From: an uncultured Myxococcota bacterium
Lineage (GTDB): Bacteria > Myxococcota_A > UBA796
Direction: 5' to 3'
DNA: 57,479 nucleotides
Assembly (NCBI GenBank): GCA_965661045.1
Contig: CBFICN010000003.1
Coordinates: 1 to 57,479, forward strand
Notes under the pieces: model-generated
The model's database searches: none
Told to the model about the DNA's origin: nothing
What the model saw: the letters and a program-made list of their open reading frames with translations, nothing else
Made by a program: the position numbers and the translations under genes
Part shown: positions 1-57,479 of the stretch, one piece after another
Numbering within the stretch: position 1 is the stretch's first letter
Layout: each line of letters starts with the position of its first letter

Positions 1-881
1 AGTGCATTGGCTAAGAATGTGCCAACGTCAGCGGCTTTGTGCAAGTCTACACCGGTGTCGCACCCCATCTTGTGGAATAGGTTGATCAAATCTTCAGTGG
101 CCACATTTCCAGAAGCCCCAGGCGCATATGGACAGCCACCCAATCCTGCCGTTGAAGCATCAAAGGTTCGGATGCCCATTTGAAAGCCCGTCAAGATGTT
201 GGCAAGTCCTGTTCCTTGAGTGTCGTGCATGTGCAATGCAATCTTGTCCAAAGGGACATTGGCCGAACTTAAGGCTTTGACAACCCTTTCCACCAATACT
301 GGATTTCCCATGCCCGTTGTATCACCCAATGATATCTCCGAGATTCCTAAATCCAAGAGCCGTTTGGTCAGTTCAACAGTTGTGTCTACACTCACATCGC
401 CTTCGTAGGGACATCCAAAGACCGTTGAGAGATAGGCTCTGACGGTGGCTCCTTCATCCAGCGCCATTTCCGTGACGATTCGAATGTTCTCGAGGCTTTC
501 AAGTTGTGTTCGGTTTAAGTTTTTGCGGTTGTGGGTTTGCGATGCCGACATAAAAGTGGCGACGTGTTGGATGCCAACATTCAACGCCCGTTCCATACCT
601 TTGCGGTTTGGAATCAACGCCCAAAAACGAACGTCGTCTGCAGCCGGTAGATTTTGTAAAATCTGTTCAGCATCGGATAACTGAGGAATCCAAGAGGGTC
701 GGACCAAACTTGTGACCTCAACATCTTTGTGTCCAGCCTCCACGAGTCTTTCGATCAACTCTATTTTGGTCGCTGTTGGCACAATATCCTTTTCATTTTG
801 TAAACCGTCGCGCGCCGTGACGTCCACAATTCTCACTGGTGCGGCAGTCCAAATGGATGAAGATGTATTCGATACTGACAT
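1..881 (-). CDS. Hydroxymethylglutaryl-CoA lyase (C-terminal end runs off the left edge of the window)
   Basis: Absent from the ORF track because it has no in-window stop. My minus-strand translation from ATG 881..879 gives MSVSNTSSSIWTAAPVRIVDVTARDGLQNE...ALHMHDTQGTGLANIL...GLGGCPYAPGASGNVATEDL, the HMGL/DRE-TIM signatures. GAGGGGA Shine-Dalgarno lies just upstream. Plus-strand ORFs 220..909 are antisense shadows. Confidence 0.9.
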   Translation of the reverse strand, partial: MSVSNTSSSIWTAAPVRIVDVTARDGLQNEKDIVPTATKIELIERLVEAGHKDVEVTSLVRPSWIPQLSDAEQILQNLPAADDVRFWALIPNRKGMERALNVGIQHVATFMSASQTHNRKNLNRTQLESLENIRIVTEMALDEGATVRAYLSTVFGCPYEGDVSVDTTVELTKRLLDLGISEISLGDTTGMGNPVLVERVVKALSSANVPLDKIALHMHDTQGTGLANILTGFQMGIRTFDASTAGLGGCPYAPGASGNVATEDLINLFHKMGCDTGVDLHKAADVGTFLANA

Positions 882-1033
882 GCTATCCCCTCGATTTAGC
901 GCATTGTAACATATTTTTGAATCCTTGTGTGTATCCAAGGCACATCCCTTAGATTGTTTCGGACGTGTCACCAAACCTCTGTACCCTTCGACGTGAGACA
1001 CATGACGTTGGATATATAGACTCTACAGACGAT

Positions 1034-2353
1034 TTATTTGAGTGGCTCAATCTTGACTTTGAGAACACTGTTTTTCGAGTATTGCGTGCAATCCACACCA
1101 GAAATGGTCACCGGTGTAATTTGGTTGAACAGTGCTGTGTGGGTATCTGTGGTGGTGGTGGCTCGTAGGTAATTCTGTGTATAGCCTCGCCACTGTAAGC
1201 GTGGACCGGAATCCGTATTGACGGTTTGAGCATCTCTTTCCCAGAGGACAGAATCCACTTTGCCTATGTGTGCAGCCGCGAACTGTTCTTTTGAGCGTTC
1301 CACAATGGGCTTTATGCGTTGAATTCGGGCTCGGATATCTGCTTTTGAGAGTTTTTTGGACATCCTAGAGGCGGGGGTGCCTGCGCGATCGGAGTACGAA
1401 AATAGGTGCATGTCTCCAAAGCCAATCCGCTCGACGGTCTCAATGGTTTCTTGAAACTCAGCTTCTGTTTCACCGGGGAAACCAACGATGAGATCCGATG
1501 TGATATTGAACAAGGGGGTGTGTGCCCTGGCTTGCTCGACCAATCCCTCGTAACTTTCAACTGAGCAGCGACGAATCATTCGTCTCAATATCGTATTGGA
1601 CCCCGATTGCAGTGGTAGGTGCAGGTGGGGGCACATTCTTGGATTGTCCCACAGACTGATGAAGCCTTCTGGAAAGTCCCACGGTTCTAAAGACCCTATT
1701 CTCACTCTGGGTACATCGGTGTCCTTCAAAATGGCTTCAATCAAGGATCGCAGGTTTTCACCGGTGTCGGACCCGTATCCTCCTAGGTGTACCCCTGCGA
1801 GAACAACTTCCTGATACCCGTCACTGTGTAAAGATCGAATGTTCTCGACGACGTCCGCAATAGAGATGGAGCGTTCGGCCCCACGCGCAGTGCTCACAAT
1901 ACAAAAAGAACACCGATTGTGGCATCCATCTTGAACCTTGACAAAGGCCCGCGTTCTAGTTTGTGCGAAAGCGGGTTGGGCATCTGCAGACTCTGCCAAG
2001 ACTGGCATATCATTGCCCCAAGCAGAGACAATCTTTTCAGCCATGCTGGCCTTGTCTGCATTGGAAACGACCATGTCGACGTGCAACTGATTGGCGATGG
2101 TGTCTTGGGCAAGTGTCGCGTAGCAGCCAGTGGCAACCAGTTTTGCACTTGGGTTGCTTTTGTGAAGGTCTCGCAATCTCTTCTTTGACTTTCTGGTCGC
2201 CTCGTTGGTGACAGCACAGGTGTTGACTGCCATGACGTGCGCATCGCTGGCCGATTGAACGACGGTGTGTCCCATACTGTGAAACTGTCGTTGCCATGAA
2301 GCCTGTTCAGCCTCATTGAGTCGACACCCTAAGAATTCTAAGTAAACATTCAT
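1034..2353 (-). CDS. mtaB: Radical-SAM methylthiotransferase of the MiaB/RimO/MtaB family, MtaB-like
   Basis: 439 aa. N-terminal UPF0004 motif LGCRLNEAE, radical SAM CHNRCSFCIV (CxxxCxxC), C-terminal TRAM-like region. The MtaB versus MiaB assignment is by N-terminal motif resemblance only. Confidence 0.8.
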   Translation of the reverse strand: MNVYLEFLGCRLNEAEQASWQRQFHSMGHTVVQSASDAHVMAVNTCAVTNEATRKSKKRLRDLHKSNPSAKLVATGCYATLAQDTIANQLHVDMVVSNADKASMAEKIVSAWGNDMPVLAESADAQPAFAQTRTRAFVKVQDGCHNRCSFCIVSTARGAERSISIADVVENIRSLHSDGYQEVVLAGVHLGGYGSDTGENLRSLIEAILKDTDVPRVRIGSLEPWDFPEGFISLWDNPRMCPHLHLPLQSGSNTILRRMIRRCSVESYEGLVEQARAHTPLFNITSDLIVGFPGETEAEFQETIETVERIGFGDMHLFSYSDRAGTPASRMSKKLSKADIRARIQRIKPIVERSKEQFAAAHIGKVDSVLWERDAQTVNTDSGPRLQWRGYTQNYLRATTTTDTHTALFNQITPVTISGVDCTQYSKNSVLKVKIEPLK

Positions 2354-2430
2354 GCCTCAAATATATCGACTTTATTGTGTCTTGTCGATATGCTAGCCCT
2401 AGCATTGACGAAGAATAAGGGAGAAACATT

Positions 2431-3321
2431 ATGCCGATTTGGTTCTCGTTTTTGGTGCTTGGCTGTACTAGAGATGTTGTTGTTGGTGTCGAAGACTTAC
2501 CAGAGGGTGAATCATTTGTATTGAGTCTGGACGGTGTACGAATGGACCATCAAAGTGCAGGAATGTGGCGTGCATCGAGCGTTGATATGCGTGAACAGCA
2601 TACGTTGCAATTATGGTACGGAGAACGTGAGTGTACCTTGGACACTTCAACAGTTTCCGGTGAACTTGGTTTTGGAGACTGGAGTCACCAAACTGCTTGG
2701 GAATGTCCGGGCTTGTTGGGGTATGCGATGTATCCAGTCGATGATTTACTGGTCGGGCAGTCAGAGGTAACCGTTGGACTGTGGCAATTGCTTAAAGGTG
2801 AAGCGCAAGAGGATACGTGTGGTGCTCGTTGTCCCAAAAGCAACATCAATTGGCTACAGGCATTGGAGTTTTCGAATCAGATGAGCATCGCTGAGGGGCT
2901 TGAACAGTGCTATCAAAACAATCCAACTGGACAAGTGGATTTGAAGGAGGGCTGTACCGGGTATCGTCTTCCAACGGATGAAGAATGGAGTCGGTTGTCA
3001 TCCAAGGACAGTACACGGCCCTATGCAGATTCAGACAGTGCACCTTTGGTCGGGTGGGTCAGAGAGAATTCTGATCTACAACGCCACCCGGTCTGTGAGT
3101 TGCAACGCAATGGGTATGACCTGTGTGATACCACTGGCAACGTGTGGGAGTGGTGTTGGGACACCCCTGAGCGAACAGAACTGCGGCGTGTGCGTGGGGG
3201 TGGGTTTACATCGGCGCCTGATGTTGCCCGTTTGGACAATGCAGTAGACTTCCCAGCCCATTTGGGAGCCGAACACATCGGGTTTAGACTGGTACGCAAA
3301 GTACCGAATTCAAATCCGTAA
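2431..3321 (+). CDS. FGE-sulfatase (SUMF1) domain protein, probable lipoprotein
   Basis: 296 aa. N-terminus FSFLVLGC is lipobox-like. Motifs GYRLPTDEEWS, GNVWEWCWD, RVRGGGF, IGFRLVR are typical of the formylglycine-generating-enzyme fold. AAGGGAGA RBS upstream. Confidence 0.8.
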   Translation: MPIWFSFLVLGCTRDVVVGVEDLPEGESFVLSLDGVRMDHQSAGMWRASSVDMREQHTLQLWYGERECTLDTSTVSGELGFGDWSHQTAWECPGLLGYAMYPVDDLLVGQSEVTVGLWQLLKGEAQEDTCGARCPKSNINWLQALEFSNQMSIAEGLEQCYQNNPTGQVDLKEGCTGYRLPTDEEWSRLSSKDSTRPYADSDSAPLVGWVRENSDLQRHPVCELQRNGYDLCDTTGNVWEWCWDTPERTELRRVRGGGFTSAPDVARLDNAVDFPAHLGAEHIGFRLVRKVPNSNP

Positions 3322-3411
3322 GCAGTGAGTAAAGACTGGTTATTTTTGTTCGATTCGGCTATTGTCTTCTTCATAAGAGTTGAACAATCAACTATATGAT
3401 GTACATAGATC

Positions 3412-4581
3412 ATGGAGAGTGAGATGACAAGGATGAACGTGGGGAAACTCAGATGGCTGGTGTTGCCAATACTGTTTGCGTGCACTGGTGGAGAAACCAA
3501 TCCAAATGTCATCACGAAATCCGACATTCAGACTGCCGTTCCCCAAAAAGACATTCAAACCATCTGTACGGCTTTGAGATCTCCAGACCCCGAACTGCAG
3601 CAGTTTGCTACTGAGCAACTTCGAATTTTTGACCCTGAGAAGATCAAAGAGTGCTTGAAAGAAGGGTTGGTGGACGCCGAAAGCAAAGCCTTTCGCATTC
3701 CAGTGTTGGAAGGGTTGAAAGGGGAAAAACGCAATGCGGTCGCCCGTGTGGCGGCTGAGTTGATTCAAGACACTGCTCTGACCAACCGAGAAGAAGCCAT
3801 TCACCATTTGGGAGGGGTTCCAGCACCGGCTGTCAATGCTGCATTGATGAAAATAGCGGAAAATACGTCTGATGACGCCAAAGTTCGCGCCGTAGCCGTT
3901 CGTTCCGTAGGTGGTTATACTGACAACTTCGACTCCACGGCGGCATTGTTTGAAGACGGAAATCCTGTGGTCAAAGCGGCGGTGGTTGAGATGCTTGGGT
4001 TGCACACTGGCGAAAAGGCGGCCAGACGACTCATCAAAGAAGCGTTGCCCCATGAAGACGAGAATGTACGTGCCGCAGCAATGAAGTCTTATCGAGCCCA
4101 TGCCAATGATCGTGCTGAAGAAGTCCTTTGTACTGCTATGATGGAGGATGTGTCTCCCATCGTTCGCAAAGCGGCGGTAGAAGCCTTGGAAAAGACGACA
4201 TCTGTGTCTGCTGTTCGTTGTTTGCGCAAACGTGCATTGACTTTGGAAGAAGACAGAGATGTTCGAGCTGCCATTTTGAACAGTTTAAAACTGGCCGAAG
4301 GCAATGCCGAACGTCCAGCCTTTACCGCAATGTGTGACGCGATTCCTTTCTGGTTGCGCAGTTATGTAACCGACAAATTACCAGAAGAAGACCCCGGTAC
4401 CGACATCGTGAAAATGCAGAATGATTATGACCACGAAAATTCTGAAGCCTGTTTTGCAAACGCCTACAAGCAAAAAGCCCAGTACTCTTGTCATGGACAC
4501 AAGTACATTGCATGGTTTTACAAGCAAATGATCAGCAATGAAAATTTGTATGTACCTGAGTGTGAAGAACCCGCTGAATGA
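3412..4581 (+). CDS. HEAT/PBS-lyase-like repeat protein, secreted or membrane anchored
   Basis: 389 aa. Hydrophobic N-terminus (LRWLVLPILFAC), then repeated helical units of the type D..VR..A...LG.. (DAKVRAVAVRSVG, NPVVKAAVVEMLG, NVRAAAMKS, SPIVRKAAVEALE, DRDVRAAILNSL). Confidence 0.65.
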   Translation: MESEMTRMNVGKLRWLVLPILFACTGGETNPNVITKSDIQTAVPQKDIQTICTALRSPDPELQQFATEQLRIFDPEKIKECLKEGLVDAESKAFRIPVLEGLKGEKRNAVARVAAELIQDTALTNREEAIHHLGGVPAPAVNAALMKIAENTSDDAKVRAVAVRSVGGYTDNFDSTAALFEDGNPVVKAAVVEMLGLHTGEKAARRLIKEALPHEDENVRAAAMKSYRAHANDRAEEVLCTAMMEDVSPIVRKAAVEALEKTTSVSAVRCLRKRALTLEEDRDVRAAILNSLKLAEGNAERPAFTAMCDAIPFWLRSYVTDKLPEEDPGTDIVKMQNDYDHENSEACFANAYKQKAQYSCHGHKYIAWFYKQMISNENLYVPECEEPAE

Positions 4582-5105
4582 GAACGATCGTTGACACTGT
4601 CAACCAGTTGAAAGTTTACCGATTTGCATTACCCTCCACTATTACCCCGAACCCAGGAAAGACAATGGGATCCCTTGTAGAAGTATTGAAAGACCCCGCC
4701 ATTCGACCACAAGTAATTGCCGACTGTGAGAAAATGCTCGACGCTGAAGTGGCGTCTAAGAGAGGCATTTCAGGTATGGGTGTCAAGGCGGCATTCAAAA
4801 CACTCAAAGCCATCAAGCCAGGCATGATTCGCCACACATTGGATGATTTGATCGATGAGTTGGCGACCAAAGTGGACCCATTTTGGCAAGAGTGCCAAAC
4901 ACAAGGGGCAAACCCCAGAACGTTTTTTACAAGCAACAGCACTGCGATCGCCAATGCGTTGTTGGAAATTACAGACTTTCGCGCCTCTCAGAGTAAATTT
5001 AAAAATATTGTGCGTGCGTACAATACTTTGCGTCCAAAAGCCGTTCAGTACATTGGCGAAGCGATGCCACGTTTTTCAGAACTTGTGAGCAAGTACGCAT
5101 CCTAA
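4578..5105 (+). CDS. Hypothetical protein (start uncertain: ATG 4578 overlaps the upstream stop as ATGA; alternative ATG 4665 follows AGGAAAG)
   Basis: 175-aa ORF with coding-like composition in an operon context. No motif I recognise. Confidence 0.5.
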   Translation: MRTIVDTVNQLKVYRFALPSTITPNPGKTMGSLVEVLKDPAIRPQVIADCEKMLDAEVASKRGISGMGVKAAFKTLKAIKPGMIRHTLDDLIDELATKVDPFWQECQTQGANPRTFFTSNSTAIANALLEITDFRASQSKFKNIVRAYNTLRPKAVQYIGEAMPRFSELVSKYAS

Positions 5106-5133
5106 GCATTCTACATAGAACGTAGATCATTCG

Positions 5134-6876
5134 ATGTCGTTTAGACAGGGTCGGTTCTCACTCCACAATCGTTGGGTGACCGGTTCTGTTGTTTTTGTGC
5201 TTCACACACTGTTTGTACTGTGGGGGGCAACCACCGGAATTCAAGCGTCTGATTCGTCTGAATTTGTGTTGTCAGCAGCCCAAAATGCTCGGATTCACCC
5301 ACCGGGCTATCCGTTGCTCTCGCTTTGGGTACAGTTGTTTTCAAACCTTGGTGACAATGTGGTTTGGAATACGACCGTTGCGATGGGGGTGTTGCATTCT
5401 CTTGCATTGGTGCTGCTGGTGGATTCGCTGTCTTTTCATCGAGGATCGGAGCACAACGAATCTGAGTCATTTCCCATGTTGCCCCTATTGATAGGGTCAT
5501 TGTTGACGTCACAGCCTTTGTGGATTCGATATTCCACAATCCCTGAAGCCTTTCCAGCGCTCACGCTTGTCTTTGCTGGCCTATATTGGTTGCTTCGTTG
5601 TGGCCGTTCGACTCATCGAACCGCTGCTTTGTTTGGCCTTGTGCTGGCTTTTGGAGTGGGGACGCATCATTTGTTTGTTTTTGCAGCACCGATGATTCTC
5701 CTGTTGATGTGGCGAATGCGGGCACAATGGTACACCTGGTTTGGCATTTCTTTGTTGGGGCTTTGTGCCTATGGACTGTTGCTGTTCTCCGATGAGAACG
5801 GCTGGTCTTGGGGGAGAGTTCAAGATGTCAATGATGTTGTGGCGATGTTCTTTCGCTTGGATTACGGAACGTTTCAAATTACCCATCGTACGGAGATGGG
5901 GACTTGGTGGGGAACACCGTTGGTGTATTTGAACACGTTGGTCCAAGAGTCCTACGGACTCTTTCTACTCGGTATTCTCGGTGCTGTACAGAGTATTCGA
6001 CAAGGGACCGGGTCCTCCAAGTTGGAAATGGGGAGTACACTGGCAGCGTGGTTCTTGTCTTCGGTGGTCGTGTTGGGACTCTTTGGTTTACCCACTGACG
6101 CTGCGAATCTATCCCACAGCAACCGATTCTTTGTTTCATCTATGGTTCTGTGGATGCCTTTCGTCCACAGAGGACTGTTCAACTTTTGTCTAAAAGTGCG
6201 AGATATCCATCGGCAAGGTGTGCAAATAAGTGTCCTGTGTGTGGTGATGCTGTTGATGATGACCAATTACCCTGTGGCTGGACGGTTTGATTCTAGAATG
6301 CAACGTTGGCTTGAACACTCTTGTTCGATCTTACCAGCAGGGTCTATGGTCTTTGTCGCTGGAGATGGGGCCGTGTTTGGCAGTGTAGTGGGTCAAGAAG
6401 TGTATGGCTTGTGTCTAGAGGTGCAGTTTGTATATCCCAGATTGTTGAGCTACTCTTGGTATCGAGAACGTTTGAGTACAGTGGGGTTGTCGGGCACAAC
6501 CATGCGTGAGATTTTGTCTCAGCATTCAGGGGCGGCGTTTACAGTGTTGGGATTGGTGGGAGAAGATCAAGAAAAGGGATTGCCGCCGTCGGTGCCTTTC
6601 GGAGGGTATTGGATGCAATTTATCCCTTCGAACCAAGACCTCCCAACACCTTTTGCAGTAGAAGAACACCTTGTCAATCAAGCAGCACAGATCGAGCAAG
6701 GTATTGAGCATTCATTGTTGCGTCATCAAAGTGCAGAAAATTGGCCCTTGGAGCAATGGGGACACAGTTGGTTGGCATTGGGTGCTGCTTACCGTAGCAT
6801 TGGAGAATTGGAACGCGCCAGCAAATGTGTTGAGTATGGTCGGCAGTGGTTGTCAGAAGATATTGAATCGGATTGA
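5134..6876 (+). CDS. Polytopic GT-C-type membrane protein, DUF2723/TMEM260-like putative protein O-mannosyltransferase
   Basis: 580 aa with many TM segments. N-terminal SDSSEFVLSAAQNARIHPPGYPLLSLW resembles the DUF2723 signature (HPPGYPL). Soluble C-terminal helical region. Confidence 0.6.
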   Translation: MSFRQGRFSLHNRWVTGSVVFVLHTLFVLWGATTGIQASDSSEFVLSAAQNARIHPPGYPLLSLWVQLFSNLGDNVVWNTTVAMGVLHSLALVLLVDSLSFHRGSEHNESESFPMLPLLIGSLLTSQPLWIRYSTIPEAFPALTLVFAGLYWLLRCGRSTHRTAALFGLVLAFGVGTHHLFVFAAPMILLLMWRMRAQWYTWFGISLLGLCAYGLLLFSDENGWSWGRVQDVNDVVAMFFRLDYGTFQITHRTEMGTWWGTPLVYLNTLVQESYGLFLLGILGAVQSIRQGTGSSKLEMGSTLAAWFLSSVVVLGLFGLPTDAANLSHSNRFFVSSMVLWMPFVHRGLFNFCLKVRDIHRQGVQISVLCVVMLLMMTNYPVAGRFDSRMQRWLEHSCSILPAGSMVFVAGDGAVFGSVVGQEVYGLCLEVQFVYPRLLSYSWYRERLSTVGLSGTTMREILSQHSGAAFTVLGLVGEDQEKGLPPSVPFGGYWMQFIPSNQDLPTPFAVEEHLVNQAAQIEQGIEHSLLRHQSAENWPLEQWGHSWLALGAAYRSIGELERASKCVEYGRQWLSEDIESD

Positions 6877-7043
6877 TACTGCTCTTTGGCATTAAAATTG
6901 CAACAACTAGAGTACAGTGTCAGTTGCAGAATGGAACATCCATGAGACAACTGCAATTGTTCAAAAACTTTGACGAAAGTCGAATCAGTTATCAGTCACG
7001 TGCGTTAGTATTTCAGTCACACATCATTTGTAGGAGAAACTGT

Positions 7044-7778
7044 ATGACCATTCAAGCCAACATTCTATCAAAGTCCTGGATGCCCATCGTAGCACTTGGA
7101 GCCATCGCTTGCACGGATGTAAAATCAGAAGAAGTGACGACTGCCGGCATGTATTTAGACTACACGGTTGTAACCCAAGGGGAGGGAACTGGTTCTGAGG
7201 TGAATACGCTGCTGAGAGTTGGCGGAGCGACATCGACTACGTATGTAGATTTATCGGCTGGAGATCAGTTGGCAGTGTCGGTTGCAGATGAAGAAGCGGT
7301 GCTCAATCAGGTCAGTTTGGGCGTTGTGCATTCTTATCAGAATCGTTTTGATGCCGATACAGAAGGCAGTGAGTTCACCTTGAGTTTTGATCGGGCAGAC
7401 CAAGCCGGTGCGCCATCGTCGATTGCAACTTTGCCGACGCCATTTGAGATTACGCTGCCAATTGAAGACGAAGCCTTTTCTCGATCGGTGGAGACAGGGG
7501 AATTGGTCATTGAGTGGGACAATCAAAGCGATGACCGTGTTAACATTGCAGTGCATGGCGATTGTTTTGCGTCTTATTTTGCATTGGATGAAGCAGACAT
7601 GGGAAACCACAGCATCCCATTGTCCTATTTTAAAGACAATGAGTATGACTCTACCAGTTCCTGCGCTGCTGAAGTATCGGTAGAGCGCAGTCGAGCCGGC
7701 TCTGTCGACCGAGAGTTTGGTGGTGGATCAGCCCAAGGTATCCAGTTGAGAACGGTGACCGTACTGCTAGAGCCGTAA
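7044..7778 (+). CDS. Hypothetical lipoprotein
   Basis: ATG 7044 preceded by AGGAGA. Signal and lipobox MPIVALGAIAC. The ORF-track upstream extension (6873..) has no RBS and starts at a non-ATG codon. Confidence 0.6.
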   Translation: MTIQANILSKSWMPIVALGAIACTDVKSEEVTTAGMYLDYTVVTQGEGTGSEVNTLLRVGGATSTTYVDLSAGDQLAVSVADEEAVLNQVSLGVVHSYQNRFDADTEGSEFTLSFDRADQAGAPSSIATLPTPFEITLPIEDEAFSRSVETGELVIEWDNQSDDRVNIAVHGDCFASYFALDEADMGNHSIPLSYFKDNEYDSTSSCAAEVSVERSRAGSVDREFGGGSAQGIQLRTVTVLLEP

Positions 7779-7783
7779 AGGGA

Positions 7784-8323
7784 CTATTCCACCAATCCAG
7801 TGATGGCCTCTGTTAATTCTTCCATGTACACAGGATTGGAGAGGTCGTGTACGGTGAGGTTGTACACAAATCTGAGATTGCCTTCCATGTCGACGACATA
7901 GACATCTCGGTATTGCACATCCCACAAAGTCCAAGCATCCACTTCTTCGGTGTCTTGAAGCCACGGGATGTCTCTTCCCTCAGTGACCCTTTCATTGCCA
8001 CTTTCATAGCCGACACCGTTGACCCCCAAAATCTGTATTGGCAGTTCATCTTCGTTGAAGACGGTTTGCAGTGTATCCAATTGGCCAAACTGACCAGCAC
8101 AGTAGCCTCACGTTGAGTGCCCAAAATACCAGGCGGATATCTTTTCGGGACTGTCGTCTACAAACTGTGTGCTGTCAACCACAGTTTCGTAAAAGTCAGA
8201 GGTTGGATTGACATCAACCACTGAAAAAACTGGCAGCGTTTCTGAAATGTATTCTATGCCACTTGGCTGGCATCCAAAAAGCACAATTGGTAGGACAGGG
8301 GACCACATAGATATCTCCAACAC
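7784..8323 (-). CDS. TlpA/ResA-like thioredoxin-fold lipoprotein with in-frame TGA (candidate selenocysteine) in a U-G-Y-C redox motif
   Basis: ORFs 8108..8323 and 7784..8080 share a frame and are separated only by TGA at 8108..8110. Read-through gives MLEISMWSPVLPIVLFGC (lipobox) ...PEKISAWYFGHST-U-GYCAGQFGQLDTL...VYVVDMEGNLRFVY. This is the redoxin layout with the stop at the first Cys of CxxC. The alternative is a pseudogene or sequencing error. Confidence 0.6.
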
Positions 8324-9091
8324 TTACAACAATCTTTTAACCCGTGACCATAGACCGTCGAGCTCCGTTTTGTACAATTCTCCTCTGGTTTCTCCTCTTG
8401 GGTTTAACCACAGTGAGCCTGCATTTTGTTCCACCGCCATTTTCAGGATTTGTAACATGGGGAGGGCGATTAAATTTAGCCCTCTCGGGTCATATTGTAA
8501 GGCATGCTTTTCATCTGTAAATGCGCCAAAACAGTCAAAATTACCAATGGTATCGCATTTTTTTAACTTGCCATCGTCATTGACAAGAGCGAGTAGCGTT
8601 GCGTCAATCAACGTCGTGTACATTTTCAAGCGAAGTTGATGTTCTTTGCTTCGAGCCAGTTGCTTCATTTGTCCAAGGAGACTTCGATTGTACAGTTGCG
8701 AAGGTGGACTGTCTGTCAACGTCAGTGACAATGTCGATGCATCGACTTGAAAGACGGTGTCACAGATGGCCTTGATGAGAGAGTGCAATTCAGTCAGGGA
8801 GTCCACATTGGACACAGTGAAGAGTTTACCGATAGAATAGCCTTGTCGTCGAGGTTTGAGTTCCAAGTCGAACAGTTGGTGTATTTGCGCATCGGACAGC
8901 CGTTGGTCGACGGGTAGATTTTTATTGCTACACACTTCAAACAACATTCGACTGGCAGGGGTGTAGCTGCGAATGCATATCCAATGAGACGTTCCTTGCA
9001 AAATCAGTTTGTGATTGGGGAGGGTGAACAGTCGTTGTAGAGCTTGTTCGATGTTCATATACAATTCCAAAAAGTGGGTTTGTTCGGACAT
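8324..9091 (-). CDS. Hypothetical cytoplasmic protein (weak resemblance to YbjN/SseB-type chaperone-like domains)
   Basis: 255-aa ORF. Its stop (8324..8326) abuts the ATG of the TGA-containing gene (8323), implying co-transcription. The domain resemblance is low-confidence recollection. Confidence 0.55.
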   Translation of the reverse strand: MSEQTHFLELYMNIEQALQRLFTLPNHKLILQGTSHWICIRSYTPASRMLFEVCSNKNLPVDQRLSDAQIHQLFDLELKPRRQGYSIGKLFTVSNVDSLTELHSLIKAICDTVFQVDASTLSLTLTDSPPSQLYNRSLLGQMKQLARSKEHQLRLKMYTTLIDATLLALVNDDGKLKKCDTIGNFDCFGAFTDEKHALQYDPRGLNLIALPMLQILKMAVEQNAGSLWLNPRGETRGELYKTELDGLWSRVKRLL

Positions 9092-9159
9092 TTTGTGTCC
9101 ATATTTATCAATTCTTTTATCATATGCAATAATAATGTATTAATAGAAATGACATAGTA

Positions 9160-10257
9160 TTGTTATCGGAGTTTTCTATGTGTTCCAAACCCCCCAAAGA
9201 TATTCAAGCGAAAAACGTTGTAGATGTCGAGTCTTCAGAAGTTCTATGGCATTTGCTCAGCGACCTTGACGGGGTGGATATCGAATCGACAAGAAACTGG
9301 GAAACATTGGCATTTGGTTTATTGGGTGGTGTGGATATCGCTCAGCAAAGCAATTTGTTGAGGGATCGACCGGTCCGTGTACAGATTCAAACCCATCGGG
9401 CATCGTTCGCACATTTTTGTCAGACGATGCAACTTGGGTTTGAGGAGTATGCCTTGAACAATCAATGGACAGCAGAACAAGTAGCTGATTTGCTTGAACT
9501 GACTGAAAATGTGTTTTACATCAATCGTCGAGGTGTCTGGAAACTGGGTAGAATGGGGGATGGTCAGCCTTGGTGGGCCGAAAACAAAATCGGCAAGCGT
9601 TGGCATCAAGATATCTTTTCTCCAAAACGAGGGGAAAAGTTGTGGTTGGTCGAAGACATCTCCTCCAAAAGTATAGACGGAATCATTCATTTGGTTTTGG
9701 CTGAACAGTGTGCACACTTCATCAATTCTACGGGCATTGAGGTTCAAGTCCAAAATTGGATCAACCATATACGCAGACCCTCTTTGCGAAAGAGTTGGCA
9801 GAGCATTCTTTCTACGCAGAGCGAGTACTTTTGGGCTGCCGTTCAGGTGTACCACGAGATACACGCCGCAGCCGATATTGCATTTCGAGAGCGGTACATT
9901 CAATTTTTACTGCAGTGTTCTGATCACCTTCAATGTCCTGAACTGAAGTCAATGACTTTGGACTTTCGTAAGTCTCAACGGTACTGGCAGCAACTATCAA
10001 CAGTGTTATTGGCGGACTCTTCTGTGATGCTGAAAAAAATTCCCGAGTTGGACTGGACCGATATTGAGACTGTGTTTGATTCTTCCGAGAAGTTTGAGAA
10101 CGAAGAATCCGTACAGAACATTGAAGGTAGATTGTCGTTGATGGAGGACAGTATACAGCGCATCGTAGAATCTGAACAACGATTTTTTGTCATGATGTCA
10201 GAGCTTCTTTCGGGGTTGGCCCGAGGTCGCATCTTGGTTGAGCGGGCACCAGTCTAA
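9160..10257 (+). CDS. Hypothetical protein
   Basis: 365-aa ORF, divergent from 8324..9091 across a 68-nt AT-rich spacer. No recognisable motif. A putative hairpin terminator follows. Confidence 0.55.
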   Translation: MLSEFSMCSKPPKDIQAKNVVDVESSEVLWHLLSDLDGVDIESTRNWETLAFGLLGGVDIAQQSNLLRDRPVRVQIQTHRASFAHFCQTMQLGFEEYALNNQWTAEQVADLLELTENVFYINRRGVWKLGRMGDGQPWWAENKIGKRWHQDIFSPKRGEKLWLVEDISSKSIDGIIHLVLAEQCAHFINSTGIEVQVQNWINHIRRPSLRKSWQSILSTQSEYFWAAVQVYHEIHAAADIAFRERYIQFLLQCSDHLQCPELKSMTLDFRKSQRYWQQLSTVLLADSSVMLKKIPELDWTDIETVFDSSEKFENEESVQNIEGRLSLMEDSIQRIVESEQRFFVMMSELLSGLARGRILVERAPV

Positions 10258-10289
10258 ATTCTATCTGAGGTTGACCTTAGTCCAATAAG

Positions 10290-10327
10290 GTTTCGATATG
10301 GTCATAATATGACCGAAACTGATTTTG
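10290..10327 (+). terminator. Possible intrinsic terminator after 9160..10257
   Basis: GTTTC(10290..10294)/GAAAC(10315..10319) and GGTCA(10300..10304)/TGACC(10310..10314) arms with TAATA loop, followed by TGATTTTG. The stem is interrupted by a bulge, so it is only moderate. Confidence 0.35.
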
Positions 10328-10373
10328 CTAACACTCAAAAATGCTAAAATACAATACTTCCAATGGAGGATTT

Positions 10374-10697
10374 ATGGACAGTATTTTAGAAAAGGCAAAC
10401 CGTTTGATTTGGCAAAACCGTTCCAAAACAGGTGGGACAAAATTATTGTGTCGAGCGAGAGACATTGAAGATTCACCAAAACTGTTGTCCATCACCACGT
10501 CCTACAATGGCCATTCGAAAGCGATGGTTGAGGGGTCAAATGGTGAGCGCTATGAGGCTTGGCTTTTCACAACCGGTAAGGTGTATTGCTCGTGCGCGTT
10601 TTTCGGAGACTTGGAACCTTTTCAGCGACAGGCGCTTGGCTGTAAGCACATTCTTGCACACGCTTTGCGATTGATAAAGCAACAGCGGGCTGCGTAA
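10374..10697 (+). CDS. Small SWIM zinc-finger protein
   Basis: ATG 10374 lies 7 nt after GGAGG. CxC...CxH signature: VYCSCAFFGDLEPFQRQALGCKHILAH. Confidence 0.7.
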   Translation: MDSILEKANRLIWQNRSKTGGTKLLCRARDIEDSPKLLSITTSYNGHSKAMVEGSNGERYEAWLFTTGKVYCSCAFFGDLEPFQRQALGCKHILAHALRLIKQQRAA

Positions 10698-10698
10698 T

Positions 10699-11505
10699 TC
10701 AGGTAAATTCTATACACCGATCTACCACAGGGTGTCCATAGTCAGCCTTTCCTGTGTGAACAATCAGATTGTCGCGCAGTTGGACTGCACCTGGATGATG
10801 GCCATGGCCGCACAGCACCGTCCACTGTGTTTGTGGGTGTCTGGTTGCGACTGTTAAGAGAAGATCCCCAACAGCCTTGCAGGTGAAATCTGGAATCCAA
10901 TCTTCTGCACCTGAGTGGCCCATGTACCAGGCGGACTCTGGAAATGGTGGTACATGTGTGGCAACGACAACTTCACGGATTGTGTTTTGTTCTTGAAATA
11001 GCGTGGAGATCGTTTGTGCTAGATGTTGAGCCGCATCATCACCAAGTTGGTGCAGTTTTTGCTGGAGGTCACTTCGATTGTGTCCAGTCAGGTCCTGTAT
11101 CAATCTGTGGTCGTTGATTCTGATTGGAGTGCGTAGAAAATCTCCGTTGCGTGCATCTCCCCAACCACTGTGCCCAATGAGGTATCGATCGTCGCAAAGA
11201 GAGATGGCTGAGGTCTTGTCCAACCAAGTCAGTTTTGGATGTAGAGCCGTCAAGCCTCCGATTGCGCTTTGCACACTGGCAATGTCGGCGTGGTAATAAT
11301 CATGGTTTCCGAGAACAAAATACAGGGGTAGACTTGTTTGCTCGAGTATCCAACTCAGTTCTGCACGAATGGTTTGCCCGTTCGCTATATCCCCTGTAAT
11401 CAACAAGGCATCGCCATTTGCTGTGTTGATTTGATCGATGAATTTGGAGCGTGCTTGTTGGTCTGCACTGTCTAGGTGAATGTCGGTTGCCCACAGCATT
11501 TTCAT
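10699..11505 (-). CDS. Calcineurin-like metallophosphoesterase
   Basis: 268 aa. Motifs ATDIHLD, ITGDIANG, VLGNHDYY, VATHVPP, LCGHGHHPG. Its stop is 1 nt from the stop of the convergent SWIM gene. Confidence 0.85.
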   Translation of the reverse strand: MKMLWATDIHLDSADQQARSKFIDQINTANGDALLITGDIANGQTIRAELSWILEQTSLPLYFVLGNHDYYHADIASVQSAIGGLTALHPKLTWLDKTSAISLCDDRYLIGHSGWGDARNGDFLRTPIRINDHRLIQDLTGHNRSDLQQKLHQLGDDAAQHLAQTISTLFQEQNTIREVVVATHVPPFPESAWYMGHSGAEDWIPDFTCKAVGDLLLTVATRHPQTQWTVLCGHGHHPGAVQLRDNLIVHTGKADYGHPVVDRCIEFT

Positions 11506-11573
11506 TGTACGGTGCCTCTATCATCGGTTAAAAAGTACACAGTATCATTTACTCTGGAATTGGGGGCTGTGCC

Positions 11574-12575
11574 ATGTTGTTGTTGGGATGGATGCTATCG
11601 ATTGGCTGTGTCACAACGATTGTTGATCGAGTGACGGTAGATCGAATCGTTGGCCAAGCGAGGGTGGTCGGGGATACGCAAATGCCTTGTGCTCTTGGGG
11701 AATCTCTCAATCACGTGCTCATGGCTACAAAAGGACGAAAGAGTCCGGACTTGGGTCTGTTGATCAGCAACGGTACGAGCGCGATGTGTTCGCAAAGTCG
11801 AGCATGGGAAGAACGTCTTCGAGCAGAACGGGCAAAAGTTCAACGTCCTTTGACCGATCCCTATCGGGTTCCAGAAATCAAAGATGCTCAGATTTCAGCT
11901 GAGCGATGGGATGCGATGAGTGCCCGTCGATTTTATGCGGCATTTCAACATGCTGAGCAAGCCTTTGGAAGTGTAGACACACCGTGTCCCACCATCGCAG
12001 AGCGTGATGAGGTTGCGTACTTGGTCGCTTTAATTTCAGGAACGTTTGCGGTGTTGCACGACAAACAAAGCAATGGCACAGTGGGCGTTCCGTTGGACTT
12101 GTTGCCAAAGATTGCCCGAGCTGCCAGCTGTCTGGACAACGACACTTGGTGGGGCGTGCCGACAGCGCTTCAAGGAGGGATTTGGGCAACCATTCCTGGC
12201 TCTGGTCCAGATGACGTAGACCCTTGGAAGATGTTGGAAGATGCGGCAGCACAAGGCGCTCAGTCTGGGGTGCGCGTGTCCTATGCCATTGGGGCTCTAC
12301 TGGCCAACAACGCTGGAGACACAGACAGAATGATCGACTTTTTGACTGGATATGGTACTTCTCTGTCAGAGGTAGAGCGCGCCCAAGAGTGGGCTTTCTT
12401 TGATCAGTATGCCTATGAAGTGGCGCTTCATCAGTCTGACTTGTATTGGATTCAAACCACTGGGCATCGAACGTCTGTTCTTGGGAACATGCCGATTTCA
12501 ACCGAAGATGCGGTTGAGTCCGACAGTGAAACAGAAGACCCATTTGGCAGCGAAGACCCCTTTGGTGAAGAATAA
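11574..12575 (+). CDS. Helical lipoprotein, possibly a TatT-like accessory component of a TPR-protein-associated TRAP transporter; acidic DPF tail
   Basis: Lipobox MLSIGC. 333 aa, mostly helical-looking. C-terminus ETEDPFGSEDPFGEE. The TatT call rests mainly on gene order (lipoprotein, binding protein, fused permease). Confidence 0.4.
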   Translation: MLLLGWMLSIGCVTTIVDRVTVDRIVGQARVVGDTQMPCALGESLNHVLMATKGRKSPDLGLLISNGTSAMCSQSRAWEERLRAERAKVQRPLTDPYRVPEIKDAQISAERWDAMSARRFYAAFQHAEQAFGSVDTPCPTIAERDEVAYLVALISGTFAVLHDKQSNGTVGVPLDLLPKIARAASCLDNDTWWGVPTALQGGIWATIPGSGPDDVDPWKMLEDAAAQGAQSGVRVSYAIGALLANNAGDTDRMIDFLTGYGTSLSEVERAQEWAFFDQYAYEVALHQSDLYWIQTTGHRTSVLGNMPISTEDAVESDSETEDPFGSEDPFGEE

Positions 12576-12659
12576 GAGGCAACTCAAAGGAAGAAAAGTC
12601 GATCTGAATGGGTTAAGGTTGGTGTGTAAAGACCTTGCATCAACGATACAGCAACAAGG

Positions 12660-13715
12660 ATGAAGGAGACAAGGATGTTTTTGAAACGAGTCGGAAATTG
12701 GATGGTCGGTGTTCAGCAACTGCTTCAACGCACTGCGGTGGTTGGTCTGGCGACTTTTGGGATGATCACCACTGCCAACGCACAAAGCGTCTGTGTGTTT
12801 GATCCAGCGGGTAAAGCAGGGGACTATTATCGGTTGTTGGACCAATATGCGCTAGAAGCCTCTTCTTGGGGGGTATCTCTAGAGGTGAAAGTGTACACCG
12901 ATGAAGAAACTGCAGTCAAAGATTATGAAGCCAAGCAATGTGATGCTGTTGTGGCCACGGGTGTGCGGTTACAGCGTTTCAACAACTTTCCCACAACAAT
13001 TGAAGCCATTGGTGCTTTGCCGACCTATCCATTGCTGAAGAATATGGTCAAGACATTGACGACATCTGGTGGAGCTGCCAAGATGATGACCAAGTCAGGC
13101 AACGCAACAGTGGGGATTATCCCAATTGGTGCCGTTTATGTTCTCGTTCGAGACCGCAGCATTGACACAGTGGAAGAACTCGCTGGCAAAAAGATTGCGA
13201 CGATGGATTATGACAAGCCATCTGTCGTCATGGTTGAAAAGATTGGTGCCATTATGGTTCCAGCAGATTTGGGGAGTATTGGACCGAAATTTAACAACGG
13301 AGATGTGGATGCTTGCTACATTTCTGCACCTGCCTATCAGCCTTTCGAATTGTGGAAAGGACTTGGGGACAAAGGTGGGATCGTTCGATTGCCAATCGCC
13401 CAGGCTACAATGCAGGTCATGGCGCGTGAAGATGTCTTCCCCGCCGATTTTTCAGCCAAGTCTCGCCAGTTTTTCTGGTCTCATTTTGATGAGGCGATGG
13501 GCTATGTGACCAAAGCAGAATCCGCGATTCCAAGCAAGTATTGGATCGATTTGCCGGCTTCAGATATCCCGGACTTTGATGACATGTTTCAGCGTTCTCG
13601 GATCGATCTGCGTGACAATCACAAAGCGTACAACGCAAAAATGCTGGGTGTGATGAGAGACAAGCGGTGCAAAGTCGATCCGACCCGCGCCGAGTGTGCT
13701 GAAGACAAAGAATAA
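12660..13715 (+). CDS. Periplasmic solute-binding-like protein (TRAP DctP-like / AdeT-like family)
   Basis: 351 aa. Signal peptide ending TTANA-QS. Size and position immediately upstream of (2 nt from) a TRAP large-permease gene. The family call is from weak resemblance. Confidence 0.5.
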   Translation: MKETRMFLKRVGNWMVGVQQLLQRTAVVGLATFGMITTANAQSVCVFDPAGKAGDYYRLLDQYALEASSWGVSLEVKVYTDEETAVKDYEAKQCDAVVATGVRLQRFNNFPTTIEAIGALPTYPLLKNMVKTLTTSGGAAKMMTKSGNATVGIIPIGAVYVLVRDRSIDTVEELAGKKIATMDYDKPSVVMVEKIGAIMVPADLGSIGPKFNNGDVDACYISAPAYQPFELWKGLGDKGGIVRLPIAQATMQVMAREDVFPADFSAKSRQFFWSHFDEAMGYVTKAESAIPSKYWIDLPASDIPDFDDMFQRSRIDLRDNHKAYNAKMLGVMRDKRCKVDPTRAECAEDKE

Positions 13716-13717
13716 AA

Positions 13718-15979
13718 ATGGTTGAACGCATTCGTCAAGTCGTTGCACTAGGCATCTTTGGGGTGCTTTTCTGTGCGTTGTTGTTTGGTCTGGGACCGTC
13801 TCTGTCCGCGAAACTGGTATTGATTGGTGACTCGATTTGGGATGGGTACCAAGAGTTGCGCTATGATCCAGAACCTCCAGACTGTGATTTGCAGGCTCTG
13901 GAAACTCAACTACAAAGTTGTCCGGTGAGCAACGATGTGGCACCGCAAAAGTTCGATGACGCCGATGAAGTCGACCCATTTGCAGATGATGTAGAAGACG
14001 ATCCGTTCAGTGACGACGCTCTGGAAGACTCAGAAGAGGACCCGTTTGCCGAGGATGCGGACGTCGATCCTTTTGTGGATGGCGTAGGGGAACCAGAACA
14101 ACTAGCGCCAGAAGAGCCAGAGCAGGATCCTTTTGCTGAACCAGAAGAAGCCGATCCATTCGGTGATGCTGTTGCGAATGACCCATTTGGAGAAGAGGCG
14201 GACCCCTTTGCGGAGGAAGCGCCAAAAACAACGGTGAATTGTGTAGCCTTGCAGACATTGACAGAGCGTTGCGCCTTGAGACAAAGTGCCTATGCAGATG
14301 TTCAATCTAGGTTGACGCCAGACGTGCGAGCCTATCGCAGTGTTGAGATGACATTCAGCGCCATGGCCAAGTTTCCTTATTGGAAACACATGCTGATATT
14401 GCTGACCTTGCTGGGGGCAATCTCTGTCACCTTGCGCAACGAGCACATCGCACTGCGCGAAGCCGAGAGTCAATTGGAGCAGCGAGTGTCTCAAGGACTT
14501 CAGTTGGTTGTTCATTCGCTGTGGCTCGTGTCGTGTTGGAACGATTACCAAGTTCAACAGAATTCTGCCGCACAGGCTGAACATGCGGGGATTCCATTGC
14601 TTTGGTGTGTTGGCTTCGCAGGATTGGTTGCCATCAATATTGTTCATTTGATACAAAGTCGTGACTTTCCAAAAACGCAATCTGTATCGATTGCTCGATT
14701 GTTGATGACCATTCCGTTGTTCACCTACATGGGGTTGATTGCCGGTGTTTGGTTCTTGGGCGTTGAAGGACATGGTTCTGGCCAGGCGATTTACCTGCAT
14801 AAATTCATTCAGCATCCGACAATTTATCTTGGAATTGGCTTGTACATCTGGGCAGGGATGTTGTTTGCGACCACTCGAGTTGCACGTTTGGCTTTTGGAT
14901 TGTTGACGCCATGGGGCTTACCCATCGGTGTGCTCGCATGGTTGGCGGTGGTGCTTGCTGCAATTCCGACTGCATATTCTGGTGCTTCTGGCATATTTGT
15001 GATCGCCGCTGGGTCTGTGATTTTCGAGCAGTTGCGCAGTGCGGGAGCCAGCAAGCGAATGGCGTTGGCTGCCACCGCAATGTCGGGATCGCTGGGCGTG
15101 GTGTTGCGACCGTGCTTGGTGGTGGTCCTAGTTGCGGTATTGAATAAGCAGGTCACGACCGATGAGTTGTTTGCGCAAGGGCTTTGGGTCTTTGTGTTGA
15201 CAGCGGTACTGTTGTTGGGAGCCTTCTTGTGGAGAAATCCTCAGCCATTGACCATCGAGCCTAGAGAGAACGCGCGAGCACAGTTTGGTCAAGCCGTCAA
15301 AGAACTGTTGCCCTATGTTGGTTGGTTGGTTGCTGGTTGGTTGGCCTACGGTGTTCTGTTGGACATGTGGGTCAATGAACAAACGGCGGCTCTGATCTTG
15401 CCTGGGTTGTTGTTGGTGCTGGTTGTGTGGGAGCGACTTCGTGTGCGTCCTACCTTACCTGAAGAAGCCGATCAAAGAACAGTTTTTCCAACACTGGTGG
15501 ATGCTACGTTGGAATCGTCGACGCACATTGGGGCGTTGCTGGTCTTGATGGGTGCCTCCGTTGCTTTGGGAGGGGTGGTTGAACGTGCTGAGATTATGTC
15601 TTTCTTCCCACAAGACCTTGGTGGACCTGTCGGGGCGATGACCGCACTGGTTGGGTTGATGGTGTTGGTGGGAATGACGATGGATGCGCTTGGTGCAGTC
15701 GTGTTGGTTTCCGTAACGCTGGCCAAGGTGGCGTATGACAACGGTATTGATCCCGTTCATTTTTGGATGATGGTGCTGGTGGCATTTGAACTTGGATATT
15801 TGACACCACCGGTGGCGTTGAACCATTTGTTGGCGCGACAAGTCATTGGCCCAGAAGCAAATCTCGAAGATGAAGAGCTGGACTTTTGGGAAGACAACGA
15901 ACATCTGTGGTTGCCGATGCTGGTGATGGGAATCGCTTTGATTTTGGTAGCCTATGTACCTTTTGTTTGGTATACTTAG
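13718..15979 (+). CDS. TRAP-type transporter fused permease (DctM-like large subunit with N-terminal extra TM region and an acidic DPF-repeat loop)
   Basis: 753 aa. About 17 hydrophobic segments. The C-terminal two-thirds resemble DctM (GASGIFVIAAGSV, AMSGSLGVVLRPC, FELGYLTPPVALN). N-terminal TM, then a roughly 90-aa D/E-rich loop with 8 DPF motifs. Confidence 0.7.
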   Translation: MVERIRQVVALGIFGVLFCALLFGLGPSLSAKLVLIGDSIWDGYQELRYDPEPPDCDLQALETQLQSCPVSNDVAPQKFDDADEVDPFADDVEDDPFSDDALEDSEEDPFAEDADVDPFVDGVGEPEQLAPEEPEQDPFAEPEEADPFGDAVANDPFGEEADPFAEEAPKTTVNCVALQTLTERCALRQSAYADVQSRLTPDVRAYRSVEMTFSAMAKFPYWKHMLILLTLLGAISVTLRNEHIALREAESQLEQRVSQGLQLVVHSLWLVSCWNDYQVQQNSAAQAEHAGIPLLWCVGFAGLVAINIVHLIQSRDFPKTQSVSIARLLMTIPLFTYMGLIAGVWFLGVEGHGSGQAIYLHKFIQHPTIYLGIGLYIWAGMLFATTRVARLAFGLLTPWGLPIGVLAWLAVVLAAIPTAYSGASGIFVIAAGSVIFEQLRSAGASKRMALAATAMSGSLGVVLRPCLVVVLVAVLNKQVTTDELFAQGLWVFVLTAVLLLGAFLWRNPQPLTIEPRENARAQFGQAVKELLPYVGWLVAGWLAYGVLLDMWVNEQTAALILPGLLLVLVVWERLRVRPTLPEEADQRTVFPTLVDATLESSTHIGALLVLMGASVALGGVVERAEIMSFFPQDLGGPVGAMTALVGLMVLVGMTMDALGAVVLVSVTLAKVAYDNGIDPVHFWMMVLVAFELGYLTPPVALNHLLARQVIGPEANLEDEELDFWEDNEHLWLPMLVMGIALILVAYVPFVWYT
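13955..14221 (+). repeat. Coding low-complexity repeat: eight acidic [DE]x-DPF-[AGSV][DE] units
   Basis: DEVDPFADD, EDDPFSDD, EEDPFAED, DVDPFVDG, EQDPFAEP, EADPFGDA, ANDPFGEE, EADPFAEE read directly from ORF 13718..15979. Confidence 0.9.
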
Positions 15980-16016
15980 GAAACTGTACCGTATATTTTC
16001 ATTTGGGAGAGAAATT

Positions 16017-16559
16017 ATGAAAACGATCATGTATTGTCACGGACGTGGCTCAAGTGGGCAGGGCAATAAGGCGACCAAAATTAAAGAGCGTTTCGCACAT
16101 TGCAATTTTGTGGGCAACGACTATCCGACAGATGATCCTGTGCAACTTGAGAAAGATAAACCCATGCCTTGTCCGTTGCCTGAAATGAAGGACTTTTGGC
16201 GTTATGTCGAGATGTTGAAGAGTGATATTGCCATTCATAAGCCAGATGTGGTTGTGGCCTCTTCATTTGGTGGAGCGGTGTTAACACAGGTAATTATGGA
16301 AGGTGGCTGGAATGGTCCAACCGTGTTTTTGGCACAAGCAGCCCATAAATTCGGGGTCACAGATCGATTGCCAATTGACTTGAAAGCGATATATGTTCAC
16401 GGAACAGACGACCCAATTGTAGACTTTGCTGGCAGTGAGATCTTGGCGGATTCGTCGATCAATGCCCGTTTGGTACCGGTTAAAGATGGCCATCGTCTAA
16501 AAGCCGATGCCAGTCGTGACGCCTATTTTGCGGCAATTGAGGAACTCTTACAAGACTAG
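16017..16559 (+). CDS. Small alpha/beta-hydrolase (YqiA/UPF0227-like esterase)
   Basis: ATG 16017 after GGGAGAG. MYCHGRGSSG N-terminus, nucleophile-elbow-like VVASSFGG, late D and H residues (DDPIV, GHRL). Confidence 0.5.
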   Translation: MKTIMYCHGRGSSGQGNKATKIKERFAHCNFVGNDYPTDDPVQLEKDKPMPCPLPEMKDFWRYVEMLKSDIAIHKPDVVVASSFGGAVLTQVIMEGGWNGPTVFLAQAAHKFGVTDRLPIDLKAIYVHGTDDPIVDFAGSEILADSSINARLVPVKDGHRLKADASRDAYFAAIEELLQD

Positions 16560-16586
16560 TACTCTTGTAGATTCATACAGCATGGG

Positions 16587-17384
16587 GTGTTTGGGATGTT
16601 GGTTTGGATGTTCACCTCTTTGCTTCATGCTGAGCCACAGTTCAAGGATGCCATAGAACGTTCCAAGACATTTTCCATACATGGGCAAGATGGTTTGGGT
16701 GAAGGAGAGGGGTGTTTCGACTCCGATTCTCGGTACATCCCTCAGACCGTCAATTGTCAAACGTGGTTGCAGTGGACAGTGTCGACGGCGTACGCCAAGG
16801 GTTCTGAAACGGAATTTCGGCAGTACATGGATGCGTTGCGATATTATGACGGTGTGTCCTTTGGCAACCGCAAGCATTTTGTCGATCGATGGGTGCTGTA
16901 TCAACCAGAACCCTTGGTCTCTTTGACTTCGACTGCTTGCCAAACGGATAGCAGTGTCGAGCGGGTGTTGAACCTTCGTCAGTTCAGACAGAAACATGGA
17001 TATTCCAGTCCATTGTTTCAAGAGTCCAAGTTTGGAGTAGAGCATCATGTGATCGCCTACATGTCAACAACCCGCAGTACAGAGTGCTTGCAGAGCTTAT
17101 CCGATGGATGGTATGTGGGTTTCTTTGTCGCCAGTCCGGCTTGGATTGAACGGTGGAGTACGATCGGAGACTTTGGTTTGGTGCACGGTATGATTTTTGA
17201 GAAGGTAGACCGCTCGATCACGGTACACCATGCTTCAATGGATGCCAAGCGTGTGGTATCTGAGCCTTGGGATCAGTTTCATCGACGCCTTGACTCTGTT
17301 TCGATGGGCTATCGACTCTTTGCATTGACACCCGATTGGACGGTCGATACTCAACAGAGAACCCGAGTCTCTGAATGTCCATAG
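16587..17384 (+). CDS. Hypothetical secreted protein
   Basis: 265 aa with signal-like MFGMLVWMFTSLLHA. First gene of a four-gene overlapping operon with two GT-C-like membrane proteins. Confidence 0.5.
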   Translation: MFGMLVWMFTSLLHAEPQFKDAIERSKTFSIHGQDGLGEGEGCFDSDSRYIPQTVNCQTWLQWTVSTAYAKGSETEFRQYMDALRYYDGVSFGNRKHFVDRWVLYQPEPLVSLTSTACQTDSSVERVLNLRQFRQKHGYSSPLFQESKFGVEHHVIAYMSTTRSTECLQSLSDGWYVGFFVASPAWIERWSTIGDFGLVHGMIFEKVDRSITVHHASMDAKRVVSEPWDQFHRRLDSVSMGYRLFALTPDWTVDTQQRTRVSECP

Positions 17385-19210
17385 AACCATCGCTACCATT
17401 CAACGCACCCAACTCCTACGCGCCGTTTATTTGCTGTGTATTCTCATCCTTGTTGATTGGTGGACTGCGGCTGGGACCCGTGTTGTGGAACCCCAGTGAC
17501 TATTTGATTGGTGGATGGGGGCATCCAGACAACATCGGCAATCACTGGTTGTTGGTGTGGGTGGCCGAAAGACTGTGGTCAGGGGAGTCATTGATTCACA
17601 ATGCTGAATATTATGTGCCGATTGGTGATCATCCTTGGTTGGCTGGGAATGGTACAGAAGGATTGTTGTATGCCCTGTTTCATCCTTGGTTGGGATGGCC
17701 GACGGCGGTGGTGCCACTGGTGTTGTTGTATTTTGTGGGAATGGGACTCGGAGGGTATGGCCTTGGGCGCGTGCTGTCATTGGGAAGGTGGGCTTCGTTG
17801 ATTCCGAGCATGGTCATTGTGTCTTCCGGATTTTGGACACGAGAGATCAACGCTGGACGATTTTCCCAACTGGATGGTGTGTGGCTTATTGCGTCTTTGG
17901 CTTTGTTTGTAGGACTGTTCACAGGAGAGCGTCGCAAAGGCTGGGCTACTTTGTGTGGTGTCACGGTTGGGTTGACTGGCATTTTTTATTGGTATTATGC
18001 CTATTTCTTTGTGTTGGCAGCACTGGTGTATTCGGGTGTGGCAGTTTTGTTGAAACCAGACACGATTTCCAAACCACGATTGCTCAACATTGGACTGGCG
18101 ATGCTGACTTCTTGGGTGGTGATCGCCCCTGTTGCTTGGGTGTACTGGCAACATTGGGGGTTGGTACCAGGGGTGGAGGAAGTCAAATTTCCATCCGCCG
18201 ATGCATTTTCCGACGCATTGACGTGGTCTGGTTCATGGCTTGTACCCTATGGACGAACAGCCGGTGCAGTACAGTCTATTCCCACTTTGGCACTGGCAAT
18301 TTTTGGGTGTGTGTCCGTAATTCGTCACCGAAATTCACCGACCACGCGCTTTGCTTTATTGAGTACGGTGTCCCTTTGTGGACTGTTTGGGTTATTGGCT
18401 TTTGGACCCAAGACGCCCCTCTTTGAATGGGTGTATGGCTGGTCGGTTCCTGTACGTCGGTTTTGGTGGCCCTCCCGTCATTTGTTGCTTTGGACTGTTG
18501 GGTGGGGTGTGCTGGCTGGTTTGGGTGGACGTGCGTTGCTTAGTACACTGTCGATGCGTTGGAGACCCCTGGCGGCAATTGTCTTGGCTTTGAGTGTCCC
18601 TGGTTCTCTTTGGGTACAGGGGGATCGACCTTTTCATGCCAACCACACACCCATTGAACATCCAGTGTCTGCCTATCAACCATTGACGACGTTGGAAGGG
18701 GAGGGGCTGTGGATGCACCCACTCAACCCCGCAGTTGCCAATACGCAGTTGCCGTTGTTGTTGCAACTGACCCACGGTAAGAAGTTGTTGAACGGTCACG
18801 GTATGTGGGTGGATAGGGTGCGACCGACCGAGTGGGATGAGTTTGTGGATGGCAATGCACTGTTGAAGGGCTTGTCCGAGTACGAGTTGGGCGCCCAAAA
18901 TCCGACGTTGAATATTTCTGCGTCTGACATCGATCAACTTGTGCAAACTGAACTGGAGTTGATCGTCTTGGATTCCAAACTCATACCGAGGCCACTGATG
19001 GGGTTGGTACCCAACTTAGCCAAGATTTACGGTCAATTGTTTGGAGAACCTGTATTGAGGGGAGAGCAATTGCGCGTGTGGTCCGTCGCCAATTGGACTG
19101 GAGTTACAGTGATTGCCTTGCCGAGTTGGACGTTGCCCAGTGGCATGGATTTGGGGAATGGGCGTCATCGGATGCCCGATCCCGTAGTTGGTCGTGGGGT
19201 GACACCATGA
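17375..19210 (+). CDS. Large polytopic membrane protein, GT-C-like (function unknown)
   Basis: 611 aa. About 12 TM segments followed by a roughly 200-aa soluble domain. Overlaps the upstream gene by 10 nt and the downstream gene by ATGA. Confidence 0.55.
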   Translation: MSIEPSLPFNAPNSYAPFICCVFSSLLIGGLRLGPVLWNPSDYLIGGWGHPDNIGNHWLLVWVAERLWSGESLIHNAEYYVPIGDHPWLAGNGTEGLLYALFHPWLGWPTAVVPLVLLYFVGMGLGGYGLGRVLSLGRWASLIPSMVIVSSGFWTREINAGRFSQLDGVWLIASLALFVGLFTGERRKGWATLCGVTVGLTGIFYWYYAYFFVLAALVYSGVAVLLKPDTISKPRLLNIGLAMLTSWVVIAPVAWVYWQHWGLVPGVEEVKFPSADAFSDALTWSGSWLVPYGRTAGAVQSIPTLALAIFGCVSVIRHRNSPTTRFALLSTVSLCGLFGLLAFGPKTPLFEWVYGWSVPVRRFWWPSRHLLLWTVGWGVLAGLGGRALLSTLSMRWRPLAAIVLALSVPGSLWVQGDRPFHANHTPIEHPVSAYQPLTTLEGEGLWMHPLNPAVANTQLPLLLQLTHGKKLLNGHGMWVDRVRPTEWDEFVDGNALLKGLSEYELGAQNPTLNISASDIDQLVQTELELIVLDSKLIPRPLMGLVPNLAKIYGQLFGEPVLRGEQLRVWSVANWTGVTVIALPSWTLPSGMDLGNGRHRMPDPVVGRGVTP

Positions 19211-20604
19211 GAGTATCTTCTGTTGCACTGATGCTCTTGTGTCTGGTGTGTTTGTGGCCCTATTCTCAAGGTGGCTTGGTGTGGGATGATCACATATTGC
19301 TAACCGAAGGGGTGTGGCAAATCGATAGTGTGTGGAGTATTTGGACACAATCGGTGCAAGGTGGGGAAATCGCCACCCAGTATTATCGACCAATACCGAT
19401 GACCCTGTTTGCACTGGTACCGAAGGTTCAACTGTTGCACTGGATTGCATTGATCACACATTTGGGGTCAACGCTCTTGTTGGGTTGCTGGTTGCACAAA
19501 AACTTTGACGATGCTGTAGTGCTAGCGGGAATGGCATTGTTTGCTCTACACCCCATTCAAACTGAGGTGTTGGGTTGGGTCAGTTGTTTGCCAGACATCT
19601 TGGCGCTTCATTTTGCACTTTGGACGGTCTATGGTTTGTGCAATCAATGGTCTCCTTGGTGGATTGGTCTGAGTTTCTGTTGTGGTTTGCTATCCAAAGA
19701 AGTCGCCCTCATTCCAATATTGGTGTACACCATCGACTGGCTGTGGACGAGGCGTCAACAAGGAGACCCTTTCGTTTTTCCAAAATGGGGATATTCCATT
19801 GGGAGTGCGTTGATTGTCGTTTTGGGGCTACGGATGATCATGCAGGTGCACACCGTGTGGCCTCATAGTTTCGACTCTGTTCCTCGGACGACGTTCTTCA
19901 CCCTTGGCATGGGGTGGTTTAGTTGGTTGAACCCCTTTCCACATTATCCGGTTCGAGATGTGTGGGTGCTGCCTCTTTGGTCTGTCTTGATAGGGTGGGC
20001 ATGGTGTGCTTGGATGCTGTGGAGGGGAGAGAGCGTTGTTGGGTGGCTCATCGCAATGGGTGCCTTGATCATCAGTTTACCACCTGTGTGGGTGGGCTAC
20101 TTTGCGGCCGAGCGCTATTTGTACATGGCGAGCGTTGGATTTGTTTGGTTGAGTTGTAGTGTGCTTTCACAAGTTGGGATTTCGAGGAGCATCATGCAGG
20201 GACTGCTGCTGATTTGGGTTCTATCGACGGGGTTGATTCACTGGGATCGAGCCAGCATTTGGTCCAGCGACAAGGCACTGTTCTCTGAGGCTGTTCGGGT
20301 GTTGCCAAAATCTGGGTATGCCTGGCACCTTCAAGGCTTACACCGGATACGAATTGGTCAGTTTGAATCGGCATTTCATTCTTTTACAGAAGCGAGTCAA
20401 CAGGCGCACACCCACCATCAAAGTCGTGAGTTTGCCATTCGCAGTGCATTGGAGTCTGGGTTGTCTGAACAGGCTTTTGAATTGGCAGAAACGGGACCCC
20501 AGATCGGTTTGTCAAAGGGGTATTTGGAAGCGTGGTTGCAGGCAGCCGATGCAGTGGGGAATACACAACGCAGTCAGGAATTGAGACAGATCTTGGCGGA
20601 CTAA
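19207..20604 (+). CDS. PMT_2/TMTC-like GT-C glycosyltransferase with C-terminal TPR-like repeats
   Basis: ATG 19207 overlaps TGA 19208..19210. N-terminal GGLVWDDHILL motif is typical of bacterial TMTC/DUF1736-type O-mannosyltransferases. Polytopic, with a helical-repeat C-terminus (AWHLQGLHRIRIGQFESAFHSFTEA...). Confidence 0.6.
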   Translation: MRVSSVALMLLCLVCLWPYSQGGLVWDDHILLTEGVWQIDSVWSIWTQSVQGGEIATQYYRPIPMTLFALVPKVQLLHWIALITHLGSTLLLGCWLHKNFDDAVVLAGMALFALHPIQTEVLGWVSCLPDILALHFALWTVYGLCNQWSPWWIGLSFCCGLLSKEVALIPILVYTIDWLWTRRQQGDPFVFPKWGYSIGSALIVVLGLRMIMQVHTVWPHSFDSVPRTTFFTLGMGWFSWLNPFPHYPVRDVWVLPLWSVLIGWAWCAWMLWRGESVVGWLIAMGALIISLPPVWVGYFAAERYLYMASVGFVWLSCSVLSQVGISRSIMQGLLLIWVLSTGLIHWDRASIWSSDKALFSEAVRVLPKSGYAWHLQGLHRIRIGQFESAFHSFTEASQQAHTHHQSREFAIRSALESGLSEQAFELAETGPQIGLSKGYLEAWLQAADAVGNTQRSQELRQILAD

Positions 20605-20667
20605 GTGGCTTTGCCTGTATTGTATGTGTGATACAGTGTATTTGGATGCATCATGCAAGGAGAAGAT

Positions 20668-21171
20668 ATGTCGATGATTGTCCTGTTGTGGATGTTGGGG
20701 TGTATGGAGAAATCCACCGATACTGCGGAATCCAAAAACGCAGTACAGATAGACAACCCTTGCGAAGGAATCACAGAGACATATGAAGTTCTATATGAAG
20801 GGCGGGCTTCCCTGGGCGAACCCATTGGTACAGCCGGTTTGACCATCGATAGCCAAGAAGACTGGGATGCCTTTGTTGCAGGGTTCTATTTTGGGACAGA
20901 AGAAGACGCCTTCTCCAGAGACGTATTTGATTGGACTGTTGAACAGGTTGCCGTGGCTTCGATCTTTTCCGGGTCCACTTGTGGAATAAATTTGTTGGAA
21001 ACCGGTGCTTGCAGTGTTGACGGTCAAAGTGTGGTCCATGTACACGCTGAAGATTCGTCCAGTAATTGTGAAGTTGTGTGTGATGCTGAAGGTCAACAAG
21101 TGTACATTGTAGTCGTCCCTTCGGGGGGTGAGCCTGAGTATTCACTTCAACTATCGAGTGGCTGTGAATAA
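20668..21171 (+). CDS. Hypothetical lipoprotein
   Basis: ATG 20668 after AAGGAGAAG. Lipobox LLWMLGC. 167 aa with several Cys. Confidence 0.55.
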   Translation: MSMIVLLWMLGCMEKSTDTAESKNAVQIDNPCEGITETYEVLYEGRASLGEPIGTAGLTIDSQEDWDAFVAGFYFGTEEDAFSRDVFDWTVEQVAVASIFSGSTCGINLLETGACSVDGQSVVHVHAEDSSSNCEVVCDAEGQQVYIVVVPSGGEPEYSLQLSSGCE

Positions 21172-21218
21172 CCGAGATTTTGTATTAACTTATTTTCTGA
21201 GCGATTAGAGAGTCATAA

Positions 21219-21827
21219 ATGGAACTGTCTGCATGGCTGTCAATCGCTTCAATTTGTGCAATGGGGGCAATGTCCCCAGGCCCAAGTTTGGCTGTGGTCA
21301 TTCGCAATACCATCGCCGGAGGGCGTGTACAGGGAGCGTTGACCGGTATTGGACATGCACTGGGAATTGGGTTGTATGCATTGGTGGCTGTGGTCGGCAT
21401 GTCGTTTGTACTACAACAGGTTCCACAAGCAATGTTGTTCGTAGAGGTTTTGGGTGGCGCATACTTGATTTGGATGGGGAGCAAAGCCATTCAGCATGCC
21501 GGTGAAGGAAACATGAAATCGGATGAAAGCATGCTTCATCGAGGGTTTATCGACGGATTGGCCATTTCGGGACTCAATCCGAAAACTGCTGTGTTCTTTC
21601 TAGCACTGTTGGGGCCCTTGATTCCGCCCGAAGCCAGTAATATGGAGCGCACTGGAGTTGCTGGGTTGGCGTTGACGATCGATGCCTGTTGGTATGTGTT
21701 TGTTGCGATGATGCTTGTGCAAACAGGGGCAGTGGAGTGGTTGGCTAAGCAAGGACAGTGGGTCGACCGTTCGCTTGGATTGTTGTTAATTTTTGTGGGG
21801 CTTTGGTTGTGGATTGGACTGGTGTGA
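21219..21827 (+). CDS. LysE/RhtB-family amino-acid exporter
   Basis: 202 aa, 6 TM. N-terminal SPGPSLAVVI and NPKTAVFFLAL motifs are typical of the LysE family. Confidence 0.8.
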   Translation: MELSAWLSIASICAMGAMSPGPSLAVVIRNTIAGGRVQGALTGIGHALGIGLYALVAVVGMSFVLQQVPQAMLFVEVLGGAYLIWMGSKAIQHAGEGNMKSDESMLHRGFIDGLAISGLNPKTAVFFLALLGPLIPPEASNMERTGVAGLALTIDACWYVFVAMMLVQTGAVEWLAKQGQWVDRSLGLLLIFVGLWLWIGLV

Positions 21828-21848
21828 GAGCCTCTCCGCCGTTCATGA

Positions 21849-23867
21849 TTACCGCGACAATATGTGTGTCTGTTGGTTGTTTCGTGCTCTTCTTCGGTAA
21901 AATGAGTCCATGTACAAGATGTGTGGAAAAGTGATACAGGACCCCGCAATGATGATCCATCCTAAATGAAAGGGCTGTAGAGAGAGTGTCAGTACAAAGA
22001 TTGCACAAAAGAGAAATGCCCCAATCGTCAACGGCAATGCTTCTTGCCACATGGATCGATCAGATAGGGTGATGGCTTCTTTGAGGTGGGTCCACGCTTC
22101 CAAACTGTGTTGCCCAATAAAGTATAGACCGAATGCCATAGGGAGTGGCAACCATGCCGATGCCCACAAAGAGATCGTGGACAAGAACAACTGCACTGAA
22201 CGTGTTTTGAATAGCAAACCCACTTGTAGGAATGCCATGGACAACAACCAGCCAATGGAATTCTGCAGTGGTAGGCTAGAGTGTACCGACAGCAGTTCAA
22301 CAACAATCTGACTGTCTTCAGGATGAGACAGGATGATCCATCCCAACACCGATAGTCCCCATAGAAAAATAGACACTGTATGCTCCGGCAGTTTCCAATG
22401 CTGAAAGTCCGTTTGGCCAAAATGCCAAGCTGAGGTGAGTACAAATACCCCCAAACCAACAGTTGGACTGAGTAGCCACAGTACTGCCATACTTGCAATT
22501 AAACCCCAATAGCGCATGTGAAATGACCCATTCCATCTGGAGACACCTTGTTCGCCAACGGTATGATAATCCAAAGCTCCATGGGGTATGCCAATCGCCA
22601 GCATACCAAGTCCCAACAACACCCAGCCAGCATAGCCAGTATAAATGGGAAACAGTTGGTATAGGACGATCAATACACTCGTTGTCATCAGCAATAGGAT
22701 TGAGGGAGTAAAAAGACGTCTTTGAATTAGAGCCTGTAAAAAAGGTGTCCAAGGCAATCCAGCAAAAATTTCGATCTCTTCCCAAATACTTGTCTGTTGT
22801 CGAAGAAATTTGAGAACTCTGGCAAGCTGTTGGCTTCGAAAAAGTTCTTTAAAGATGTCCTTGCCCAAGTGTGGTTTTGTCATCAAAATGTGAATGAGTA
22901 GATCGTCGTAAAATGTGAATCGTGGCTGGGGGGTAATTGTGGGTTGTCGATCTAGATCCATACAAATTTCTGTTGCGTGTTCGTACATGGTTTCAAACGC
23001 GTAGCCCGTACTGGGTTTGACGGCACCAGCGCGAGATCCAATAGACAGACAATTGGGTAGAGAGGATGGAGTACTCGAATGGATTGACATTGAGATGATG
23101 CCCCGTTCTGTGTTCAGAACCGTAAATGAACCCCATTTTTTCTGTATGTAGTGTTCGAGGTGTTGCTCAGCTCTTTTGGTCTCGATGGGAGCAATTCCAA
23201 ATCGAGTGCACTCAACCAAAGCACGCGTTGAACTTTCCGGAAGAATGTACATAAATTGTGTGGCATCATCCTGTGGAATATCAAAATCCATCAGGGTCAA
23301 AGTGTCCTCTTGGATGTTGGGTTCTGAAAGTTCGATAAAGAATCCAACGAAGGATTGAAGCAACCCTCTTGAAGAATTTGTTGAAGAGGCAAGGGGACGG
23401 CCATCAAAAACTTGTTGGCTGATGATGGTTGTATTGGCAGTATCAATGCGCAAAGACTTGGAGCCTTCTATTGCATCAATCTTTTCTACACTGTCTCGAA
23501 GGATTTGAATGCCATGTTGTCTACACAATCGAGTTGTGGAATCAAACAGTTTTTGACTCTCAATTTGGTAATATTGATTGGGGGCAATGCATTGTTTTGG
23601 AAGTGGAGGTACTTCGGCAAATTTCCAGTGCCGTTGTATGACATCTTGATGCTCCAAGACAATGGGATCGGTCGGAGATGCCCAAAAACACAATGTTTTG
23701 GGTGTGTGTTTGTGTGTTGGCTCCACAATTAATATAGAGTACTGGCTCAAGATCCCACGTCGTTCGAACGCTCGTAGAATCAAGCAAGCTGCGATGCCCA
23801 ATCCACAAAATACAAAATCGTACTCCGGAAGCAAGTCCTGATGAGATGTGGCCTTCGAGGTTGACAT
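21849..23867 (-). CDS. Fusion protein: lycopene beta-cyclase (CrtY/CrtL-type, N-terminal) + beta-carotene 15,15'-dioxygenase (Brp/Blh-type, C-terminal)
   Basis: N-terminal part (about 22712..23867): FAD fold YDFVFCGLGIAAC, FMYILPESSTRALVECTRF, GSRAGAVKPSTGYAF. C-terminal part (about 21852..22711): 7-TM Blh with GIPHGALDY, SAWHFGQTDF, YFIGQHSLEAW. One uninterrupted frame. I prefer the ATG 23867 start because the GTG at 23909 lies inside the upstream terminator stem. Confidence 0.85.
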   Translation of the reverse strand: MSTSKATSHQDLLPEYDFVFCGLGIAACLILRAFERRGILSQYSILIVEPTHKHTPKTLCFWASPTDPIVLEHQDVIQRHWKFAEVPPLPKQCIAPNQYYQIESQKLFDSTTRLCRQHGIQILRDSVEKIDAIEGSKSLRIDTANTTIISQQVFDGRPLASSTNSSRGLLQSFVGFFIELSEPNIQEDTLTLMDFDIPQDDATQFMYILPESSTRALVECTRFGIAPIETKRAEQHLEHYIQKKWGSFTVLNTERGIISMSIHSSTPSSLPNCLSIGSRAGAVKPSTGYAFETMYEHATEICMDLDRQPTITPQPRFTFYDDLLIHILMTKPHLGKDIFKELFRSQQLARVLKFLRQQTSIWEEIEIFAGLPWTPFLQALIQRRLFTPSILLLMTTSVLIVLYQLFPIYTGYAGWVLLGLGMLAIGIPHGALDYHTVGEQGVSRWNGSFHMRYWGLIASMAVLWLLSPTVGLGVFVLTSAWHFGQTDFQHWKLPEHTVSIFLWGLSVLGWIILSHPEDSQIVVELLSVHSSLPLQNSIGWLLSMAFLQVGLLFKTRSVQLFLSTISLWASAWLPLPMAFGLYFIGQHSLEAWTHLKEAITLSDRSMWQEALPLTIGAFLFCAIFVLTLSLQPFHLGWIIIAGSCITFPHILYMDSFYRRRARNNQQTHILSR

Positions 23868-23892
23868 GGAAGTCCATTGCTGAGTGACGTTG

Positions 23893-23927
23893 AGAAAAAA
23901 GAAAACCACCCCAAATGGAGTGGTTTT
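23893..23927 (-). terminator. Rho-independent terminator between the rhodopsin gene and the crtY-blh fusion
   Basis: Minus-strand RNA AAAACCACUCC-AUUU-GGGGUGGUUUU, an 11-bp stem including one G.U with a 4-nt loop, followed by CUUUUUUCU. It starts 18 nt after the rhodopsin TAA. Confidence 0.8.
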
Positions 23928-23945
23928 GTGAAGAACGAGTTCAGA

Positions 23946-24680
23946 TTATGCTGCTTGTTGTGCGCGAATCTTTTCACTCTCTGCTTTGGCAACGCTGTAT
24001 ACTACGAGACCGAATCCAATCTTGTTGATTGCGTCTGCAATGTTGTATACGATGTTCATTTCAAACATACCGGCCATCCAGTTGTCTGGCATAGTCATGT
24101 AACCAATCGGGTAGATAGACCATCCCAATGTGATGAAGATACCCAACAAGAACATGGCTTGCTTCAACTCAGGAGAGTCACTGGACTGAGAAAGTTTGCG
24201 TACGTCGCCAGCGAATACTTCGTATACGATGTAGGCGTAACCGATTGTTGAAATGAATCCCCAAAGGACAGAGCCACCACCGAGGATTGCAGCTTCACCA
24301 ATGTATCCGGTGACCAACATCCAAACAGAAGCAACGATCAACTTGAAGAGTGTGCTGCCTTTCGCGCCGAATGGTTTTGTGAGAAGATAGAATTCAACAC
24401 ACATCAATGGTACAGTCAAAATCCAGTCGATGTAACGGAATGCTGTGGGAGAAGTTCCAGTTTGAATCCAGAAGTCACGCATGTAGTAGTAGTGCACGCA
24501 TGCAATTCCAGTAATCAACGCAGATACAGTCAATGACAGACGCCACTTACCTTCTACAGAGTTGCGCTCCAGCAAAAAGAATGCTGTTGCAGCCATCATG
24601 GCCATTGTGCCGATGAAAAATGTGAAACCAGTGTAATCTTCTGTTCCAAGATTGCTGGCAGCCAGTAATAAGTTGTTCAT
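23946..24680 (-). CDS. Proteorhodopsin/xanthorhodopsin-type light-driven proton pump
   Basis: 244 aa, 7 TM. RYIDWILTVPLMCVEF gives the D-T-E motif (codons 24426..24428, 24414..24416, 24393..24395). His in CVHYYYM. Schiff-base Lys in YNIADAINKIGFG (24021..24023). GGAG RBS 7 nt upstream. Confidence 0.95.
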   Translation of the reverse strand: MNNLLLAASNLGTEDYTGFTFFIGTMAMMAATAFFLLERNSVEGKWRLSLTVSALITGIACVHYYYMRDFWIQTGTSPTAFRYIDWILTVPLMCVEFYLLTKPFGAKGSTLFKLIVASVWMLVTGYIGEAAILGGGSVLWGFISTIGYAYIVYEVFAGDVRKLSQSSDSPELKQAMFLLGIFITLGWSIYPIGYMTMPDNWMAGMFEMNIVYNIADAINKIGFGLVVYSVAKAESEKIRAQQAA

Positions 24681-24710
24681 GGTTTACTCCAATTTGAACC
24701 TGTTCATTAT

Positions 24711-24735
24711 CTATTCAAAAACGACTTTTGAATAG
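24711..24735. promoter_or_regulatory. Perfect 10-bp inverted repeat CTATTCAAAA-N5-TTTTGAATAG (candidate operator or 5'-UTR hairpin of the rhodopsin mRNA)
   Basis: Read directly from sequence, 31-55 nt upstream of the rhodopsin ATG. The half-site-like CTATTCAA recurs at 24826..24833. Confidence 0.5.
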
Positions 24736-24791
24736 TTAATTGTACAATATTGATTCTCATTGACCATATTTTAAAGAAGTATACAGCCAAA

Positions 24792-24823
24792 TTTCTGCAT
24801 TATTTGAATTTTAGATGCAGAAA
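24792..24823. promoter_or_regulatory. Perfect 9-bp inverted repeat TTTCTGCAT-N14-ATGCAGAAA
   Basis: Read directly from sequence in the divergent control region. Confidence 0.4.
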
Positions 24824-25157
24824 ACCTATTCAATGTATTCTGATGATGTGTTGGTATGTACGTATTTTTGGGATGATTGTACGTAAAGTATTAAACTCAC
24901 AAACTTGTTTTGTTGTATAAAGTTAATATATGCAAAATAATGCACTAATTTTTGAAAGAGTACGTTTAATCAGAAAAATGATCCATCATTTTATACTAGA
25001 CTTTAAATCAATACTGGGTCATCCTAATTTCTCTGCTGTGTTCGTCTCTGTCCCAAAAAAGACTATAAGACAATATAATGCCTATTCACTTTTCAAAATT
25101 GCAGTATGTATCATCTGGTTCAAGAAAAGAACTGAGCGATATGTTGGGAGAGCATCG

Positions 25158-26285
25158 ATGATGGCGGCTTTGTTTGCTCTTTGTTTGACGCCATTGTTGA
25201 TTGCAGTTGTCAATTTCTTGACTTGGTACAGGCCTGTTGGAAAAACACGTGACGCTTCAACGGCTCGCATTTCTGTGTTGATTCCCGTGCGAAACGAAGA
25301 ACACAATATTAGACAGTGCCTTGAACACGTCTATGATTCAGACACTGCTCCATTTGAAGTGATTGTCTACAATGACAACAGTACAGACGCAACCGCTGAA
25401 CAACTCAAAGCTATTCAAGTGCGGTACCCATCCTTGAAGGTTCTGCATGGAGCCGCTTTACCAATGGGTTGGGCCGGAAAGAACCACGCTTGTCATCAAC
25501 TTTCGAAAAGTGCTTCGGGAGACATTTTTGTTTTTTTGGATGCCGACACCAGGTTGATGTCTGGGTGCTTGCGTCACGTTCGGAGCATCGCCTATAGTCA
25601 AACATTGCCGTCTGATATGGTTTCTGTTCTGCCAAAGCAAACCATGCAGACCTTTTCTGAGCAATTGCTCATGCCCTTTCTACACCTTACCTTTGTGTCT
25701 TGGCTTCCACTCGAACTGGTGCGTCGATTGCCCTTTCCATCCATGACAGCCGCCATTGGTCAGGTCTTGGCTATTAAATCTGAGGCGTACAATCAATCGG
25801 GTGGTTTTGCTGCGATTCCAAATCAGTTGGTTGACGATATGGCATTGGCCACCCTATTCAAGAAGAATGGACAGACGGTGCGGTTTGTGGATGGGCACCA
25901 ACTCGTTTCTTGTCGTATGTATTCTTCTTTGTCTGACATTTGGCAAGGGTTTAGTAAAAATGTCTTTTTGGGCTTGAAGCAGAATATTTTCTTGTGGCTC
26001 TTTGTCATTGCATTGTACACACTCTGTTTTGTGCTCCCCTTTGTATTGCTGGCCTGTCTGCCGTTGTTGGAACCATCCATGGTTGGTTGGGTACTAGGGG
26101 GTGTTGGGGCGAATTACACGCTGAGGGTACTGCTGGCTCTTCGATATGAACAGTCCTGGTCGTCCGTTTTGTGTCATCCAATTGCCAGTGTGATCGCCAT
26201 CGGAATATTTTTCAACTCCGGACTGCAAACTTTAACCAAGGGTGTGGAGTGGAAAGGGCGCACCTATGGCAACGTCAAATCGTAG
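25158..26285 (+). CDS. Family-2 glycosyltransferase, CrtQ/CruC-like (carotenoid glycosyltransferase-like), membrane-embedded
   Basis: ATG 25158 after GGGAGAG; the upstream 76 codons of the ORF track are AT-rich non-coding. Motifs ISVLIPVRNEEHNI, VYNDNSTD, MGWAGKNHACHQ, FLDADT, C-terminal TM bundle ending VEWKGRTY. As I recall it, this is the same layout and terminal motif as Staphylococcus CrtQ. Confidence 0.7.
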   Translation: MMAALFALCLTPLLIAVVNFLTWYRPVGKTRDASTARISVLIPVRNEEHNIRQCLEHVYDSDTAPFEVIVYNDNSTDATAEQLKAIQVRYPSLKVLHGAALPMGWAGKNHACHQLSKSASGDIFVFLDADTRLMSGCLRHVRSIAYSQTLPSDMVSVLPKQTMQTFSEQLLMPFLHLTFVSWLPLELVRRLPFPSMTAAIGQVLAIKSEAYNQSGGFAAIPNQLVDDMALATLFKKNGQTVRFVDGHQLVSCRMYSSLSDIWQGFSKNVFLGLKQNIFLWLFVIALYTLCFVLPFVLLACLPLLEPSMVGWVLGGVGANYTLRVLLALRYEQSWSSVLCHPIASVIAIGIFFNSGLQTLTKGVEWKGRTYGNVKS

Positions 26286-27033
26286 ACACCCAATGGGAAA
26301 TCATTCTAAAGACGAGCGCGTACCGTTGTTTTATCGATTCATTCGATGGTTGATGGTGCGTAAACTTGGTCAGAATCTTGAGCAGGTATACATTCAGAAT
26401 CTTGAACAGGTTCAACACTTGCTCATCGAACAAAGCGTCATCATTGCCCCCAATCACGTGTGTTATTGGGATTCTTGCATGTATTTTTTGTTGAGTGGTT
26501 TGTTGGGACCACGTGCCTTTGTTTTGGTTGCCCAACAGACGCTGCGTCGATTGCCGTTTCTACGTTGGTGTGGGTCGATTCCCTTGAATACAGACTCCAA
26601 AGAGCAAGCCATTGCGCAATTGAAGGGGCTGTCCAATCTCAACACAGAGTCTACGCAGTTTTGGATTTTTCCGCAAGGGGAACACCGTCCGACTCAATGC
26701 ATGCCGTTGAAGTGTAAAAAAGGTGTGCTGCTGCTTGCCCAAGATTTGAAAATACCCATTGTTCCTATGTCCATTCAGTATTTGTATCGAAATTCTGAGC
26801 AACCTGTCGCCTATATCTCTTTTCAATCGTCACTATCGCACACTGTTGGTCTTAGCGAACTCGAACAGTCATTGAAGCAGGGGCTGGATGCATCCATACA
26901 GCATCATCTTGGTGAAGAAACACTGTCCTTTGTTCCATACTTTCCAGGGATTCAAGCTAGCCGAGATGATCTTCCAACCCGAATACTGGCTTGGTTTTCG
27001 GGCATGATTTTGGGTGATGTGTCCAAAAACTGA
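26266..27033 (+). CDS. PlsC/LPLAT-family acyltransferase
   Basis: HX4D motif APNHVCYWDS and FPQGEHRP (motif III). Overlaps the GT2 gene by 20 nt if ATG 26266 is used (GGAAAGGG RBS); alternative start ATG 26293. Confidence 0.75.
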   Translation: MATSNRRHPMGNHSKDERVPLFYRFIRWLMVRKLGQNLEQVYIQNLEQVQHLLIEQSVIIAPNHVCYWDSCMYFLLSGLLGPRAFVLVAQQTLRRLPFLRWCGSIPLNTDSKEQAIAQLKGLSNLNTESTQFWIFPQGEHRPTQCMPLKCKKGVLLLAQDLKIPIVPMSIQYLYRNSEQPVAYISFQSSLSHTVGLSELEQSLKQGLDASIQHHLGEETLSFVPYFPGIQASRDDLPTRILAWFSGMILGDVSKN

Positions 27034-27038
27034 TGCAA

Positions 27039-27067
27039 AGAAACCCAAACAAGCGTTTCTTAATTTT
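27039..27067 (+). terminator. Possible weak terminator between the convergent acyltransferase and iscX-like genes
   Basis: AGAAAC-N10-GTTTCT followed by TAATTTT. Short AT-rich stem. Confidence 0.3.
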
Positions 27068-27075
27068 CAGTGGCG

Positions 27076-27321
27076 TCATCGTTTTGAAAAATCGTATGGA
27101 TCGTCTGCGTCTGGATTGTCTTCTTTCCATTCTTCATACCAAATCATCTGAATGGCCTCGAGGTGCCCTTCAGTCGAAGCTTCAGGGTCTCCATCAAAAT
27201 CTTCCAGTGCCACAATCCAATCGTGTAATTCAGTGAACCGAATGGACAATGGGTGGATATCAGGCTTGAGATCGTAGAGTTCTTCAGCGATTTCGCGTGT
27301 GTTGTTCCAGTTGAGGGCCAT
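27076..27321 (-). CDS. iscX: IscX (YfhJ)-like Fe-S assembly accessory protein
   Basis: From ATG 27321: MALNWNNTREIAEELYDLKPDIHPLSIRFTELHDWIVALEDFDGDPEASTEGHLEAIQMIWYEEW, which closely parallels E. coli IscX (WTDSREIGEALYD...VRFTDMHQWI..LEDFDDDP...LEAI). The 60-codon upstream extension in the ORF track is rejected. Confidence 0.75.
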   Translation of the reverse strand: MALNWNNTREIAEELYDLKPDIHPLSIRFTELHDWIVALEDFDGDPEASTEGHLEAIQMIWYEEWKEDNPDADDPYDFSKR

Positions 27322-27393
27322 CTGTGCTCCAAGAGTTTTCAATGGTGTTAGTTTATATGAGAATATATCGACTTTGACCTGTCGGGAGTATCG

Positions 27394-28728
27394 ATGTCTG
27401 ATTTTTTTACCAATCCAGTGGTGCAAACAGTGTTTGGACTGGCTGTGTGCTTTGTCATCGCTTCTTGGTTGACCAGAATTCCCAAACTCAAGCAGTTGCA
27501 TTTGCCTTTGTCAATCGTAGCCGGAGCCGTAGGGGTACTTGCTCGGTATATAGATCCGACTTGGATGGATGTCGACGTACTCAAGACACTGGTTTATCAC
27601 GGATTGGCCTTGGTGTTCATCACGGTTGGGTTGCAGGTTCCACCACCCAACACCAAAACAAAGGAATCTCTCACCATTGGCTTTGCGATTTCTTCAATGG
27701 GTGCGATGCAAGGGTTTTTGGGCGCGACCGTGGTGATGTTGCTTTCCGCTTTGCAAGGCAGTCAATTGCATATCGGTTTGGGCCTACTGTTGCCACTTGG
27801 GTTCAATCAGGGACCAGGTCAAGCATTGTCGTTTGGACGGGTATGGGAGACGACTGGTTTGGAAAATGGGGCTGACATTGGCATCATCATTGCTGCGATG
27901 GGCTTTGTTTGGAGTGTGATCGTGGGGATCCCGTTGGTTGTGTACGGTCGTCAAAAAGGGTGGGTGGAACGTGATCTGGAGGGCTTGTCTTTTGACTCAG
28001 GTGTCACCGAGCAGACGGTCCCCAATTGGCTGAGTCGCCCAGAAACACTGAGCAACAGTGTGGCACTGGTGATTGGCACGTACTTTTTGACGTATGTACT
28101 GATTGATGGAGTCACCGAGCAGTTGGTGTCCAAACCCAAGATTGTCAACATGCTTTGGGGATTGCACTTTGTCATCGCGTTGTTCGTCGCGATGGGTATT
28201 CGACAAATGTTGCTTCGCTTCGTTGACGCTGATGGTGTAAAAGGGCACAATCAACGTCTCCAAGTGCTCAGCAATCTGACGGTGGATGTGACGACAGCAT
28301 CTGGATTGGTGGCCATTCAAGTTGCGGTGTTGTCTTCAAATTTGGGGGTGGTATTGTTGCTGACGACCTTGGGTGGTGTGGCGTCATTGGGCATGGCACT
28401 GGTTTTGTTTCGACGGGTGTTTGAACGATTGCCGTTTCACCACTTGGTTGTCTGGTTTGGTTCTTGTACCGGCACCTTTCCGATGGGGCTGTCGTTGTTG
28501 AGAATGATCGATCCCAACTTGAGTACCCCGTGTGCAACAAATTACTCTAAGGGTTCAGCATTTGCGTTGATCACATCGGCCCCTTTGTTGGTCTTGTTGG
28601 CCTACGCCATCGGTCAGTACCCCGACAATTACCCCAGTGCAGGATGGACTACGATGGGACTGTTGTTTGGGTATTGGATGTTCTTGCTGTTTGCCTGGCG
28701 TCGCATATGGGTCAAATCTTCAGATTGA
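27394..28728 (+). CDS. Sodium/glutamate symporter (GltS/ESS family)-like transporter
   Basis: 444 aa, about 12 TM, GGGAG RBS. Resembles GltS at LPLSIVAGAVGVL, GFNQGPGQALSFG and FGSCTGTFPMGLSLLRMI. Assigned by resemblance only. Confidence 0.5.
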   Translation: MSDFFTNPVVQTVFGLAVCFVIASWLTRIPKLKQLHLPLSIVAGAVGVLARYIDPTWMDVDVLKTLVYHGLALVFITVGLQVPPPNTKTKESLTIGFAISSMGAMQGFLGATVVMLLSALQGSQLHIGLGLLLPLGFNQGPGQALSFGRVWETTGLENGADIGIIIAAMGFVWSVIVGIPLVVYGRQKGWVERDLEGLSFDSGVTEQTVPNWLSRPETLSNSVALVIGTYFLTYVLIDGVTEQLVSKPKIVNMLWGLHFVIALFVAMGIRQMLLRFVDADGVKGHNQRLQVLSNLTVDVTTASGLVAIQVAVLSSNLGVVLLLTTLGGVASLGMALVLFRRVFERLPFHHLVVWFGSCTGTFPMGLSLLRMIDPNLSTPCATNYSKGSAFALITSAPLLVLLAYAIGQYPDNYPSAGWTTMGLLFGYWMFLLFAWRRIWVKSSD

Positions 28729-29203
28729 GGGTTCGAAACTCATCGGCATCTGGGTTGTGAAACCGTAAAAAGTCGGCGAAACTCACAGTGCCAGTATTGT
28801 GCTGGAGTGAGGAGAGAATTTCCAATGCCATATCCATAGACACGGCTTGCTCCTCCTCCGAAGGCGGAAGCATCTCTGTTGGAACTTGGGCGGTGTCTGG
28901 CTCTTCTTCGAGTGGTGTTTCTGGAAGGTTGGACTTCCAGCGCAATTGTCCAGACGGATGATAGGCCATCAAAGCGGTTTCGGTGGTGTTTCTCAAAAAG
29001 TAGTCGGTGAACAGTTCAAATCGGACTCGCTGATTGCTGGGTAAATGTTCTTGAATCCTGAGTTCGATCCCAAAGTTTTGCGCATAGTCATACAATATCC
29101 GCCGCATCGAAGCGATGCTGATGGTGTCGTGTTCGTCTGGTTCTCCCAAGTCAAAATACTGTCTCAATTCTTCAGGGGTCATGGGCGATGTGGTCTCACT
29201 CAA
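28712..29203 (-). CDS. Hypothetical acidic cytoplasmic protein
   Basis: 163-aa ORF (TTG start at 29203, or ATG 29182). 3' end overlaps the convergent transporter gene by 17 nt. Confidence 0.45.
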   Translation of the reverse strand: MSETTSPMTPEELRQYFDLGEPDEHDTISIASMRRILYDYAQNFGIELRIQEHLPSNQRVRFELFTDYFLRNTTETALMAYHPSGQLRWKSNLPETPLEEEPDTAQVPTEMLPPSEEEQAVSMDMALEILSSLQHNTGTVSFADFLRFHNPDADEFRTLNLKI

Positions 29204-29279
29204 AGTTTCTTATGTAAAACGGTCAATCAAATCTGGTCAATGTTCTTTTGTGTCGGATACGTTGCACTCAACAGTTGCT

Positions 29280-29993
29280 TTATACAGATGAAGCATAGAT
29301 CAATACAATACTGTAAAATGCTGCCAATAGACCCAACAATCCCAGCAAATACCATCGAAACTCATTCCATATTCCAGTAGGTTGGGTGTGATCTTGAATC
29401 TGACTGGTGTTTTGCAAAACCGCTTCATTGGTCTGCCAACGGCGCAAAGAAGTGGGCGTGGGAATCAACATTGGAACGGCTTCACAGTAGGTGGCGTACT
29501 CTTGTCCAAACCGAAGGTGACAAAAACGTTCTTGAATGAGGCGATTGGAAACAATGGCATAGACGAGCAATATGGGCACAAAGAGCAGTAAAAACGCTGG
29601 GGACCCCCACATGACACCCAGTCCAATGACCCCAAGCAGTTTGCCGAGCACAGAGGGGTGTCGAATGGTTGCGTAGGGTCCAGTATCCACCAATCGGACA
29701 GGTCCTCCGTCGACGTGCGTTCCAGGAGAGCCACCTCCAGCAATGAAGAGATATCCATACACGTACCATACCCACAGTCCACCAATGGCAATCGCGCTGG
29801 CTCCGACTGGATATCTCCAGAAGGGATGTCCAACAGTTTGCCAACCAACGTGCGCATCCAACTGGGTTCCCAGCCAACACATTACCATCGCTGCTGGAAA
29901 CATCACAAACGCATGAATGGCAAAGTTTCTATAGAGTTCAGGACTGCGAATCGCGGCAAAACAGGCAGCAGTGGTGGGGCGAATACGGTTCAT
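29280..29993 (-). CDS. ICMT/PEMT-family membrane methyltransferase
   Basis: 237 aa, multi-TM. GPYATIRHPSVLGKLLGVIGLGVMWGS resembles the RHP(M/S)Y motif of isoprenylcysteine carboxyl / phospholipid methyltransferases. Confidence 0.55.
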   Translation of the reverse strand: MNRIRPTTAACFAAIRSPELYRNFAIHAFVMFPAAMVMCWLGTQLDAHVGWQTVGHPFWRYPVGASAIAIGGLWVWYVYGYLFIAGGGSPGTHVDGGPVRLVDTGPYATIRHPSVLGKLLGVIGLGVMWGSPAFLLLFVPILLVYAIVSNRLIQERFCHLRFGQEYATYCEAVPMLIPTPTSLRRWQTNEAVLQNTSQIQDHTQPTGIWNEFRWYLLGLLGLLAAFYSIVLIYASSV

Positions 29994-30063
29994 AGGGATA
30001 CATGGTCGAATGTGTTATCTATCTGTATCTCATTTTGGGGAAAACGCGACAAGGAAGGTGGCA

Positions 30064-30552
30064 ATGAAAGGGCTGGTTCAACTATTGCTGGGTTTGAACG
30101 TCTTGACCGCTGGTGTGATTGCGTATTGCAGTGGTCCACCGAGGACCGAATATGTGCTGACACCTTTTTATCAAGTGGTGCCCGAGAGAAGTGTGTGGAC
30201 TGCCGAAGAAGTTCAAGCACTCGGTGGAGAAATGCCCAACGCGCTCGAAGCCAGAGACATGGCCAATGGTTTTGCACGATTGGGTTCCACACTCAGTGTA
30301 GACGATGTACTCAAAGGAATTGATGCATTGGAAAGTTCGGAATACCCCCTCAGTACGCAGCAGAAAGAAAATATTTATCAACGCGTTGAAGTCCTCAAAA
30401 AAGACCATCAGAGAATTGTAAGAGTTCAGCGAGAATTGATCTCTTTAGAGCGTGCATTGCGTACCCAGGCTGTCGAGCTTGGAATTATTGAAATTGGGAC
30501 TATTGATCGGGGAATTATTGAGCAGAGTATTGATAAGGGAGGAAGTCCATGA
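30064..30552 (+). CDS. Membrane-anchored helical protein, paralog A (LTXXQ/Spy-CpxP-like)
   Basis: ATG 30064 after AAGGAAGGTGG. N-terminal TM LVQLLLGLNVLTAGVIAY. LSVDDVLKGIDAL, PLSTQQKENIYQRVEVLKKDHQRIVRVQ. Confidence 0.55.
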   Translation: MKGLVQLLLGLNVLTAGVIAYCSGPPRTEYVLTPFYQVVPERSVWTAEEVQALGGEMPNALEARDMANGFARLGSTLSVDDVLKGIDALESSEYPLSTQQKENIYQRVEVLKKDHQRIVRVQRELISLERALRTQAVELGIIEIGTIDRGIIEQSIDKGGSP

Positions 30553-31013
30553 GTGCACAGGCGCATATCCGTTTGATGAAAGGCATTGCTCTGTTTTTGG
30601 GTGTCTTGTTCAGCATTCAACTGTATACCGTGTATAAACTGGAATTTATAGAGAACAGGTCTAATATTCGTACCTTGCCGATTTTGAGTCCCGTCTCTTT
30701 GGCGCATGAACGCGAGATGCGTGGGAAGGAACCCCCACTCAATATCCATGAACTCATGGCGAAAGTTCAGTATGTGGATGCTGATGGTGCTTCGCATGCC
30801 ACAATGAAACAACTTGTCGAGACACGACAGACAATGTTGGCACTGCGCAACGAACGGCATCAACTCAATGTTCGCTTAATGGACAGTGGGGTGGCATTGC
30901 TTCAAGAATTGACCGACGAGCAATGGGCATTTGTACAGTCCCAACGTGACCAAATCCAAGCTGCAACAGAGCTCAAAGAGATGAATCGACTGTTGGAGCG
31001 TTGGTCACAGTAA
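30549..31013 (+). CDS. Membrane-anchored helical protein, paralog B (LTXXQ/Spy-CpxP-like)
   Basis: ATGA overlap with paralog A. TM IALFLGVLFSIQLY. LNIHELMAKVQ, RQTMLALRNERHQLNVRLMDSGVALLQELTDEQWAFVQ. Confidence 0.55.
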   Translation: MSAQAHIRLMKGIALFLGVLFSIQLYTVYKLEFIENRSNIRTLPILSPVSLAHEREMRGKEPPLNIHELMAKVQYVDADGASHATMKQLVETRQTMLALRNERHQLNVRLMDSGVALLQELTDEQWAFVQSQRDQIQAATELKEMNRLLERWSQ

Positions 31014-31481
31014 CTATTGAGAACGCCGCTGCTCTAGGACAGTTTGCCAAACGTTGAGTTCTCCGATGGTTTGGGTATGTAAAGCACGTTCCTCAATCGA
31101 TTGTTGTACGGTTGTGGACGGCAATTCGTTTAATATCTGCAATACGCCTGACTGCATCGCGAGACGATGGGCGACACTTTGATTCAACAAGTTCCGATGC
31201 TGTGTAAACAGTTTGTCCACCCGAGATCGTTCCTGACCGCTGAGCGGAAGGGCCTCCAACAATGCAAAGGGCGGTTCGCTGTGTGTACCAATCATAGACG
31301 GTCCAAGTCCAGGTGTGTGAGTGAGTGGCGGTACATAAGGAGAGCGAACTGCAGGATCTACTGTCGAAGTGTGTGAAATTGTCCAATGCAACCCCAGTAA
31401 GAGCAGTGCGGTTGTCACCGTAAGTACAATGCGCGCTGTATCCTGTACTGCGTCAATTTTGGAGTTCTTGTGTGCGCTCAT
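31014..31481 (-). CDS. Membrane-anchored helical protein, paralog C (LTXXQ/Spy-CpxP-like)
   Basis: TM IVLTVTTALLLLGL. LPLSGQERSRVDKLFTQHRNLLNQSVAHRLAMQSGVLQILNEL. Its stop codon directly abuts the stop codon of convergent paralog B. Confidence 0.55.
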   Translation of the reverse strand: MSAHKNSKIDAVQDTARIVLTVTTALLLLGLHWTISHTSTVDPAVRSPYVPPLTHTPGLGPSMIGTHSEPPFALLEALPLSGQERSRVDKLFTQHRNLLNQSVAHRLAMQSGVLQILNELPSTTVQQSIEERALHTQTIGELNVWQTVLEQRRSQ

Positions 31482-31966
31482 GGTTGTTCTTCAAGTTCAT
31501 TCATGAGTTCACGCCAGTATTGTTCCTCGATTCCTTCTACAGAGTCGGTGTTTCGACGCGAACGAATCTGCATTTTTTGGGTTTCTGAAAGCGAGGTGTA
31601 GAGTTCCAACGCCAGACGGTTCAATTCCAACTCCACAGTTTCAAGCGCCTTCATGTTGTCAATCAACTTCGTTTGTGTTTCTTGCAGGGAGCGAAAGTGT
31701 TCTTGGGCGGCAGTAGAGCGCAACAACGCTGGATTGGCGTGCAACTTTCGAACGATGTCTTCAACAGTGACGGCTTCTCCACCAAGTTCAAAGGTTGTAT
31801 GGATACGGTTGTGAACGGCTCCAGGGGCATGTAGGTCCTCAATTCTGTCCTCTGCTGAAAACAGTGTCACTATGGAACTTGGGGCGGTGTTCCAGCGTAC
31901 CAGCAGTGCGATTGCCAGCAGGATATTCAGCAACTCAAGAGCCAGAATCCAGCGAGTTTTTGTCAT
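31478..31966 (-). CDS. Membrane-anchored helical protein, paralog D (LTXXQ/Spy-CpxP-like)
   Basis: TM WILALELLNILLAIALLV. VTVEDIVRKLHANPAL, EHFRSLQETQTKLIDNMKALE..., SLSETQKMQIRSRR. ATGA overlaps on both sides. Confidence 0.55.
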   Translation of the reverse strand: MTKTRWILALELLNILLAIALLVRWNTAPSSIVTLFSAEDRIEDLHAPGAVHNRIHTTFELGGEAVTVEDIVRKLHANPALLRSTAAQEHFRSLQETQTKLIDNMKALETVELELNRLALELYTSLSETQKMQIRSRRNTDSVEGIEEQYWRELMNELEEQP

Positions 31967-32307
31967 GGCTGTTCATCCAGTAGACCTAACAATCGTACAG
32001 TTTTTCTTTGAGCCTGTACATTGAGCCGCTGATGACTGGCTGACCGTTCACTCAACTCTTTGCGCAAGGCATAGGCTTTTTGTAGTGTAGTGTCATGGAC
32101 CGAAATGTCTGGGTTGAAATGCAACCCCCGTGCGATGTCGTCTGCCGACAAGGGCAGTGGGTTTTGAGTGACTGGTGGTACACCACGATGGGTCATGGGC
32201 AATATCGTCACCACTTTGGAGGGAGAGAGGTGGCCCCAAATCAAGGAGAGTAGTATGAAGACGGCAGTTGTGCCTCGAATGCGGGTACTGTTGTTCATTG
32301 GATTCAT
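31963..32307 (-). CDS. Membrane-anchored helical protein, paralog E (start uncertain: ATG 32307, ATG 32298 or GTG 32346)
   Basis: TM TAVFILLSLIW. LSADDIARGLHFNPDI, LQKAYALRKELSERSASHQRLNVQAQRKTVRLLGLL. Lies immediately downstream of hutI on the same strand. Confidence 0.5.
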   Translation of the reverse strand: MNPMNNSTRIRGTTAVFILLSLIWGHLSPSKVVTILPMTHRGVPPVTQNPLPLSADDIARGLHFNPDISVHDTTLQKAYALRKELSERSASHQRLNVQAQRKTVRLLGLLDEQP

Positions 32308-32326
32308 ACGTCGATGCCCACGGTGC

Positions 32327-33586
32327 TCATTGTTCCACCAATCCACGACGAAGGTGGGCGCTCAACGACATGATTCGGGCATTTTTGGCAACCATGGTGA
32401 CCTTTTTGCTGCCCATGTGTTGGATGACCGACTCCAAGATTGGGGGTTCACCCGGAGGAGGGCGCAACAAAATACAGTCGCTGGCGGAACCATTCCCCAA
32501 CCAACCCAAATGACTGTACCCCAAGGCTTGCCCAGCGTGTCGGGTAATCCCCAAAATCGCCTCTGGGATTGTTAGCCCTTGCAATAAGCAAGACAGCGTT
32601 GCACAGGTCCAAAGGTCGTGGATCGGTGAAGACCCAGGATTTAAGTCTGTGGCCACAGCCATTGGCACACCCGCTTCTCTCAAAAGGCTAGTGGGGGGCG
32701 GACTGTCTTTGAGGTAGAGTTGAGCTCCGGGTAGAAGGGTTGCTACAGTGCCATGTTTTGCCAAGGCTTCCACATCTTCAAGAGTGCATCGCTCTAGGTG
32801 ATCTACACAAGTGGCACCCATTTTGGCAGCCGTGGCAGCGATTCCAGTGTGTGTGACTTGCTCCGCGTGTGCTCGAATGGAGAGTCCCATCTCTTTGGCG
32901 GCTTGCAGTATGTCAATCGACTCATCTAAAGTGAATGCACCACGATCACAATAGACGTCGGCAGCAACGATCCACTCTCGACAAGCAGGCAATTGTTCTT
33001 CGATGATGTTTCGCACAAACTCACCGCGTCGATCTTGCCATTCCACTGGAATTGTGTGTGCCAAAAAGGTTCCAACCGTACTGATGGGCAGTCCGTGGGT
33101 TTTGATCAGTCGATGTGCTCGAGCCTCCGACTCCGTAGATAAACCATAGCCTCCCTTGACTTCAACAGTGGTGACGCCCTTGTGGATCATTTGGGTGAGG
33201 CGCTCCTTAAACGCTGTCGATAGACTGGATTTATCTCCATCTCGGGTCGCGCGAACAGTGCTGTGAATTCCACCACCAGATTCCAGTATGTCAGCATAGG
33301 AAGCACCGGCCAAACGAGCGGCAAACTCTGTGGAGCGAGAACCACCATAGAAGGCATGGGTGTGGCAATCCACCAATCCAGGCATCAGAATGCATCCGTC
33401 CGCATCCAGCATTGTCTTCGCACTGGGGGCGTCTTTGCTTGGGCCAATGTAGACCACTTTATGGTTTTTAAAAGCGATGGCTGCTTGTTCAAGTCTCCCA
33501 AGTGGATTGTCAGACGTTGAGTCCGTTGCACTCATTGTATATAGGGTAGAGATATTGTGTATACAGAGATCGACCATCGCAGTCAC
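32327..33586 (-). CDS. hutI: Imidazolonepropionase
   Basis: 419 aa. LMPGLVDCHTHAFYGGSR, SYADILESGGGIHSTVRATR, TTVEVKGGYGL, HAEQ, DHLE, ATDLNPGSSP are the HutI amidohydrolase motifs. Confidence 0.9.
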   Translation of the reverse strand: MTAMVDLCIHNISTLYTMSATDSTSDNPLGRLEQAAIAFKNHKVVYIGPSKDAPSAKTMLDADGCILMPGLVDCHTHAFYGGSRSTEFAARLAGASYADILESGGGIHSTVRATRDGDKSSLSTAFKERLTQMIHKGVTTVEVKGGYGLSTESEARAHRLIKTHGLPISTVGTFLAHTIPVEWQDRRGEFVRNIIEEQLPACREWIVAADVYCDRGAFTLDESIDILQAAKEMGLSIRAHAEQVTHTGIAATAAKMGATCVDHLERCTLEDVEALAKHGTVATLLPGAQLYLKDSPPPTSLLREAGVPMAVATDLNPGSSPIHDLWTCATLSCLLQGLTIPEAILGITRHAGQALGYSHLGWLGNGSASDCILLRPPPGEPPILESVIQHMGSKKVTMVAKNARIMSLSAHLRRGLVEQ

Positions 33587-33627
33587 CGTGTTGGAGTTTG
33601 CATCAAGAAGTCGTTATCTTGAAAGGT

Positions 33628-34500
33628 ATGAAAAGGTATTTTGTCCCATCTCCTGTTGCAAATGGAGTTGCCCTATTGGTGGTTGGCGCGTACGCTCTTG
33701 CTTGTACAGAAACAAGAACGCTGGACGATGCGACCGAGTGGCAACAGATTGAACCAGACGATTTGAAACCTCTGTTGGACCCTGTGGCGATTGCCTTGCC
33801 TGAACCTTCCTTCGCGATGGGAAATGATCTAGACTTGGATGAAAGGCCAAAACATCAAGTGGCATTGACCAGTTCTTTTGTTGCGATGCGCAGCGAGGTG
33901 ACGCAGCAGCTCTATGAGCAGATCATGGAAGTGAACCCTTCCTTCTTTCAGCGCTGTGGTGACACCTGTCCAGTGGAAAAAGTACGTTGGATTGAAATCA
34001 TTGAGTTTGCCAATCGGGTCAACCTGATCCTGGGACTGCAACAGTGCTATGAAATTCAAGAGCAAGGCCATGTCGATTGGATAGATGGATATGACTGTAA
34101 CGGTTGGCGTTTGCCCACCGAAGCAGAGTGGGAGTGGATGGCAGGCAGTGGTCGTCCAAAGGGGCACATCCTCAATAAGTACGCTTGGTTTTCAGACAAT
34201 GCCAATACACAAACGCATCCCGTATGTTCTAGAACAGCGGACCTCAATGGCTTGTGCGATGTGTTGGGCAACGTACAAGAGTGGGTGTGGGATGTAGCGG
34301 ATGACTATCCGTCTTCTCATCCAGAAAGAGCCCGTACAAACCCGATTGGGCCAACTGAAGGCAAACACCATATCTTCAGAGGTGGCGCGTGGAATCGCTA
34401 TGGGGAAAACCTGACGGAGACCATTCGGAAAGATGCAGCTTATTTATTTCGGAACAATGATTTGGGCTTTCGGTTGGTTCGGACAACCTCTATAGACTAG
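33628..34500 (+). CDS. FGE-sulfatase (SUMF1) domain lipoprotein, paralog of 2431..3321
   Basis: ATG 33628. Lipobox-like VGAYALAC. GWRLPTEAEWEW, GNVQEWVWD, FRGGAW, LGFRLVR. Confidence 0.8.
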   Translation: MKRYFVPSPVANGVALLVVGAYALACTETRTLDDATEWQQIEPDDLKPLLDPVAIALPEPSFAMGNDLDLDERPKHQVALTSSFVAMRSEVTQQLYEQIMEVNPSFFQRCGDTCPVEKVRWIEIIEFANRVNLILGLQQCYEIQEQGHVDWIDGYDCNGWRLPTEAEWEWMAGSGRPKGHILNKYAWFSDNANTQTHPVCSRTADLNGLCDVLGNVQEWVWDVADDYPSSHPERARTNPIGPTEGKHHIFRGGAWNRYGENLTETIRKDAAYLFRNNDLGFRLVRTTSID

Positions 34501-34596
34501 TCATTGGGTACGCTTCTTTGAACTGAATGGCAATGAACACCCATTCATATTGTGTTACAGATAATCCAGTCGATTTTACTCAGAAAAGGAAACTGT

Positions 34597-35871
34597 ATGC
34601 ATTTTGAAGAACGTATCGCCATCATTGATGGTTTGAGATCCCCCTTTGTTAAATCTTGGAGTACATTGAACGGTATCGATCCTGTGACCTTGTCGACCCA
34701 CGTAACCAGAGAATTATTGTTTTCTGTTGGACTCGACATCGAAACGGTGGACCAAATTGTGTGGGGAACGGTTGTTTCCGTACCGAGATCACCAAACGTT
34801 GCCCGAGAAGTGGCGCTGAACTTAGGGCTGTACAGCACACCTGGATTTACGATTTCACGTGCCTGTGCCTCCGGATTTCAATCGATTGCTTCAGCGGCAG
34901 AGTCTCTTTGGATGGGGCACGCCTCCATCGCAGTGGCGGGGGGCGTCGATGTGACCAGTAATGCACCGGTCCCGCACAAGAAGGCGGTCATCGACAAGTT
35001 GCGTGCGTTACCCAAAGCGAGTACAGGTCAAAAAGTGAGTACCATTGCCGGTTTGAGACCCAGTGACTTTTTTCCTGTTCCTCCAGCCATTACCGAGCGC
35101 TTTACCGGCAAAACGATGGGCGAACACGCCGAAGACATGGCGAAGTATTTTGGCATTGCCCGCTCCGAACAGGAAGCGTTCGCCATTGAATCTCACAAAA
35201 AAGCCCACAAGGCGACCACTGAAGGGCACATTGCCAAACAAATTGCTCCGATTTTGAACGGCAAAAAGATGGTTGATTCCGACAACATCATTCGTCCGGA
35301 AATGAAACCAGAAAAACTCAAGAAGATGCGTCCTGTATTTGATAAAGTGGCGGGGAGTATTACCGCTGCGACCAGTTCTGCATTGACTGATGGAGCCAGT
35401 GCCGTGCTTTTGATGCGGGAAAGTACGGCCAAAGAGCTTGGTTTGACACCAAAGGGCTTCTTGAAGTCTTATGCGTTTCCAGCGTTGGACCCGCGTGAGA
35501 ATATGCTTCTTGGAAATGTGTATTCTGCTCCTATTGCGTTGGAAAGAGCCGGTTTGACCTTGCAAGACCTCGATCTGATTGAAATACACGAGGCTTTTGC
35601 TGCACAAGTATTGAGCAATTTGAAGTGCTTTGGCGATGACAAGTTCTTCCAAGAAAAATTGGGGAGAGACAAAGCTTTGGGGGACATTGATATGGACAAA
35701 CTCAACATTTGGGGTTCTTCTCTGGCCTATGGGCATCCTTTTGCAGCCACCGGTGGCAGAATGATCATGACCTTGTTGGATGCGTTGAAGCATACCGATG
35801 GTCAATATGGACTGGCCACAGCCTGTGCTGCGGGTGGACTTGGTGCTTCGATGATTGTAGAGCGCGCATAA
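34597..35871 (+). CDS. fadI: 3-ketoacyl-CoA thiolase (FadI/FadA-type acetyl-CoA C-acyltransferase)
   Basis: ATG 34597 after AAAGGAAA. ISRACASGFQSIASAA (active-site Cys), NIWGSSLAYGHPFAATGGR, ATACAAGGLGASMIVE. Confidence 0.9.
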   Translation: MHFEERIAIIDGLRSPFVKSWSTLNGIDPVTLSTHVTRELLFSVGLDIETVDQIVWGTVVSVPRSPNVAREVALNLGLYSTPGFTISRACASGFQSIASAAESLWMGHASIAVAGGVDVTSNAPVPHKKAVIDKLRALPKASTGQKVSTIAGLRPSDFFPVPPAITERFTGKTMGEHAEDMAKYFGIARSEQEAFAIESHKKAHKATTEGHIAKQIAPILNGKKMVDSDNIIRPEMKPEKLKKMRPVFDKVAGSITAATSSALTDGASAVLLMRESTAKELGLTPKGFLKSYAFPALDPRENMLLGNVYSAPIALERAGLTLQDLDLIEIHEAFAAQVLSNLKCFGDDKFFQEKLGRDKALGDIDMDKLNIWGSSLAYGHPFAATGGRMIMTLLDALKHTDGQYGLATACAAGGLGASMIVERA

Positions 35872-35894
35872 ACGACTCAGATGGAGAACTCCCT

Positions 35895-38357
35895 ATGACA
35901 CAAAATACAGAAACAAATGCACAAATCCGTCTTGAACAACCCGATGCAAATGGTGTTGCCGTCGTCTGGATTGATATGCCGGACAGCAAAGTGAACGTCC
36001 TCAATACCGATACTTTACCAGAGTTCAATGCACTGATGACAGAAGTCAAAGCAAACCGCAGCATCAAGGCGGTCGTGATTGCATCAGGCAAAGAAAATAA
36101 TTTCATTGCAGGTGCCGACATTTCGATGTTGAATACGGTCACCAGTGTCTCTGATGGGGTGGAATTGTCCAAACAGGGACAACAGGCCATGAACGATTTG
36201 GCATCATTCCCTGTACCAGAGGTCGCCGCCATTCATGGTGACTGTTTGGGTGGAGGACTGGAACTGGCCTTGGCTTGTACTGCGCGGGTTGCTTCTGACA
36301 GTCCCAAAACCAAGATGGCTTTGCCAGAGGTGATGCTTGGCTTGCTTCCAGGGGCTGGGGGCACAAGACGTCTTCCCAAACTGATTGGGTTGGCGGAGGC
36401 TTTGCCAATGATGTTGACGGGGAAGAATATTCGAGCTCGAAAAGCCTTAAAAATGGGGTTGGTAGACAAAGTGGTTCCACGAGTGTGGTTGCTGGATGAA
36501 GCCAAGAAATTCGCTGCGGAATTGGCCTCAAAGCGACTTCCTGTACCGGCACGCAAAGCCAAAGGAAATTGGACTGCTCAAATGACGCGTTGGGCGATGG
36601 ACTCTCTGGGACCGGTGCAAAATCTTGTGTTTAACAAAGCGGTTGAAGGGGTGATGAAGCAAACCAAAGGTCTGTATCCAGCTCCGTTGAAGATCATTGA
36701 TGTGTTGAAAGCCGATACCGACGACGCCGAGGCGCAAGGGTTTGGAGAATTGTTGATGACGCCGGAATCTCAAGGGTTGAGGCACTTGTTCCATTGCATT
36801 ACCCATCTGAAAAAGGACGATGGCGATCATACTGAGAATGTCGATGCCCGATCCGTTCACCACGTGGGGATTTTGGGTGCGGGTCTGATGGGTGGTGGAA
36901 TCGGTACGGTACTGGTCGACAAGGGCATCACGGTCCGTATGAAAGACATTTCCTATGACGGGATTCAAACGGCTATGGGGTACGCCAATACGTATTTCTC
37001 CAAGGCCGTGAAACGTCGCCGCTATCCAAAAGCGGGCAGAGATGAGAGAATGAACCGGTTGAGTGGTGGGTTGGATTACCGTGGCTTTGCCCATGCAGAT
37101 GTGGTGATTGAGGCCGTTCCAGAGATTCTTGAGCTGAAACAGGACATGGTTCTGCAAATTGAAGAACTGACACACAAAGACGCCATTTTTGCAACCAATA
37201 CATCATCGTTGCCGATTACCGAGATCGCAGCAAAGGCAAAACATCCTGAGCGGGTAATTGGGATGCACTTTTTTAGTCCAGTAGAGAAGATGCCGTTGGT
37301 TGAACTCATCGTTACCGAGTACACCAGTTCAGAAGTGACCAAAACGGTTTCCAAACTGGCCCGCAAAATGGGCAAGCACGTTATTATTGTCAACGATTGC
37401 GCAGGTTTCTATACCACCCGCGCGTTGGCACCCTATTTGACTGAAGCCATCTTTATGTTGCTTGAAGGCTATGATGCGTTGGATGTGGATCAGGCAGCCA
37501 TGGAAGCCGGGTTCCCAGTGGGACCAATCACCTTGCTCGACGAGGTGGGTATCGATGTTGGGGCCAAGATCATTCGGGTGATGCAAAAGTATTACGGTGA
37601 TCGCATGCAGTTTCCAGACATGACAACCATAGACAATTTCATTGCTGAAAAGCGCTTTGGCAAAAAGAACAGCAAGGGTTTTTTCGTCTATGAAAATGGG
37701 AAGTCCAAGATGGTCAACGGCAAAAAAGTAGTGGACCAGACCATCAAACGGCATTTACCAAAAGTCGAAGCCCGCAACACCAACATTGAAAGTCGAAAAT
37801 TGCTGGCCAAACGTCTCAAGTTTATCTTCATGAATGAAGCGATGCACTGCTTGGAAGAAGGCATCTTACGAGACCCAGAGGCTGGAGACCTTGGCGCGAT
37901 CATGGGAATTGGGTTCCCACCCTTTACAGGTGGCCCTTTTGCGTTGATGGACAGCATCGGCACCAACAAGGTGGTATTTGATTTAGACGATTACGCCGCG
38001 AAATTTGGTTCTCGTTTCTCGCCACCCAAACTGTTGCGTGAGTTGGCTGCGTTCAACACACCGGTCTATGAGTATTGGAAGACGAAACGTTCTGAAACGG
38101 CGTATGCAGTGGAAGAAACTGGGACGGATGATTCTGAAGATACTGGTGTTCCAGATGCACAGAGCGCTGAAATATCCAATGACCACTTTGAACCTCAGCC
38201 TGAATCTCAACAAACAGACATCTCGATTGCTGATGCAGGGGAGCAAGAATCCGTGGCAATAGAGACCGACGCCACAGAAAATGCTGACGGCGTAGAAGTC
38301 GAGGAAGTCGAAAATAGAGAGGAAATCGAAGATAGAGAGGACAGCGAAGAAGGCTAG
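35895..38357 (+). CDS. fadJ: Fatty-acid oxidation complex alpha subunit (enoyl-CoA hydratase + 3-hydroxyacyl-CoA dehydrogenase) with an 88-aa acidic C-terminal tail
   Basis: ATG 35895 after GGAGAA. Crotonase part (FIAGADI, GDCLGGGLELALAC), NAD fold ILGAGLMGGGIG, HFFSPVEKMPLVE. Tail SETAYAVEETGTDDSED...EEVENREEIEDREDSEEG. Confidence 0.9.
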   Translation: MTQNTETNAQIRLEQPDANGVAVVWIDMPDSKVNVLNTDTLPEFNALMTEVKANRSIKAVVIASGKENNFIAGADISMLNTVTSVSDGVELSKQGQQAMNDLASFPVPEVAAIHGDCLGGGLELALACTARVASDSPKTKMALPEVMLGLLPGAGGTRRLPKLIGLAEALPMMLTGKNIRARKALKMGLVDKVVPRVWLLDEAKKFAAELASKRLPVPARKAKGNWTAQMTRWAMDSLGPVQNLVFNKAVEGVMKQTKGLYPAPLKIIDVLKADTDDAEAQGFGELLMTPESQGLRHLFHCITHLKKDDGDHTENVDARSVHHVGILGAGLMGGGIGTVLVDKGITVRMKDISYDGIQTAMGYANTYFSKAVKRRRYPKAGRDERMNRLSGGLDYRGFAHADVVIEAVPEILELKQDMVLQIEELTHKDAIFATNTSSLPITEIAAKAKHPERVIGMHFFSPVEKMPLVELIVTEYTSSEVTKTVSKLARKMGKHVIIVNDCAGFYTTRALAPYLTEAIFMLLEGYDALDVDQAAMEAGFPVGPITLLDEVGIDVGAKIIRVMQKYYGDRMQFPDMTTIDNFIAEKRFGKKNSKGFFVYENGKSKMVNGKKVVDQTIKRHLPKVEARNTNIESRKLLAKRLKFIFMNEAMHCLEEGILRDPEAGDLGAIMGIGFPPFTGGPFALMDSIGTNKVVFDLDDYAAKFGSRFSPPKLLRELAAFNTPVYEYWKTKRSETAYAVEETGTDDSEDTGVPDAQSAEISNDHFEPQPESQQTDISIADAGEQESVAIETDATENADGVEVEEVENREEIEDREDSEEG

Positions 38358-38421
38358 ATGTTACTGGATCCAGTTTTATATACAAATTGGTACAAAGATG
38401 GTGGTTGAGTTTCAAGAAGTC

Positions 38422-39240
38422 TTATTTGGCTTGTTGTCGTTGCAGCCACCACCACGCCGGTACGGATATCAGTAGAATGGATCCCAGCCAAGCGCTGAGT
38501 ACACCGAGAATATTGCCAAACATTGGAAATGTGACGATGCACAGCAATGCATACAGTGCCACCGAACTGGAGCCCAGCATCATTGGTCCTACGGCACCTG
38601 CTTGGACTGCCTCTCCTTGTGAGAGCCAAATGGACACCATAGTGGTGAGGAAAATGGCAGGAAATACCGATGCCATTCCCGCCAACACTGGGTAGCCCAA
38701 TCCCGCTATCCAAGCGGACAGTCCAACGGCGAATCCAGCCAACAGACCCCTTGAGAGCAACACAAAAATCGATACAGGTCGCTTTCCTTTGGGGGTAGGC
38801 ACCCCATCCAAACAGGCCCAAATCCCAAATGACAGCAACAGTACTTGCCCAACGATGCCGACCATCAAGACTTGATCGTCATTGACTCTGTCCATGAACC
38901 ACACAAAACCGCTTGCGGATATGGCCCATATCATCAAAGAGATTCCACTCATCCATCCCAAGCGTACTCTCAAAGGGTGTGTCGGTGACAGTTTTGGAGG
39001 AACAACCCTCCAGGTATACAGAAAGAGCGCATTGATCAGCATACCGATGGGAACCACAGCCAATGCCGCTGTCAATTCTGTTGTGTTGGCAGAATGGGAG
39101 AGAAACCCCAACGACGCAGGAACGATGGTGGTGGGGATCGACCCCAATAATCCTCCCAACGCGCCTCCAAACTTCTCAATGCAGACCGTGGCAAAAATAG
39201 CCATGGCGCCAGCGAGAAGAGCGACCCACAAGACGGACAT
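38422..39240 (-). CDS. Polytopic membrane protein of unknown function
   Basis: About 8 hydrophobic segments. I prefer ATG 39240 (MSVLWVALLAG...); the ORF track extends to 39330. Confidence 0.5.
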   Translation of the reverse strand: MSVLWVALLAGAMAIFATVCIEKFGGALGGLLGSIPTTIVPASLGFLSHSANTTELTAALAVVPIGMLINALFLYTWRVVPPKLSPTHPLRVRLGWMSGISLMIWAISASGFVWFMDRVNDDQVLMVGIVGQVLLLSFGIWACLDGVPTPKGKRPVSIFVLLSRGLLAGFAVGLSAWIAGLGYPVLAGMASVFPAIFLTTMVSIWLSQGEAVQAGAVGPMMLGSSSVALYALLCIVTFPMFGNILGVLSAWLGSILLISVPAWWWLQRQQAK

Positions 39241-39381
39241 TAGACGATGCCCATCCAGTAACTCATCGTGAGATAGGGCAGTCCTATGCCAACAACAACG
39301 ATAAAGGCACACCCAGAGTTTTTGCGCCACGAGCGTTTTTTCATCCAGTCTTCATCGTTCATTGTGTTCTCCATATACTCT

Positions 39382-39753
39382 CTAGGAATTGTCTTGTAAC
39401 ATCTCCAGCAACTGATTGGCGTCCACAAGTTTCTTGAGATCGGTAAAACCCCCAACGAGTACGCCTTTGACGAACACTTGTGGAAAGGTTGGCCAGCCAG
39501 ACCACATTTTGATCGCCAATCGAGGTTTCCACTGGGATATGTAGGACCCATACTCCAAATAGGTGAACGGTTGATTGTTGCTTTTGAGCAGTCGACACGC
39601 GCGTTTGACAAATGGATTCCAAGCCATTCCGACGACAACGATGTCATCTTGTTGCACATGGTTGGCGACTTCTGCAATCACGTTGGCATGATAACCAGTC
39701 ACTGTTGCTGCAATGGTCGGGGATAATCTTTCCAGAACGGGACGTGTTGTCAT
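39382..39753 (-). CDS. Glutaredoxin-fold protein lacking the active-site cysteine
   Basis: 123 aa. WPTFPQVFVKGVLVGGFTDL matches the Grx4 core (WPTFPQLWVDGELVGGCDI), but the CGFS position reads VGMAWNPFVKRA. Confidence 0.6.
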   Translation of the reverse strand: MTTRPVLERLSPTIAATVTGYHANVIAEVANHVQQDDIVVVGMAWNPFVKRACRLLKSNNQPFTYLEYGSYISQWKPRLAIKMWSGWPTFPQVFVKGVLVGGFTDLKKLVDANQLLEMLQDNS

Positions 39754-39898
39754 AGTGTCTCCAAGAGTGTAAATATGTTCATTTCATATATGAACAGTGC
39801 AAAAAGTCCACCCATCGAATACAGATTCGAATATATTGATAGAATCAAGCTCTCTTTTGACACTTGTATTCTTGGAATCAATCACCAATGAGGAAACC

Positions 39899-40801
39899 AT
39901 GCTAATTTTGATGTCTTGGATGTTGTCGACGGCCGATGCGTATGTCGATCCAGCTTGTATGGCAATTGCAGACACCGATGGGGATGGCGTTGCCGGACCT
40001 GCCCCCGAAGACTATTCGGAGACACAGCAAAACAATTACCTTCTCAACTTCTATTCTTTGGCGACGACTTTCTCTGCGTTGCACGCTCCGATTCCACACG
40101 AACCAGGAACGGGGTCTATGGGGTTGGAATTGTCAATGATGCCGGCTTTGGCCTGTGATAAGCGCTTGGTGTTGAGTTATACCAAAACGGAAGACACCAA
40201 CAAAACACCGGTGTTGCCTCGTCCCAGAGGGTCTTTTGCATTTCCAAGTATTGATTTGAGCAATGGAAAATCCATTGTGCCCTACGCTGGGTTCGGCTAT
40301 GTACCACCGGTTCCCATTGGCGGTACTCGAAATGTGATGGTTTCAATGGAGGCGGGTGCGGGTTATGCTGATTTAAAGGAAGGTAAGTGGCAAGCCGGTC
40401 TTCGTTACCATGCAACGCTCATGCGAACGGTCGGAGAGATCGCGACGCCTTTTGATATCAACGACCCTGCATACATCGATTTGTATTTGGGCTCAACATT
40501 TGGATTGGACGCTTCGGTTGGGTACAAAAGCGGTGACTTTACCCACTATGCTTCGGCCGGATGGTTGGATGTGAGTACGTTCTTCTACATTGACGATGAT
40601 GCTGTAGTCTCCAACAATACAGTCCCCTATGCGGGACCCACCATCTCCATCGGCTCTCAGTGGAAAGCCAAAGAGTTTTTGGATGTGGCTGGAGAAGTGT
40701 ACGCCGCCCCCACGACCCTCTTTGATTTGGATGGGTTTAACATTTCTCCAAAAGATGGGTCGATTTACACTGCTCGTTTTAAAGTTGGCTATCTGTTTTA
40801 A
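39899..40801 (+). CDS. Putative outer-membrane beta-barrel protein
   Basis: ATG 39899 after GAGGAAACC. Signal MLILMSWMLSTADA. Alternating-hydrophobicity strands; C-terminal ...RFKVGYLF ends in Phe as in OMP sorting signals. Confidence 0.5.
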   Translation: MLILMSWMLSTADAYVDPACMAIADTDGDGVAGPAPEDYSETQQNNYLLNFYSLATTFSALHAPIPHEPGTGSMGLELSMMPALACDKRLVLSYTKTEDTNKTPVLPRPRGSFAFPSIDLSNGKSIVPYAGFGYVPPVPIGGTRNVMVSMEAGAGYADLKEGKWQAGLRYHATLMRTVGEIATPFDINDPAYIDLYLGSTFGLDASVGYKSGDFTHYASAGWLDVSTFFYIDDDAVVSNNTVPYAGPTISIGSQWKAKEFLDVAGEVYAAPTTLFDLDGFNISPKDGSIYTARFKVGYLF

Positions 40802-40856
40802 GCAGTGAGGTGGTGGTGAGGTCACAGAGTGGGCATCCGTATTGCACTGTTCTTGC

Positions 40857-43800
40857 TTATTGATCCTCTTGAGCACGTTCGAGCGCTTCAATGATGGCGG
40901 GTCGCAACTGCTTAGCCTCAATAATTGCGTCGAGTGAACCAACATCAATTGCCCGTTGAACGCTGTGGATATTGTCAAACTCAGTTGCGATGATGCCACG
41001 TTTCTCCAACGTCAATGTAGTGAGCATTTTGTTGCGTTCTTCTAGCAAAAATGGTTTTTCTGCATTTCGGGCTTCTTGGATTCGCTTGTCCAGTTCGATC
41101 AAGCGTTCATCTTCATTGACCAGCGCTTTGACTTTTCGAGGGAATACGACCGCAGCAGCCGGTGCGCCTCCAATAACAGAGGCAAAGGAACCTTCGACTG
41201 CAATGGCCGTGATATTGGGGTTGAGTGCTTTGGAAAACACCACATAGGCCCCACCGTGATAGCGCCCAATCACGACGAAGACGATCGGTGATGCACAGTT
41301 GACCACTGCGCGTCCAATTTCCGCGCCGTACTCTAGTTGCAATCTGCGCAACGACTCGGGTGAACCATCAAACCCACTGAGATTGGCCAGTACCACGATC
41401 GGCGTTTGTCCACTGGCTGCATTGATGGCGCGCGCAATCTTTTTGGAACTTTGCGGAAATAGGGTACCCCCAGTCCAGGTGTCGGGGCCATCCAAGGGCA
41501 CTCGACCACGCCGCAAGATCGGTTGGGATTCAATTCCAATGACTGTGCTGGAAATCCCTCCAATGTGCGCAGACCACACAATGGCCGATTCTCCTTGGTG
41601 CAGTTGAGCAAAGCGTTCAAGATACTGACTGTCCTGATCAATCAGTGCTTGCATCACTTGACGAATGGCGAACGGCTTTTTTCGTTCTGGGTTGTGCTCT
41701 TTCGAAAAGATATCCCCAATCCGTTTGAAGTAGGGGTGATTCTCATCGGTATAGGGATGTAAGCACACATTTCTATTGGGAGAGTCATTGGTCAACTGTT
41801 TGGGAGATCGACCGGTTTGTGGGTCACAGAAGGTGTGTCGATAAATCTCAAACAAGAGGGCATAGGCCTCTCCCAAATCAGCAACTCGGTATTGGGATTG
41901 TCCGTTTGGTCCCATGATGCGCTCAACACCACCGATGCCACGCTCGTCTTCAGCAGAAACGCCCCCTGAAAAGTCCAGTGCCTTCTTCCCTGTGAGAACC
42001 ATGGCGGCTTGGGTTGTCATAATCAACACCCCTTTGGTGTGCATGAGCATCGTGGCTTCTGCATTCCAGTACGATTGCGCACCCACGTTGATTCCGTGTA
42101 CAATGACGTGAATGACCCCACCTGATTGGGTAAATTGGATGATTCGCTCCAGAACTCGGGCAGTCCAGTCAAGGTTTTCCGTACCGGAGTTCATGGATAT
42201 CATGGCCCCAGCCGAAACAGGGACCCACTCAACAGGAATGCTCAGTTCTAAAGCCAAATCAAGCGCCGCCATAATGCGAGAACACTCTTTTTCTGCCAGT
42301 GACCCCATCGCTTTCGTTGAGTCGGATCCAATCCAAATGCGTTGCATTCCTTGTGGAAATTTACTCGTGGTGTTGTTGATAATTCCTACAACGACACCAC
42401 AATTGTTTTGACCAAAGGGTCTCAACACTGGAACAAACTGACCACTGGAATTGAAGTCGTATTCTTGAAAACGACCGTTTCGCATGTCTGGATGTGGAAT
42501 GTTCAATGCGGTGGGAGACCCTTCAAGCATTCGAATGATTTCATATGGGTAGACGTGTCCAAACTTCTGGGCCCGTACGGCCTTCATATCATAGGTGGAC
42601 ATCGGTGGGATGGCCAGATGGTTGTCGAGCCAGTTGAATTCAAGCTGGTTGTTTCCTGACCGTCGGAGCTGAATGGTCGACCATTGGAATCGACTCGCCC
42701 GGGTTCGTAGGTGCAACTGAACTTCTCTAAGGTTTAAGCCACGCGTGTAGGGCTCTAACTGCTTGGCAAACAGTTGCAGCTCGGCTTCGTTGGTGTCCAA
42801 CTGGGGGTGGATGTGAAAGTAGAGCCAGTTCCACTGCAATCGTGATCGCTTTGTGCGTTGAGACTGTGTACTTCGGATCGCGCGAATGGCTTCAAAAAAT
42901 ACCCGTTCAAAGTGACGCAAGGGAAATGCTGCCCCTTCCGTGGAAGAGCCAAACACCTCGGCCAGCACAAAGATCCGTTCGTCTTTGGCATTGCTGTGGG
43001 CTTGTCCCAAAAACGCATAGATGTGTTCTTGTGAATAAATGCGAGACAGTTTGAACTCTTTGAGCCTTTCTAGTTTCAGTCGACTGGCAACTTGAGGGTG
43101 GATGTCGTTGAGCAAGGTTTGGAAGCGCCATTGTCCCTTTTGATAGACAAAGGTTCGATGGTGCGCCAGTTCGTTGTTCATCCAGGTCAGCGTGATGCGT
43201 TTGGGTTGAATCGGGAGTGTTGTCAGCAGGATGGGGGCTTGTTCAAGCCAAGACTCATCCAGTCCTTGGGGCAGTACAAATTCCAAATAGGTTGCCGGAT
43301 TGATCATCAGTTGCAAAATCTGTAGGATATTGTCTTTTGTGGTGTCGGGTTTGAACAGGATGGACAGGATGCGATCGGACTGGTTGATTTTCCCTTCGAC
43401 CAGAGCGTGCCCCTCTACCTCGGCATCATTTGTCCAAGTGTAGGTCTCCCCAATGTAAAAACGACGCGTCAGCGCTTCAATGATTCGGTGCGGTTGAGCG
43501 CCACTCTGCATTTGATACAGCGTTTGTTGGAGGGCTTGTGGTGATCGGCCAAGTTTCCGCATAACGGTGCGAACCACTTTGCTGTCGGCGTCGTAAGATT
43601 CCATACTCGAAAACATTTCCTGAACGGCTGCGGTTAGGGCTTCCATTTGTCGTCTGTTTTCACCGTGGGCAAAGAACAGGTGGTGGGCATGAATCGCATT
43701 GTCCTGTACATAAGGGTGGTCGGTGTGGGCCGCTTGACCTGTTTTTTCAAGGATGTCTTCAAGTTCTGCCGGTGGAGTCCAGTTGGTTTGGTGTAAGCGG

Positions 43801-46391
43801 ATTACAATGCGCAGCAGTCCAGACGCAACGTGGTGGCGCCAAGTGCTGTTGTCGTTTCCAAGGGCCAATCTAAATAGGGCTTCTTTTAGGTGGGTGTCAT
43901 TCGTTAAGGAGTCGATGTGGTACCAGTGCAAGGCTCTGTTCAACATTTCTTCAACGCATTCCAAGATATTGTCGTCGTGGTGTTGTCGACAGAAGTCATA
44001 AAAGGCTGCATTGGCTGGGATTGTGGTGGTGCTGTCCAGATCCAATAGCAGTGTCCGATCGAGCAATTGTGTAGCGTCCGAGAACATGGATAGGCATTCA
44101 ATAAATCGGTTCCAAATGTTGGGGTGCGCGCAGTCCGATACGGTTGCGGAACTGTCCAATATTTGATCCATCATGTCGCTCATGGTTGGCGTAATGTCAA
44201 AGCCAAGCATGGATGCTCGAAACAAAGCGTGCAACTCTTCCAACACTGTTTCTTGTACTGCGCCTTCGAGCGTATTCAAGCGACTGAGTTCAAGCCGACC
44301 TTCACTCCACAATTCTGCAAATAAAATGCGATTGGGACTTTCAAACCCTTGAGACTCCACACTTTGGTCACTGGATTCATCTTCCAAATCCAAGACGAGT
44401 AAGGCGTCCCCAATCAAGACCTGTTGATTGACTTGACATAGAATCTCTTGTACTGTTCCCGCTTCCGAAGCAAAGACGCCCAGTTCCATCTTCATCGCTT
44501 CAAGTGTACACAAACGATCACCGACGTTGACGGTGTCCCCAGGCGAGACGGAAACACTGACGATGACAGCGGGTGTTGGGGAGCGCACGACACCACCCGA
44601 AGAACGTTCAATGGTGTGGCTGTATCCATCCAATTCAACTGTAATACCAGCACTTCCATAGGAGTAGAGGATTTTATGCCGCTGTTCTCCTACCCACATT
44701 TCAGCAATGTGTGGCGAGATGGTTTTCAACTGAACGCGGTGCAGTTGTTGAGACACTTCCACCACAAAATCATCCATGTCCCAGGCGGCAACCGTCATTG
44801 AGTATTCCATTCCACGGAGCTTCAATTCTACCTCAAATCCTTCGTTGCTGGGGAACTGAACGGGGATACCATCTTGACACTGTTGAAAGAAGCGATCCAT
44901 GTTGACGTGGGTATTTCGCTTGTATTCTAATATTGCTGCTGCGAGAAGTGCTTGCTTTTCTGCGCCGACTCGAACCACAGAACCGGCTGCCATGGCTCGG
45001 TCTAGCCAGTCTGTAGCCGCCGTTGCGTTGACGAATTCTTCGTGTCGCAAAATGTCCAACAGGAAGGCTTGATTGGTTGCGCCATCTTCTACTGCGGCGT
45101 CGAGTTCCAAACAGGCTCTGCGTGCACGGGCAATGCACAATTTTCGCGTCGGTGCCCAAATGATGATTTTGGCAATCATGGAGTCGAAGTGTTCTGAGAT
45201 CGTGGATCCTTCCGTGATACCGCTGTCTACTCGAACACCTGGTCCAGCGGGCGCTCTAAAGATGGCGACGCGTCCTGGAGCTGGACGAAAATCTTGCTCA
45301 GGATCTTCGGCATTGACGCGCAACTCAATGGCGTGTCCATGCACCAATTTGGTGGGGGGAGACCATGTCCAACCTAGGGCTATGGATATTTGAGCTTGTA
45401 CCAAATCGGCACCCGTAATCGCCTCTGTGATGGTGTGCTCCACTTGCAGCCGTGAGTTCACTTCCAAAAATGTGGTGGTTCCACTATTGGGCTCATATAG
45501 AAATTCTGCTGTGGCGACGCCCTTGTATCCACACAGTCTTGCCAATTTCTCCGATGAACGCATCAGCAGTTCACCGACTTCGCTGGGAAGGATTGGGGAA
45601 GGGGCTTCTTCAATCACTTTTTGATTGCGTCGCTGAATGGAGCAGTCTCGGATACCAACGGCGTGTGCAGATGTGTCTGTACATACCAGTTGCACTTCGA
45701 TGTGTCTCGCTTGAGATACACATCGCTCCAGCAGAATTCCCCCTTGACCAAAGAATTTCTCGACTTCGCTGTGCACCGTTTGGACGGTTTCTGCCAACTG
45801 TTCTGGGGCGTTCACTTTGCGAATACCGCGACCACCACCACCTGCTGAGGCTTTGACCATCAGTGGATAGCCAATTCGATTTCCATGCTCAATGAGTTCC
45901 GCATCATTCCAATCGCTTTTGTATTCAGCCCAAGGAGCCAACGGAACCCCAGCTTTCTCCGCCATGTATTTTGCCGCGATTTTGTCTCCCAATTGACTCA
46001 TCGCCTTGGAGGATGGACCCAAGAATACAATATTGTTGGATTCAAGTTTTTCGACGAACAAGGGGTCTTCAGATACAAATCCCCATCCTGGCCAAACTGC
46101 ATCACAGTGATTGGCTTTGAGCAACGCCACAATCCAAGCGTGGTCTAAGTACGCATTGACAGTTTTTCCAGTGGGCAATGTACGCATGATACCACCGATG
46201 CAAATAGCTTCGTCGGCTTGGCGAACGAACGGCATGTGTTCATCTGGCTCTGTATAGAACGCCACCCCTTTGATCGAGGTTCCATGGATTAAGTTGAATT
46301 CCTCGAGGGCTCGAAGAAATCGAACCGCGGGCTCTCCACGATTGATGATGGCAACTTTGGAAAATAACTGTGTCTGCATTGGACTCCCCAT
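40857..46391 (-). CDS. Single-chain multidomain biotin-dependent carboxylase, eukaryote-type acetyl-CoA carboxylase architecture (BC - BCCP - central region - CT)
   Basis: 1844 aa. Biotin carboxylase (VAIINRGEPAVRF, MVKASAGGGGRGIRKV, EEAPSP, EVNSRLQVEHT), TDWLD linker, biotinylation motif CTLEAMKMEL (Lys codon 44490..44492). Roughly 480-aa middle region. Carboxyltransferase (VVVGIINNTTSKFPQG, GARIG-like region, LANLSGFDGSPESL, GRYHGGAYVVF). Confidence 0.9.
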   Translation of the reverse strand: MGSPMQTQLFSKVAIINRGEPAVRFLRALEEFNLIHGTSIKGVAFYTEPDEHMPFVRQADEAICIGGIMRTLPTGKTVNAYLDHAWIVALLKANHCDAVWPGWGFVSEDPLFVEKLESNNIVFLGPSSKAMSQLGDKIAAKYMAEKAGVPLAPWAEYKSDWNDAELIEHGNRIGYPLMVKASAGGGGRGIRKVNAPEQLAETVQTVHSEVEKFFGQGGILLERCVSQARHIEVQLVCTDTSAHAVGIRDCSIQRRNQKVIEEAPSPILPSEVGELLMRSSEKLARLCGYKGVATAEFLYEPNSGTTTFLEVNSRLQVEHTITEAITGADLVQAQISIALGWTWSPPTKLVHGHAIELRVNAEDPEQDFRPAPGRVAIFRAPAGPGVRVDSGITEGSTISEHFDSMIAKIIIWAPTRKLCIARARRACLELDAAVEDGATNQAFLLDILRHEEFVNATAATDWLDRAMAAGSVVRVGAEKQALLAAAILEYKRNTHVNMDRFFQQCQDGIPVQFPSNEGFEVELKLRGMEYSMTVAAWDMDDFVVEVSQQLHRVQLKTISPHIAEMWVGEQRHKILYSYGSAGITVELDGYSHTIERSSGGVVRSPTPAVIVSVSVSPGDTVNVGDRLCTLEAMKMELGVFASEAGTVQEILCQVNQQVLIGDALLVLDLEDESSDQSVESQGFESPNRILFAELWSEGRLELSRLNTLEGAVQETVLEELHALFRASMLGFDITPTMSDMMDQILDSSATVSDCAHPNIWNRFIECLSMFSDATQLLDRTLLLDLDSTTTIPANAAFYDFCRQHHDDNILECVEEMLNRALHWYHIDSLTNDTHLKEALFRLALGNDNSTWRHHVASGLLRIVIRLHQTNWTPPAELEDILEKTGQAAHTDHPYVQDNAIHAHHLFFAHGENRRQMEALTAAVQEMFSSMESYDADSKVVRTVMRKLGRSPQALQQTLYQMQSGAQPHRIIEALTRRFYIGETYTWTNDAEVEGHALVEGKINQSDRILSILFKPDTTKDNILQILQLMINPATYLEFVLPQGLDESWLEQAPILLTTLPIQPKRITLTWMNNELAHHRTFVYQKGQWRFQTLLNDIHPQVASRLKLERLKEFKLSRIYSQEHIYAFLGQAHSNAKDERIFVLAEVFGSSTEGAAFPLRHFERVFFEAIRAIRSTQSQRTKRSRLQWNWLYFHIHPQLDTNEAELQLFAKQLEPYTRGLNLREVQLHLRTRASRFQWSTIQLRRSGNNQLEFNWLDNHLAIPPMSTYDMKAVRAQKFGHVYPYEIIRMLEGSPTALNIPHPDMRNGRFQEYDFNSSGQFVPVLRPFGQNNCGVVVGIINNTTSKFPQGMQRIWIGSDSTKAMGSLAEKECSRIMAALDLALELSIPVEWVPVSAGAMISMNSGTENLDWTARVLERIIQFTQSGGVIHVIVHGINVGAQSYWNAEATMLMHTKGVLIMTTQAAMVLTGKKALDFSGGVSAEDERGIGGVERIMGPNGQSQYRVADLGEAYALLFEIYRHTFCDPQTGRSPKQLTNDSPNRNVCLHPYTDENHPYFKRIGDIFSKEHNPERKKPFAIRQVMQALIDQDSQYLERFAQLHQGESAIVWSAHIGGISSTVIGIESQPILRRGRVPLDGPDTWTGGTLFPQSSKKIARAINAASGQTPIVVLANLSGFDGSPESLRRLQLEYGAEIGRAVVNCASPIVFVVIGRYHGGAYVVFSKALNPNITAIAVEGSFASVIGGAPAAAVVFPRKVKALVNEDERLIELDKRIQEARNAEKPFLLEERNKMLTTLTLEKRGIIATEFDNIHSVQRAIDVGSLDAIIEAKQLRPAIIEALERAQEDQ

Positions 46392-46505
46392 GGTGAACTC
46401 ACTTCCATATATTGCATTTGATCGGTCAATTCAATTGCCATAAGGCGTGTCGAGCATTCAAAATAACGATACAAGAGGTACGGTATTTTCTGTGAGGGAG
46501 GAGAG

Positions 46506-47570
46506 ATGGCAGACAAGACAATAGCGGTATTGACCTCAGGTGGTGATGCTCCAGGTATGAATGCAGCTCTGGTCGCCGTTGTGAAGACCGCTTCGGCAGC
46601 GGGATGGTCCGTCTTGGGGGTTGAAGATGGCTATGATGGTTTGATGGACGGGCGATTTCAACCATTGAACCCAATGATGGTGGATGATTATGGGCGTGAA
46701 GGCGGAACCTTTTTGCGATCGGCACGTTCTGAAAAGTTTCGCACCGTTGAGGGACGGACGCAGGCTGCAGCCAGGCTTCTCGCTGCGGAGTGTTCTGTAT
46801 TGATTGTGATTGGTGGGAATGGCTCTTTGACAGGTGCACAAGTCTTTGGAGAAGAAAGTGGAATTCGCGTTGTGGGAATTCCAGCCAGTATTGACAATGA
46901 CATCGCCTGTACATCCCTTTGTATTGGTGTGGACACAGCCGTAAATTCAATCGTAGAAGCCTGTGATAAGATTTCTGATACGGCACGGTCTCACAGAAGG
47001 GCTTTCATCGTTGAGGTAATGGGGCGCGAATGTGGGTATTTGGCGATGGCATCAGCGATTGCTGCTTCTGCAGATGCCGTACTGTTTAAGGAGCAGGGCA
47101 AAGATGAAGAACAACTGGTTCAGGAACTCAAAGCGGTCATTCGCCATGCCTACTCAGAGGTTCGAAACAAACGTCGAGTGTTGATCATCAAAGCCGAGGG
47201 TGTGGATGTGTCTACTGCCTCGTTGGCGAAGCATTTGGAAACTACGATGCAAACAGAAACCAACGGTGCGACTTTGCGGTATACCATTTTGGGACATGTC
47301 GTTCGAGGCGGGAGACCGTCTGCTTTAGACCGCATCATTGGTTCGAGATTGGGATTTGTTGCTGCTCAACTTGCAATGGAGGGGCACACACAAATTATGG
47401 TTGGCTGGCGTCCCTATGAAGAAGGAAGTGTGACAGCCGATCCTCGAGTGTGTTATTTTGCTTTGTCAACTGTGCTCTCAGAGACCAAGCGATTGCTCGA
47501 TGGGTCCCATCCAACGACAAGACAACGACTGGAGATGTTGGCAAAAGTTCAAAATATCCTCCTATTGTAG
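46506..47570 (+). CDS. pfkA: ATP-dependent 6-phosphofructokinase
   Basis: 354 aa. VLTSGGDAPGMNAA, IGGNGS, PASIDNDI, VEVMGRECGYLA, LGHVVRGG. GGGAGGAGAG RBS. Confidence 0.9.
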   Translation: MADKTIAVLTSGGDAPGMNAALVAVVKTASAAGWSVLGVEDGYDGLMDGRFQPLNPMMVDDYGREGGTFLRSARSEKFRTVEGRTQAAARLLAAECSVLIVIGGNGSLTGAQVFGEESGIRVVGIPASIDNDIACTSLCIGVDTAVNSIVEACDKISDTARSHRRAFIVEVMGRECGYLAMASAIAASADAVLFKEQGKDEEQLVQELKAVIRHAYSEVRNKRRVLIIKAEGVDVSTASLAKHLETTMQTETNGATLRYTILGHVVRGGRPSALDRIIGSRLGFVAAQLAMEGHTQIMVGWRPYEEGSVTADPRVCYFALSTVLSETKRLLDGSHPTTRQRLEMLAKVQNILLL

Positions 47571-47594
47571 GAGCTTCTTCATTCACGAGGTTTT

Positions 47595-49469
47595 ATGAGT
47601 GGGTCCAATGAGTATCGCGAGCTGACATTTGAAGCCGTTTTCTTAGGGATTGTACAAGGGGTTGTACTGAACATTGCATTTGTGTATGCAGCCCTAACGT
47701 TGGGGTTCTCGATTGGTGGTTCGACTGTGGCGGCAATCATCGGGTATGGATTGTTGAGGGGGGTTCTTAAAAAAGGCACCATCGTCGAAAACAACATCAA
47801 CCAAACGATTGCGTCTGGAATCAATACCGCTGGGACAGGGGTGGTGTTTACCTTACCAGCATTGTTTATGTTGGACGCCAAAATGCGTACCGATACAGGC
47901 GTTGGAATTCTCGCAGAAGAAGGCAACTGGTTGCAACTTCTATCGGGGATCACGCTGGGTGGGATTGCCGGTTCGATCTTGGGGGTGGTCCTGATCATTC
48001 CGTTGCGAAAACAGATGATTGCGCTGGACCGTTTGCGTTTTCCTTCTGGGGTTGCCGTCGCGGAAATTTTGTCGACTGGGGGTACGAGCCTCAATAAATT
48101 TCGATTGCTGTTGATTGGGGTCGCTGTTTCGGGTGTGTGGAAAATGATTCTTGCGACAGGCATCATCAACCGGCCCGGTATTTTGATGAACGAAGAATTG
48201 AATATCTCCTTTGGAGTGATTCCAGATTATTTTGCACCCGTGCTCTATTTGTCGCTGATGAACGTTGCCGCCGGTCTCTTGTCAGGAAAGGGTGGGGTGC
48301 CGTTCTTCGTTGGTGGCGTGTTGGCGTGGTGGATCATCTCACCGGTTGCGGTGCAACTTGGGTGGATTCAACCGGAGGCACTGTATCAACTGGCTGAGTT
48401 CAGAGAGGGGTCGATTGAGAATGGTACAGAGGTATTTTCGTTGCTCCATGGCGATATGATTCGTCCGTTGGGGATTGGCGTCTTGATTGGTGGCGCTGTC
48501 ATGAGTGTATTTGCGACGTTTCCCGCTATACGCAGTGCCTTTTCTTCTTTGGCGTCGGCCGCTCGATCAAACGCCATAGGCAAGTCGACGGTCGTGGGCA
48601 GTGATGAACTCTCCTTAAACGTTGTTATTGGTGGAACAGTGTTGGCTGTGCTCTTATTTTTCTGTGCGGCCTACATGACACCGGGCGTCAACTTTAGTCA
48701 GGCGGTACTGTCGGCAACTGTGGGGACCATTTGGCTGGGGATTGCCGGTTTGATTGTGGCACAGGCGACAGGGATGACCGACATCTCTCCCATGAGCGGG
48801 ATGGCTCTGATTTCCGTGACTTTGATGATGTTTCTGCTGAACAACAACGTGGCGGCCGCGATGGTCGTGGGGGTTGCGGTTTGTGTAGCCATCGGTCAAG
48901 GTGCCGATATGATGCAAGATTTGAAAACGGGTTTCTTGGTTGGTGCACGTCCCATTAAACAGCAGATCATCCAGTTTTGTGTGACGTGGATCGGTTCAGT
49001 GGTTGCCATTGCAGTGGTCTATTTGATTTGGTCGAGTGGTCCGAACGGTGCCAATGGGTTTGGTCCAGGAACGGCTTTCCCTGCGCCGCAAGCAGGCGCA
49101 TTGATGGGCATCGTAGACGGTGTCATCAATGGCAATATTCCTGTGGACAAGTACTTTCTAGGTGGCACAATCGGTGTCTTGCTGGGGGCAGCCCCAGCCA
49201 GTGGGTTGGGTGTTTTGGTCGGTTTGGCAATGTACTTACCCTTTTCTATCACCCTCGGATATGGCGTGGGTTGTTTTATCAACATGTTCTACGTTCGCAA
49301 ACATGGAGACAGTGGGTACAACAATACACTTGTGCCCTTGGCCGCTGGACTCATCGTTGGGGAGGCATTGATGGGAGTCGGGTATACCATCTATCAGATT
49401 GCAACTGACTCTGTGGGCGAAGAGGGAACTGCCGCGCTCATAGACTTCGTTGGAGGGTTCTATGGTTAA
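47595..49469 (+). CDS. OPT-family oligopeptide transporter
   Basis: 624 aa, about 16 TM. N-terminal ELTFEAVFLGIVQGVVLNIAFVYAALTLGFSIGGSTVAAIIGYG and QDLKTGFLVGARP are typical of bacterial OPT proteins. Confidence 0.8.
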   Translation: MSGSNEYRELTFEAVFLGIVQGVVLNIAFVYAALTLGFSIGGSTVAAIIGYGLLRGVLKKGTIVENNINQTIASGINTAGTGVVFTLPALFMLDAKMRTDTGVGILAEEGNWLQLLSGITLGGIAGSILGVVLIIPLRKQMIALDRLRFPSGVAVAEILSTGGTSLNKFRLLLIGVAVSGVWKMILATGIINRPGILMNEELNISFGVIPDYFAPVLYLSLMNVAAGLLSGKGGVPFFVGGVLAWWIISPVAVQLGWIQPEALYQLAEFREGSIENGTEVFSLLHGDMIRPLGIGVLIGGAVMSVFATFPAIRSAFSSLASAARSNAIGKSTVVGSDELSLNVVIGGTVLAVLLFFCAAYMTPGVNFSQAVLSATVGTIWLGIAGLIVAQATGMTDISPMSGMALISVTLMMFLLNNNVAAAMVVGVAVCVAIGQGADMMQDLKTGFLVGARPIKQQIIQFCVTWIGSVVAIAVVYLIWSSGPNGANGFGPGTAFPAPQAGALMGIVDGVINGNIPVDKYFLGGTIGVLLGAAPASGLGVLVGLAMYLPFSITLGYGVGCFINMFYVRKHGDSGYNNTLVPLAAGLIVGEALMGVGYTIYQIATDSVGEEGTAALIDFVGGFYG

Positions 49470-50031
49470 TCAACGATGGGCTGGAATCATTTTGTACTCC
49501 TTGGGAATCTGCATCGCAGCGATTGGCGCATCTAAGCTGCCAGAAGTTGGCCAATCTTGGTCTGACACGCTGTATTGGTTCAATGATGGTGTCATGTTGA
49601 CAATTTTGGGACTTTGGATTTGGCGACAAGGCACCGAAGAAGAAGAAAGTACAGAAACAGAAAAGAAGCGTACACCGGTGCAACTCATTCAAGATATTCA
49701 GCCAATTTTGAACGATCTGTATCGAAATGTAGACGATTTAGAGTGCTACCAGATCCAAGAGTATGTCAAAATTCTCCAAGAGCAGTATCTGATGCCTCTT
49801 GAATCGGTGCGTGGAAAAATTGTCACCCAATTTGGCTTGGAAAAATCTGGAGAACTGTTGATCGCCATTTCCTATGGGGAACGTGTGATCAATCGGATTT
49901 ATTCTGCCTCTTTGGATGGTCACCACGATGAAGCCCTTGAATGCACCGAAGAAGCCCACGCTGCCTTTGAGCAAGTTTTGACAATTGCACGCCGATTGTG
50001 GACAACGGAGTCTTTAGTAGACAAAAAATAA
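49462..50031 (+). CDS. Small membrane-anchored protein of unknown function
   Basis: ATG 49462 after GGAGGG, overlapping the OPT stop by 8 nt. Two TM segments, then a helical soluble domain. Confidence 0.5.
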   Translation: MVNQRWAGIILYSLGICIAAIGASKLPEVGQSWSDTLYWFNDGVMLTILGLWIWRQGTEEEESTETEKKRTPVQLIQDIQPILNDLYRNVDDLECYQIQEYVKILQEQYLMPLESVRGKIVTQFGLEKSGELLIAISYGERVINRIYSASLDGHHDEALECTEEAHAAFEQVLTIARRLWTTESLVDKK

Positions 50032-50164
50032 CGCTTGTGATTTGCCCGGCTAAGGGTTTGCCCTATTTATTAATTGTGCATTGAGGCACTGCGCGTTGGT
50101 TTCTCCCCCAATAACACATTTCGATTTCGGAGTGTATGAAGTCAGCCGCAAAGCTTGGGTGGGT

Positions 50165-51541
50165 TTATTCTCCTTTACCACCCAAGTTTTTTTTTGCCTG
50201 GTTTCGATGGAGCCGTTGTTTGGTGTACTCATATTGATAGAGTGAACCATTCTCATTTCGCCAAAAGGAATCCCCACCTTGACTGCGCCTTTGACTCGTA
50301 AAAACCAGTGAACCTGTTGAGTCCCACGCACCCTTTGCATTGATGAAATAGGGTGTATTCTCTAGATGGGTCATATGGGAAAAGGACTCGGAGGTTTCGA
50401 GCCTCACTGGTTGGGTGAGCACAGAGCCTTGTAGACTGTGTGCATGAATTGAATAGGTCCATTGCTTTGGAGAATCTGATTTGGTCTCCAGGGATTTCTT
50501 GGTCAGTGCAGAAAGGAAAAGCCCGTTCGCATCAGAGACAGCAAACTGCAGGTTTTCAATGGTTGTGTCTTTGGAGGTTTGAAGGATGCGGGTGCTTTTG
50601 GGTGGCAGGCTGTCCACCTGTGGGTTGCCAGTTTCGGTTACGGAGAGTAGCCAAGCTTCACGGTCGGTCGACAGGGCAATGAGTGGCGTACCGGCTTGAC
50701 TGATACCGGTTGTGTATTGTGTGGGTTTCGACCCTGTATAGAGTTTTCGAAAAGAGACGGCTCCCTGTGGCGTGGCCCTCAACAGGTAGAGTGTGCCGAC
50801 GTCTTTTCCAGCAATCCAAAGTGGCAGTAGAAATCGTCCGTTGGCGTCGGTGATGGCTTGGCCAATCAGATGGACTGTATTGGCGGGCCAAGGAATGGCG
50901 GCTTGCAGTGGGGGTTCCAGTCTGTCTCTCGCTGCAGGCACAATCGTCAAGGATTGTCCTTGCAACCAATACAGGTGGTGATGCAGTCCAAGGTGGGCAC
51001 TGGTGCCAAACTGTGCATCGTTCCCAATGCTGGCGATGTAGTGTGGGAGTTCGAATCCTTTGAACAGGTGGTGTTCAGGCGTTGTCCAAAGTATGGTGTC
51101 TAAGGGGGTGAACAGAGCGTTTTCCAGTCCAACTGCATCAACGCCATCAAAGGTCTTAGGGTGAACGATGATGGTTTGCTCAAATGGCACTTCGTTCAAG
51201 GGGGTTTGGATTGCAAATTGTATCGTTCCGGTAGTCCAAGCAGCGGAATTGGGTACTTCAAATCGAAACTCTTTGAGTCCTCTGGATGCGATCGAGACAG
51301 TTGCTGGTGAGGCATCGTCTGGCTTGCTTGAGTGAATATGTTGTGTCCCAGTCGATGTTTGAATTTGAAACTCTACTTGCCATCGTTGCTTGCCAATATC
51401 GGGAACTTTTTCGGTTTGCGGACCGTCATTGAACAGTTGAAGGTCTATGTAGAACTTTTCGCCCGCAATGTGGTGGGTGGGCACAGAGTGGGTGATGACA
51501 ACATCGGCGTGTGCCATTGTCGAGAGAATTAGGGGGAGCAT
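50165..51541 (-). CDS. Hypothetical secreted protein (beta-rich)
   Basis: I prefer ATG 51541 (AAGGAAAA RBS; signal MLPLILSTMAHA). Overlaps the cca stop by 13 nt. Lys-rich C-terminus. Confidence 0.5.
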   Translation of the reverse strand: MLPLILSTMAHADVVITHSVPTHHIAGEKFYIDLQLFNDGPQTEKVPDIGKQRWQVEFQIQTSTGTQHIHSSKPDDASPATVSIASRGLKEFRFEVPNSAAWTTGTIQFAIQTPLNEVPFEQTIIVHPKTFDGVDAVGLENALFTPLDTILWTTPEHHLFKGFELPHYIASIGNDAQFGTSAHLGLHHHLYWLQGQSLTIVPAARDRLEPPLQAAIPWPANTVHLIGQAITDANGRFLLPLWIAGKDVGTLYLLRATPQGAVSFRKLYTGSKPTQYTTGISQAGTPLIALSTDREAWLLSVTETGNPQVDSLPPKSTRILQTSKDTTIENLQFAVSDANGLFLSALTKKSLETKSDSPKQWTYSIHAHSLQGSVLTQPVRLETSESFSHMTHLENTPYFINAKGAWDSTGSLVFTSQRRSQGGDSFWRNENGSLYQYEYTKQRLHRNQAKKNLGGKGE

Positions 51542-52767
51542 ATATTTTCCTTGACCCAAGCAAGGGCACTTTCTTTGCTGTGTAATCTTTCGTGTAATTG
51601 TTCGGTTCGCACTTTGTCTATCCAAACACCAATGTCCGGACCTTTCAATCCAAGTGCAATCAAGTCTTTTCCAGAAATCAAACGTGGCAGTGGGGTGGTC
51701 AGTCCTCGGCTCAAAGCACTTTGTCTATTTTGTGCAGCGATTTCACCTTCAGTCCCTTCGACGATGGAGGCTACATCACACAGGAATTGGATGTCAAAAA
51801 TATCACTGCAGATATTTTGGGTGATGGTGCTGTGATCGGAGGTGAGCAAAGGGGTGGCAAGGTTGGTTCCCAGAATGGCCTCTTTGACTGGAAAGCCCAT
51901 GAAGCGTTCGATGCTCAGCGCGTCCAACAAAGCGAGTGTTTCGTCTTTTGAAAGAGGATGGGTCAACAGCGCTAAAAACAGTCCCATGCTGCGTCCAGGG
52001 TTGTTGGGGGCTCGAAGTCTGGCGCCCCGTCTGCAAGATTCAACGATGCACTCTTTATCTGCTTTGCTTAGCGAAGCGTATTGTGGAAAATAGTTGGGCA
52101 TTGCGTTGAGTTCAAACAGCCATTCAACTGCCACATGTGGTTCTGGACTTTTCATCCAAGCTTTTTGCAATTCAACCCACACGCGCTCTTTGGGAAGGCG
52201 TACAAAGTCTGGGTGTTGGACCAATGTATGACACAAGGTTTGGAGACTTGCATCCACAGTGCACGAAAGTCGACCGGCAAATTGACAGACTCGAAACACC
52301 CGCAACAAGTCTTGGGCAAAATATTTCACGTCTGTGGCCCGCAACACCTTGTTTTCTAAGTCGGTCAACCCATTGAAGGGGTCGACGAGTTGTTGCGTCT
52401 CTATGTGAATCAACATTGAATTGATGGTGAGGTCTCTTCTTCGACAGGCTTCCTCCACTCCCACAAAGGGCGTCGGTTCATCGAGCAGTTTTGGAAGTGC
52501 AACATCGACTTCGAGTTCATCACCGTGTTGAGGCAAGAGTTTCCACACCCCAAAACTTTTTCCGACCTTTCGAAAGGGGGGGAACCGATAGAGAATGTCT
52601 ACAAGTTGCTCCGTCGTCAACCCGTGGACTTCTACGTCAATGTCCTTGGAGTCAATTCCCAGTAGGTGGTCTCGAACACTTCCACCTGTCACATACACAT
52701 CTCCGCCGGCTTTGCTGACGGCCTTGGAGAAGTGCAGAACTTTGTCTGGCAGAGAAATTTCTGTCAT
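51529..52767 (-). CDS. cca: CCA-adding enzyme (tRNA nucleotidyltransferase, class II)
   Basis: 412 aa. VYVTGGSVRDHLLGIDSKDIDVEV, RRDLTINSM, C-terminal HD-like region. Confidence 0.85.
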   Translation of the reverse strand: MTEISLPDKVLHFSKAVSKAGGDVYVTGGSVRDHLLGIDSKDIDVEVHGLTTEQLVDILYRFPPFRKVGKSFGVWKLLPQHGDELEVDVALPKLLDEPTPFVGVEEACRRRDLTINSMLIHIETQQLVDPFNGLTDLENKVLRATDVKYFAQDLLRVFRVCQFAGRLSCTVDASLQTLCHTLVQHPDFVRLPKERVWVELQKAWMKSPEPHVAVEWLFELNAMPNYFPQYASLSKADKECIVESCRRGARLRAPNNPGRSMGLFLALLTHPLSKDETLALLDALSIERFMGFPVKEAILGTNLATPLLTSDHSTITQNICSDIFDIQFLCDVASIVEGTEGEIAAQNRQSALSRGLTTPLPRLISGKDLIALGLKGPDIGVWIDKVRTEQLHERLHSKESALAWVKENICSP

Positions 52768-53975
52768 GGTTTGATCTCCAAATGGGGGGGTAAACTAAAT
52801 CGAAGTTCAGAGCAACCGTAGGTACTCGGGGTCAGTCGAATGACAGTGTGCAGTGGGATTGAAAGACGGGGCACTTCTGCTTTGTTGTGGTTCATAAAAT
52901 AGCCGTAAATGACACGCAGGATTGCTTGATGGGCAACCACCAAAACGGGTTTGGAACGGTGCTCGAGTGCTAGAATAATGGGTTCCACGCGGCGAATGAC
53001 GTCTTCATAAGATTCTCCTTGTGGATAGCGATAGCGGAGTTTGTCGCTTGCACGTCCTTCAGCCACACTGGGGTGCTGCTGGGCAATTTCTTCATAGGTG
53101 AGGTTGTCGCACAGACCGGCATGGATTTCGTCGAGTATTTTCCAGCGTTGAATCGGTCGGCCCAATCTAGACGCCGTTTGCACCGTGCGGACCAGGGTGC
53201 TTGTCCACACCTCTTCAACCTCCACATCTTGCATGAAGTCGCTGAGAGAATTGGCATATCGTCGACCGTTGGGGCTGAGACTGGAATCTCCTCCAACTCG
53301 ATTTTGGGTGTTGTAGATGCTTTGTCCGTGTCGAGTAAGCCAGATTTTGGTGGGGACCAAGTTTAACTGCGAGACCAAATGGGCGACTTTAATGAGAATC
53401 GGACCCGATATTCGATGGAGTACGACTTTTCGTCCAGCGTCGATGATCTTGATCCACGGTGTGGGACCGTCTTGAAGGGGTTCGTAGGAACTCACATAGT
53501 GGGCAATGCGGGCTTTAAAGTCGGCTATCGCATCGTCTTTGGAACTGTGAACATAGTCTGGTGAAGTCAGTTTGCTTTGGGCGATGTTGGTGTCAATGAT
53601 GCTCTCGTCTTCGCAGATCGATTCAATAAACGCGCAGTGTATCCCGCGACGCCCCAACTGTTCCAATAGCCATTGTCTGCGTACTGTTGTACTGTTGGTT
53701 GCATCAAAAACAGCAACCTCTCCACCTTGGTTTAACCACTCAATCATATCGGTCAGGGCAGATTGTGCGGCTTGATGGCGAGCCTTGACCCCTTCTTCAT
53801 TAGTCGGCGAGAAAAAGTGATGGGGGACATCGGCACCACTTTGTTGGCGCCTGTAATTTCCGACGTTGAACACTTTGCTTCGATAACCAAGCCAGTCTAG
53901 GTGTCGAGCGATACGTCGGGCGGTGTAGGTCTTACCACGCGCGGGCAGGCCAACCATAATCAGGGCAGCAGACAT
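52764..53975 (-). CDS. Bifunctional 6-phosphofructo-2-kinase / fructose-2,6-bisphosphatase-like protein (eukaryote-type)
   Basis: 403 aa. IMVGLPARGKTYTARRIARHLDWLGYRSKVFNVGNYRR closely parallels animal PFKFB N-termini. Histidine-phosphatase domain WLTRHGQSIYN ... VVAHQAILR. ATGA overlap with cca, TGATG overlap with the helicase. Confidence 0.8.
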   Translation of the reverse strand: MSAALIMVGLPARGKTYTARRIARHLDWLGYRSKVFNVGNYRRQQSGADVPHHFFSPTNEEGVKARHQAAQSALTDMIEWLNQGGEVAVFDATNSTTVRRQWLLEQLGRRGIHCAFIESICEDESIIDTNIAQSKLTSPDYVHSSKDDAIADFKARIAHYVSSYEPLQDGPTPWIKIIDAGRKVVLHRISGPILIKVAHLVSQLNLVPTKIWLTRHGQSIYNTQNRVGGDSSLSPNGRRYANSLSDFMQDVEVEEVWTSTLVRTVQTASRLGRPIQRWKILDEIHAGLCDNLTYEEIAQQHPSVAEGRASDKLRYRYPQGESYEDVIRRVEPIILALEHRSKPVLVVAHQAILRVIYGYFMNHNKAEVPRLSIPLHTVIRLTPSTYGCSELRFSLPPHLEIKP

Positions 53976-56392
53976 CAGTCGTTGTTCCGGTTTTGAAGGT
54001 TCTTTGTTCGTCGTTTTTTGCGGCGTTGTTTCTTTCGGTGTTCGTTTTCGGATGGGGAGGTATCATCCGACCAAATTCCCATGGCTTTGCAAATCTTGGT
54101 GCTCTCGGTCTTAGACAGTCCCAATTTGGAGCAGATGGCATTGAGTTGGAGTGGATTGCTGTGCTTCCAACGGATTCCGTCAATGACATCGGCCCGTACA
54201 ATGTACCCAGCATATTGATAATACCCAAGTGACTTCGCCATCCCTTTGGGCCATGTTGCTTTGACACAGACTCGATGCTCAGGCAGTGCTGGCAACAGTT
54301 GTATCGAGTTCCACAGACCGTACAACACAAACCGCAACAGTTGGTGTTTGGATTTGTAGATGTCTCGATGGTACATGTGGTGTCGACCACAGACAATAGC
54401 AATTTTACCGAGTTGTTTGCGCAACTTGGTATTGGGTCTGGTTTGTCTGGTCAGGTGTAGCGTTCCCAGATTTTGTCTCAGTTCGTAGCGTGTTTCTCGA
54501 GTGGACGCATCTTCTCTCTGATAAATGGAGAACAATTGTTTGATTTGGCTTTGTACCCAGCCCAGAACGGTCATTTCTATCTGTCGCTTTTGTTTGGCAT
54601 CCAATAGATCCATAGAACGCAGTCGAATATTGGGTTCTCGAATTGTTTTTCCTTTGGACAATTGGGCCATCGGTCTATCGTCATAGCAGATTTGAAATTC
54701 TGCATTGATGGTCCAGTGATTGCGTTGCAAAATTTGACGGTATACACCTTGAGCAGTTTCATGGAAATGTTGTCTACCCAATGCTCGAACGGTCTGGAAG
54801 CCAAACCGACCTTGGGCTGCAGCACTGGGTATGAAAGAGAGCGCTTCAAGCACCCCTAGTCGCATGGTGCGACACCACAACTCATCGTTTTCAACGTACA
54901 CATCTTCTGGTGTGGAGCGTTTTTGAACGTGACCCATCTCATCGATAAATCGTTCTGTCAACCGCTCGTGCACCGTCTGGGAAAGTTTGTTTTCCAAATC
55001 CTTTAAATAGGGGTGCCATTTGTCTGTGTTGGCCAGCCAATCAGGTCGTTGTGAGATGTAATTCCACGTTCGAATCTTGGCCATGTTCGACAACAGTTTG
55101 GGAATGTCCCCTGCTAGGTTCTGGAGTTTTTCGAGCTCGCGCCTTACCCACAACTGAGACAGTTCTCCTTCCTCGATGAGTTGTAGAAATATCTTTTTGG
55201 TGAGTCGAAAGTGGTGTGCATGGCTTTGACCGGCGTAGTCCGGAATTCGAGCGACCGACCACAGGAGTTTTAAGTTTTCAGATCGATGACAGAGTGTGAC
55301 AACCTTGTCGTCTTTGAGCAAATAATTCATTGTCAATTCATCGAGTGCTTCACGTTGTGGAATGAGGCGCCCTGAAAAAGGACGTTTTTGTAAGGTGTCC
55401 CAAAAACGATCCAAACTTTCGAAAGAAATGTCTGAGTTGCGGTAGTATATTTTGCGAACGGGCGCAAAAACTTGCTCTTCGATGGCTTGGACCGCTGTGT
55501 CTGACAGCCCCCCTTGAGTTGCAGCATCTGTCGAAAGGTTAAAGGTTCCACCCTGCTTGAATCGACCGGCTCTGCCCGCAATTTGGCCAATTTCTCCAAG
55601 TCGTAGATATCGATAGTCTCGTCCGTCAAACTTGCGCAGTGACGCAAAGCATACATGTCGGATGTCCAAGTTCAACCCCAATCCGATTGCGTCTGTGGCA
55701 ATCAAGGTGTCCACTTTGCCACTTTGGAACAGTTCTACTTGCGCATTTCTCGACTGTGGGGACATCGCACCCATGACCAGTGCCACGCCGCCTTTGGCGA
55801 TGCGCATGCGATCGGCCAGTTCATAGAGGTGGGTAATGTTGAAGGAGACGATGGCTGTTCTTTTGGGCAGTGCGGACAGTCTCTTGGGCTGTACATACCT
55901 CAAGGGGCTCATTCGTTTTGACTGTTGAATTTGTACTGTGGGCACCAAGGTCTCTAAGATGTCAATCATGGTATCGGAACCGAGGAACCAAGTCTCGACT
56001 GTGCCACGTGCGTTGAGAATTCTGTCGGTAAAAATGTGTCCTCGTTTTGGGTGGGTGGCCAATTGGATTTCATCCACCACGACAATTGGGACGGTAATGT
56101 CAGAGGGCATCGACTCAACGGTACAGACGTAGTATCGGGGTCGGTTTGGAACAATTCTCTCTTCACCAGTGAGGAGTGCGACATCTCGAACGTGGGTTTC
56201 TTGAACCAACTTTTCATAGACTTCCCTCGCGAGAAGGCGAAGTGGCAAACCAATGATGCCGCGTTTGAGTTCGAGCATGCGTTTCAATGCGCGATGGGTT
56301 TTGCCAGTGTTGGTCGGACCAAGATCGGCAAAGATTAGTGAGCCGTTGTTGGCCTGCCCCCATTTTCCAAACTTTCCAGCCATCGCATACAC
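53975..56392 (-). CDS. Suv3 (SUPV3L1)-like ATP-dependent RNA helicase with basic C-terminal tail
   Basis: 805 aa. ADLGPTNTGKTHRAL...GLPLRLLAREVYEK (motif I region as in Suv3), VVDEIQL, ATDAIGLGLN, QIAGRAGR. Tail ENEHRKKQRRKKRRTKNLQNRNND. Confidence 0.8.
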   Translation of the reverse strand: MYAMAGKFGKWGQANNGSLIFADLGPTNTGKTHRALKRMLELKRGIIGLPLRLLAREVYEKLVQETHVRDVALLTGEERIVPNRPRYYVCTVESMPSDITVPIVVVDEIQLATHPKRGHIFTDRILNARGTVETWFLGSDTMIDILETLVPTVQIQQSKRMSPLRYVQPKRLSALPKRTAIVSFNITHLYELADRMRIAKGGVALVMGAMSPQSRNAQVELFQSGKVDTLIATDAIGLGLNLDIRHVCFASLRKFDGRDYRYLRLGEIGQIAGRAGRFKQGGTFNLSTDAATQGGLSDTAVQAIEEQVFAPVRKIYYRNSDISFESLDRFWDTLQKRPFSGRLIPQREALDELTMNYLLKDDKVVTLCHRSENLKLLWSVARIPDYAGQSHAHHFRLTKKIFLQLIEEGELSQLWVRRELEKLQNLAGDIPKLLSNMAKIRTWNYISQRPDWLANTDKWHPYLKDLENKLSQTVHERLTERFIDEMGHVQKRSTPEDVYVENDELWCRTMRLGVLEALSFIPSAAAQGRFGFQTVRALGRQHFHETAQGVYRQILQRNHWTINAEFQICYDDRPMAQLSKGKTIREPNIRLRSMDLLDAKQKRQIEMTVLGWVQSQIKQLFSIYQREDASTRETRYELRQNLGTLHLTRQTRPNTKLRKQLGKIAIVCGRHHMYHRDIYKSKHQLLRFVLYGLWNSIQLLPALPEHRVCVKATWPKGMAKSLGYYQYAGYIVRADVIDGIRWKHSNPLQLNAICSKLGLSKTESTKICKAMGIWSDDTSPSENEHRKKQRRKKRRTKNLQNRNND

Positions 56393-56428
56393 TCCTTACT
56401 GTTGGGCTGCTTGAAGACCGTCATGGAG

Positions 56429-57479
56429 TCACTTACGTCGCCCTTTGGGCTTAGAGCGAGTTTTGGATTTGTGGTGAGAATCTGGCTTCCGACGCTTTTG
56501 GGACTTCTTTGGACCTTTGCTTTTGGCTTTGGTCATCGGTTTGTGCGGCGCCCCAGTAGAAGGGGGATAGACCTCGTGCACCCACTTTCGATACTCCTCA
56601 AAGCGGCCCTCAACAATGCTCTGTCGCATGTCCGCCATAAATTTGGCAAACCACGTTAGGTTGTGAATTGTGGCTAAGGTTGCACTGAGTATCTCTCCAA
56701 TTTTGAACAAGTGGTGCAGGTAGGCTCGGGTAAAATTGCTGCATGTATAGCAAGTACAAGATGTATCTACAGCATACATGTCATTCTTGTATCGAGAGTC
56801 TGTCAGACGCATTCGCCCTTGAGAGGTATAGAACATACCAGAGCGAGAGTGGCGGGTTTGAATGACGCAGTCAAACATGTCGACACCACGAGCAACACCT
56901 TCGACCAGGTCGATTGGTCGTCCCACTCCCATCAGGTACCGTGGATGTTCTGGTGGCATATAAGGTGTGGTAAAGTCGAGAATCTCACACATGATTTGGT
57001 GACCTTCTCCCACCGACAATCCGCCAATGGCATAGCCGTCGAACCCAATGTCGGTGATTTGTTTCACAGAGCGTTTGCGCAAGTCTTCAAAGAAGCCACC
57101 CTGTACAATCCCAAACAAACTTTGATCGGGTCTTTCGTGGACATCTTTGCACCGTTGTTCCCACCGAGCGGTTCTGTCGACAGAGGCAGCTGTTTCTTTT
57201 TTGTCTGCACCATAGGGGAGGCACTCATCAAATACCATGGCGATGTCGCTGCCCAGTGCTTGCTGAATTTCCATGGACACTTCGGGGGATAAAAATGTTT
57301 TGCGTCCATCCACCTCATATTGAAACGTCACACCGTCTTCAGTGACCGTTTTGGGCAAGGAAAAGACTTGAAACCCACCAGAGTCGGTCAAAATAGGATG
57401 CTCTACATACATAATTTTGTGCAGTCCACCATGCTTGGCGACCAGACGATGTCCCGGGCGTTGAGACAGGTGGTAGGTG
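56429..57479 (-). CDS. tgt: tRNA-guanine transglycosylase (N-terminus runs off the right edge) with Lys/Arg-rich C-terminal extension
   Basis: The frame stays open to the window edge (…YHLSQRPGHRLVAKHGGLHKIMYVEHPILTDSGGFQVFSL). GIVQGG, GYAIGGLSVGE, Zn motif CTCYTCSNFTRAYLHHL. Tail KPMTKAKSKGPKKSQKRRKPDSHHKSKTRSKPKGRRK. Confidence 0.9.
   Translation of the reverse strand, partial: TYHLSQRPGHRLVAKHGGLHKIMYVEHPILTDSGGFQVFSLPKTVTEDGVTFQYEVDGRKTFLSPEVSMEIQQALGSDIAMVFDECLPYGADKKETAASVDRTARWEQRCKDVHERPDQSLFGIVQGGFFEDLRKRSVKQITDIGFDGYAIGGLSVGEGHQIMCEILDFTTPYMPPEHPRYLMGVGRPIDLVEGVARGVDMFDCVIQTRHSRSGMFYTSQGRMRLTDSRYKNDMYAVDTSCTCYTCSNFTRAYLHHLFKIGEILSATLATIHNLTWFAKFMADMRQSIVEGRFEEYRKWVHEVYPPSTGAPHKPMTKAKSKGPKKSQKRRKPDSHHKSKTRSKPKGRRK

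Follow-up and report, generated by a model that had tools for sequence, protein, structure and literature searches.

Catalogues of thioredoxin-fold selenoproteins with a UxxC redox motif, among them TlpA-like and redoxin-like proteins of marine metagenomes, go back to 2005-2008 (PMC13188914). The bacterial SECIS element (bSECIS) that accompanies a selenocysteine (Sec) codon has a published consensus composed of a 3-9 nt loop, a 4-16 bp stem and a UGA-to-loop spacing of 16-37 nt, together with a G within the first two loop positions (PMC13188914). The NCBIfam model NF053656, redoxin_TUGYCR, describes a "TUGYCR motif thioredoxin fold (seleno)protein", and both the selenoprotein status and the exact motif of this family are thus already curated. 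The family is not among the entries in the table of a 2026 selenoproteome review (PMC13188914). A search of the literature found no paper naming or describing NF053656 or the TUGYCR family, and given this and its absence from the review table its biochemistry is uncharacterised.

The window analysed here is a 57,479-nucleotide stretch of DNA from an uncultured Myxococcota bacterium, and the interval 7784..8308 on its minus strand is very probably a single gene encoding a 174-residue NF053656 selenoprotein in which UGA specifies Sec. The predicted protein has three features in common with the catalogued UxxC selenoproteins (PMC13188914): it comes from a marine bacterium, it has a TlpA/redoxin-like thioredoxin fold, and Sec stands where the first Cys of a CxxC-type motif would be. 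It appears to differ from the entries listed there in matching no Pfam family at E ≤ 1 and in belonging to a separate NCBIfam model. The type of gene, its mode of recoding and its family assignment were all established already, so that the finding is correct and ordinary and opens no new question. Its value is chiefly one of annotation, in that standard gene callers split the gene.

Two minus-strand open reading frames, 8108..8323 and 7784..8080, share one frame on translation, and are separated by a TGA at 8110..8108 followed by the nine sense codons GGC TAC TGT GCT GGT CAG TTT GGC CAA, as the first-pass annotation had proposed. From ATG 8308 to TAG 7784 this TGA is the sole interruption of the frame. 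Translated across the TGA, 7784..8323 (minus strand) gives 179 residues and a stop, with ISAWYFGHST directly before the interrupted position, GYCAGQFGQLDTL directly after it, and PIVLFGC close to the N-terminus; written out, the read-through translation opens with VLEISMWSPVLPIVLFGCQ, passes through ISAWYFGHST and the TGA into GYCAGQFGQLDTLQ, and ends in GLVE before the terminal stop. The first-pass annotation had taken all 179 residues as the protein. The single frame holds, but the start codon is almost certainly ATG 8308..8306, giving 174 rather than 179 residues, because a Shine-Dalgarno-like GGAG (8315..8318, minus strand, read from the sequence) precedes this ATG with a 6-nt spacer and because the upstream GTG at 8323 is not conserved, being GTA in the closest relative, L001. 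In both L001 and the next relative, L002, GGAGA likewise precedes the ATG, and the sole contribution of a GTG start to the leader would be the residues LEIS. The complete coding sequence, as delimited by translation, the NF053656 match, synteny and dN/dS, would therefore run from 8308 to the TAG at 7786..7784, with the putative Sec as residue 67.

The predicted redox centre reads HST-U-GYC-AGQFG. The candidate Sec codon (Sec67, 8108..8110, minus strand) occupies the first position of the U-G-Y-C motif, as judged from the aligned codons of relatives, and the UGU at 8099..8101 (minus strand) encodes Cys70, the predicted resolving Cys of U-x-x-C, which falls in an invariant column of the family alignment (C52 in alignment A3). 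With Cys substituted at the stop, the read-through protein matches NF053656 at 169.8 bits (E 3.2e-50; domain score 170.4 bits), where the curated cut-off is 100 bits, and the match extends over model positions 2-143 of 146. All 34 of the aligned relatives also match this model. The window protein thus resembles the family in covering nearly the whole model and in having T-U-G-Y-C at the motif, five of the six positions of T-U-G-Y-C-A agreeing with T-U/C-G-Y-C-R, and is unlike it in that the residue after the motif is Ala rather than Arg, with its codon sitting in the 5' arm of the SECIS hairpin, and in its SECIS stem, whose length is under the median for the family. The x and R positions of the motif are variable among members. 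Searched against Pfam, the window protein matches no family at E ≤ 1, including PF08534 and PF00578, while the 34 relatives give weak matches to AhpC-TSA (24 of 34, best 5.9e-11), SCO1-SenC (20 of 34, best 1.9e-4) and Redoxin (18 of 34, best 6.8e-8).

A search of the protein collection returned 38 matches, most of them fragments of about 98 residues that begin from whichever Met or Leu comes next after the motif and have no conserved start, as would be expected of gene callers stopping at the UGA. Relatives in public records are either truncated in this way, to 98 residues, or complete but with Trp wrongly placed at the Sec site. Six full-length homologues are of the second kind; for one of them, P0005, the DNA read under table 11 has an in-frame stop at the Trp site, and the Trp residues are best explained as code-4 gene calls made over an in-frame stop on short contigs. 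Two of the 38 matches are true Cys forms, and in one of these, P0015, the codon is TGC.

A scan of one genome per species located 80 loci, chiefly in metagenome-assembled genomes (MAGs) of Myxococcota and Planctomycetota (Pirellulales) with a few from Verrucomicrobiales. One locus has two copies, and the window gene plus the 81 relatives give 82 aligned positions, at which the codon is TGA in 71, TGC in 5, TGT in 4, TAA or TAG in none, ambiguous in one and unparsed in one. The site is therefore occupied by TGA or a Cys codon (71 and 9 positions), with the frame kept on either side. The closest relative, L001, is from an uncultured Myxococcota MAG and is 83% identical, and L002 is 69% identical; both loci are colinear and fully syntenic with the window across more than 10 kb. 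Measured against L001, dN/dS is 0.13 in the part upstream of the retained TGA and 0.07 in the part downstream, and because these values are low on either side despite high synonymous divergence (pS about 0.57), both halves are translated in one frame.

A conserved hairpin follows the UGA within the coding region. Across the TGA-containing relatives it consists of the UGA, 10 nt, and a 6-bp stem (NNNNCC/GGNNNN) closed by the loop AGUUY, and the codons that encode it are those of x-x-Q-F-G-x, after the resolving Cys. The evidence for the element is comparative. In an ungapped alignment of 69 distinct sequences, 85.5% of cells are paired, compared with 69.5% in shuffled alignments, and the covariation score is 0.438 compared with 0.152, neither value being reached in any of 500 shuffles; cells changed on both sides number 67, compared with 20.5 in the shuffles. 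When the 3' partner is displaced by 1-3 columns, pairing falls to 24-53% of cells. Compensatory changes are present in many sequences at four of the seven tested pairs, and RNAalifold independently predicts the inner five pairs. The arms pair as GUAGCC/GGCUAC, GUGCCC/GGGCAC, GCGCCC/GGGCGC, GUAUCC/GGAUAC or GAAGCC/GGCUUC, to give examples, and it follows from this covariation that the amino acids flanking Q-F-G change together while the stem is kept. A conserved hairpin at the orthologous loci, the absence of which the first-pass annotation would have counted against Sec, is thus found.

The Cys forms provide the decisive control, in that the hairpin is tied to the TGA forms only. Among the 71 TGA forms the stem is 4-7 bp long (median 6) with a median energy of -9.1 kcal/mol, compared with 0-3 bp and a median local minimum free energy (MFE) of -1.3 in the nine Cys forms. 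A description of the SECIS element along these lines (6 bp, an AGUUY loop, 16 nt from the UGA, missing in Cys forms, with residues beside Q-F-G that covary to preserve the stem) could serve for automatic annotation of the family.

In the window the hairpin lies at 8082..8096 on the minus strand, with UGGUC (8096..8092) pairing to GGCCA (8086..8082) around the loop AGUUU (8091..8087). It begins 11 nt after the UGA, with a UGA-to-loop spacing of 16 nt, and is written in the codons A-G-Q-F-G-Q. It has all four geometric features of the bSECIS consensus (a 5-nt loop, G at loop position 2, a stem of 5 bp and the 16-nt spacing), and the family hairpin resembles the bSECIS element, as represented by the bSECISearch model and the E. 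coli fdhF type, in lying right after the UGA inside the coding region and in having a 5-nt loop with G-U at loop positions 2-3 and a stem of 5-7 bp. Unlike the consensus, it is very small and its spacing is the minimum allowed. The window hairpin is also at the weak end of the family, its five pairs including one U-G and its energy being -5.7 to -6.1 kcal/mol, and is therefore less stable than the bSECIS threshold of MFE ≤ -7.5 kcal/mol (-5.7 against -7.5). The corresponding hairpin of L001 is stronger, at -9.8 kcal/mol, because its Gln codon is CAG where that of the window is CAA.

Folding of the window sequence by itself is uninformative, and the element is resolved by comparative analysis only. 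Segments of 74 and 35 nt downstream of the UGA fold no better than shuffled sequences (z of +0.22 and -0.34), the single-sequence MFE structure is an alternative, non-conserved pairing, and the 35-nt segment reaches -8.5 kcal/mol only as such an alternative fold. The first-pass annotation had folded by hand a different SECIS-like element at about 8068..8094, with a CAGU/ACUG stem, a 16-nt loop and a bulged U; this stem has no compensatory changes, its pairing equals that of shuffles, and the conserved hairpin at 8082..8096 takes its place. Neither a lower stem nor a bulged U was found in the family or window SECIS hairpin. A separate 7-bp hairpin at 8047..8063, which the same annotation had judged too far downstream, is present on folding of the window, and its sequence is not kept in L001; it lies outside the element.

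The organism uses the standard genetic code. Of the 45 long ORFs in the window, 23 end in TAA, 13 in TGA and 9 in TAG, the 13 that end in TGA being the ground for assigning the standard code, and the coding share of the window under table 11 is 93%. The three stops that had been cited as genuine TGA terminators (4579..4581, 19208..19210 and 53975..53977) are all TGA and all end long ORFs. A window-wide scan for further in-frame TGA/Cys-motif candidates in a true coding frame found none besides the Sec67 gene. The long ORFs of the 57-kb window include no selA, selB or selD; the window contains no tRNA-Sec and no tRNA of any kind, and no Rfam family matches anywhere in it at gathering thresholds. 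The 80 related loci likewise contain no tRNA-Sec.

The N-terminal region has a lipobox, L-F-G-C (residues 10-13; 8270..8281, minus strand), in which Cys13 is the putative lipidation site. The motif agrees with the criterion [LVI][ASTVIF][GAS]C after a hydrophobic stretch, and of 80 family sequences, 25 have a lipobox-like Cys 42-67 residues ahead of the Sec or Cys position, with one of these matches probably due to chance. The leader, MWSPVLPIVLFG followed by the Cys at residue 13, has no Lys or Arg and thus differs from a typical leader, which has a basic N-region and its Cys at about residue 15-35. The lipoprotein signal that the first-pass annotation saw in PIVLFGC is therefore upheld as regards the lipobox and its recurrence in the family, and not as regards a canonical leader; lipidation is putative, since the leader is short and without a basic residue. 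Taken together with the dockerin or PEP-CTERM tails of other family members, the lipobox Cys13 suggests an extracytoplasmic location, and the window protein is probably exported and lipid-anchored outside the cytoplasm.

Structural comparison was made with the Cys homologue P0015, which is 44% identical to the window protein and was modelled in its place with AlphaFold2 (pLDDT 81, pTM 0.74). Foldseek returned 570 matches to the PDB at E ≤ 0.001 for this model. At the head of the list stand a protein disulfide isomerase of Bacteroides (2ls5), a Geobacter thioredoxin-like protein (3kcm), B. subtilis ResA, DsbE (3gl3), CcmG, TlpA and Etrx2, which is a pneumococcal lipoprotein. ResA (1st9, TMt 0.80), 3gl3, 3kcm, CcmG, Etrx2 and TlpA have E values of 1e-9 to 1e-7; ScoI/SCO1 and some peroxiredoxins (AhpE, Bcp) are found at lower ranks. 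A profile of 34 members searched against PDB sequences gave marginal matches to DsbE and ResA chains at E of about 0.2, with the CxxC aligned. The TlpA/ResA/redoxin layout put forward in the first-pass annotation is thus supported at the family level as a TlpA/ResA-like thioredoxin fold, by the resemblance of the P0015 model to ResA, DsbE and TlpA and by the matches of relatives to the Redoxin and AhpC-TSA Pfam models.

The family shares with ResA, DsbE (CcmG), TlpA and Etrx, the best structural matches of the P0015 model (TMt 0.7-0.8), a redox motif placed where helix 1 begins and a conserved Pro ahead of strand 3, as well as extracytoplasmic anchoring through the membrane or a lipid, which is putative here; Etrx2 is itself a lipoprotein. 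In contrast, it is no more than 16-25% identical to the group in sequence, its motif lies in the context HST-U-GYC and not W-C-x-x-C, with Sec for Cys, and no linked ccm, ccdA or dsbD gene was found near the family loci. Alignment A3 has invariant C..C and P-W-L-Q columns, and the most conserved protein motif of the NF053656 family, G-R-D-I-P-W-L-Q-D, is encoded at 7952..7978 (minus strand), with invariant R, P, W, L and Q columns. Pro115, within this motif, probably forms the cis-Pro loop of the thioredoxin fold, and the corresponding Pro in the P0015 model precedes the strand at 114-116.

Several other explanations of the in-frame TGA have to be weighed against recoding. Were it a true stop, the locus would be a pseudogene or would encode a 66-residue lipopeptide and a separate 98-residue protein starting at TTG 8080, which is how gene callers split the family and how most database matches, as C-terminal fragments of about 98 residues, are recorded; the weak hairpin and the lack of Sec machinery within the window are also in keeping with termination. 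The TGA is nevertheless kept at 71 aligned positions in several phyla, with Cys codons at 9, purifying selection acts on both halves in one frame at a pS of about 0.57, the TGA falls within both the redox motif and the thioredoxin fold, and the fragments begin at any Met or Leu after the motif with no conserved start, so that we consider termination very unlikely. An assembly or sequencing error that turned TGC or TGT into TGA would need one base only, in a family that does have Cys forms, and is barely credible when TGA is also found in both of the nearest syntenic relatives, which were assembled independently, and in 68 further members, and when the hairpin linked to the TGA forms, the window among them, is missing from the Cys forms. 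Decoding of the UGA as another amino acid, through a reassigned code (Trp or Gly, codes 4 and 25) or near-cognate read-through with Trp or Cys, has in its favour the six database homologues recorded with W at the site. These W calls are, however, code-4 predictions on short contigs for which table 11 gives a stop; 13 of the 45 window ORFs end in TGA in a stretch that is 93% coding under table 11, the site alternates with Cys only and is the nucleophilic position of CxxC, and the UGA is followed by a covarying hairpin of bSECIS geometry, all of which make such decoding highly improbable. The first-pass proposal of Sec at the first CxxC position of a thioredoxin fold is borne out by the NF053656 match, the 71 TGA and 9 Cys codons, the dN/dS values and the covarying hairpin, and Sec insertion itself is deduced from these comparisons.

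A different kind of alternative accepts the selenoprotein and places its chemistry elsewhere, as a peroxiredoxin-like peroxidase or in Sco-like copper handling at the cell surface. The relatives weakly match AhpC-TSA and SCO1-SenC as well as Redoxin (24, 20 and 18 of 34), Foldseek also retrieves ScoI/SCO1, AhpE and Bcp, and the YFGH(A/S)T-U context appears similar to FG(F/Y)T-x-C in Sco proteins. Against this, the motif is U-x-x-C, of the thioredoxin/TlpA type, where peroxiredoxins have T-x-x-C and Sco proteins C-x-x-x-C, and it is ResA, DsbE and CcmG that match best in structure; we therefore hold this chemistry to be unlikely, with some chance of being right. A more elaborate version, which we find doubtful as a whole, would make NF053656 a group of marine Myxococcota/Planctomycetota surface selenoenzymes with non-generic chemistry (Sco-like copper handling or peroxide reduction) and would join to this a decayed hairpin in the window. 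On that version the minimal SECIS element, located in the codons after the redox motif, may let RNA pairing dictate the amino acids that follow, and the decay of the window hairpin to 5 bp may render Sec insertion inefficient or selenium-dependent.

For the preferred reading, a recoded NF053656 oxidoreductase of the ResA/DsbE/CcmG/TlpA type, the following sequence of events is predicted. A ribosome reaching the UGA at 8110..8108 would meet a hairpin that begins 11 nt downstream and presents its loop at 16 nt. SelB-GTP-Sec-tRNA(Sec) would bind this hairpin and selenocysteine would be inserted without termination. The short hydrophobic leader ending in the lipobox Cys13 would direct export and lipid anchoring, and the Sec67-Gly-Tyr-Cys70 centre would cycle between the selenol/thiol and selenenylsulfide states. 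The product would thereby act as a thiol-disulfide oxidoreductase, with the redox direction and substrates expected by analogy to proteins of that type.

The window neighbours of the gene encode an SseB-like protein, a hypothetical protein and a TMEM260-like protein, which suggest no partner or substrate, and no neighbouring gene is conserved across the 80 loci, where the only clusters are the gene itself and antisense ORF artefacts. Recognition of the gene implies a Sec-decoding trait in the organism. Such a trait is plausible for the lineage of the window because Plesiocystis pacifica carries a TGA member of the family and is treated as having a conserved selenoprotein-type fdhA operon (PMC4807772). 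Strain SIR-1 of this species and a Nannocystaceae isolate are the cultured carriers among the 80 loci, and the window gene adds one predicted selenoprotein to a marine, rhodopsin-bearing Myxococcota-like genome.

Mis-annotation of the NF053656 (TUGYCR motif thioredoxin fold (seleno)protein) family in databases is systematic. Six full-length entries in the protein collection (P0001–P0006; compare locus L081, 656..1180) carry a tryptophan at the Sec position, and the codon at this position is a stop when read with translation table 11. The tryptophan arises because these short contigs were gene-called with a code in which UGA is read as Trp. The remaining database entries are mostly 98-aa C-terminal fragments. 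Several loci, including L003, L010, L015, L019, L022 and L033, come from MAGs titled "uncultured Enterobacteriaceae", "Enterobacterales", "Rickettsiales" or "Nealsonbacteria"; the family sequences from MAGs with such titles cluster with Myxococcota and Planctomycetota members, which suggests that the titles reflect unreliable automatic taxonomy.

Cysteine forms of the family differ in what is left of the SECIS hairpin. P0015, a true Cys form with TGC at the Sec position (L082 2062..2098; compare L033), retains the segment AGC AGC CAG UUC GGC UAC, which corresponds to the family hairpin, reduced to 4 bp by one C-A mismatch. It has the look of a relic left behind when Sec was recently replaced by Cys. 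The family hairpin is entirely gone from the more divergent Cys forms. Some genomes encode several paralogues, and these include a tandem pair approximately 0.9 kb apart with TGA in both copies (L005), three TGA copies on different contigs of one MAG (L010, L028 and L041), and one TGA copy together with one Cys copy bearing a C-P-L-C motif in another MAG (L011 and L057).

In the window, a second, perfect 7-bp hairpin (GUCUUCA ACG AAGAU; 8047..8063, minus strand) is positioned inside the coding region, 45 nt past the UGA. Comparison with L001, the closest, syntenic Myxococcota MAG, showed no conservation of its sequence, and the hairpin is therefore probably incidental.

The window also encodes a microbial rhodopsin of 244 aa (23946..24680, minus strand; PF01036, E 2.7e-41), directly adjoining a 686-aa protein in which a lycopene cyclase-like domain is fused to a Brp/Blh beta-carotene 15,15'-dioxygenase (21849..23909, minus strand; TIGR03753, E 3.7e-35). 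Together (21849..24680) these form a retinal-synthesis and rhodopsin pair, and the genome bearing it looks like that of a marine Myxococcota. Additional genes have architectures that look eukaryote-like. These are a single-chain acetyl-CoA carboxylase of 1844 aa composed of biotin carboxylase, BCCP, ACC_central and carboxyltransferase (40857..46391, minus strand); a bifunctional 6-phosphofructo-2-kinase/histidine-phosphatase (52764..53975, minus strand); a Suv3-type DEXQ helicase (53975..56392, minus strand); and a TMEM260-like O-mannosyltransferase (5134..6876, plus strand). Two FGE-sulfatase (SUMF1-like) domain proteins (2431..3321 and 33598..34500, both plus strand) are found within this single 57-kb window.

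Follow-up and report, generated by a model that had tools for sequence, protein, structure and literature searches.

A predicted bifunctional lycopene cyclase-Blh gene fusion beside a proteorhodopsin gene in an uncultured Myxococcota bacterium

Results

The locus

The DNA analyzed here, a stretch of 57,479 nucleotides from an uncultured Myxococcota bacterium (hereafter, the window), carries a proteorhodopsin gene and, 78 nt downstream of it, a single gene that joins a lycopene cyclase domain of the CrtY family to a Brp/Blh beta-carotene 15,15′-dioxygenase domain (Table 1). The first-pass annotation had described one uninterrupted frame of 672 aa encoding both CrtY and Blh, and the ORF list agrees; both Pfam domains are complete, the conserved residues are intact, and the order, cyclase then dioxygenase within 672 aa, aligns colinearly with 116 homologues. 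All four of the motifs that it had quoted were found (YDFVFCGLGIAAC at aa 16-28, GSRAGAVKPSTGYAF at aa 277-291, GIPHGALDY at aa 426-434 and WHFGQTDF at aa 481-488), and the domain boundary that it had placed at 22711/22712 is correct, falling between aa 385 and aa 386. The open frame itself runs over 21849..23909 (-) and would give 686 aa from a GTG at 23909; however, this GTG falls within a terminator-like hairpin and was rejected as a start. The ATG at 23867, in the same frame, is to be preferred, both for that reason and because homologues (646-699 aa) begin about 15 residues ahead of the FAD motif.

Table 1. Features of the fusion locus, in window coordinates
Feature	Residues	Position	Strand	Basis and remarks
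crtY-blh fusion gene	672 codons	21849..23867	(-)	stop codon 21849..21851; ORF list, Pfam, NCBIfam
Brp/Blh beta-carotene 15,15′-dioxygenase domain	aa 421-654	21906..22607	(-)	PF15461, TIGR03753
TM0, extra hydrophobic helix	aa 386-406	22650..22712	(-)	outside both Pfam domains; hydropathy, AlphaFold2
FAD-type lycopene cyclase (CrtY family) domain	aa 17-379	22731..23819	(-)	PF05834; predicted cytoplasmic
Terminator-like hairpin		23892..23927	(-)	11-bp stem then T run, between rhodopsin stop and fusion start; consensus scan
Proteorhodopsin gene	244 aa	23946..24680	(-)	PF01036, E 2.7e-41; presumed retinal consumer
Weak sigma-70-like promoter match		24739..24766	(-)	upstream of rhodopsin gene, AT-rich intergenic; 9/12 positions, chance level

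The closest solved rhodopsin structures to the neighbouring protein are the proteorhodopsins 9JOU and 9JOV (E about 1.7e-72), and its key residues are D85, T89, E96, M93, G141 and K220. With Gly141 at the fenestration position, it can probably bind a carotenoid. Apart from the window, we inspected 12 distinct fusion loci, and a rhodopsin gene is adjacent at 10 of them; the fusion-rhodopsin pair was found in three different gene orders. Here the cassette lies within a 5.6-kb island of lower GC (0.44-0.46, vs 0.49-0.52 in the flanks). The neighbours of the fusion include a CruG/HpnB-like GT2 glycosyltransferase and an acyltransferase. Among homologues of MtaB, the nearest named ones come from a 'Proteobacteria' metagenome-assembled genome (56%) and from 'Myxococcota' (52%), which is not decisive, and cluster look-ups supplied no further names; we tentatively regard the host as probably Myxococcota-like. 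As had been claimed at the outset, no family match to crtE, crtB or crtI was obtained in the 57-kb window among ORFs of 150 aa or more, shadow ORFs (enclosed by a longer annotated gene in a different frame or on the opposite strand) excepted; from the retinal-pathway set, PR, crtY and blh are present, whereas this search gave no crtE, crtB or crtI.

The junction is genuine

Misassembly or a frameshift in sequencing might in principle have joined adjacent crtY and blh genes, an artefact that the first-pass annotation had flagged. The source is a metagenome assembly, public runs give low coverage of this locus (about 2-4x) and the Logan contigs that we examined are themselves assembled. Nevertheless, a Logan contig obtained independently (run X1) matches 22527..22996, and so spans the junction, with zero mismatches and zero gaps. 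Furthermore, a syntenic contig from another assembly (L013) encodes a 674-aa orthologue, 73.6% identical, in the same continuous frame and with the same neighbours; the junction and the conserved TM0 recur in over 100 divergent clusters; and stand-alone CrtY proteins stop exactly at the position where TM0 starts in the fusion. The fusion is thus confirmed as real and an assembly or frameshift artefact is excluded; the artefact explanation is already effectively refuted, and we regard it as vanishingly improbable.

The first-pass annotation had implied that such an architecture is rare, and this does not hold. In a protein collection clustered at 90% identity both Pfam domains occur in 120/120 of the best matches, and about 110 of the best 150 representatives of 50%-identity clusters span the junction (about 90 full-length, about 22 as fragments), so the CrtY-Blh architecture is by no means rare. 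Among many metagenome-assembled Bacteroidota (Crocinitomicaceae, Cryomorphaceae, Saprospirales) and among marine genomes labelled Myxococcota, it is the prevailing form. Examples of the same architecture, all uncharacterized, are MEE2788719.1 and MGC6506802.1 (Myxococcota bacterium), MBL92965.1 (Myxococcales bacterium), MDB4649047.1 (Crocinitomicaceae bacterium) and MEI8053894.1 (Bacteroidota bacterium). These database relatives share the domain order, a length of 646-724 aa, TM0 and the histidines, and usually have an adjacent rhodopsin gene; the window protein is 35-48% identical to them, except for one sister cluster at 73%, and falls in a small marine subgroup (P0001-P0006). Fusions have been deposited at NCBI as Brp/Blh, at JGI as lycopene beta-cyclase, or as hypothetical proteins, so that at most one activity is named. 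A scan of genome contigs with patterns derived from the query alone yielded 8 loci, among which no cultured carrier was identified. An exact-match query with the window protein returned no record.

In a neighbour-joining tree of cyclase domains, stand-alone CrtY proteins and fusions are intermixed, although with 30-40% identity and midpoint rooting this tree is not a reliable guide to whether the fusion arose once or several times. Most of the stand-alone CrtY proteins terminate just past the conserved FLDE...LP..PFL motif and can on this ground be accepted as genuine; one protein, P0218, is apparently a truncated fusion.

The cyclase domain

The first-pass annotation had assigned the N-terminal part to the lycopene cyclases, and the domain search places it in that family, matching Lycopene_cycl (PF05834) over the whole model (133.1 bits against a cut-off of 23.4, E 1.7e-38, model positions 1-378 of 380). 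The predicted fold is that of a flavoprotein (PHBH/geranylgeranyl reductase-like); the best Foldseek matches of the N-terminal domain (3oz2, 4n9x and 4opt, with E down to 6e-13) show its resemblance to FAD-dependent hydroxylases and geranylgeranyl reductases. The dinucleotide-binding GxGxxA/G motif reads FCGLGIAAC. In the 117 members of the family alignment G22, G24, D155, R157, E219, T221 and R222 are invariant, as are K284, P285, T287, G288 and Y289 of the 284-KPxTGY-289 motif, with S286 present in at least 90%. E219 lies in an L-x-E-x-T motif, and may be the equivalent of the catalytic Glu of Pantoea CrtY.

The curated CrtY models of NCBIfam were missed by a wide margin (TIGR01789, equivalog, 58.7 against 215.2; TIGR01790, subfamily, 79.5 against 209.5). 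By sequence, then, the domain belongs to the broad PF05834 family, outside the curated CrtY equivalog, and because its scores lie so far below these cut-offs its product (bicyclic, monocyclic or other) is not readable from the sequence. This leads to a reading in which the fusion is real but its cyclase is a monocyclase making gamma-carotene, or one mainly serving a monocyclic carotenoid pathway; Blh could then give one retinal and one acyclic C20 aldehyde per substrate. Besides the low scores, three observations fit such an enzyme: Blh cleaves gamma-carotene, in E. coli as well as in vitro (bioRxiv 10.64898/2026.08.06.743266); the glycosyltransferase and acyltransferase next to the fusion are of the kinds that decorate monocyclic carotenoids; and the nearest solved rhodopsin, Nonlabens marinus NM-R1, binds the monocyclic myxol (bioRxiv 10.1101/2024.11.08.622755). 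However, no sequence signature seen here separates monocyclases from bicyclases, the tight pairing of fusion and rhodopsin across phyla argues for retinal as the selected product, and beta-carotene yields twice the retinal per substrate. We judge the monocyclase reading improbable.

The dioxygenase domain

The C-terminal part matches BCD (PF15461; 106.3 bits against a cut-off of 28, E 2.7e-30, model positions 2-264 of 267) and, at 121.8, passes the curated cut-off of 95.25 for Blh (TIGR03753). Within the family alignment H429, H482, H587 and H649 are invariant in 117/117 members and H594 is conserved in 116/117. For the 66A03 Blh, a plane of His-21/78/188/256 (plus His-192) has been proposed as the iron site (bioRxiv 10.64898/2026.08.06.743266), and the order and motif context of our histidines agree with the description given there. 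[quoted passage not shown] A PDB sequence search with the fusion protein returned no match, and the top Foldseek matches, confined to the flavoprotein domain, likewise included none that resembles the Blh domain in structure.

A conserved additional helix between the domains

The AlphaFold2 model of the fusion protein (mean pLDDT 86, pTM 0.71) and the hydropathy profile do not bear out the "7-TM" Blh domain of the first-pass annotation. Nine membrane helices are predicted in the Blh part (aa 407-660), modelled at aa 407-436, 447-466, 468-490, 497-513, 534-555, 558-570, 575-598, 603-627 and 635-671, and they are preceded by TM0, which has a Kyte-Doolittle hydropathy of 2.15 and is modelled as a helix at aa 388-405. 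A hydrophobic segment of 18-21 residues is found at this position in 117/117 members (median hydropathy 2.0), and the stretch ahead of it is basic, with means of 3.7 Lys/Arg and 0.2 Asp/Glu across the 117. This conserved helix, newly recognized here, belongs to neither domain.

The basic tail YRRRARN points to a cytoplasmic C-terminus. TM0 is probably a topology adaptor, linking a cytoplasmic cyclase to a Blh domain whose N-terminus faces outward. In yeast, fusing a cytosolic enzyme straight onto the Blh N-terminus abolished retinoid synthesis (PMC12226859), in keeping with a Blh N-terminus that faces outward.

Transcription and sequence divergence

The hairpin between the two genes has an RNA fold z-score of -4.0 and is conserved in L013. 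For the fusion, no promoter of its own was found. Identity to L013 is 80-98% across the AT-rich intergenic region ahead of the rhodopsin gene, against about 75% in the flanks. In metatranscriptome run X5, contigs match within the fusion gene without mismatch (23429..23579) and one contig runs across the intergenic hairpin (23762..23956); this RNA evidence consists of low-depth assembled contigs, some derived from a strain with about 95% identity, and may reflect DNA carry-over.

The rhodopsin protein is 99.6% identical to the L013 copy. A recent transfer of the rhodopsin gene was rejected as the cause, given a DNA difference of 7-10% and a dS of 0.41; strong purifying selection on the rhodopsin, possibly together with codon bias or older recombination, is the better explanation. 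Between the same two contigs dN is 0.175 for the fusion protein, vs 0.004 for the rhodopsin.

Discussion

A model for the cassette

Based on its domains and conserved residues, the gene, a genuine natural fusion, likely encodes a bifunctional membrane enzyme, with both activities predicted. In the model that we propose, the cyclase domain (aa 1-385) would sit on the cytoplasmic face of the membrane and convert membrane-dissolved lycopene to beta-carotene. TM0 (aa 386-406) would cross the membrane and join the cyclase to the nine-helix Blh domain with its N-terminus outside, and a four-histidine iron site in this domain would cut beta-carotene at the 15,15′ bond to give two all-trans retinal. 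The retinal would then bind Lys220 of the proteorhodopsin, whose gene lies 78 nt upstream. The two genes would in this way form a compact cassette of an opsin and the enzyme that finishes its chromophore, needing only a supply of lycopene from crtE, crtB and crtI encoded elsewhere in the genome; this supply is assumed because the window is without these three genes. The hairpin between the genes probably keeps transcripts of the enzyme much rarer than those of the opsin. Both this attenuation and the membrane topology are features that we infer. The hairpin would also be expected to lower expression of the fusion, a point that counts against this model.

Does fusion bring channelling? The first-pass annotation had suggested channelling of beta-carotene and a partitioning of flux, both of which would be possible consequences of the fusion. 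In its strongest form, the protein would be a dedicated 'retinal synthase', in which TM0 docks the cyclase on the entrance of the Blh cavity and lycopene is turned into retinal with beta-carotene never released. We consider this rather doubtful, and we know of no characterized natural 'retinal synthase' enzyme. If it were true, a cell with bulk carotenoids made by a route other than through beta-carotene could take both chromophores of its proteorhodopsin, retinal and an antenna carotenoid, from one lycopene pool; such bulk carotenoids might be glycosylated and acylated by the adjacent GT2 glycosyltransferase and acyltransferase.

Alternatively, the enzyme may be bifunctional without channelling, beta-carotene being released to the lipid phase and shared with other enzymes, and the fusion kept for membrane tethering, for a 1:1 enzyme ratio and as an easily transferred two-gene unit. 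Carotenoids partition into the membrane anyway, so that co-location may suffice. The lower-GC 5.6-kb island and the three gene orders fit repeated transfer and rearrangement of a small module, as does a rhodopsin of Bacteroidota type in a host that is apparently not Bacteroidota, and the fast evolution of the fusion relative to the rhodopsin does not suggest a finely tuned domain interface. Speaking for a closer coupling, however, the two domains seem, by the pTM of 0.71, to be arranged in a defined way, the TM0 and linker architecture is conserved in 117/117, and other fusions of carotenoid enzymes, cited in PMC10284914, reportedly lower the accumulation of intermediates. We hold the version without channelling to be a real possibility, if a tentative one.

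Relation to known systems

In the canonical PR-crtEIBY-blh operons (66A03 Blh, UniProt Q4PNI0) the enzymes belong to the same families (PF05834 and PF15461/TIGR03753), the predicted chemistry from lycopene through beta-carotene to two retinal is the same, and the histidines and the linkage to proteorhodopsin are shared. The differences are that crtY and blh are separate there, whereas here they form one polypeptide with an extra transmembrane helix; that crtE, crtI and crtB are not part of the cluster here; and that the cyclase here is too divergent for the curated CrtY equivalog models.

The statement in the first-pass annotation that no such fusion has been characterized stands in part. The architecture of the window fusion was previously known from databases alone, and our full-text search found no paper describing a bacterial CrtY-Blh fusion; most subscription journals were outside its coverage, so this absence is not proof. 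A eukaryotic fusion has been published, however: the CrtI-CrtB-CrtYc/d-Blh protein of Thecamonas trahens (XP_013761525.1), read by its authors as a retinal supply for rhodopsins (PMC10016063). In this protein, as in that of the window, a C-terminal Blh directly follows the cyclase, but the Thecamonas cyclase is a membrane-embedded CrtYc/d, unrelated to the FAD-type CrtY, and the protein combines four activities rather than two.

Significance

Because these proteins are named after a single function, pathway reconstructions that give each gene one role can list crtY or blh as lacking in Bacteroidota and Myxococcota that bear rhodopsins. For engineering, the predicted activities would make the fusion a ready-made natural one-gene design from lycopene to retinal, and TM0 as an adaptor may account for the yeast result, in which a soluble enzyme joined straight to the Blh N-terminus did not work (PMC12226859). 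Together, the opsin and the fusion could act as a module of two genes that makes a rhodopsin phototroph of any lycopene producer, and such a module could help explain the spread of rhodopsin phototrophy between phyla. These points of annotation, engineering and evolution are common to a large family rather than unique to the window.

Other natural proteins also fuse consecutive enzymes of the carotenoid pathway, namely fungal CrtYB, thraustochytrid CrtIBY and verrucomicrobial CrtIB (PMC10284914, PMC10016063). CrtY-Blh is absent from the 2023 list of natural fusions in PMC10284914. The CrtYB, CrtIBY and CrtIB proteins join other pairs of enzymes and all lack the cleavage step; CrtIB, like the window fusion, sits in a rhodopsin gene cluster.

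A continuous reading frame encodes both domains

In canonical proteorhodopsin photosystems crtY and blh are separate genes; in the window, in contrast, they are fused. The ORF list contains a single minus-strand frame, open without interruption between 23909 (GTG) and 21849, within which an in-frame ATG at 23867 yields the 672-aa CrtY-Blh protein proposed in the first-pass annotation, all four of whose quoted motifs were found. The ATG is favored as the start because the alternative GTG lies within a terminator-like hairpin (see table).

The sequence is present in public marine plankton metagenome runs. An independently assembled contig of 470 nt from one run (X1) matches 22527..22996, the whole junction included, with no mismatches or gaps, and a contig from another (X3) spans 22432..22670. 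A 35.9-kb contig of GCA_965661985.1 (L013) is colinear with the window across 17.8 kb at 79% DNA identity; there the fusion has matching neighbors (LysE, rhodopsin, GT2 glycosyltransferase and acyltransferase), and the orthologue, of 674 aa and 73.6% identity, likewise has a continuous frame. Since no indel artefact would recur in a relative whose protein sequence has diverged by 26%, this orthologue and the X1 contig together rule out an assembly or frameshift artefact at the junction, a concern raised at first pass, and the fusion holds.

Features of the fusion locus and its surroundings (positions in the window, or residues of the fusion protein where marked aa)
Feature	Position	Strand	Details
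Lycopene_cycl (PF05834)	aa 17-379		complete: 133 bits, model positions 1-378 of 380 (Pfam)
BCD (Brp/Blh, PF15461)	aa 421-654		complete: 106 bits, model positions 2-264 of 267 (Pfam); TIGR03753 121.8, over its cut-off of 95.25 (NCBIfam)
Terminator-like hairpin	23927..23892	-	11-bp stem then T-run, between rhodopsin stop and fusion ATG
Rhodopsin gene	23946..24680	-	244 aa; directly upstream of fusion, 78-nt gap; PF01036, E 2.7e-41
GT2 glycosyltransferase	24930..26285	+	best NCBIfam matches HpnB and CruG, both far under cut-offs
Acyltransferase	26242..27033	+	
Island	21849..27501		fusion, rhodopsin, GT2 glycosyltransferase, acyltransferase, 141-aa ORF

Conserved residues and a connecting helix

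Across an alignment of 117 family members, the cyclase half is invariant at the FAD-motif glycines G22 and G24, at D155 and R157, in the M193-D194-F195 motif, at E219, T221 and R222, and at K284, P285, T287, G288 and Y289 of the KPSTGY motif, in which S286 is nearly so (at least 90%). In the membrane half, H429 (GIPHGA), H482 (WHFG), H587 (GQHS) and H649 (PH) are invariant, and H594 is kept in 116 of the 117 sequences. These five histidines agree in order and motif context with those of Blh from uncultured bacterium 66A03, a protein described as having nine transmembrane helices and a proposed iron site of His-21, 78, 188 and 256, with His-192 nearby (bioRxiv 10.64898/2026.08.06.743266, 2026 preprint). 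An AlphaFold2 model from the 117-sequence alignment was confident (mean pLDDT 86, pTM 0.71); the structural matches of its N-terminal domain are FAD-dependent hydroxylases and geranylgeranyl reductases, as expected of a CrtY-type cyclase, and a sequence search of solved structures returned none similar to the Blh half.

The best-supported reading, which we regard as highly probable for both identity and overall function, is a bifunctional enzyme that would supply the neighboring rhodopsin with retinal made from lycopene. Judged by sequence, the N-terminal domain is a lycopene cyclase family member, the exact product of which is not fixed, because CrtY models score this half far under their cut-offs (58.7 vs 215.2). 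A monocyclase is therefore a possible alternative, as the domain fell short in the CrtY equivalog test and Blh accepts gamma-carotene (bioRxiv 10.64898/2026.08.06.743266). Polyprenyl synthase, phytoene synthase and phytoene desaturase families had no Pfam match among window ORFs of at least 150 aa, excluding those nested within longer annotated genes in a different frame or on the opposite strand, which bears out the earlier remark that crtE, crtB and crtI are absent from the window.

The two domains of the fusion protein are linked by an extra helix, TM0 (aa 386-406), which is strongly hydrophobic and outside both Pfam models (modelled helix aa 388-405). All 117 homologues have a hydrophobic segment of 18-21 residues at this position (median hydropathy 2.0), preceded by a basic stretch averaging 3.7 Lys/Arg and 0.2 Asp/Glu. 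In genuine stand-alone CrtY proteins the chain stops immediately ahead of this position, directly after a conserved FLDE...LP..PFL motif. Nine helices follow TM0, and the C-terminal tail, YRRRARN, is basic; the membrane part thus comprises TM0 plus nine helices instead of the seven first described. Under the positive-inside rule, the most economical arrangement would place the cyclase domain in the cytoplasm, with TM0 crossing the membrane from inside to outside, the Blh N-terminus facing outward and its C-terminus inward. We infer that TM0 is a topology adaptor enabling this fusion. Circumstantially, the idea would fit results from yeast, where a cytosolic enzyme joined directly to the Blh N-terminus abolished retinoid synthesis whereas a C-terminal fusion merely reduced it (PMC12226859).

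The architecture is widespread

In a 90%-identity protein collection the query matches 977 proteins at E <= 1e-5, and among the matches listed 120 of 120, of 476-724 aa, have both PF05834 and PF15461. An exhaustive search of 50%-identity representatives gave 481 proteins at E <= 1e-30; the best 150 of these comprise about 90 full-length fusions of 646-699 aa (one aligned stretch, roughly aa 15-660) and about 22 contig-end fragments still crossing the junction, with stand-alone CrtY first seen near rank 100. Named carriers are metagenome-assembled genomes of Myxococcota, Myxococcales, Bacteroidota and Crocinitomicaceae, and a species-level genome scan found the fusion in those of Crocinitomicaceae, Flavobacteriales, Saprospirales and Cryomorphaceae. 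Named members are annotated as Brp/Blh family, lycopene beta-cyclase or hypothetical, never as bifunctional. These counts and this taxon spread make the architecture an old, diverse and abundant one. The first-pass interpretation was right about the protein's identity; its helix count needed revision, and the rarity that it implied was overstated.

Known natural carotenoid-enzyme fusions include CrtYB, CrtIBY and CrtIB (PMC10284914) and a four-domain CrtI-CrtB-CrtYc/d-Blh protein of Thecamonas trahens (PMC10016063), the cyclase of which, CrtYc/d, is of a type unrelated to that in the window. No paper describing a bacterial FAD-CrtY-Blh fusion was found in the full-text literature searched, and hundreds of such proteins are deposited in databases; the window protein is therefore not a new kind but, to go by its sequence, a divergent fresh example of an architecture known only from databases. 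It belongs to a small marine subgroup. Its identity is 73% with one sister cluster, 45-48% with four other subgroup proteins (P0003-P0006), 39-41% with proteins labelled Myxococcota and 34-38% with a large Bacteroidota group.

Association with rhodopsin genes

A rhodopsin gene adjoins the fusion at 10 of 12 distinct loci other than the window (L001-L005, L007, L010, L011/L012, L013 and L016), and none is near it at L009 and L014/L015. Either gene may come first, or the two may be divergent; the association is conserved, one fixed operon is not. At L009 (a Myxococcota-like TARA scaffold, 2999..9822), the fusion is preceded instead by a PKS-like ketoreductase/dehydratase/phosphopantetheinyl transferase protein, two acyltransferases and one uncharacterized gene, and is therefore not always within a rhodopsin cassette.

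The hairpin folds far more stably than shuffled sequence (z = -4.0) and is kept in L013. As a canonical-looking intrinsic terminator, it suggests attenuated read-through rather than simple co-transcription, which would yield many opsin and few enzyme transcripts. Contigs from a metatranscriptome (X5) match within the fusion gene (23429..23579, 0 mismatches), and one of them, about 95% identical, crosses the hairpin (23762..23956); contig depth is higher in the rhodopsin gene. These contigs are slight but concordant evidence of transcription and read-through.

The rhodopsin belongs to the proton-pump type of proteorhodopsin: it has D85, T89 and E96 (DTE motif), Schiff-base lysine K220, spectral tuning residue Met93, and Gly141 at the position of bacteriorhodopsin Trp138 and the xanthorhodopsin 'fenestration' glycine Gly156. 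Among solved structures it lies closest to proteorhodopsin entries 9JOU and 9JOV (E about 1.7e-72), and its nearest named homologues, at 66-70%, are from Cyclobacteriaceae and Balneolaceae. According to a Nonlabens marinus study, nearly all Bacteroidota proteorhodopsins pair a Met tuning residue with this glycine, and proteins of this sort were shown there to bind myxol or zeaxanthin (bioRxiv 10.1101/2024.11.08.622755). Because the pair is typical of carotenoid-binding proteorhodopsins, the earlier idea, that the cell may need both retinal and intact carotenoid, gains a concrete footing here. M93 and G141 are typical of Bacteroidota, yet the host is apparently not one: among labelled genomes it is closest to metagenome-assembled ones of Myxococcota or 'Proteobacteria'.

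Conservation of the rhodopsin greatly exceeds that of its neighbors: it is 99.6% identical in protein to that at L013:4992-5726, as against 72-75% for flanking genes and 91% for MtaB, and 95.9% identical to that at L016:486-1220, where the adjoining fusion is just 47% identical. Nei-Gojobori estimates relative to L013 were dS 0.41 and dN 0.004 for the rhodopsin and dS 1.29 and dN 0.175 for the fusion. The high-identity block reaches non-coding flanks (about 23900..24800). This could reflect very strong purifying selection together with codon bias, or else an older recombination affecting the rhodopsin block.

A lower-GC island and other genes in the window

The 5.6-kb island has a GC content of 0.44-0.46 against 0.49-0.52 in its flanks, falling to 0.28 in the intergenic 24681..24929. 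The whole low-GC block is kept in L013, not in Bacteroidota loci, and may be a laterally acquired unit. The fusion may channel beta-carotene, as first suggested. A simpler account would be that it tethers the cyclase to the membrane, fixes the stoichiometry and makes a two-gene module that is easily transferred, an account favored by a cassette within a lower-GC island, a Bacteroidota-type rhodopsin in an apparently non-Bacteroidota host, the differing gene orders and the fast evolution of the fusion protein. More speculatively, the glycosyltransferase and acyltransferase might produce a carotenoid glycoside ester.

Four genes are eukaryote-like in an otherwise bacterial context (40857..46391 (-), 52764..53975 (-), 53975..56392 (-) and 5134..6876 (+)); the set comprises a single-chain acetyl-CoA carboxylase of 1844 aa that contains an ACC_central region, a bifunctional 6-phosphofructo-2-kinase/fructose-2,6-bisphosphatase, a Suv3-like DEXQ helicase and a TMEM260-like putative O-mannosyltransferase. 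The ORFs at 17375..19210 (+; 611 aa) and 19078..20604 (+; 508 aa) are large and very hydrophobic, overlap by 133 nt as called and have no Pfam match; the pair is kept in L013 (614 and 472 aa).

Follow-up and report, generated by a model that had tools for sequence, protein, structure and literature searches.

A predicted green-light proteorhodopsin with a fenestration glycine, next to a CrtY-Blh fusion in an apparently non-Bacteroidota genome

We analyzed a 57,479-nt stretch of DNA from an uncultured Myxococcota bacterium (hereafter, the window) and found a gene which its sequence assigns to the microbial (type-1) rhodopsins, and among these to the proteorhodopsin (PR) clade rather than to the xanthorhodopsin (XR) clade. 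The product is predicted to be an ordinary green-light proton-pumping proteorhodopsin of a subfamily typical of Bacteroidota. The explanation that we favor as a whole, and which we consider likely, is that of a green-type, light-driven outward proton pump with an opening at Gly141, which would be antenna-competent and would receive its retinal from CrtY-Blh. Antenna-bearing proteorhodopsins have been described before (Chazan et al.; Fujiwara et al.), and the gene mainly adds one member to them. Such antenna-bearing pumps broaden the light range usable by marine heterotrophs. The added value of this locus is modest and lies in its context: a Bacteroidota-type pump in an apparently non-Bacteroidota genome, together with a retinal fusion and a candidate tailoring pair.

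Identity and key residues of the rhodopsin

The gene and the codons that matter for its function are the following:

23946..24680, minus strand: rhodopsin coding sequence, 244 aa, ATG start (open reading frame, PF01036, PDB matches, AlphaFold2 model)
24426..24428, minus strand: Asp85 codon, Schiff-base counter-ion and proton acceptor (BR D85, GPR D97, XR D96; by alignment, invariant in 128/128 relatives)
24402..24404, minus strand: Met93 codon, spectral tuning site (GPR L105, BR L93, NM-R1 M95; by alignment, Met in 128/128 relatives)
24393..24395, minus strand: Glu96 codon, proton donor (GPR E108, XR E107, BR D96; by alignment, invariant in relatives)
24258..24260, minus strand: Gly141 codon, fenestration position (XR G156, Kin4B8 G153, GR G178, NM-R1 G142, BR W138, GPR Phe; by two alignments, Gly in 128/128)
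24096..24101, minus strand: Tyr194-Met195 codons, helix F, with Met195 equivalent to NM-R1 M195 and XR M208 (by alignment)
24021..24023, minus strand: Lys220 codon, retinal Schiff-base lysine on helix G (BR K216, GPR K231; by alignment)

The open reading frame matches the Bac_rhodopsin family (PF01036) over residues 17-230 with an E value of 2.7e-41 and 141.9 bits against a cut-off of 24.6. Its best sequence matches in the PDB are 9JOV/9JOU (NM-R1; E 1.6e-72), with GPR at 2e-58, and HMMER bits against PDB sequences amount to 247 for NM-R1, 200 for GPR, 184-194 for BPR, 113 for XR and 98 for both GR and Kin4B8. In the alignment with 128 homologues, the query is 55% identical to NM-R1, 46% to GPR, 33% to XR, 31% to Kin4B8 and 26% to BR; identity to the XR clade (XR, GR, TR and Kin4B8) spans 31-34%. 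The AlphaFold2 model, built from a 48-sequence alignment (mean pLDDT 81.9, pTM 0.81), presents eight helical segments, seven long ones and a short one at 159-166. By fold, it comes closest to the zeaxanthin-bound NM-R1 structure 9JOU (TM 0.86/0.91, rmsd 2.0 Å), and matches 2-12 are GPR and BPR structures, such that the top 12 are all proteorhodopsins; XR reaches a TM of 0.77. Because bits, identities and fold matches all favor NM-R1 and GPR over XR, the gene is assigned to the PR clade, which settles a choice between the PR and XR clades that an earlier note on this DNA had posed. Membership of the xanthorhodopsin (XR/XLR) clade was ruled out by the 33% identity, by the lower bits and by the missing insertion between helices B and C (AAYALQNGMYQPTGE in XR), which the MAFFT alignment shows to be lacking in the query, NM-R1 and GPR.

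Residues were assigned with MAFFT L-INS-i using reference sequences from PDB alignments, and the numbering was checked against published residues (XR G156, Kin4B8 G153, GR G178 and NM-R1 D87/T91/E98). The 273-aa XR sequence agreed with PDB 3DDL end to end with zero mismatches in the printed alignment. A second alignment combined the query and the references with 128 relatives of at least 65% identity. The proton-pump triad proposed by the earlier note was recovered on helix C within residues 82-97 (RYIDWILTVPLMCVEF), where D85, T89 and E96 align to GPR D97, T101 and E108 and are invariant in the relatives. Met93, eight residues past D85, falls in the GPR L105 column and is thus the green-type tuning residue that the same note had described; Met at this site is typical of Bacteroidota PRs. 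His63 corresponds to the counter-ion partner H75 of GPR and is His in 128/128 relatives as well as in GPR, NM-R1 and XR. Tyr194 aligns with the conserved helix-F tyrosine (XR Y207, Kin4B8 Y204). A sensor or other non-pump role was considered and ruled out: the protein retains both the His and a full DTE motif, and no transducer-family match was found among the scanned ORFs of the window.

The fenestration residue was likewise located as claimed. A Gly codon had been placed at 24258..24260, and reading the ORF on the minus strand (24260..24258) gives the same coordinates for Gly141. In the MAFFT L-INS-i alignment, this residue shares its column with XR G156, Kin4B8 G153, GR G178, TR G152, NM-R1 G142 and BR W138, and the second alignment, with the 128 homologues, adds the Phe of GPR to the same column. 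The comparison with XR, Gloeobacter rhodopsin and GPR therefore places a Gly and no bulky residue at the XR-G156 site, opposite the Trp of BR in both alignments. The resemblance of helix E to XR had been drawn from a Salinibacter peptide, GLWGFLSTIPFVWILY, which proved correct against PDB 3DDL; the query equivalent (residues 137-153) reads SVLWGFISTIGYAYIVY, and the motif WGF(I/L)ST is near-identical between the two.

Gly141 and Met93 are found in 128/128 relatives (at least 65% identity), and H63, R82, D216 and W140 are likewise invariant. The observation as a whole is far beyond chance. Since the combination of Gly and Met is invariant across these relatives, it is a clade trait, expected and not special to this gene: it was already known across the clade of Bacteroidota-type proteorhodopsins and does not amount to a discovery. 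The gene itself is under very strong purifying selection, because 47 of its 735 nt differ from the rhodopsin of a second strain (L086), 44 of them at third codon positions, with 0 amino-acid changes, and comparison with locus L001 shows 141 nt differences and 12 amino-acid changes.

The putative carotenoid pocket and probable antenna competence

Fenestration requires a Gly at the XR-156 position, where Trp or Phe stands in many PRs and XRs (Chazan et al., bioRxiv 10.1101/2022.08.24.505090). In NM-R1, myxol and zeaxanthin bind via the fenestration; W139, L143, M195, W201 and Y202 hold the carotenoid ring, which Y194 also contacts (Fujiwara et al., bioRxiv 10.1101/2024.11.08.622755). According to the same study, "almost all" Bacteroidota PRs present Met at the tuning site (green-type) together with Gly at XR-156, and these PRs are stated to bind carotenoids. 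For NM-R1, energy transfer from myxol to retinal is reported, alongside a faster photocycle on carotenoid binding. These properties suggest, by homology and at the level of sequence, that the pump encoded in the window is very probably antenna-competent. The earlier note's suggestion that it "may be antenna-competent" thus gains support from a homologue solved with its carotenoid, but the trait is clade-wide rather than particular to this gene.

The pocket of the query is partly conserved. Among the NM-R1 ring contacts, Y194, M195 and W201 are kept and L143 is replaced by Phe142 (as XR F157); W139 and Y202 are altered to Val138 and Met202 (2/6 contacts counted as differing). In Kin4B8, Tyr204, Ser208 and Tyr209 matter for carotenoid binding, the S208A substitution cuts zeaxanthin binding to 2%, and, at the base of the pocket, a pair of residues is polar in pumps that bind hydroxy-carotenoids and hydrophobic in XR and GR (PMC12308411). 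Ungapped mapping, for which the loop alignment is uncertain, gives Pro198 and Asp199 as the query equivalents of S208 and Y209; by this mapping, Asp199 matches KR1 (T/D) and the Ser/Thr of the Kin4B8-208 position is missing. Beta-carotene itself does not bind to Kin4B8 (Chazan et al., bioRxiv 10.1101/2022.08.24.505090). The Gly is necessary but not sufficient, because ACB-G35 is fenestrated and yet does not bind a carotenoid (PMC12137139). The antenna would most likely be a ring-hydroxylated xanthophyll or a glycosylated derivative.

The analysis shows the identity and clade of the gene, its motif residues, the alignment of the Gly, the similarity in fold and the neighboring genes. From homology, we propose that the fenestration is open, that it binds a carotenoid of the kind named above and that energy passes to retinal, and the mechanism that we envision would operate as follows. 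Retinal would be bound to Lys220, and Asp85 would take the Schiff-base proton with the help of the PR-type His63; Glu96 would then re-protonate the Schiff base, and Met93 would set the green-type absorption maximum. Gly141 on helix E, in place of the bulky Trp of BR or Phe of GPR, would leave a lateral opening exposing the beta-ionone ring of retinal. As in NM-R1, a zeaxanthin or myxol ring could lodge there, facing helices E and F, passing blue excitation to retinal and accelerating the photocycle. CrtY-Blh, encoded directly downstream, would supply the retinal and might be reached by read-through of a terminator-like hairpin.

Gene neighborhood, host and alternative readings

The elements surrounding the rhodopsin gene are listed below:

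24687..24690, minus strand: GGAG ribosome-binding site, 6 nt before the ATG (read from the sequence; kept in L086)
24706..24740, no strand assigned: palindrome with 15-nt arms, a 5-nt gap and TTTTGAATAG half-sites (inverted repeat, 93% complementary)
24739..24766, minus strand: sigma-70-like promoter match TGGTCA-16-TACAAT upstream of the rhodopsin (consensus scan; both hexamers kept in L086)
23902..23927, minus strand: intrinsic-terminator-like hairpin, 11-bp stem and T-run, between the rhodopsin and crtY-blh (scan and folding)
21849..23867, minus strand: CrtY-Blh fusion of lycopene beta-cyclase and beta-carotene 15,15'-dioxygenase (Pfam, NCBIfam; alternative start GTG 23909)
25155..26285, plus strand: GT2 glycosyltransferase, HpnB/CruG-like, candidate CruC-like carotenoid glycosyltransferase, divergent from the rhodopsin (PF00535)
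26242..27033, plus strand: PlsC-type acyltransferase, candidate CruD-like (PF01553, 1.7e-15)

The promoter match is weak on its own because the sigma-70-like consensus scan yielded 3 sites against 4.0 expected. The palindrome sits between this promoter-like site and the ribosome-binding site and was kept in L086 while the surrounding intergenic DNA diverged; it may represent an operator or a 5'-UTR hairpin. The hairpin downstream of the rhodopsin has a folding energy of -17.9 kcal/mol (z -4.47), and 0/200 shuffles were as stable.

The called CrtY-Blh product is 672 aa long and matches PF05834 (1.8e-38), PF15461 (2.6e-30) and TIGR03753 (121.8 bits against a cut-off of 95.25). It is predicted to make retinal from lycopene. 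Both domains were found in all of the at least 120 proteins among the matches listed, most of which are 660-690 aa long, and by this measure the fusion architecture is common. A CrtY-Blh match was present at 64 of 86 rhodopsin loci, mostly from GTDB Bacteroidota, and adjoined the rhodopsin in the rows inspected: at related loci, crtY/blh usually follows the rhodopsin. The nearest named CrtY-Blh among the matches listed belongs to a Myxococcota MAG (40% identity). Other CrtY-Blh relatives with 46-73% identity (L102-L105) lie on short contigs, where no rhodopsin was found among the called neighboring genes.

Several observations bear on the host. Named matches to MtaB (1034..2353) range from 47 to 56% identity and come from Proteobacteria, Myxococcota and Chloroflexi MAGs and from Cocleimonas, the best reaching 56% in a Proteobacteria MAG and 52% in a Myxococcota MAG; no Bacteroidota were found among the named MtaB matches. 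The GTDB scan with the rhodopsin returned only relatives from Bacteroidota and Balneolaceae, with at most 70% identity, and two closer relatives (P0018 and P0031, 71-74%) lie near genes with T9SS sorting domains, which are a Bacteroidota marker. The cassette (21.8-27 kb) has a GC content of 44-47% against 49-52% in its flanks. The rhodopsins of L001-L005 are 95% identical in protein and only 81% in DNA, their contexts are unrelated, and the window presents no synteny with these loci beyond the rhodopsin itself. The host thus appears not to be a member of the Bacteroidota, and the MtaB and CrtY-Blh matches, the low GC of the cassette and the occurrence of 95%-identical rhodopsins in unrelated contexts suggest that the Bacteroidota-type proteorhodopsin was acquired horizontally. 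Shine-Dalgarno motif usage (9/28 genes against a background of 12.5%) was uninformative on the host.

The two divergent genes next to the rhodopsin form one operon, with the acyltransferase ORF overlapping the GT2 stop by 44 nt. The start of GT2 was placed at ~25155 because frame-breaking indels relative to L086 lie upstream of this position. The best NCBIfam models for GT2 are HpnB (147.9 bits, cut-off 379) and CruG (114.1 bits, cut-off 600), both below cut-off, and no CruC or CruD model was found among the NCBIfam matches of the GT2/acyltransferase neighbors. GT2 relatives in the metagenome scan reach at most 35% identity and two of them are full-length. The better one (L087, 35%) has the same NCBIfam profile as the window GT2. 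It is flanked by a PF01553 acyltransferase on one side and a CruF-type hydratase on the other, and its operon also includes CrtB, a lycopene cyclase, a photolyase and two CrtI/D-type oxidases; the acyltransferase of this operon is 21% identical to that of the window (E 7e-8). The other (L088) has no carotenoid genes in its surroundings. The adjacency of GT2 and rhodopsin is kept in the second strain L086, and the pair was absent beside the rhodopsin at ~85 related loci. The motif TTTTGAAWAG was observed near both divergent promoter-like sites, from which the pattern itself was derived; as evidence of co-regulation it was rejected, since 10/100 shuffles reach the count.

A retinal-only green pump would need no antenna at all: in this apparently non-Bacteroidota host, the Gly could simply be inherited and the host might make, or place in the pump, no fitting xanthophyll. 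This reading would account for Gly and Met being invariant across the clade and therefore saying nothing specific about the host, and for the departure of Val138, Met202 and, in the ungapped mapping, Pro198 from proven binders; ACB-G35, in which fenestration without binding is documented (PMC12137139), offers a precedent. It also agrees with our search of the scanned window ORFs, which detected no carotenoid hydroxylase or ketolase (crtZ/W/O), no crtE/B/I and no cruF/CrtC hydratase, although that search is confined to this part of the genome, and candidate carotenoid-tailoring genes lie next door. Moreover, a Gly found in 128/128 relatives under strong purifying selection suggests functional constraint, and the Gly-bearing proteorhodopsins reported as tested (NM-R1, KR1 and EinA29G6) bound xanthophylls. 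We regard a retinal-only pump as unlikely. It could also be that a carotenoid is bound mainly for structure or kinetics, through oligomer stability, a faster photocycle or photoprotection, rather than for light harvesting. The accelerated photocycle of NM-R1 is consistent with such a role, as is Kin4B8, which binds salinixanthin without energy transfer and for which transfer from salinixanthin and 4-keto carotenoids is little or none; however, myxol-to-retinal transfer was detected besides the kinetic effect in NM-R1, the closest homologue, and we judge a mainly structural or kinetic role very improbable.

A further possibility is that the antenna is a native carotenoid acyl-glycoside made by the adjacent CruC/CruD-like pair, with pump, retinal synthesis and tailoring acquired horizontally as one cassette. 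Such a pump would parallel xanthorhodopsin with its salinixanthin, although it belongs to the proteorhodopsin clade. The route proposed for salinixanthin has CruC attaching glucose and CruD a fatty acid (PMC5822342), and the overlapping GT2 and PF01553 genes that diverge from the rhodopsin, the best scores of GT2 against HpnB and CruG, the carotenoid operon around its L087 relative, the adjacency kept in L086, the TTTTGAAWAG motif near both promoter-like sites and the cassette GC below that of the flanks are all consistent with this scenario. However, the NCBIfam scores are far below cut-off (CruG 114 against 600, HpnB 148 against 379), the acyltransferases of the window and L087 are only 21% identical, the motif count is not significant, the window shows no CruF/CrtC hydratase, ketolase or hydroxylase, and Kin4B8 binds salinixanthin without energy transfer. 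Because L088 lacks a carotenoid context and the pair is absent from ~85 related loci, the link between this pair and an acyl-glycoside antenna is a lead and not a finding. We consider an acyl-glycoside antenna from a transferred cassette quite unlikely. The chances appear slimmer still for the full scenario, in which a non-Bacteroidota marine host acquired a Bacteroidota-type fenestrated PR whose gene is linked both to CrtY-Blh and to a CruC/CruD-like pair, co-regulated with it and responsible for the antenna. If true, this would constitute a self-contained, transferable cassette of pump, chromophore and antenna, and the first acyl-glycoside antenna in a proteorhodopsin-clade pump. If the pair does make the antenna, pump and antenna tailoring could move together between phyla, and the pair would point to a concrete candidate pigment.

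Comparison with known systems

The closest known system is NM-R1 of Nonlabens marinus S1-08 (9JOU, zeaxanthin-bound; 9JOV, same sequence; a complex with myxol has also been reported), which belongs to the same clade with 52-55% identity and is the best match of the query both by sequence (9JOV/9JOU) and by fold (9JOU). The two proteins have in common the DTE motif, the Met tuning residue, the fenestration Gly and Y194/M195/W201, and they differ at W139, L143, Y202 and G146, which are Val, Phe, Met and Thr in the query. In contrast to NM-R1, the query is apparently not from a Bacteroidota host and has a GT2/acyltransferase pair in its neighborhood. Homologues from Algoriphagus, Cyclobacterium, Belliella and Balneolaceae show 65-70% identity with invariant Gly and Met, and the Bacteroidota and Balneolaceae loci also present a rhodopsin followed by crtY and/or blh, sometimes fused. 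Unlike these relatives, the query lineage (at least 86% identity) was found only in marine metagenomes, in contexts without Bacteroidota markers. P0018 and P0031 (71-74% identity; P0018, from a MAG, 74%) also depart from the query in that their blh is convergent and unfused.

GPR (2L6X, 7B03, 8CQC) is likewise a PR-clade pump, with 46% identity and equivalents of D97/T101/E108, H75 and K231. It differs from the query by Leu at position 105, and it is not fenestrated, as the site holds a bulky Phe and shows a two-residue difference. XR of Salinibacter ruber (3DDL, salinixanthin) shares several pocket positions with the query (G156=G141, F157=F142, T160=T145, Y207=Y194 and M208=M195), and next to the query lies the type of GT2/acyltransferase pair that has been proposed to make salinixanthin. 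The differences are nevertheless substantial: 33% identity, a TM of 0.77 against 0.86 for NM-R1, a Leu tuning residue where the query has Met, and a pocket bottom of Met/Ala where the ungapped mapping gives Pro/Asp for the query. Finally, Kin4B8 (7YTB, 8I2Z) and KR1/EinA29G6, which are xanthophyll-binding pumps (Chazan et al.), resemble the query in the fenestration Gly and the conserved Tyr. Kin4B8 belongs to the XR family (31% identity). In the ungapped mapping, the Ser/Thr at the Kin4B8-208 position would be Pro in the query, and the query would have an acidic residue at the Kin4B8-209 position, as KR1 does (Asp).

Rhodopsin conservation and the intergenic palindrome

We compared the rhodopsin gene (23946..24680) with its counterpart in L086, a locus of a second strain (L086:771-1505), and found that the two encode identical proteins although they differ at 47 nucleotides, 44 of which are third codon positions. 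The intergenic and GT2 DNA beside the gene is far more diverged between the two loci than the rhodopsin gene itself. Judging from these substitutions, the rhodopsin gene is under extreme purifying selection. Despite the divergence of the intergenic DNA, one palindrome is kept in L086, and a third copy of its half-site lies nearer the GT2 operon:

24706..24740, palindrome with 15-nt arms and TTTTGAATAG half-sites, between the rhodopsin promoter-like site and RBS
25084..25098, third half-site, overlapping the GT2 operon's promoter-like site

It is possible that these elements, which are not statistically significant, constitute a shared operator of rhodopsin and the GT2 operon.

Genes adjoining rhodopsin in the window and in related loci

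The rhodopsin gene lies between the following features:

25155..27033 (+), GT2 glycosyltransferase and PlsC-type acyltransferase, overlapping genes divergent from rhodopsin
21849..23909 (-), CrtY-Blh fusion (lycopene beta-cyclase and Brp/Blh beta-carotene dioxygenase in one ORF), directly downstream of rhodopsin

The long ORF call for the GT2 gene spans 451 aa from an ATG at 24930. Because the segment 24930..25154 contains frame-breaking indels relative to L086, whose own GT2 gene call begins at the equivalent of 25155, the longer call is probably over-extended across this segment. A GT2 relative with 35% identity, found in the metagenome locus L087, is flanked by an acyltransferase and a CruF-like hydratase inside a carotenoid operon. 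This placement suggests that the window pair might have a CruC/CruD-like role in the synthesis of a carotenoid acyl-glycoside. Among the related loci compared with the proteins of the L087 operon, only L083, on a contig of a Flavobacteriales MAG, has more than one match adjoining its rhodopsin (L083:2677-8125), the matches being to CrtB, a cyclase, a CruF-like protein and two CrtI/D-type oxidases.

The CrtY and Blh domains occur together in all 120 relatives among the matches listed (mostly 660-690 aa), the closest named ones being a Myxococcota MAG (40%) and a Bacteroidota MAG (36%). The rhodopsins of loci L001-L005 (L001:10001-10735) share 95% protein and 81% DNA identity with the window rhodopsin in a wholly different gene context, with a 595-aa protein without family match upstream. 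The gene directly downstream encodes a PF01553 acyltransferase of 396 aa that has a long C-terminal extension. Here too, then, a rhodopsin adjoins an acyltransferase; the latter gave no BLASTP match to the window acyltransferase at E <= 0.01.

Host lineage and origin of the cassette

The named relatives of one housekeeping gene were compared:

1034..2353 (-), MtaB

Bacteroidota were absent among them, the best being a Proteobacteria MAG (56%) followed by a Myxococcota MAG (52%). The rhodopsin, unlike these relatives, is Bacteroidota-type and was probably acquired horizontally. The GC content of the rhodopsin cassette (21500..27500) is 44-47%, falling to ~38-40% around the intergenic region, against 49-52% in the flanks, a difference in composition that hints weakly at a foreign origin. 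Of the ~45 window ORFs scanned, 19 had no Pfam match, and the host belongs to a poorly characterised lineage.

Proteins with eukaryotic parallels elsewhere in the window

Two further regions encode proteins with eukaryotic parallels:

52764..56392 (-), bifunctional 6-phosphofructo-2-kinase/fructose-2,6-bisphosphatase-type protein (PF01591 and His_Phos_1), adjoining a Suv3-like DEXQ helicase
40857..46391 (-), single 1844-aa polypeptide with biotin carboxylase and biotin carrier domains and a weak carboxyltransferase-type match (E 8e-12)

Proteins of the 6-phosphofructo-2-kinase/fructose-2,6-bisphosphatase type and Suv3-like helicases are familiar chiefly from eukaryotes, and the architecture of the 1844-aa protein is that of a eukaryote-like single-chain acyl-CoA carboxylase.

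Follow-up and report, generated by a model that had tools for sequence, protein, structure and literature searches.

A predicted CruC/CruD-type carotenoid tailoring gene pair beside a proteorhodopsin in an uncultured Myxococcota bacterium

In green sulfur bacteria, a membrane-bound family 2 glycosyltransferase (GT2), CruC, and an LPLAT-type acyltransferase, CruD, modify a monocyclic carotenoid one after the other at its C-1' hydroxyl, and homologues of these enzymes occur in Salinibacter and Rhodothermus (PMC5822342, PMC7414004). CruC is the chlorobactene glucosyltransferase and CruD the chlorobactene lauroyltransferase; the two have also been proposed as the enzymes that glycosylate and acylate salinixanthin (PMC5822342; PMC7414004). 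Acyl-glucoside ions at m/z 341 and 359 have been reported for Rhodothermus. The GT2 gene stands alone in the Chlorobi loci compared here, and cruC of Rhodothermus marinus is unlinked (PMC5822342). The locus described here differs from both, since a GT2 and an acyltransferase gene of the same two classes are adjacent, coupled, and next to a proteorhodopsin (PR) gene.

CrtQ and CrtO of Staphylococcus aureus, which make staphyloxanthin, are likewise a GT2 and an acyltransferase that yield a carotenoid glycoside ester. C30 carotenoid clusters of Paenibacillus contain a GT2 of the same family as the one studied here, in an acyltransferase-GT2 arrangement flanked by CrtI-family genes. The staphyloxanthin and Paenibacillus C30 enzymes act on C30 apocarotenoic acids, with the glycosyl ester formed at the carboxyl group. 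Two further GT2 types, the hopene-associated HpnB and the myxol 2'-O-glycosyltransferase CruG, share the same subfamily architecture and give full-length HMM alignments.

That proteorhodopsins can carry carotenoid antennas was discovered only recently, and to our knowledge the pigments have so far been identified by biochemistry and never predicted from a locus. The xanthorhodopsin (XR) gene of Salinibacter ruber, whose product carries salinixanthin, presumably has only a ketolase gene and blh nearby, with the glycosyl and acyl genes elsewhere. NM-R1, a PR of Nonlabens marinus with a myxol or zeaxanthin antenna (structures 9JOU and 9JOV), binds non-glycosylated 3-hydroxy carotenoids, and the flavobacterial locus has no GT2-acyltransferase pair.

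The window, that is, the whole stretch of 57,479 nucleotides that was analysed, places such a pair opposite a PR. The PR gene (23946-24680, reverse strand) encodes 244 residues and matches PF01036 at 2.7e-41. On the same strand lies a fusion of lycopene cyclase and beta-carotene 15,15'-dioxygenase, CrtY-Blh (21849-23909, assigned by Pfam and NCBIfam), whose alignment with homologues begins at 23867; fusions of the identical type occur in the related loci L084, L085 and L087. A terminator-like hairpin with an 11-bp stem and a T run (23902-23927, reverse strand) follows the PR stop and precedes the CrtY-Blh start. On the forward strand, beyond a divergent region of 477 nt (24681-25157), are the GT2 gene (25158-26285, 375 residues) and the acyltransferase gene (26293-27033, 246 residues). 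The gap, the divergent rhodopsin and its fusion neighbour are thus as the preliminary description had them. A Shine-Dalgarno-like GGAG precedes both the PR start and the GT2 start, which probably speaks against a host from the Bacteroidota. An ORF opening at ATG 24930 was rejected as spurious, because homologues of the GT2 align from 25158 only.

What kind of enzyme is the GT2? It is predicted to be a CruC-like carotenoid glycosyltransferase, on the evidence of Pfam, NCBIfam, homologues and invariant residues. The protein has an N-terminal transmembrane helix, a GT-A domain with a DAD version of the DXD motif, and C-terminal transmembrane helices, the hydrophobic segments at both ends being visible in the sequence. 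It matches Glycos_transf_2 (PF00535) above the cutoff at 2.7e-19, and also Glyco_transf_21 and Glyco_tranf_2_3; a Glycos_transf_2 domain with DXD together with transmembrane segments assigns it to the GT2 class. D128-A129-D130 is invariant in two alignments, and the nearest solved structure is DPMS (5MLZ), a membrane GT2 with a lipid acceptor. The motifs quoted in the preliminary description (VLIPVRNEE, GWAGKNHAC, FLDADT and VEWKGRTY) are all present in the translation. Several of the 2530 homologues are called chlorobactene glucosyltransferase, the CruC KO name, and those so named in JGI are 40-46% identical to the window GT2. Identity to the Chlorobi GT2s is 36-39% over the full length, the best match among GTDB representatives reaches 44%, and a neighbour-joining tree sets the GT2 clade deeply apart. 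The GT2 tree and the gene content suggest a Myxococcota-like lineage that is missing among those representatives.

The preliminary description had proposed placing the enzyme by HMM against rival families. In NCBIfam, which contains no curated CruC or CruD model, HpnB (TIGR03469) aligns at 149 bits (cutoff 379) and CruG (NF045692) at 115 bits (cutoff 600), both over the full length and both below threshold. Presumed CruC orthologues from Chlorobi show the same order, HpnB above CruG, so the top match to HpnB does not point to hopanoids; for the GT2 of locus L001 the order is reversed.

The second gene encodes a predicted CruD-like acyltransferase of the LPLAT/PlsC type. The ORF at 26242-27033 matches PF01553 at 1.7e-15 (57 bits, cutoff 23), and both NHVCYWDS and FPQGEHR, the NHx4D and FPQG motifs quoted earlier, are in the translation. 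The PF01553 match combined with the HX4D and FP(E/Q)G blocks assigns the protein to the LPLAT/PlsC class. Across 18 GT2-linked acyltransferase sequences, NH(72)...WD(77) and P144-Q145-G146 do not vary, and PlsC (5KYM) is the nearest solved structure. No CruD-named protein was found among 23 close relatives in a word-indexed search; the named one is PlsC.

Where does this gene start? The mechanical ORF opens at GTG 26242, and the 44-nt overlap of the two ORFs requires that codon. Its two nearest homologues, 78-79% identical and 247 residues long, begin at the residue encoded by ATG 26293, which lies 7 nt past the GT2 stop, so the start is probably ATG 26293 and the two genes are tightly coupled, probably without the overlap of the preliminary description. 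Such genes do overlap in L001 (14 nt) and L003 (8 nt). Of the 80 GTDB loci, 55, from at least six phyla, have the acyltransferase beside the GT2, and one protein, P0083, is a natural GT2-acyltransferase fusion of 633 residues; adjacency and fusion together argue for functional coupling to the carotenoid GT2. A comparison of the window with L084 (81% amino-acid identity) gave an identity of 0.92 at codon position 2 and 0.62 at position 3, which indicates purifying selection on the pair. The genes 3' of the pair (27076-29993) were conserved beside it in no locus compared.

The gene neighbourhoods of relatives indicate the pathway in which the pair would act. In 64 of the 80 GTDB loci the GT2 has a CrtI-family gene no more than 6 kb away, the association with carotenoid genes expected of CruC, and a CrtW-like gene is present in 22. 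In locus L089 the order is MerR, CrtB, CrtI, CrtE and cyclase, then CrtC, GT2, CrtD and CrtW. Across about 160 loci the neighbours are genes of the CrtD, CrtI, CrtW, CrtC and CrtB types, with no hopanoid gene context, and the CrtD-like protein matches CrtD at 339 bits and HpnE at 43. Orthologues are thus linked consistently with carotenoid genes and not with polysaccharide or hopanoid genes; the preliminary description had named linkage to non-carotenoid lipid or polysaccharide clusters as evidence against its proposal. Modules of GT2, acyltransferase and CrtD occur in Myxococcota, Gemmatimonadota, Poribacteria, Ignavibacteria and Paenibacillus.

Is the linkage to PR similarly widespread? None of the 80 GTDB loci has a rhodopsin gene within 10 kb of the GT2, and PR linkage was absent from all 80 JGI loci. 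By contrast, PR again adjoins the GT2-acyltransferase pair in five independent marine contigs from different samples, with GT2s 57-81% identical to that of the window; L001, L002 and L084 come from TARA or OSD samples. The linkage is confined to the nearest clade: conserved synteny with rhodopsin genes, for which the preliminary description had proposed a check, holds there and not beyond it. A scan of JGI metagenomes added one more close relative, L098, on a contig that ends before the PR side. No published description of the linkage of PR with a GT2-acyltransferase pair was found.

In the relatives at 57-59% identity, and in loci L085, L086 and L088, the order is CrtY-Blh and PR, then CrtW, GT2, acyltransferase and CrtD, then CrtB, CrtE and cyclase, then CrtC and CrtI. 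The best NCBIfam matches in the 57-59% relatives are CrtW (213 bits), CrtD (339 bits), crtI_fam (511 bits) and carotene-cyclase (243 bits), and CrtW was found in L001, L085 and L087. By their gene content, the 57-59% relatives are predicted to encode a complete keto-carotenoid acyl-glucoside pathway. Its product would be a 4-keto monocyclic carotenoid 1'-glucoside fatty-acid ester, a pigment class like salinixanthin.

The window holds much less. Searches of the 57 kb by tblastn with the relatives' proteins found no CrtW, CrtC (or CruF hydratase), CrtD, CrtB, CrtE or CrtI, nor was any CrtW-, CrtO- or CrtZ-like gene present in the window; the same approach detected no remnant of a ketolase gene in the 477 nt between PR and the GT2. 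L084, whose GT2 is 81% identical, has the same reduced layout, and the genes kept beside PR in the lineage of the window and L084 are exactly CrtY-Blh and the GT2-acyltransferase pair. Because no hydratase, CrtD, CrtW, CrtB, CrtE or CrtI lies within the 57 kb, the proposal takes for granted that this organism can supply the substrate.

It is highly probable that the two genes are a CruC/CruD-type carotenoid tailoring pair, in a locus reduced from an ancestral supercluster that the relatives still have intact. There a PR pump, retinal supply by CrtY-Blh and the whole keto-carotenoid acyl-glucoside pathway would lie next to one another. The polytopic GT2 would bind a nucleotide sugar through its DXD motif and glycosylate a hydroxyl of a membrane-embedded carotenoid; by analogy with CruC and from the relatives' gene set, this hydroxyl may be the tertiary one at C-1' in a monocyclic 1'-hydroxy gamma-carotene derivative. 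Next, the acyltransferase would use its HX4D catalytic dyad to esterify the sugar with a fatty acid, giving a carotenoid acyl glycoside of the myxobacton-ester or salinixanthin class. Within this proposal, the analysis shows the domains, the conserved motifs, the coupling of GT2 and acyltransferase, the carotenoid synteny and, in the nearest clade, the PR linkage; which substrate, sugar and acyl donor are used, and that the genome has the absent carotenoid genes at another site, we infer.

The divergent region between PR and the GT2 is conserved in part, as an alignment of five loci indicates. The element ACCT(A/G)TTCA occurs at 24698-24706 and 24824-24832, and every PR-linked locus has it twice, 126-137 bp apart; its background frequency is 0.14 per 10 kb. 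In the window there are six copies where 1.24 would be expected, two of the six in the 477-nt gap, and L088 has one copy in the intergenic region between cyclase and CrtC. A palindrome with 10-bp arms, CTATTCAAAA-N5-TTTTGAATAG, spans 24711-24735, and the five-locus alignment contains a conserved block, ATGCAAAATAATGCAC, at 24930-24945. A scan for promoters and terminators gave counts in the region no higher than chance, the sole feature to stand out being the hairpin after PR. PR and the pair may be co-regulated.

Does the pump itself look like one that carries an antenna? The PR has the motif DTE (D85, T89 and E96) and Met93 at the tuning site, and its nearest named relatives come from Bacteroidota and Balneolaceae. 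The closest solved structures are those of NM-R1 (9JOU and 9JOV, 247 bits), with XR (3DDL) at 113 bits. The glycine at the fenestration position, a feature that the preliminary description had rightly recognized, is Gly141 in LWGFIST and aligns with the LWG glycine of NM-R1; by that alignment the PR has the glycine of antenna-type pumps (XR position 156). We take Gly141 to be equivalent to G156 of XR and W138 of bacteriorhodopsin (BR), from the BR sequence and the NM-R1 alignment. The fenestration rule and the residues of the NM-R1 ring pocket come from published work on carotenoid-binding rhodopsins. The window PR shares with NM-R1 the DTE motif, the Met tuning residue, the LWG glycine and Y194, M195 and W201 of the ring pocket, and differs at three of the six published ring contacts (W139V, L143F and Y202M). 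The resemblance to the xanthorhodopsin-salinixanthin system lies in the relatives' predicted pigment class and in a proton pump with the fenestration glycine; the differences are that the window pump belongs to a Bacteroidota-like PR subclade and that the window has no ketolase. Members of the PR clade also occur without a nearby GT2 (L091-L095). The 396-aa acyltransferase that follows PR in those loci was set aside as non-orthologous, with 24-25% identity to the window enzyme over about 117 residues.

What, then, would the tailored carotenoid be for? There is roughly an even chance that the enzymology is as proposed and the pigment serves the membrane generally or in photoprotection, does not bind PR, and is encoded beside it only through the shared lycopene/beta-carotene pathway. 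The wide occurrence of the GT2-acyltransferase-CrtD module with no rhodopsin within 10 kb in 80 of 80 GTDB loci is in keeping with this, as is Rhodothermus, which produces salinixanthin without a rhodopsin (PMC5822342), and crt genes in PR operons commonly serve retinal supply only (PMC13043013). The window also lacks genes for a ketolase and for a ring hydroxylase, and Kin4B8 does not bind beta-carotene, whose ring is unsubstituted (PMC12308411). Set against a purely general pigment are the retention of exactly CrtY-Blh and the GT2-acyltransferase pair beside PR after the cluster broke up, and of the fenestration glycine and most ring-pocket residues in the pump. An antenna role is plausible from the sequences, and we hold it tentatively, as possible at somewhat longer odds than a general pigment: the carotenoid would harvest light for the adjacent PR or accelerate its photocycle, making a unit of pump, retinal and tailored antenna like xanthorhodopsin-salinixanthin. 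It draws on the persistence of the PR-GT2-acyltransferase linkage in five independent contigs while GT2 identity drops to 57%, on the relatives' full gene set for a salinixanthin-class pigment, on the conserved ACCT(A/G)TTCA pair with its further copy in L088, and on the match of Gly141 and Met93 to carotenoid-binding Bacteroidota PRs, of which NM-R1, the closest, was solved with myxol and with zeaxanthin. The three altered ring contacts tell against it, as do the clade members that have no GT2 nearby and Kin4B8, which binds salinixanthin without energy transfer (PMC12308411); for the window itself, the antenna role is weakened because the ketolase is missing.

Two other accounts are very unlikely. 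The pair could modify a non-carotenoid lipid, such as a hopanoid in the manner of HpnB or a glycolipid, with PR adjacent by coincidence; HpnB is indeed the top NCBIfam match, the acyltransferase is PlsC-like and the window has no other carotenoid tailoring gene. Yet the HpnB score is far under its cutoff, the presumed CruC proteins of Chlorobi share the same ranking and L001 reverses it, the CrtD-like protein matches CrtD far better than HpnE, and synteny over some 160 loci already largely rules this account out. The pair could equally improbably be a decaying, functionless remnant, given that CrtW, CrtD, CrtB, CrtE, cyclase, CrtC and CrtI are all gone from the window locus relative to the relatives. 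Both ORFs are nonetheless intact with all family-invariant residues, purifying selection is evident, and L084 maintains the two-gene layout. The preliminary proposal of a carotenoid glycosyl- and acyltransferase pair thus gains from the CruC-named homologues, the frequent adjacency to each other and to CrtI-family genes, and the fusion protein. A fuller scenario that includes the antenna is put forward with reserve, as one we would not yet bet on: a marine lineage may have acquired a Bacteroidota-type PR and kept it linked to genes for a salinixanthin-class acyl glycoside acting as antenna or photocycle accelerator, the window being a streamlined version in which the sugar and acyl tailoring steps alone remain beside the pump.

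A PR locus with salinixanthin-type tailoring genes offers a direct, clonable hypothesis for the carotenoid of a marine PR and lets the role of the glycoside-ester tail in binding be tested. Comparing relatives that have CrtW with those that lack it is a natural way to gauge what the 4-keto group contributes. Should the pigment prove to be photoprotective and nothing more, the data still mark out the GT2-acyltransferase module as a carotenoid tailoring pair widespread in many phyla, one often mis-annotated as 'glycosyltransferase family 2' and 'PlsC'. If the antenna role is true, the locus would be a self-contained unit of pump, retinal and antenna in the PR family, and the xanthorhodopsin-salinixanthin principle would extend from hypersaline Salinibacter to ocean plankton.

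The glycosyltransferase (GT2; 25158-26285, +) and the PF01553 acyltransferase (mechanically called as 26242-27033, +) lie divergently from a 244-aa rhodopsin (23946-24680, -) and a fusion of lycopene cyclase with Blh, CrtY-Blh (21849-23909, -), according to the ORF listing and Pfam. All the motifs quoted for the pair in the preliminary description are present in the window translations. The GT2 starts at 25158, where homologue alignments begin; ATG 24930 was rejected as a start, since it falls within a conserved non-coding block. The overlap of the two reading frames noted in the preliminary description, 44 nt as called, arises artefactually from mechanical ORF prediction. For the acyltransferase, ATG 26293 is the most likely start, judging from its closest two homologues (78-79% identical, 247 aa), which begin at the equivalent residue. 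This places the start 7 nt past the GT2 stop, and the two genes are thus tightly coupled; in relatives the overlap is real (14 nt in locus L001, 8 nt in L003).

Immediately 3' of the rhodopsin stop is a strong terminator-like hairpin (23902-23927, -; 11-bp stem and T run) that overlaps the CrtY-Blh start as mechanically called, and this suggests high rhodopsin expression with attenuated read-through into crtY-blh. The locus is flanked by large polytopic membrane proteins (27394-28728, +, and 19078-20604, +) with no match in Pfam or NCBIfam; the 444-aa one has no homologue adjoining the pair in any other locus compared. The window also encodes a eukaryote-like single-chain acetyl-CoA carboxylase of 1844 aa (40857-46391, -; biotin carboxylase, BCCP, ACC_central and carboxyltransferase domains), and two further eukaryote-like proteins (52764-53975 and 53975-56392, both -), a bifunctional 6-phosphofructo-2-kinase/fructose-2,6-bisphosphatase and a Suv3-type DEXQ helicase.

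To which family does the pair belong? The GT2 aligns over its full length with the NCBIfam models HpnB (149 bits, cutoff 379) and CruG (115 bits, cutoff 600), and is a member of neither. The same pattern is given by the presumed CruC orthologues of Chlorobium and Thermochlorobacter, which score higher against HpnB (205-218 bits) than against CruG (130-139 bits), all below cutoff; the L001 GT2 scores higher against CruG. Because HpnB is the top match of the CruC-like family at large, this match is no evidence for hopanoids. A protein search returned 2530 relatives of the GT2, the nearest (81% and 59% identical) being unnamed marine metagenome proteins. Many of those at 40-46% identity carry the KO-derived JGI name 'chlorobactene glucosyltransferase', and NCBI labels assign relatives in this range to Myxococcota and Bradymonadia (Lujinxingia among them). 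Among solved structures, the GT2 is nearest to DPMS (5MLZ), a membrane lipid-acceptor GT2, and the acyltransferase to PlsC (5KYM). The acyltransferase retains NH(72)xxxWD(77) and FPQG(143-146), of which N-H, W-D and P-Q-G are invariant in 18 GT2-linked acyltransferases from several phyla. It is very probable that the enzymology of the pair is carotenoid tailoring of the CruC/CruD type, and the pair is a new member of this known kind.

Genomic neighbourhoods are consistent with this placement. A scan of GTDB (one genome per species, with flanks screened by homology) returned 80 GT2 loci, the best match being only 44% identical, so the lineage of the window is unrepresented among GTDB species genomes. 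The acyltransferase is directly adjacent to the GT2 in 55 of the 80; a CrtI-family gene lies within 6 kb in 64, a CrtD-like gene within 3 kb in 32 and a CrtW-like gene within 8 kb in 22, while none (0/80) has a rhodopsin within 10 kb. Gene order differs by lineage: GT2-acyltransferase-CrtD in Myxococcota and Gemmatimonadota, CrtI-CrtI-acyltransferase-GT2-CrtW in Poribacteria, acyltransferase-GT2 in Ignavibacteria and Paenibacillus, and a solitary GT2 in Chlorobi. The homologous protein P0083 (633 aa, Logan contig) is a natural single-polypeptide fusion of CruC-like GT2 and CruD-like acyltransferase, whose halves match the window proteins at 3e-89 and 7e-30. The linkage is thus consistently to carotenoid genes and not to polysaccharide, ceramide or hopanoid genes; consistent linkage to non-carotenoid lipid or polysaccharide clusters, with no rhodopsin linkage, was what the preliminary description had named as refuting its reading.

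Is the linkage to rhodopsin conserved? Contig look-ups for the nearest GT2s yielded five independent loci from different samples in which proteorhodopsin (PR) lies beside the pair, so the linkage is conserved within this nearest clade. L084 (GT2 81% identical) has the layout of the window: LysE, CrtY-Blh, PR, a 485-nt gap, GT2 and acyltransferase. In L001/L002, L085 and L087 (GT2 57-59%), PR faces a CrtW-like gene, GT2 and acyltransferase, with CrtY-Blh beyond PR in L085 and L087. The cluster is extended by L086, which shares its GT2 protein with L085, and by L088, from the same sample as L085 (acyltransferase, CrtD-like; CrtB, GGPP synthase, CrtL-type cyclase; CrtC-like hydratase, CrtI). These names are backed by NCBIfam, where crtI_fam (511 bits) and carotene-cyclase (243 bits) exceed their cutoffs, and the other best matches are CrtD (339 bits), CrtW (213 bits), CrtB (179 bits) and CrtC (49 bits). 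Cyclase, 4-ketolase, 1',2'-hydratase, 3',4'-desaturase, glycosyltransferase and acyltransferase would be expected to yield a 4-keto monocyclic 1'-glucoside ester, and from this gene content we infer a product of the myxobacton-ester/salinixanthin class in the relatives; the same pathway logic has been proposed for Rhodothermus and Salinibacter (PMC5822342; PMC7414004). The relatives have two cyclases (L085/L087, L088), a Blh-fused CrtY domain and a separate CrtL-type enzyme in the pigment cluster (L088 4396-5724), an arrangement that might keep the bicyclic beta-carotene needed for retinal apart from the monocyclic gamma-carotene that would go into the glycoside ester.

The GT2s linked to PR group into one subclade of an NJ tree, sister to L003/L090 (46% identical), and together these are sister to a Myxococcota/Gemmatimonadota group. 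L003 has the order CrtW-GT2-acyltransferase-CrtD-SDR without PR. A JGI metagenome scan (80 loci) gave no additional PR linkage, and one more close locus, L098 (CrtW-GT2-acyltransferase-CrtD), whose contig ends before the PR side.

The window rhodopsin belongs to the proteorhodopsins. Among PDB structures it matches best those of Nonlabens marinus NM-R1 determined with myxol and with zeaxanthin (9JOU/9JOV, 247 bits), ahead of GPR (about 200 bits) and xanthorhodopsin (XR; 113 bits). The aligned residues include the DTE motif (D85/T89/E96), Met93 as tuning residue and, in LWGFIST, Gly141 opposite the LWG of NM-R1. According to the NM-R1 paper, Bacteroidota PRs combine Met at the tuning site with Gly at XR position 156, where SAR11 PRs are bulky. 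Of the ring contacts named there, Y194, M195 and W201 are kept, while W139, L143 and Y202 are replaced by V, F and M. In a comparison that took in L001, L085, L087 and L091, residue 202 is Met in the CrtW-less window and L084 and Leu in CrtW-bearing loci, a difference confounded by phylogeny, as the window and L084 are sisters.

Named proteins closest to the PR (66-74% identical) belong to Cyclobacteriaceae and Balneolaceae; one is encoded together with Blh in a Bacteroidota setting that carries T9SS genes. The GT2 and its cluster, for their part, resemble those of Myxococcota, and the PR was probably acquired horizontally. Across loci (window, L001, L084, L085, L087, L091), the PR proteins are 93-99.6% identical, compared with 56-81% for the neighbouring GT2 and 46-74% for CrtY-Blh; at third codon positions, identity in the same locus pairs is 0.59-0.66 for PR versus 0.37-0.41 for GT2. 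Such values suggest that PR is under very strong purifying selection or codon bias, or else that its gene was exchanged more recently. In L091-L095 (e.g., L091 10001-12049), a PR 95% identical to that of the window occurs in another genomic context, followed after 123 nt by a different LPLAT acyltransferase and then HSP20. This acyltransferase has 396 aa, is extended at the C terminus and shares 24-25% identity with the window enzyme over about 117 residues. PR thus adjoins an acyltransferase in a second, independent arrangement.

In the 57-kb window, a tblastn search with the full set of carotenoid proteins from the relatives found no CrtW, CrtC, CrtD, CrtB, CrtE, CrtI or CrtL, and Pfam scans of the remaining large ORFs likewise found no such genes; the genes that follow the acyltransferase are unrelated ones that do not recur beside the pair in other loci. 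Since CrtY-Blh and PR require beta-carotene, core carotenoid genes presumably lie elsewhere in the genome. Could the pair be a decaying remnant? This was rejected, because the invariant residues are all retained and identity with L084 is 0.92 at codon position 2 but 0.62 at position 3. It is suggestive that the genes for retinal supply and the pair for sugar/acyl tailoring were kept beside the pump after the cluster broke up, although the window and L084, as sister genomes, represent one evolutionary event.

The intergenic region between PR and GT2 (24681-25157) shows block conservation across loci, though coding third positions are saturated. ACCT(A/G)TTCA occurs there twice (24698-24706 and 24824-24832), and all PR-linked loci have two copies 126-137 bp apart. 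The window holds six copies in total against 1.24 expected (0/100 shuffles reach six); the background rate for the remaining loci is 0.14 per 10 kb. A palindrome with 10-bp arms, CTATTCAAAA-N5-TTTTGAATAG (24711-24735), and a conserved block, ATGCA-N6-ATGCA (24930-24945), lie in the same region. These elements may form a putative operator for a regulator. One motif copy is found in the 73-nt cyclase-CrtC intergenic region of L088. Upstream of the PR in L091, which has no GT2, the motif likewise occurs with a similar palindrome, and the elements are therefore associated primarily with the PR promoter; joint control that takes in the GT2 operon would be possible.

Does the product of the pair serve as an antenna of the adjacent PR? 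The conserved linkage, the salinixanthin-class gene set of the relatives, the fenestration Gly and the carotenoid binding of the closest structural relative favour such a role. However, the GT2-acyltransferase module is widespread without rhodopsins, the same PR clade is found elsewhere without the pair, and the window has no ketolase or ring hydroxylase. Moreover, Rhodothermus makes salinixanthin and has no rhodopsin (PMC5822342), and the rhodopsin Kin4B8 binds salinixanthin without energy transfer (PMC12308411). We regard an antenna role as plausible but less likely than not, and give about an even chance to the product being a general membrane or photoprotective pigment.

Full-text literature searches turned up no description of a rhodopsin beside cruC/cruD-type genes, and the preliminary description likewise knew of no such combination for proteorhodopsin loci. 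Described PR and XR operons contain blh along with four core crt genes at most (PMC13043013). For the one salinixanthin cluster proposed to adjoin an XR, the authors place the glucosyl- and acyltransferase candidates outside that cluster. The enzyme pair is of a kind already known; what is new here, as a variation on known rhodopsin-carotenoid loci, is the supercluster of PR, retinal and acyl-glycoside-pathway genes, together with its reduced form in the window.

Follow-up and report, generated by a model that had tools for sequence, protein, structure and literature searches.

The window, the whole 57,479-nucleotide stretch of Myxococcota DNA analysed here, contains an intact gene for a single-chain acetyl/acyl-CoA carboxylase (ACC). 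The encoded protein, P0001, is an ordinary member of a known bacterial family, and what is new is its host lineage and its anticorrelation with accA. The type member of this family is SACE_4237 of Saccharopolyspora erythraea, characterised by Livieri et al. 2019 (PMC6491548). Judged from sequence, P0001 belongs to this family of bacterial homodimeric multidomain ACCs, a placement made via other actinobacterial members.

According to the ORF list of the window, the frame on the minus strand is uninterrupted and encodes a 205-kDa protein. The homologue P0002 has the same length of 1844 aa and 95% identity, and the G+C of the gene (about 0.50) equals that of the window. The coordinates of the gene and its domains are given in Table 1. 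The Pfam domain order bears out an earlier note on this DNA, which had read the single ORF as a carboxylase with biotin carboxylase (BC), biotin carboxyl carrier (BCCP), central and carboxyltransferase (CT) parts in that order. All four Pfam families that it had named for annotation (CPSase_L_D2, Biotin_lipoyl, ACC_central and Carboxyl_trans) are matched, and the motifs and the biotinyl-Lys codon that it had quoted lie where it placed them.

Table 1 Features of the P0001 gene (window positions) and of the encoded protein (residues).
Feature	Residues	Window position	Strand	Details and evidence
Whole gene, single-chain acetyl/acyl-CoA carboxylase P0001	1844 aa	40857..46391	(-)	ATG start, stop codon 40857..40859; ORF list and translation
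Biotin carboxylase domain (ATP-grasp)	10-464	45000..46364	(-)	Pfam Biotin_carb_N, CPSase_L_D2, Biotin_carb_C
Pfam Biotin_carb_N	10-131			
Pfam CPSase_L_D2	136-342			E 5e-51
Pfam Biotin_carb_C	356-464			
BT-like linker, BC to BCCP	465-600	44592..44999	(-)	Continuous alignment with human PCC alpha
Biotin carboxyl carrier domain	602-667	44391..44588	(-)	Pfam Biotin_lipoyl, E 2e-15
Non-catalytic central domain (predicted): helical N-terminal part, then alpha/beta subdomains	686-1299	42495..44336	(-)	AlphaFold2 model
Carboxyltransferase domain, two lobes	1300-1844	40860..42494	(-)	Pfam, PDB matches, CT trees

The BC domain matches the NCBIfam accC-type models over their full length (residues 10-468, E 5e-129), and the best 25 of the 55 matching NCBIfam families include no model specific for single-chain ACC. 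It contains the glycine loop GGGGRG at residues 184-189 and EVNSRLQVEH at 310-319, with RHIEVQ and QKVIEE also intact. These BC motifs are conserved across the family, and homologue alignments indicate that P0001 retains the family-invariant columns of both BC and CT. The TDWLD motif at residues 460-464 follows the eukaryote-like T-x-W-L-D pattern, as the earlier note had pointed out, and this pattern is common to the predominant forms of the aligned bacterial and eukaryotic single-chain proteins. Its description there as a linker is not accurate, however, as it forms the terminal motif of the Biotin_carb_C domain. The actual linker gives no match to Pfam ACCA_BT in the Pfam search. Human PCC alpha (7ybu_A residues 60-727, linker region included) aligns without a break to P0001 residues 7-667, and the linker measures 130 aa, the median for 18 eukaryotic ACCs being 134.5. 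In the BCCP domain, EAMKM occupies residues 631-635 and contains the biotinyl-Lys634 (codon 44490..44492).

At the C-terminal end, Pfam Carboxyl_trans covers residues 1348-1839 (E 1e-37, profile positions 56-477 of 493). The CT harbors the motif LANLSGFDGSPESL at residues 1668-1681, which includes ANLSGFDGS at 1669-1677, followed by YGAEIGRAV at 1688-1696. Searched against PDB sequences, the CT finds eukaryotic ACC CTs best (E about 1e-16), followed by PCC-beta-type CTs (about 1e-9), whereas none of the E. coli-type AccA/AccD chains is matched at E <= 0.001. This result agrees with the earlier suggestion that the CT is nearer to eukaryotic ACC than to AccA/AccD.

Between the end of BCCP (residue 667) and the CT lie about 600-620 aa. 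Part of this stretch (residues 1064-1205) is matched by positions 501-646 of the 726-position Pfam ACC_central profile, at 30.4 bits where the cut-off is 23.2. By sequence alone, its similarity to the central domain of Chaetomium ACC is weak (E 6e-4). We modelled residues 668-1300 with AlphaFold2, using an input alignment of 42 homologue rows, and obtained a mean pLDDT of 86.9 and a pTM of 0.69. In a Foldseek search of the PDB, the model yields 30 matches at E <= 0.001, all 30 of which are eukaryotic ACC entries, with yeast ACC at the top (8.7e-21). VIA-align superimposes the model on human ACC1 839-1603 with a Z of 31.2 (515 residues aligned, rmsd 6.5) and on yeast ACC 790-1557 with a Z of 30.4 (498 residues aligned), and the next unrelated entries appear at Z ~8. 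The match spans model residues 19-632, which correspond to protein residues 686-1299, and extends across the crystallised yeast BT-BCCP-AC1-AC5 construct (5csa, chain residues 795-1493). Since the model matches eukaryotic ACC central domains over nearly the whole length, the central domain of P0001 is predicted to be complete in fold and no remnant. The length of roughly 480 aa proposed for it earlier is too short, because the stretch from BCCP to CT is about 620 aa and the structural match covers most of it; that the region is shorter than its eukaryotic counterpart holds (622 aa, with a median of 799 aa for the 18 eukaryotic ACCs).

P0001 shares an identical domain order with eukaryotic ACC (yeast Acc1 and human ACC1; PDB 5csl, 8xkz), and the model has the entire central-domain fold in common with it. 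The motifs T-x-W-L-D, [AV]MKM and AN..GF.G are common to both, whereas the eukaryotic CT motif reads ANWRGFSGG in place of ANLSGFDGS. The bacterial protein is about 400-500 aa smaller (1844 versus 2200-2500 aa). Compared with the medians of the 18 eukaryotic ACCs, its CT has 555 versus 758 aa and its BC 463 versus 506 aa. BLASTP of P0001 against two eukaryotic ACCs produces fragmentary alignments at 21-32% identity.

P0001 has matches to about 7,900 proteins of 1,014-3,227 aa. Among these, the top 120 measure 1,694-2,004 aa and have an identical Pfam set, and the named ones among these 120 are Myxococcota or 'Deltaproteobacteria' MAGs. With the CT alone as query, 527 clusters at the 50% identity level are found at E <= 1e-30 among 1.84 billion representatives. 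Actinobacterial homologues were found by tblastn of a plasmid collection, in Nonomuraea, Tsukamurella, Gordonia and two Embleya records. BLASTP aligns P0001 with the Embleya, Tsukamurella, Gordonia and Nonomuraea proteins at 39-40% identity from residues 6-9 to 1838-1841, that is, along nearly the entire chain. The earlier note had considered that the protein would be ordinary for its clade if it lacked a central domain and stood closest to actinobacterial carboxylases of established function. The closest full-length named relatives are indeed actinobacterial multidomain carboxylases, from a family of established function, whereas the central domain is present, both as ACC_central and as a predicted fold. 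When longer or fused relatives were sought with the central-domain and CT part as query, a single protein came back, the eukaryotic ACC P0270; this is weak evidence about fused forms because the search words come from the first 500 residues only. In a search of the ESM Atlas, the single-chain ACC family is also recovered, with taxa almost absent.

Phylogenetic trees of the CT were built by IQ-TREE quick search under LG+C20, with SH-aLRT as the only support measure. They comprise single-chain proteins and two 13S-type CT families drawn from this genome and its relatives, and contain no AccA/AccD or LCC (bacterial long-chain acyl-CoA carboxylase) sequences. The tree of 59 rows places the bacterial single-chain proteins together in one clade (42 rows, SH-aLRT 95), which includes four actinobacterial rows (99) and P0001 together with its closest homologues (16 rows, 99). 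The latter rows carry the Myxococcota label as closest homologues of P0001, and only about half of them have a Myxococcota-type name. Most of the rows for cluster representatives are unlabelled, because only 3 of the 10 representatives looked up have names. Twelve eukaryotic ACCs, mainly from stramenopiles with two fungi (clade support 100), are the sister of the bacterial clade, and the two together (99) stand apart from the 13S-type families. An 86-row tree gives the same topology with supports of 91, 100 and 98. Very long branches (3-7 changes per column) separate the groups, with 3.45 and 6.19 changes per column between the bacterial clade of P0001 and the eukaryotes. The eukaryotic rows form a clade of their own (100) that contains no bacterial row, and P0001 lies outside it. 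A specific sisterhood of Myxococcota and eukaryotes is rejected, because the eukaryotes fall outside all sampled bacterial single-chain proteins. The BC tree (47 rows, with 7 short BC rows dropped) places the eukaryotes beside two accC outgroups (SH-aLRT 91) with several long branches. Of the two phylogenies proposed in the earlier note, the BC tree is uninformative on the relation to eukaryotes and on origin.

According to PMC6491548, SACE_4237 forms a homodimer of roughly 200 kDa whose central region resembles the eukaryotic one. It accepts both acetyl- and propionyl-CoA as substrates, Saccharopolyspora depends on it for viability, and its CT groups with those of eukaryotic ACCs. All orthologues that the paper lists come from actinobacterial families, Streptosporangiaceae (the family of Nonomuraea) among them. 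P0001 resembles this 'actinobacterial homodimeric multidomain ACC' in being a single chain of ~200 kDa with BC-BCCP-central-CT architecture, in the homology of its central region to the eukaryotic counterpart and in having a CT allied to eukaryotic ACC CTs. In our trees, the likeness is seen in the common CT clade of P0001 and the four actinobacterial members, SACE_4237 itself being compared by description. P0001 differs in its Myxococcota host and in its separate Myxococcota-labelled subclade. Like P0001, the LCCs carry all catalytic domains on one bacterial chain. As described in PMC6491548, however, they are homohexamers of about 120 kDa without a central domain, with another domain order and a CT of another group, whereas P0001 does have a central domain, and its CT is C-terminal. 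The heteromeric AccABCD enzyme shares the overall reaction and the BC and BCCP chemistry with P0001, but consists of four subunits with the CT halves split between AccA and AccD. The polypeptide ACC was regarded as eukaryotic only by Lombard and Moreira 2011 (PMC3199775), and our literature search found no description of a single-chain ACC in Myxococcota.

The host genome assembly (4.32 Mb in 439 contigs, 77.66% complete) gives no over-cut-off match to accA (TIGR00513) or accD (TIGR00515), which bears, for these two genes, on the question raised in the earlier note whether accA-D also exist in the genome. Among 31 relatives, accA is over cut-off in 18 and accD in 15, and neither is over cut-off in any of the six genomes that carry the enzyme (G000-G003, G005 and G024); G001 is 93% and G024 99% complete. 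We then scored the two best candidates per genome in 301 Myxococcota genomes, 297 of them of high quality. The single-chain ACC is present in 114 of the 301 (113 of the 297 high-quality genomes, about 38%) and accA in 107. The single-chain enzyme occurs alone in 100 genomes, accA alone in 93, both in 14 and neither in 94, counts for which any simple test would overstate the association, because related genomes are not independent. The single-chain ACC is thus anticorrelated with accA across Myxococcota. In two families of the order of P0001, the complement is exact: family f4 has accA in 15 of its 17 genomes and family f6 in 4 of its 5, and the single-chain enzyme occurs in the remaining two and one, respectively. 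The rarity in bacteria that the earlier note had implied is not supported by these counts, nor by the existence of the known actinobacterial family.

The enzyme is an extra in the 14 genomes where it coexists with accA. Five of the 94 genomes with neither gene were checked, and each contains 2-4 PCC-beta-type CTs, which points to a third route to malonyl-CoA in the phylum. In the host genome, Carboxyl_trans is found in two places, the P0001 gene and, on contig C54, a CT-BCCP fusion that adjoins a BC gene. Contig C178 carries a third BC, accompanied by a small BCCP, and the genome also encodes a biotin ligase. CT-BCCP and PCC-beta-type genes are found in relatives both with and without accA, and therefore do not track the loss of accA.

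The P0001 gene appears to be monocistronic, with a divergent phosphofructokinase gene upstream and a convergent unknown gene downstream, and unrelated genes fill the stretch between it and the contig end. The region 35092..52398 is collinear with a genome of the same genus at 83-85% nucleotide identity, so the chromosomal neighbourhood is conserved within the genus. Since the adjacent genes are of unrelated function, we reject an operon link with fatty-acid or PKS genes here.

We consider it likely that P0001 is a functional acetyl-CoA carboxylase of the SACE_4237 family, probably acting on acetyl- and propionyl-CoA, which replaces AccABCD as the main source of malonyl-CoA. By analogy with the family and with the structures of eukaryotic ACCs, the biotin on Lys634 would receive its carboxyl group from the ATP-grasp domain at the N-terminus. 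The BCCP would then swing to the C-terminal carboxyltransferase, which would hand the carboxyl group to acetyl-CoA to give malonyl-CoA. The central domain of roughly 600 aa would serve as a non-catalytic scaffold, positioning BC and CT in the dimer. In this Myxococcota genus, P0001 most likely stands in for AccABCD, and its malonyl-CoA would supply lipid and polyketide-type synthases. We infer its activity, substrate, dimer state and housekeeping role. The absence of over-cut-off accA and accD from the six carrier genomes, together with the anticorrelation across the phylum, suggests that P0001 is probably the housekeeping source of malonyl-CoA, and the phylum-wide distribution supports displacement of AccABCD. 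We word this role as a probable one because a third route exists and because the genus has PCC-type enzymes.

These same two facts lend some weight to a different division of labour, in which P0001 would be an accessory enzyme providing malonyl- or methylmalonyl-CoA to polyketide/PUFA-type megasynthases, and the housekeeping ACC would be a two-subunit PCC-type enzyme (BC or BC-BCCP with a 13S-type CT). The 94 genomes that do without both accA and the single-chain enzyme are compatible with it, as is the coexistence of both in 14 others. The genus has the components, namely the BC plus CT-BCCP pair and, in G001, a 526-aa CT, and in the latter genome KS-AT and KS-DH megasynthase frames, possibly Pfa-like, lie ~19 kb from the ACC on one contig. 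We nevertheless regard this arrangement as rather unlikely, given that the P0001 gene stands alone between its phosphofructokinase and unknown neighbours, and that in f4 and f6 it is the single-chain enzyme that follows the loss of accA, whereas the PCC-type genes do not.

The substrate could also differ. A thiolase gene and a gene for an 882-aa enoyl-CoA hydratase/3-hydroxyacyl-CoA dehydrogenase lie 2.5-6 kb from the P0001 gene, and a FadA/FadB-like neighbourhood of this kind would fit an enzyme acting mainly on propionyl-CoA or longer acyl-CoAs in catabolism. The departure of ANLSGFDGS from the eukaryotic motif and the use of propionyl-CoA besides acetyl-CoA by SACE_4237 (PMC6491548) point the same way. 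But the fad-like genes are on the opposite strand, with two unknown frames intervening, and ANLSGFDGS is typical of the family, being invariant in all 20 closest homologues and present in 34 of 42 family representatives, while the characterised member makes malonyl-CoA. The architecture is also unlike that of the long-chain acyl-CoA carboxylases as described in PMC6491548, and a mainly catabolic function appears improbable. Even less probable, to the point of being barely credible, is that P0001 is a catalytically impaired paralogue with a non-ACC role. Such proteins may exist in the family, where the glycine-rich ATP loop is absent in 5 of the 42 representatives and the BC segment is shorter than 430 aa in 7, but in P0001 all the BC motifs listed above and the biotinylation motif are present, and the accC models are matched from end to end.

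The single-chain ACC family is thus not confined to the Actinobacteria, the hosts named by Livieri et al. 2019, and has Myxococcota as its host phylum here. An actinobacterial origin of eukaryotic ACC was proposed in PMC6491548, and this proposal is weakened because the family spans further phyla; the present CT and BC trees do not identify a donor of eukaryotic ACC. Moreover, automated annotation based on accA-D will wrongly call fatty-acid initiation missing in these lineages, because the single-chain ACC is found in about 38% of the sampled high-quality Myxococcota genomes and largely excludes accA.

More tentatively, and with somewhat less than even confidence, we propose that AccABCD has been displaced by single-chain ACC several times in Myxococcota, in at least three families of the order of P0001. 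In the genus, this may have been accompanied by loss of canonical FabD and FabH, with malonyl transfer taken over by acyltransferase domains of megasynthases, alongside a divergent KAS/FabZ/ACP cluster. If both the displacement and the loss of FabD and FabH are true, the whole entry into lipid synthesis would be rewired around a eukaryote-style carboxylase. No fabD is over cut-off in six genomes (G000, G001, G003, G024, G135 and G294); in these, the strongest acyltransferase matches fall within frames of 1,400-5,400 aa, except in G294, where the frame has 317 aa. Similarly, no fabH in the genus exceeds the cut-off (about 115 bits versus 292), whereas 19 of the 31 relatives have one over cut-off. 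The divergent KAS/KAS/FabZ-like/ACP-like cluster is located on contig C36 of G001 (G001:C36), and its counterparts are found on contigs C42 and C296 of G000.

A second carboxylase of the genus is unusually built, with a separate biotin carboxylase (BC) followed by a longer protein. This 671-aa protein, on contig C54 of the window's own genome (G000), is a 13S-type carboxyltransferase (CT) with the biotin carboxyl carrier (BCCP) fused at its C-terminus. The same BC and CT-BCCP pair is carried by the relative G001 (contig C34). In addition, frames of 650–750 aa resembling the CT-BCCP fusion are present both in relatives with accA and in relatives lacking it.

Unusual members also occur within the single-chain acetyl-CoA carboxylase (ACC) family retrieved with the window CT. 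The 2381-aa protein P0252 is a single-chain ACC that contains a biotin protein ligase (BPL_LplA_LipB and BPL_C) at its C-terminus, and therefore combines the carboxylase and its own biotinylating enzyme in one chain. Among the 42 full-length representatives, seven possess a BC segment shorter than 430 aa and five lack the glycine-rich ATP loop, thus degraded BC domains recur in the family. Moreover, the EukProt entry P0159 (1995 aa; CT identity 55%), labeled Mesostigma viride, is located within the bacterial clade of the CT tree, close to Actinobacteria. It represents either a transfer or bacterial contamination of the Mesostigma viride protein set.

In genus g1 (G000, G001, and G003), neither fabD nor fabH gave a match above the cut-offs, and the acyltransferase domains of these three genomes are confined to frames of 1,400–2,800 aa. 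G001 harbors a divergent KAS/KAS/FabZ-like/ACP-like cluster (G001:C36:22400-29400), together with KS-AT and KS-DH megasynthase frames (G001:C33:34000-45000) located ~19 kb away from its ACC.

Features of the window and the second carboxylase locus
Feature	Position	Strand	Remark
BC, 447 aa, then CT-BCCP protein, 671 aa	G000:C54, L014 3714..7182	-	unusually built second carboxylase
Thiolase, 439 aa, then enoyl-CoA hydratase/3-hydroxyacyl-CoA dehydrogenase fusion, 882 aa	34552..38357	+	FadA/FadB-like
PFK gene	46506..47570	+	
PolyA_pol head-domain protein	51529..52767	-	domain match
6PF2K + His_Phos_1 frame, 403 aa	52764..53975	-	6PF2K E 8e-67; His_Phos_1 E 2e-39
Suv3-type DEXQ-box helicase, 805 aa	53975..56392	-	PF22527, E 2e-28

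In the window, the thiolase and 882-aa fusion frames as listed overlap by ~160 nt, so the true start of the fusion gene is probably downstream of 35709. The 6PF2K/His_Phos_1 frame has the architecture of a bifunctional 6-phosphofructo-2-kinase/fructose-2,6-bisphosphatase, which is known best in eukaryotes. In this case the genome is bacterial, and the PFK gene lies a few kb from the frame. The genes for the helicase and the PolyA_pol head-domain protein lie near each other, and the two proteins may act as a pair in RNA turnover; pairs of this type are more familiar from mitochondria.
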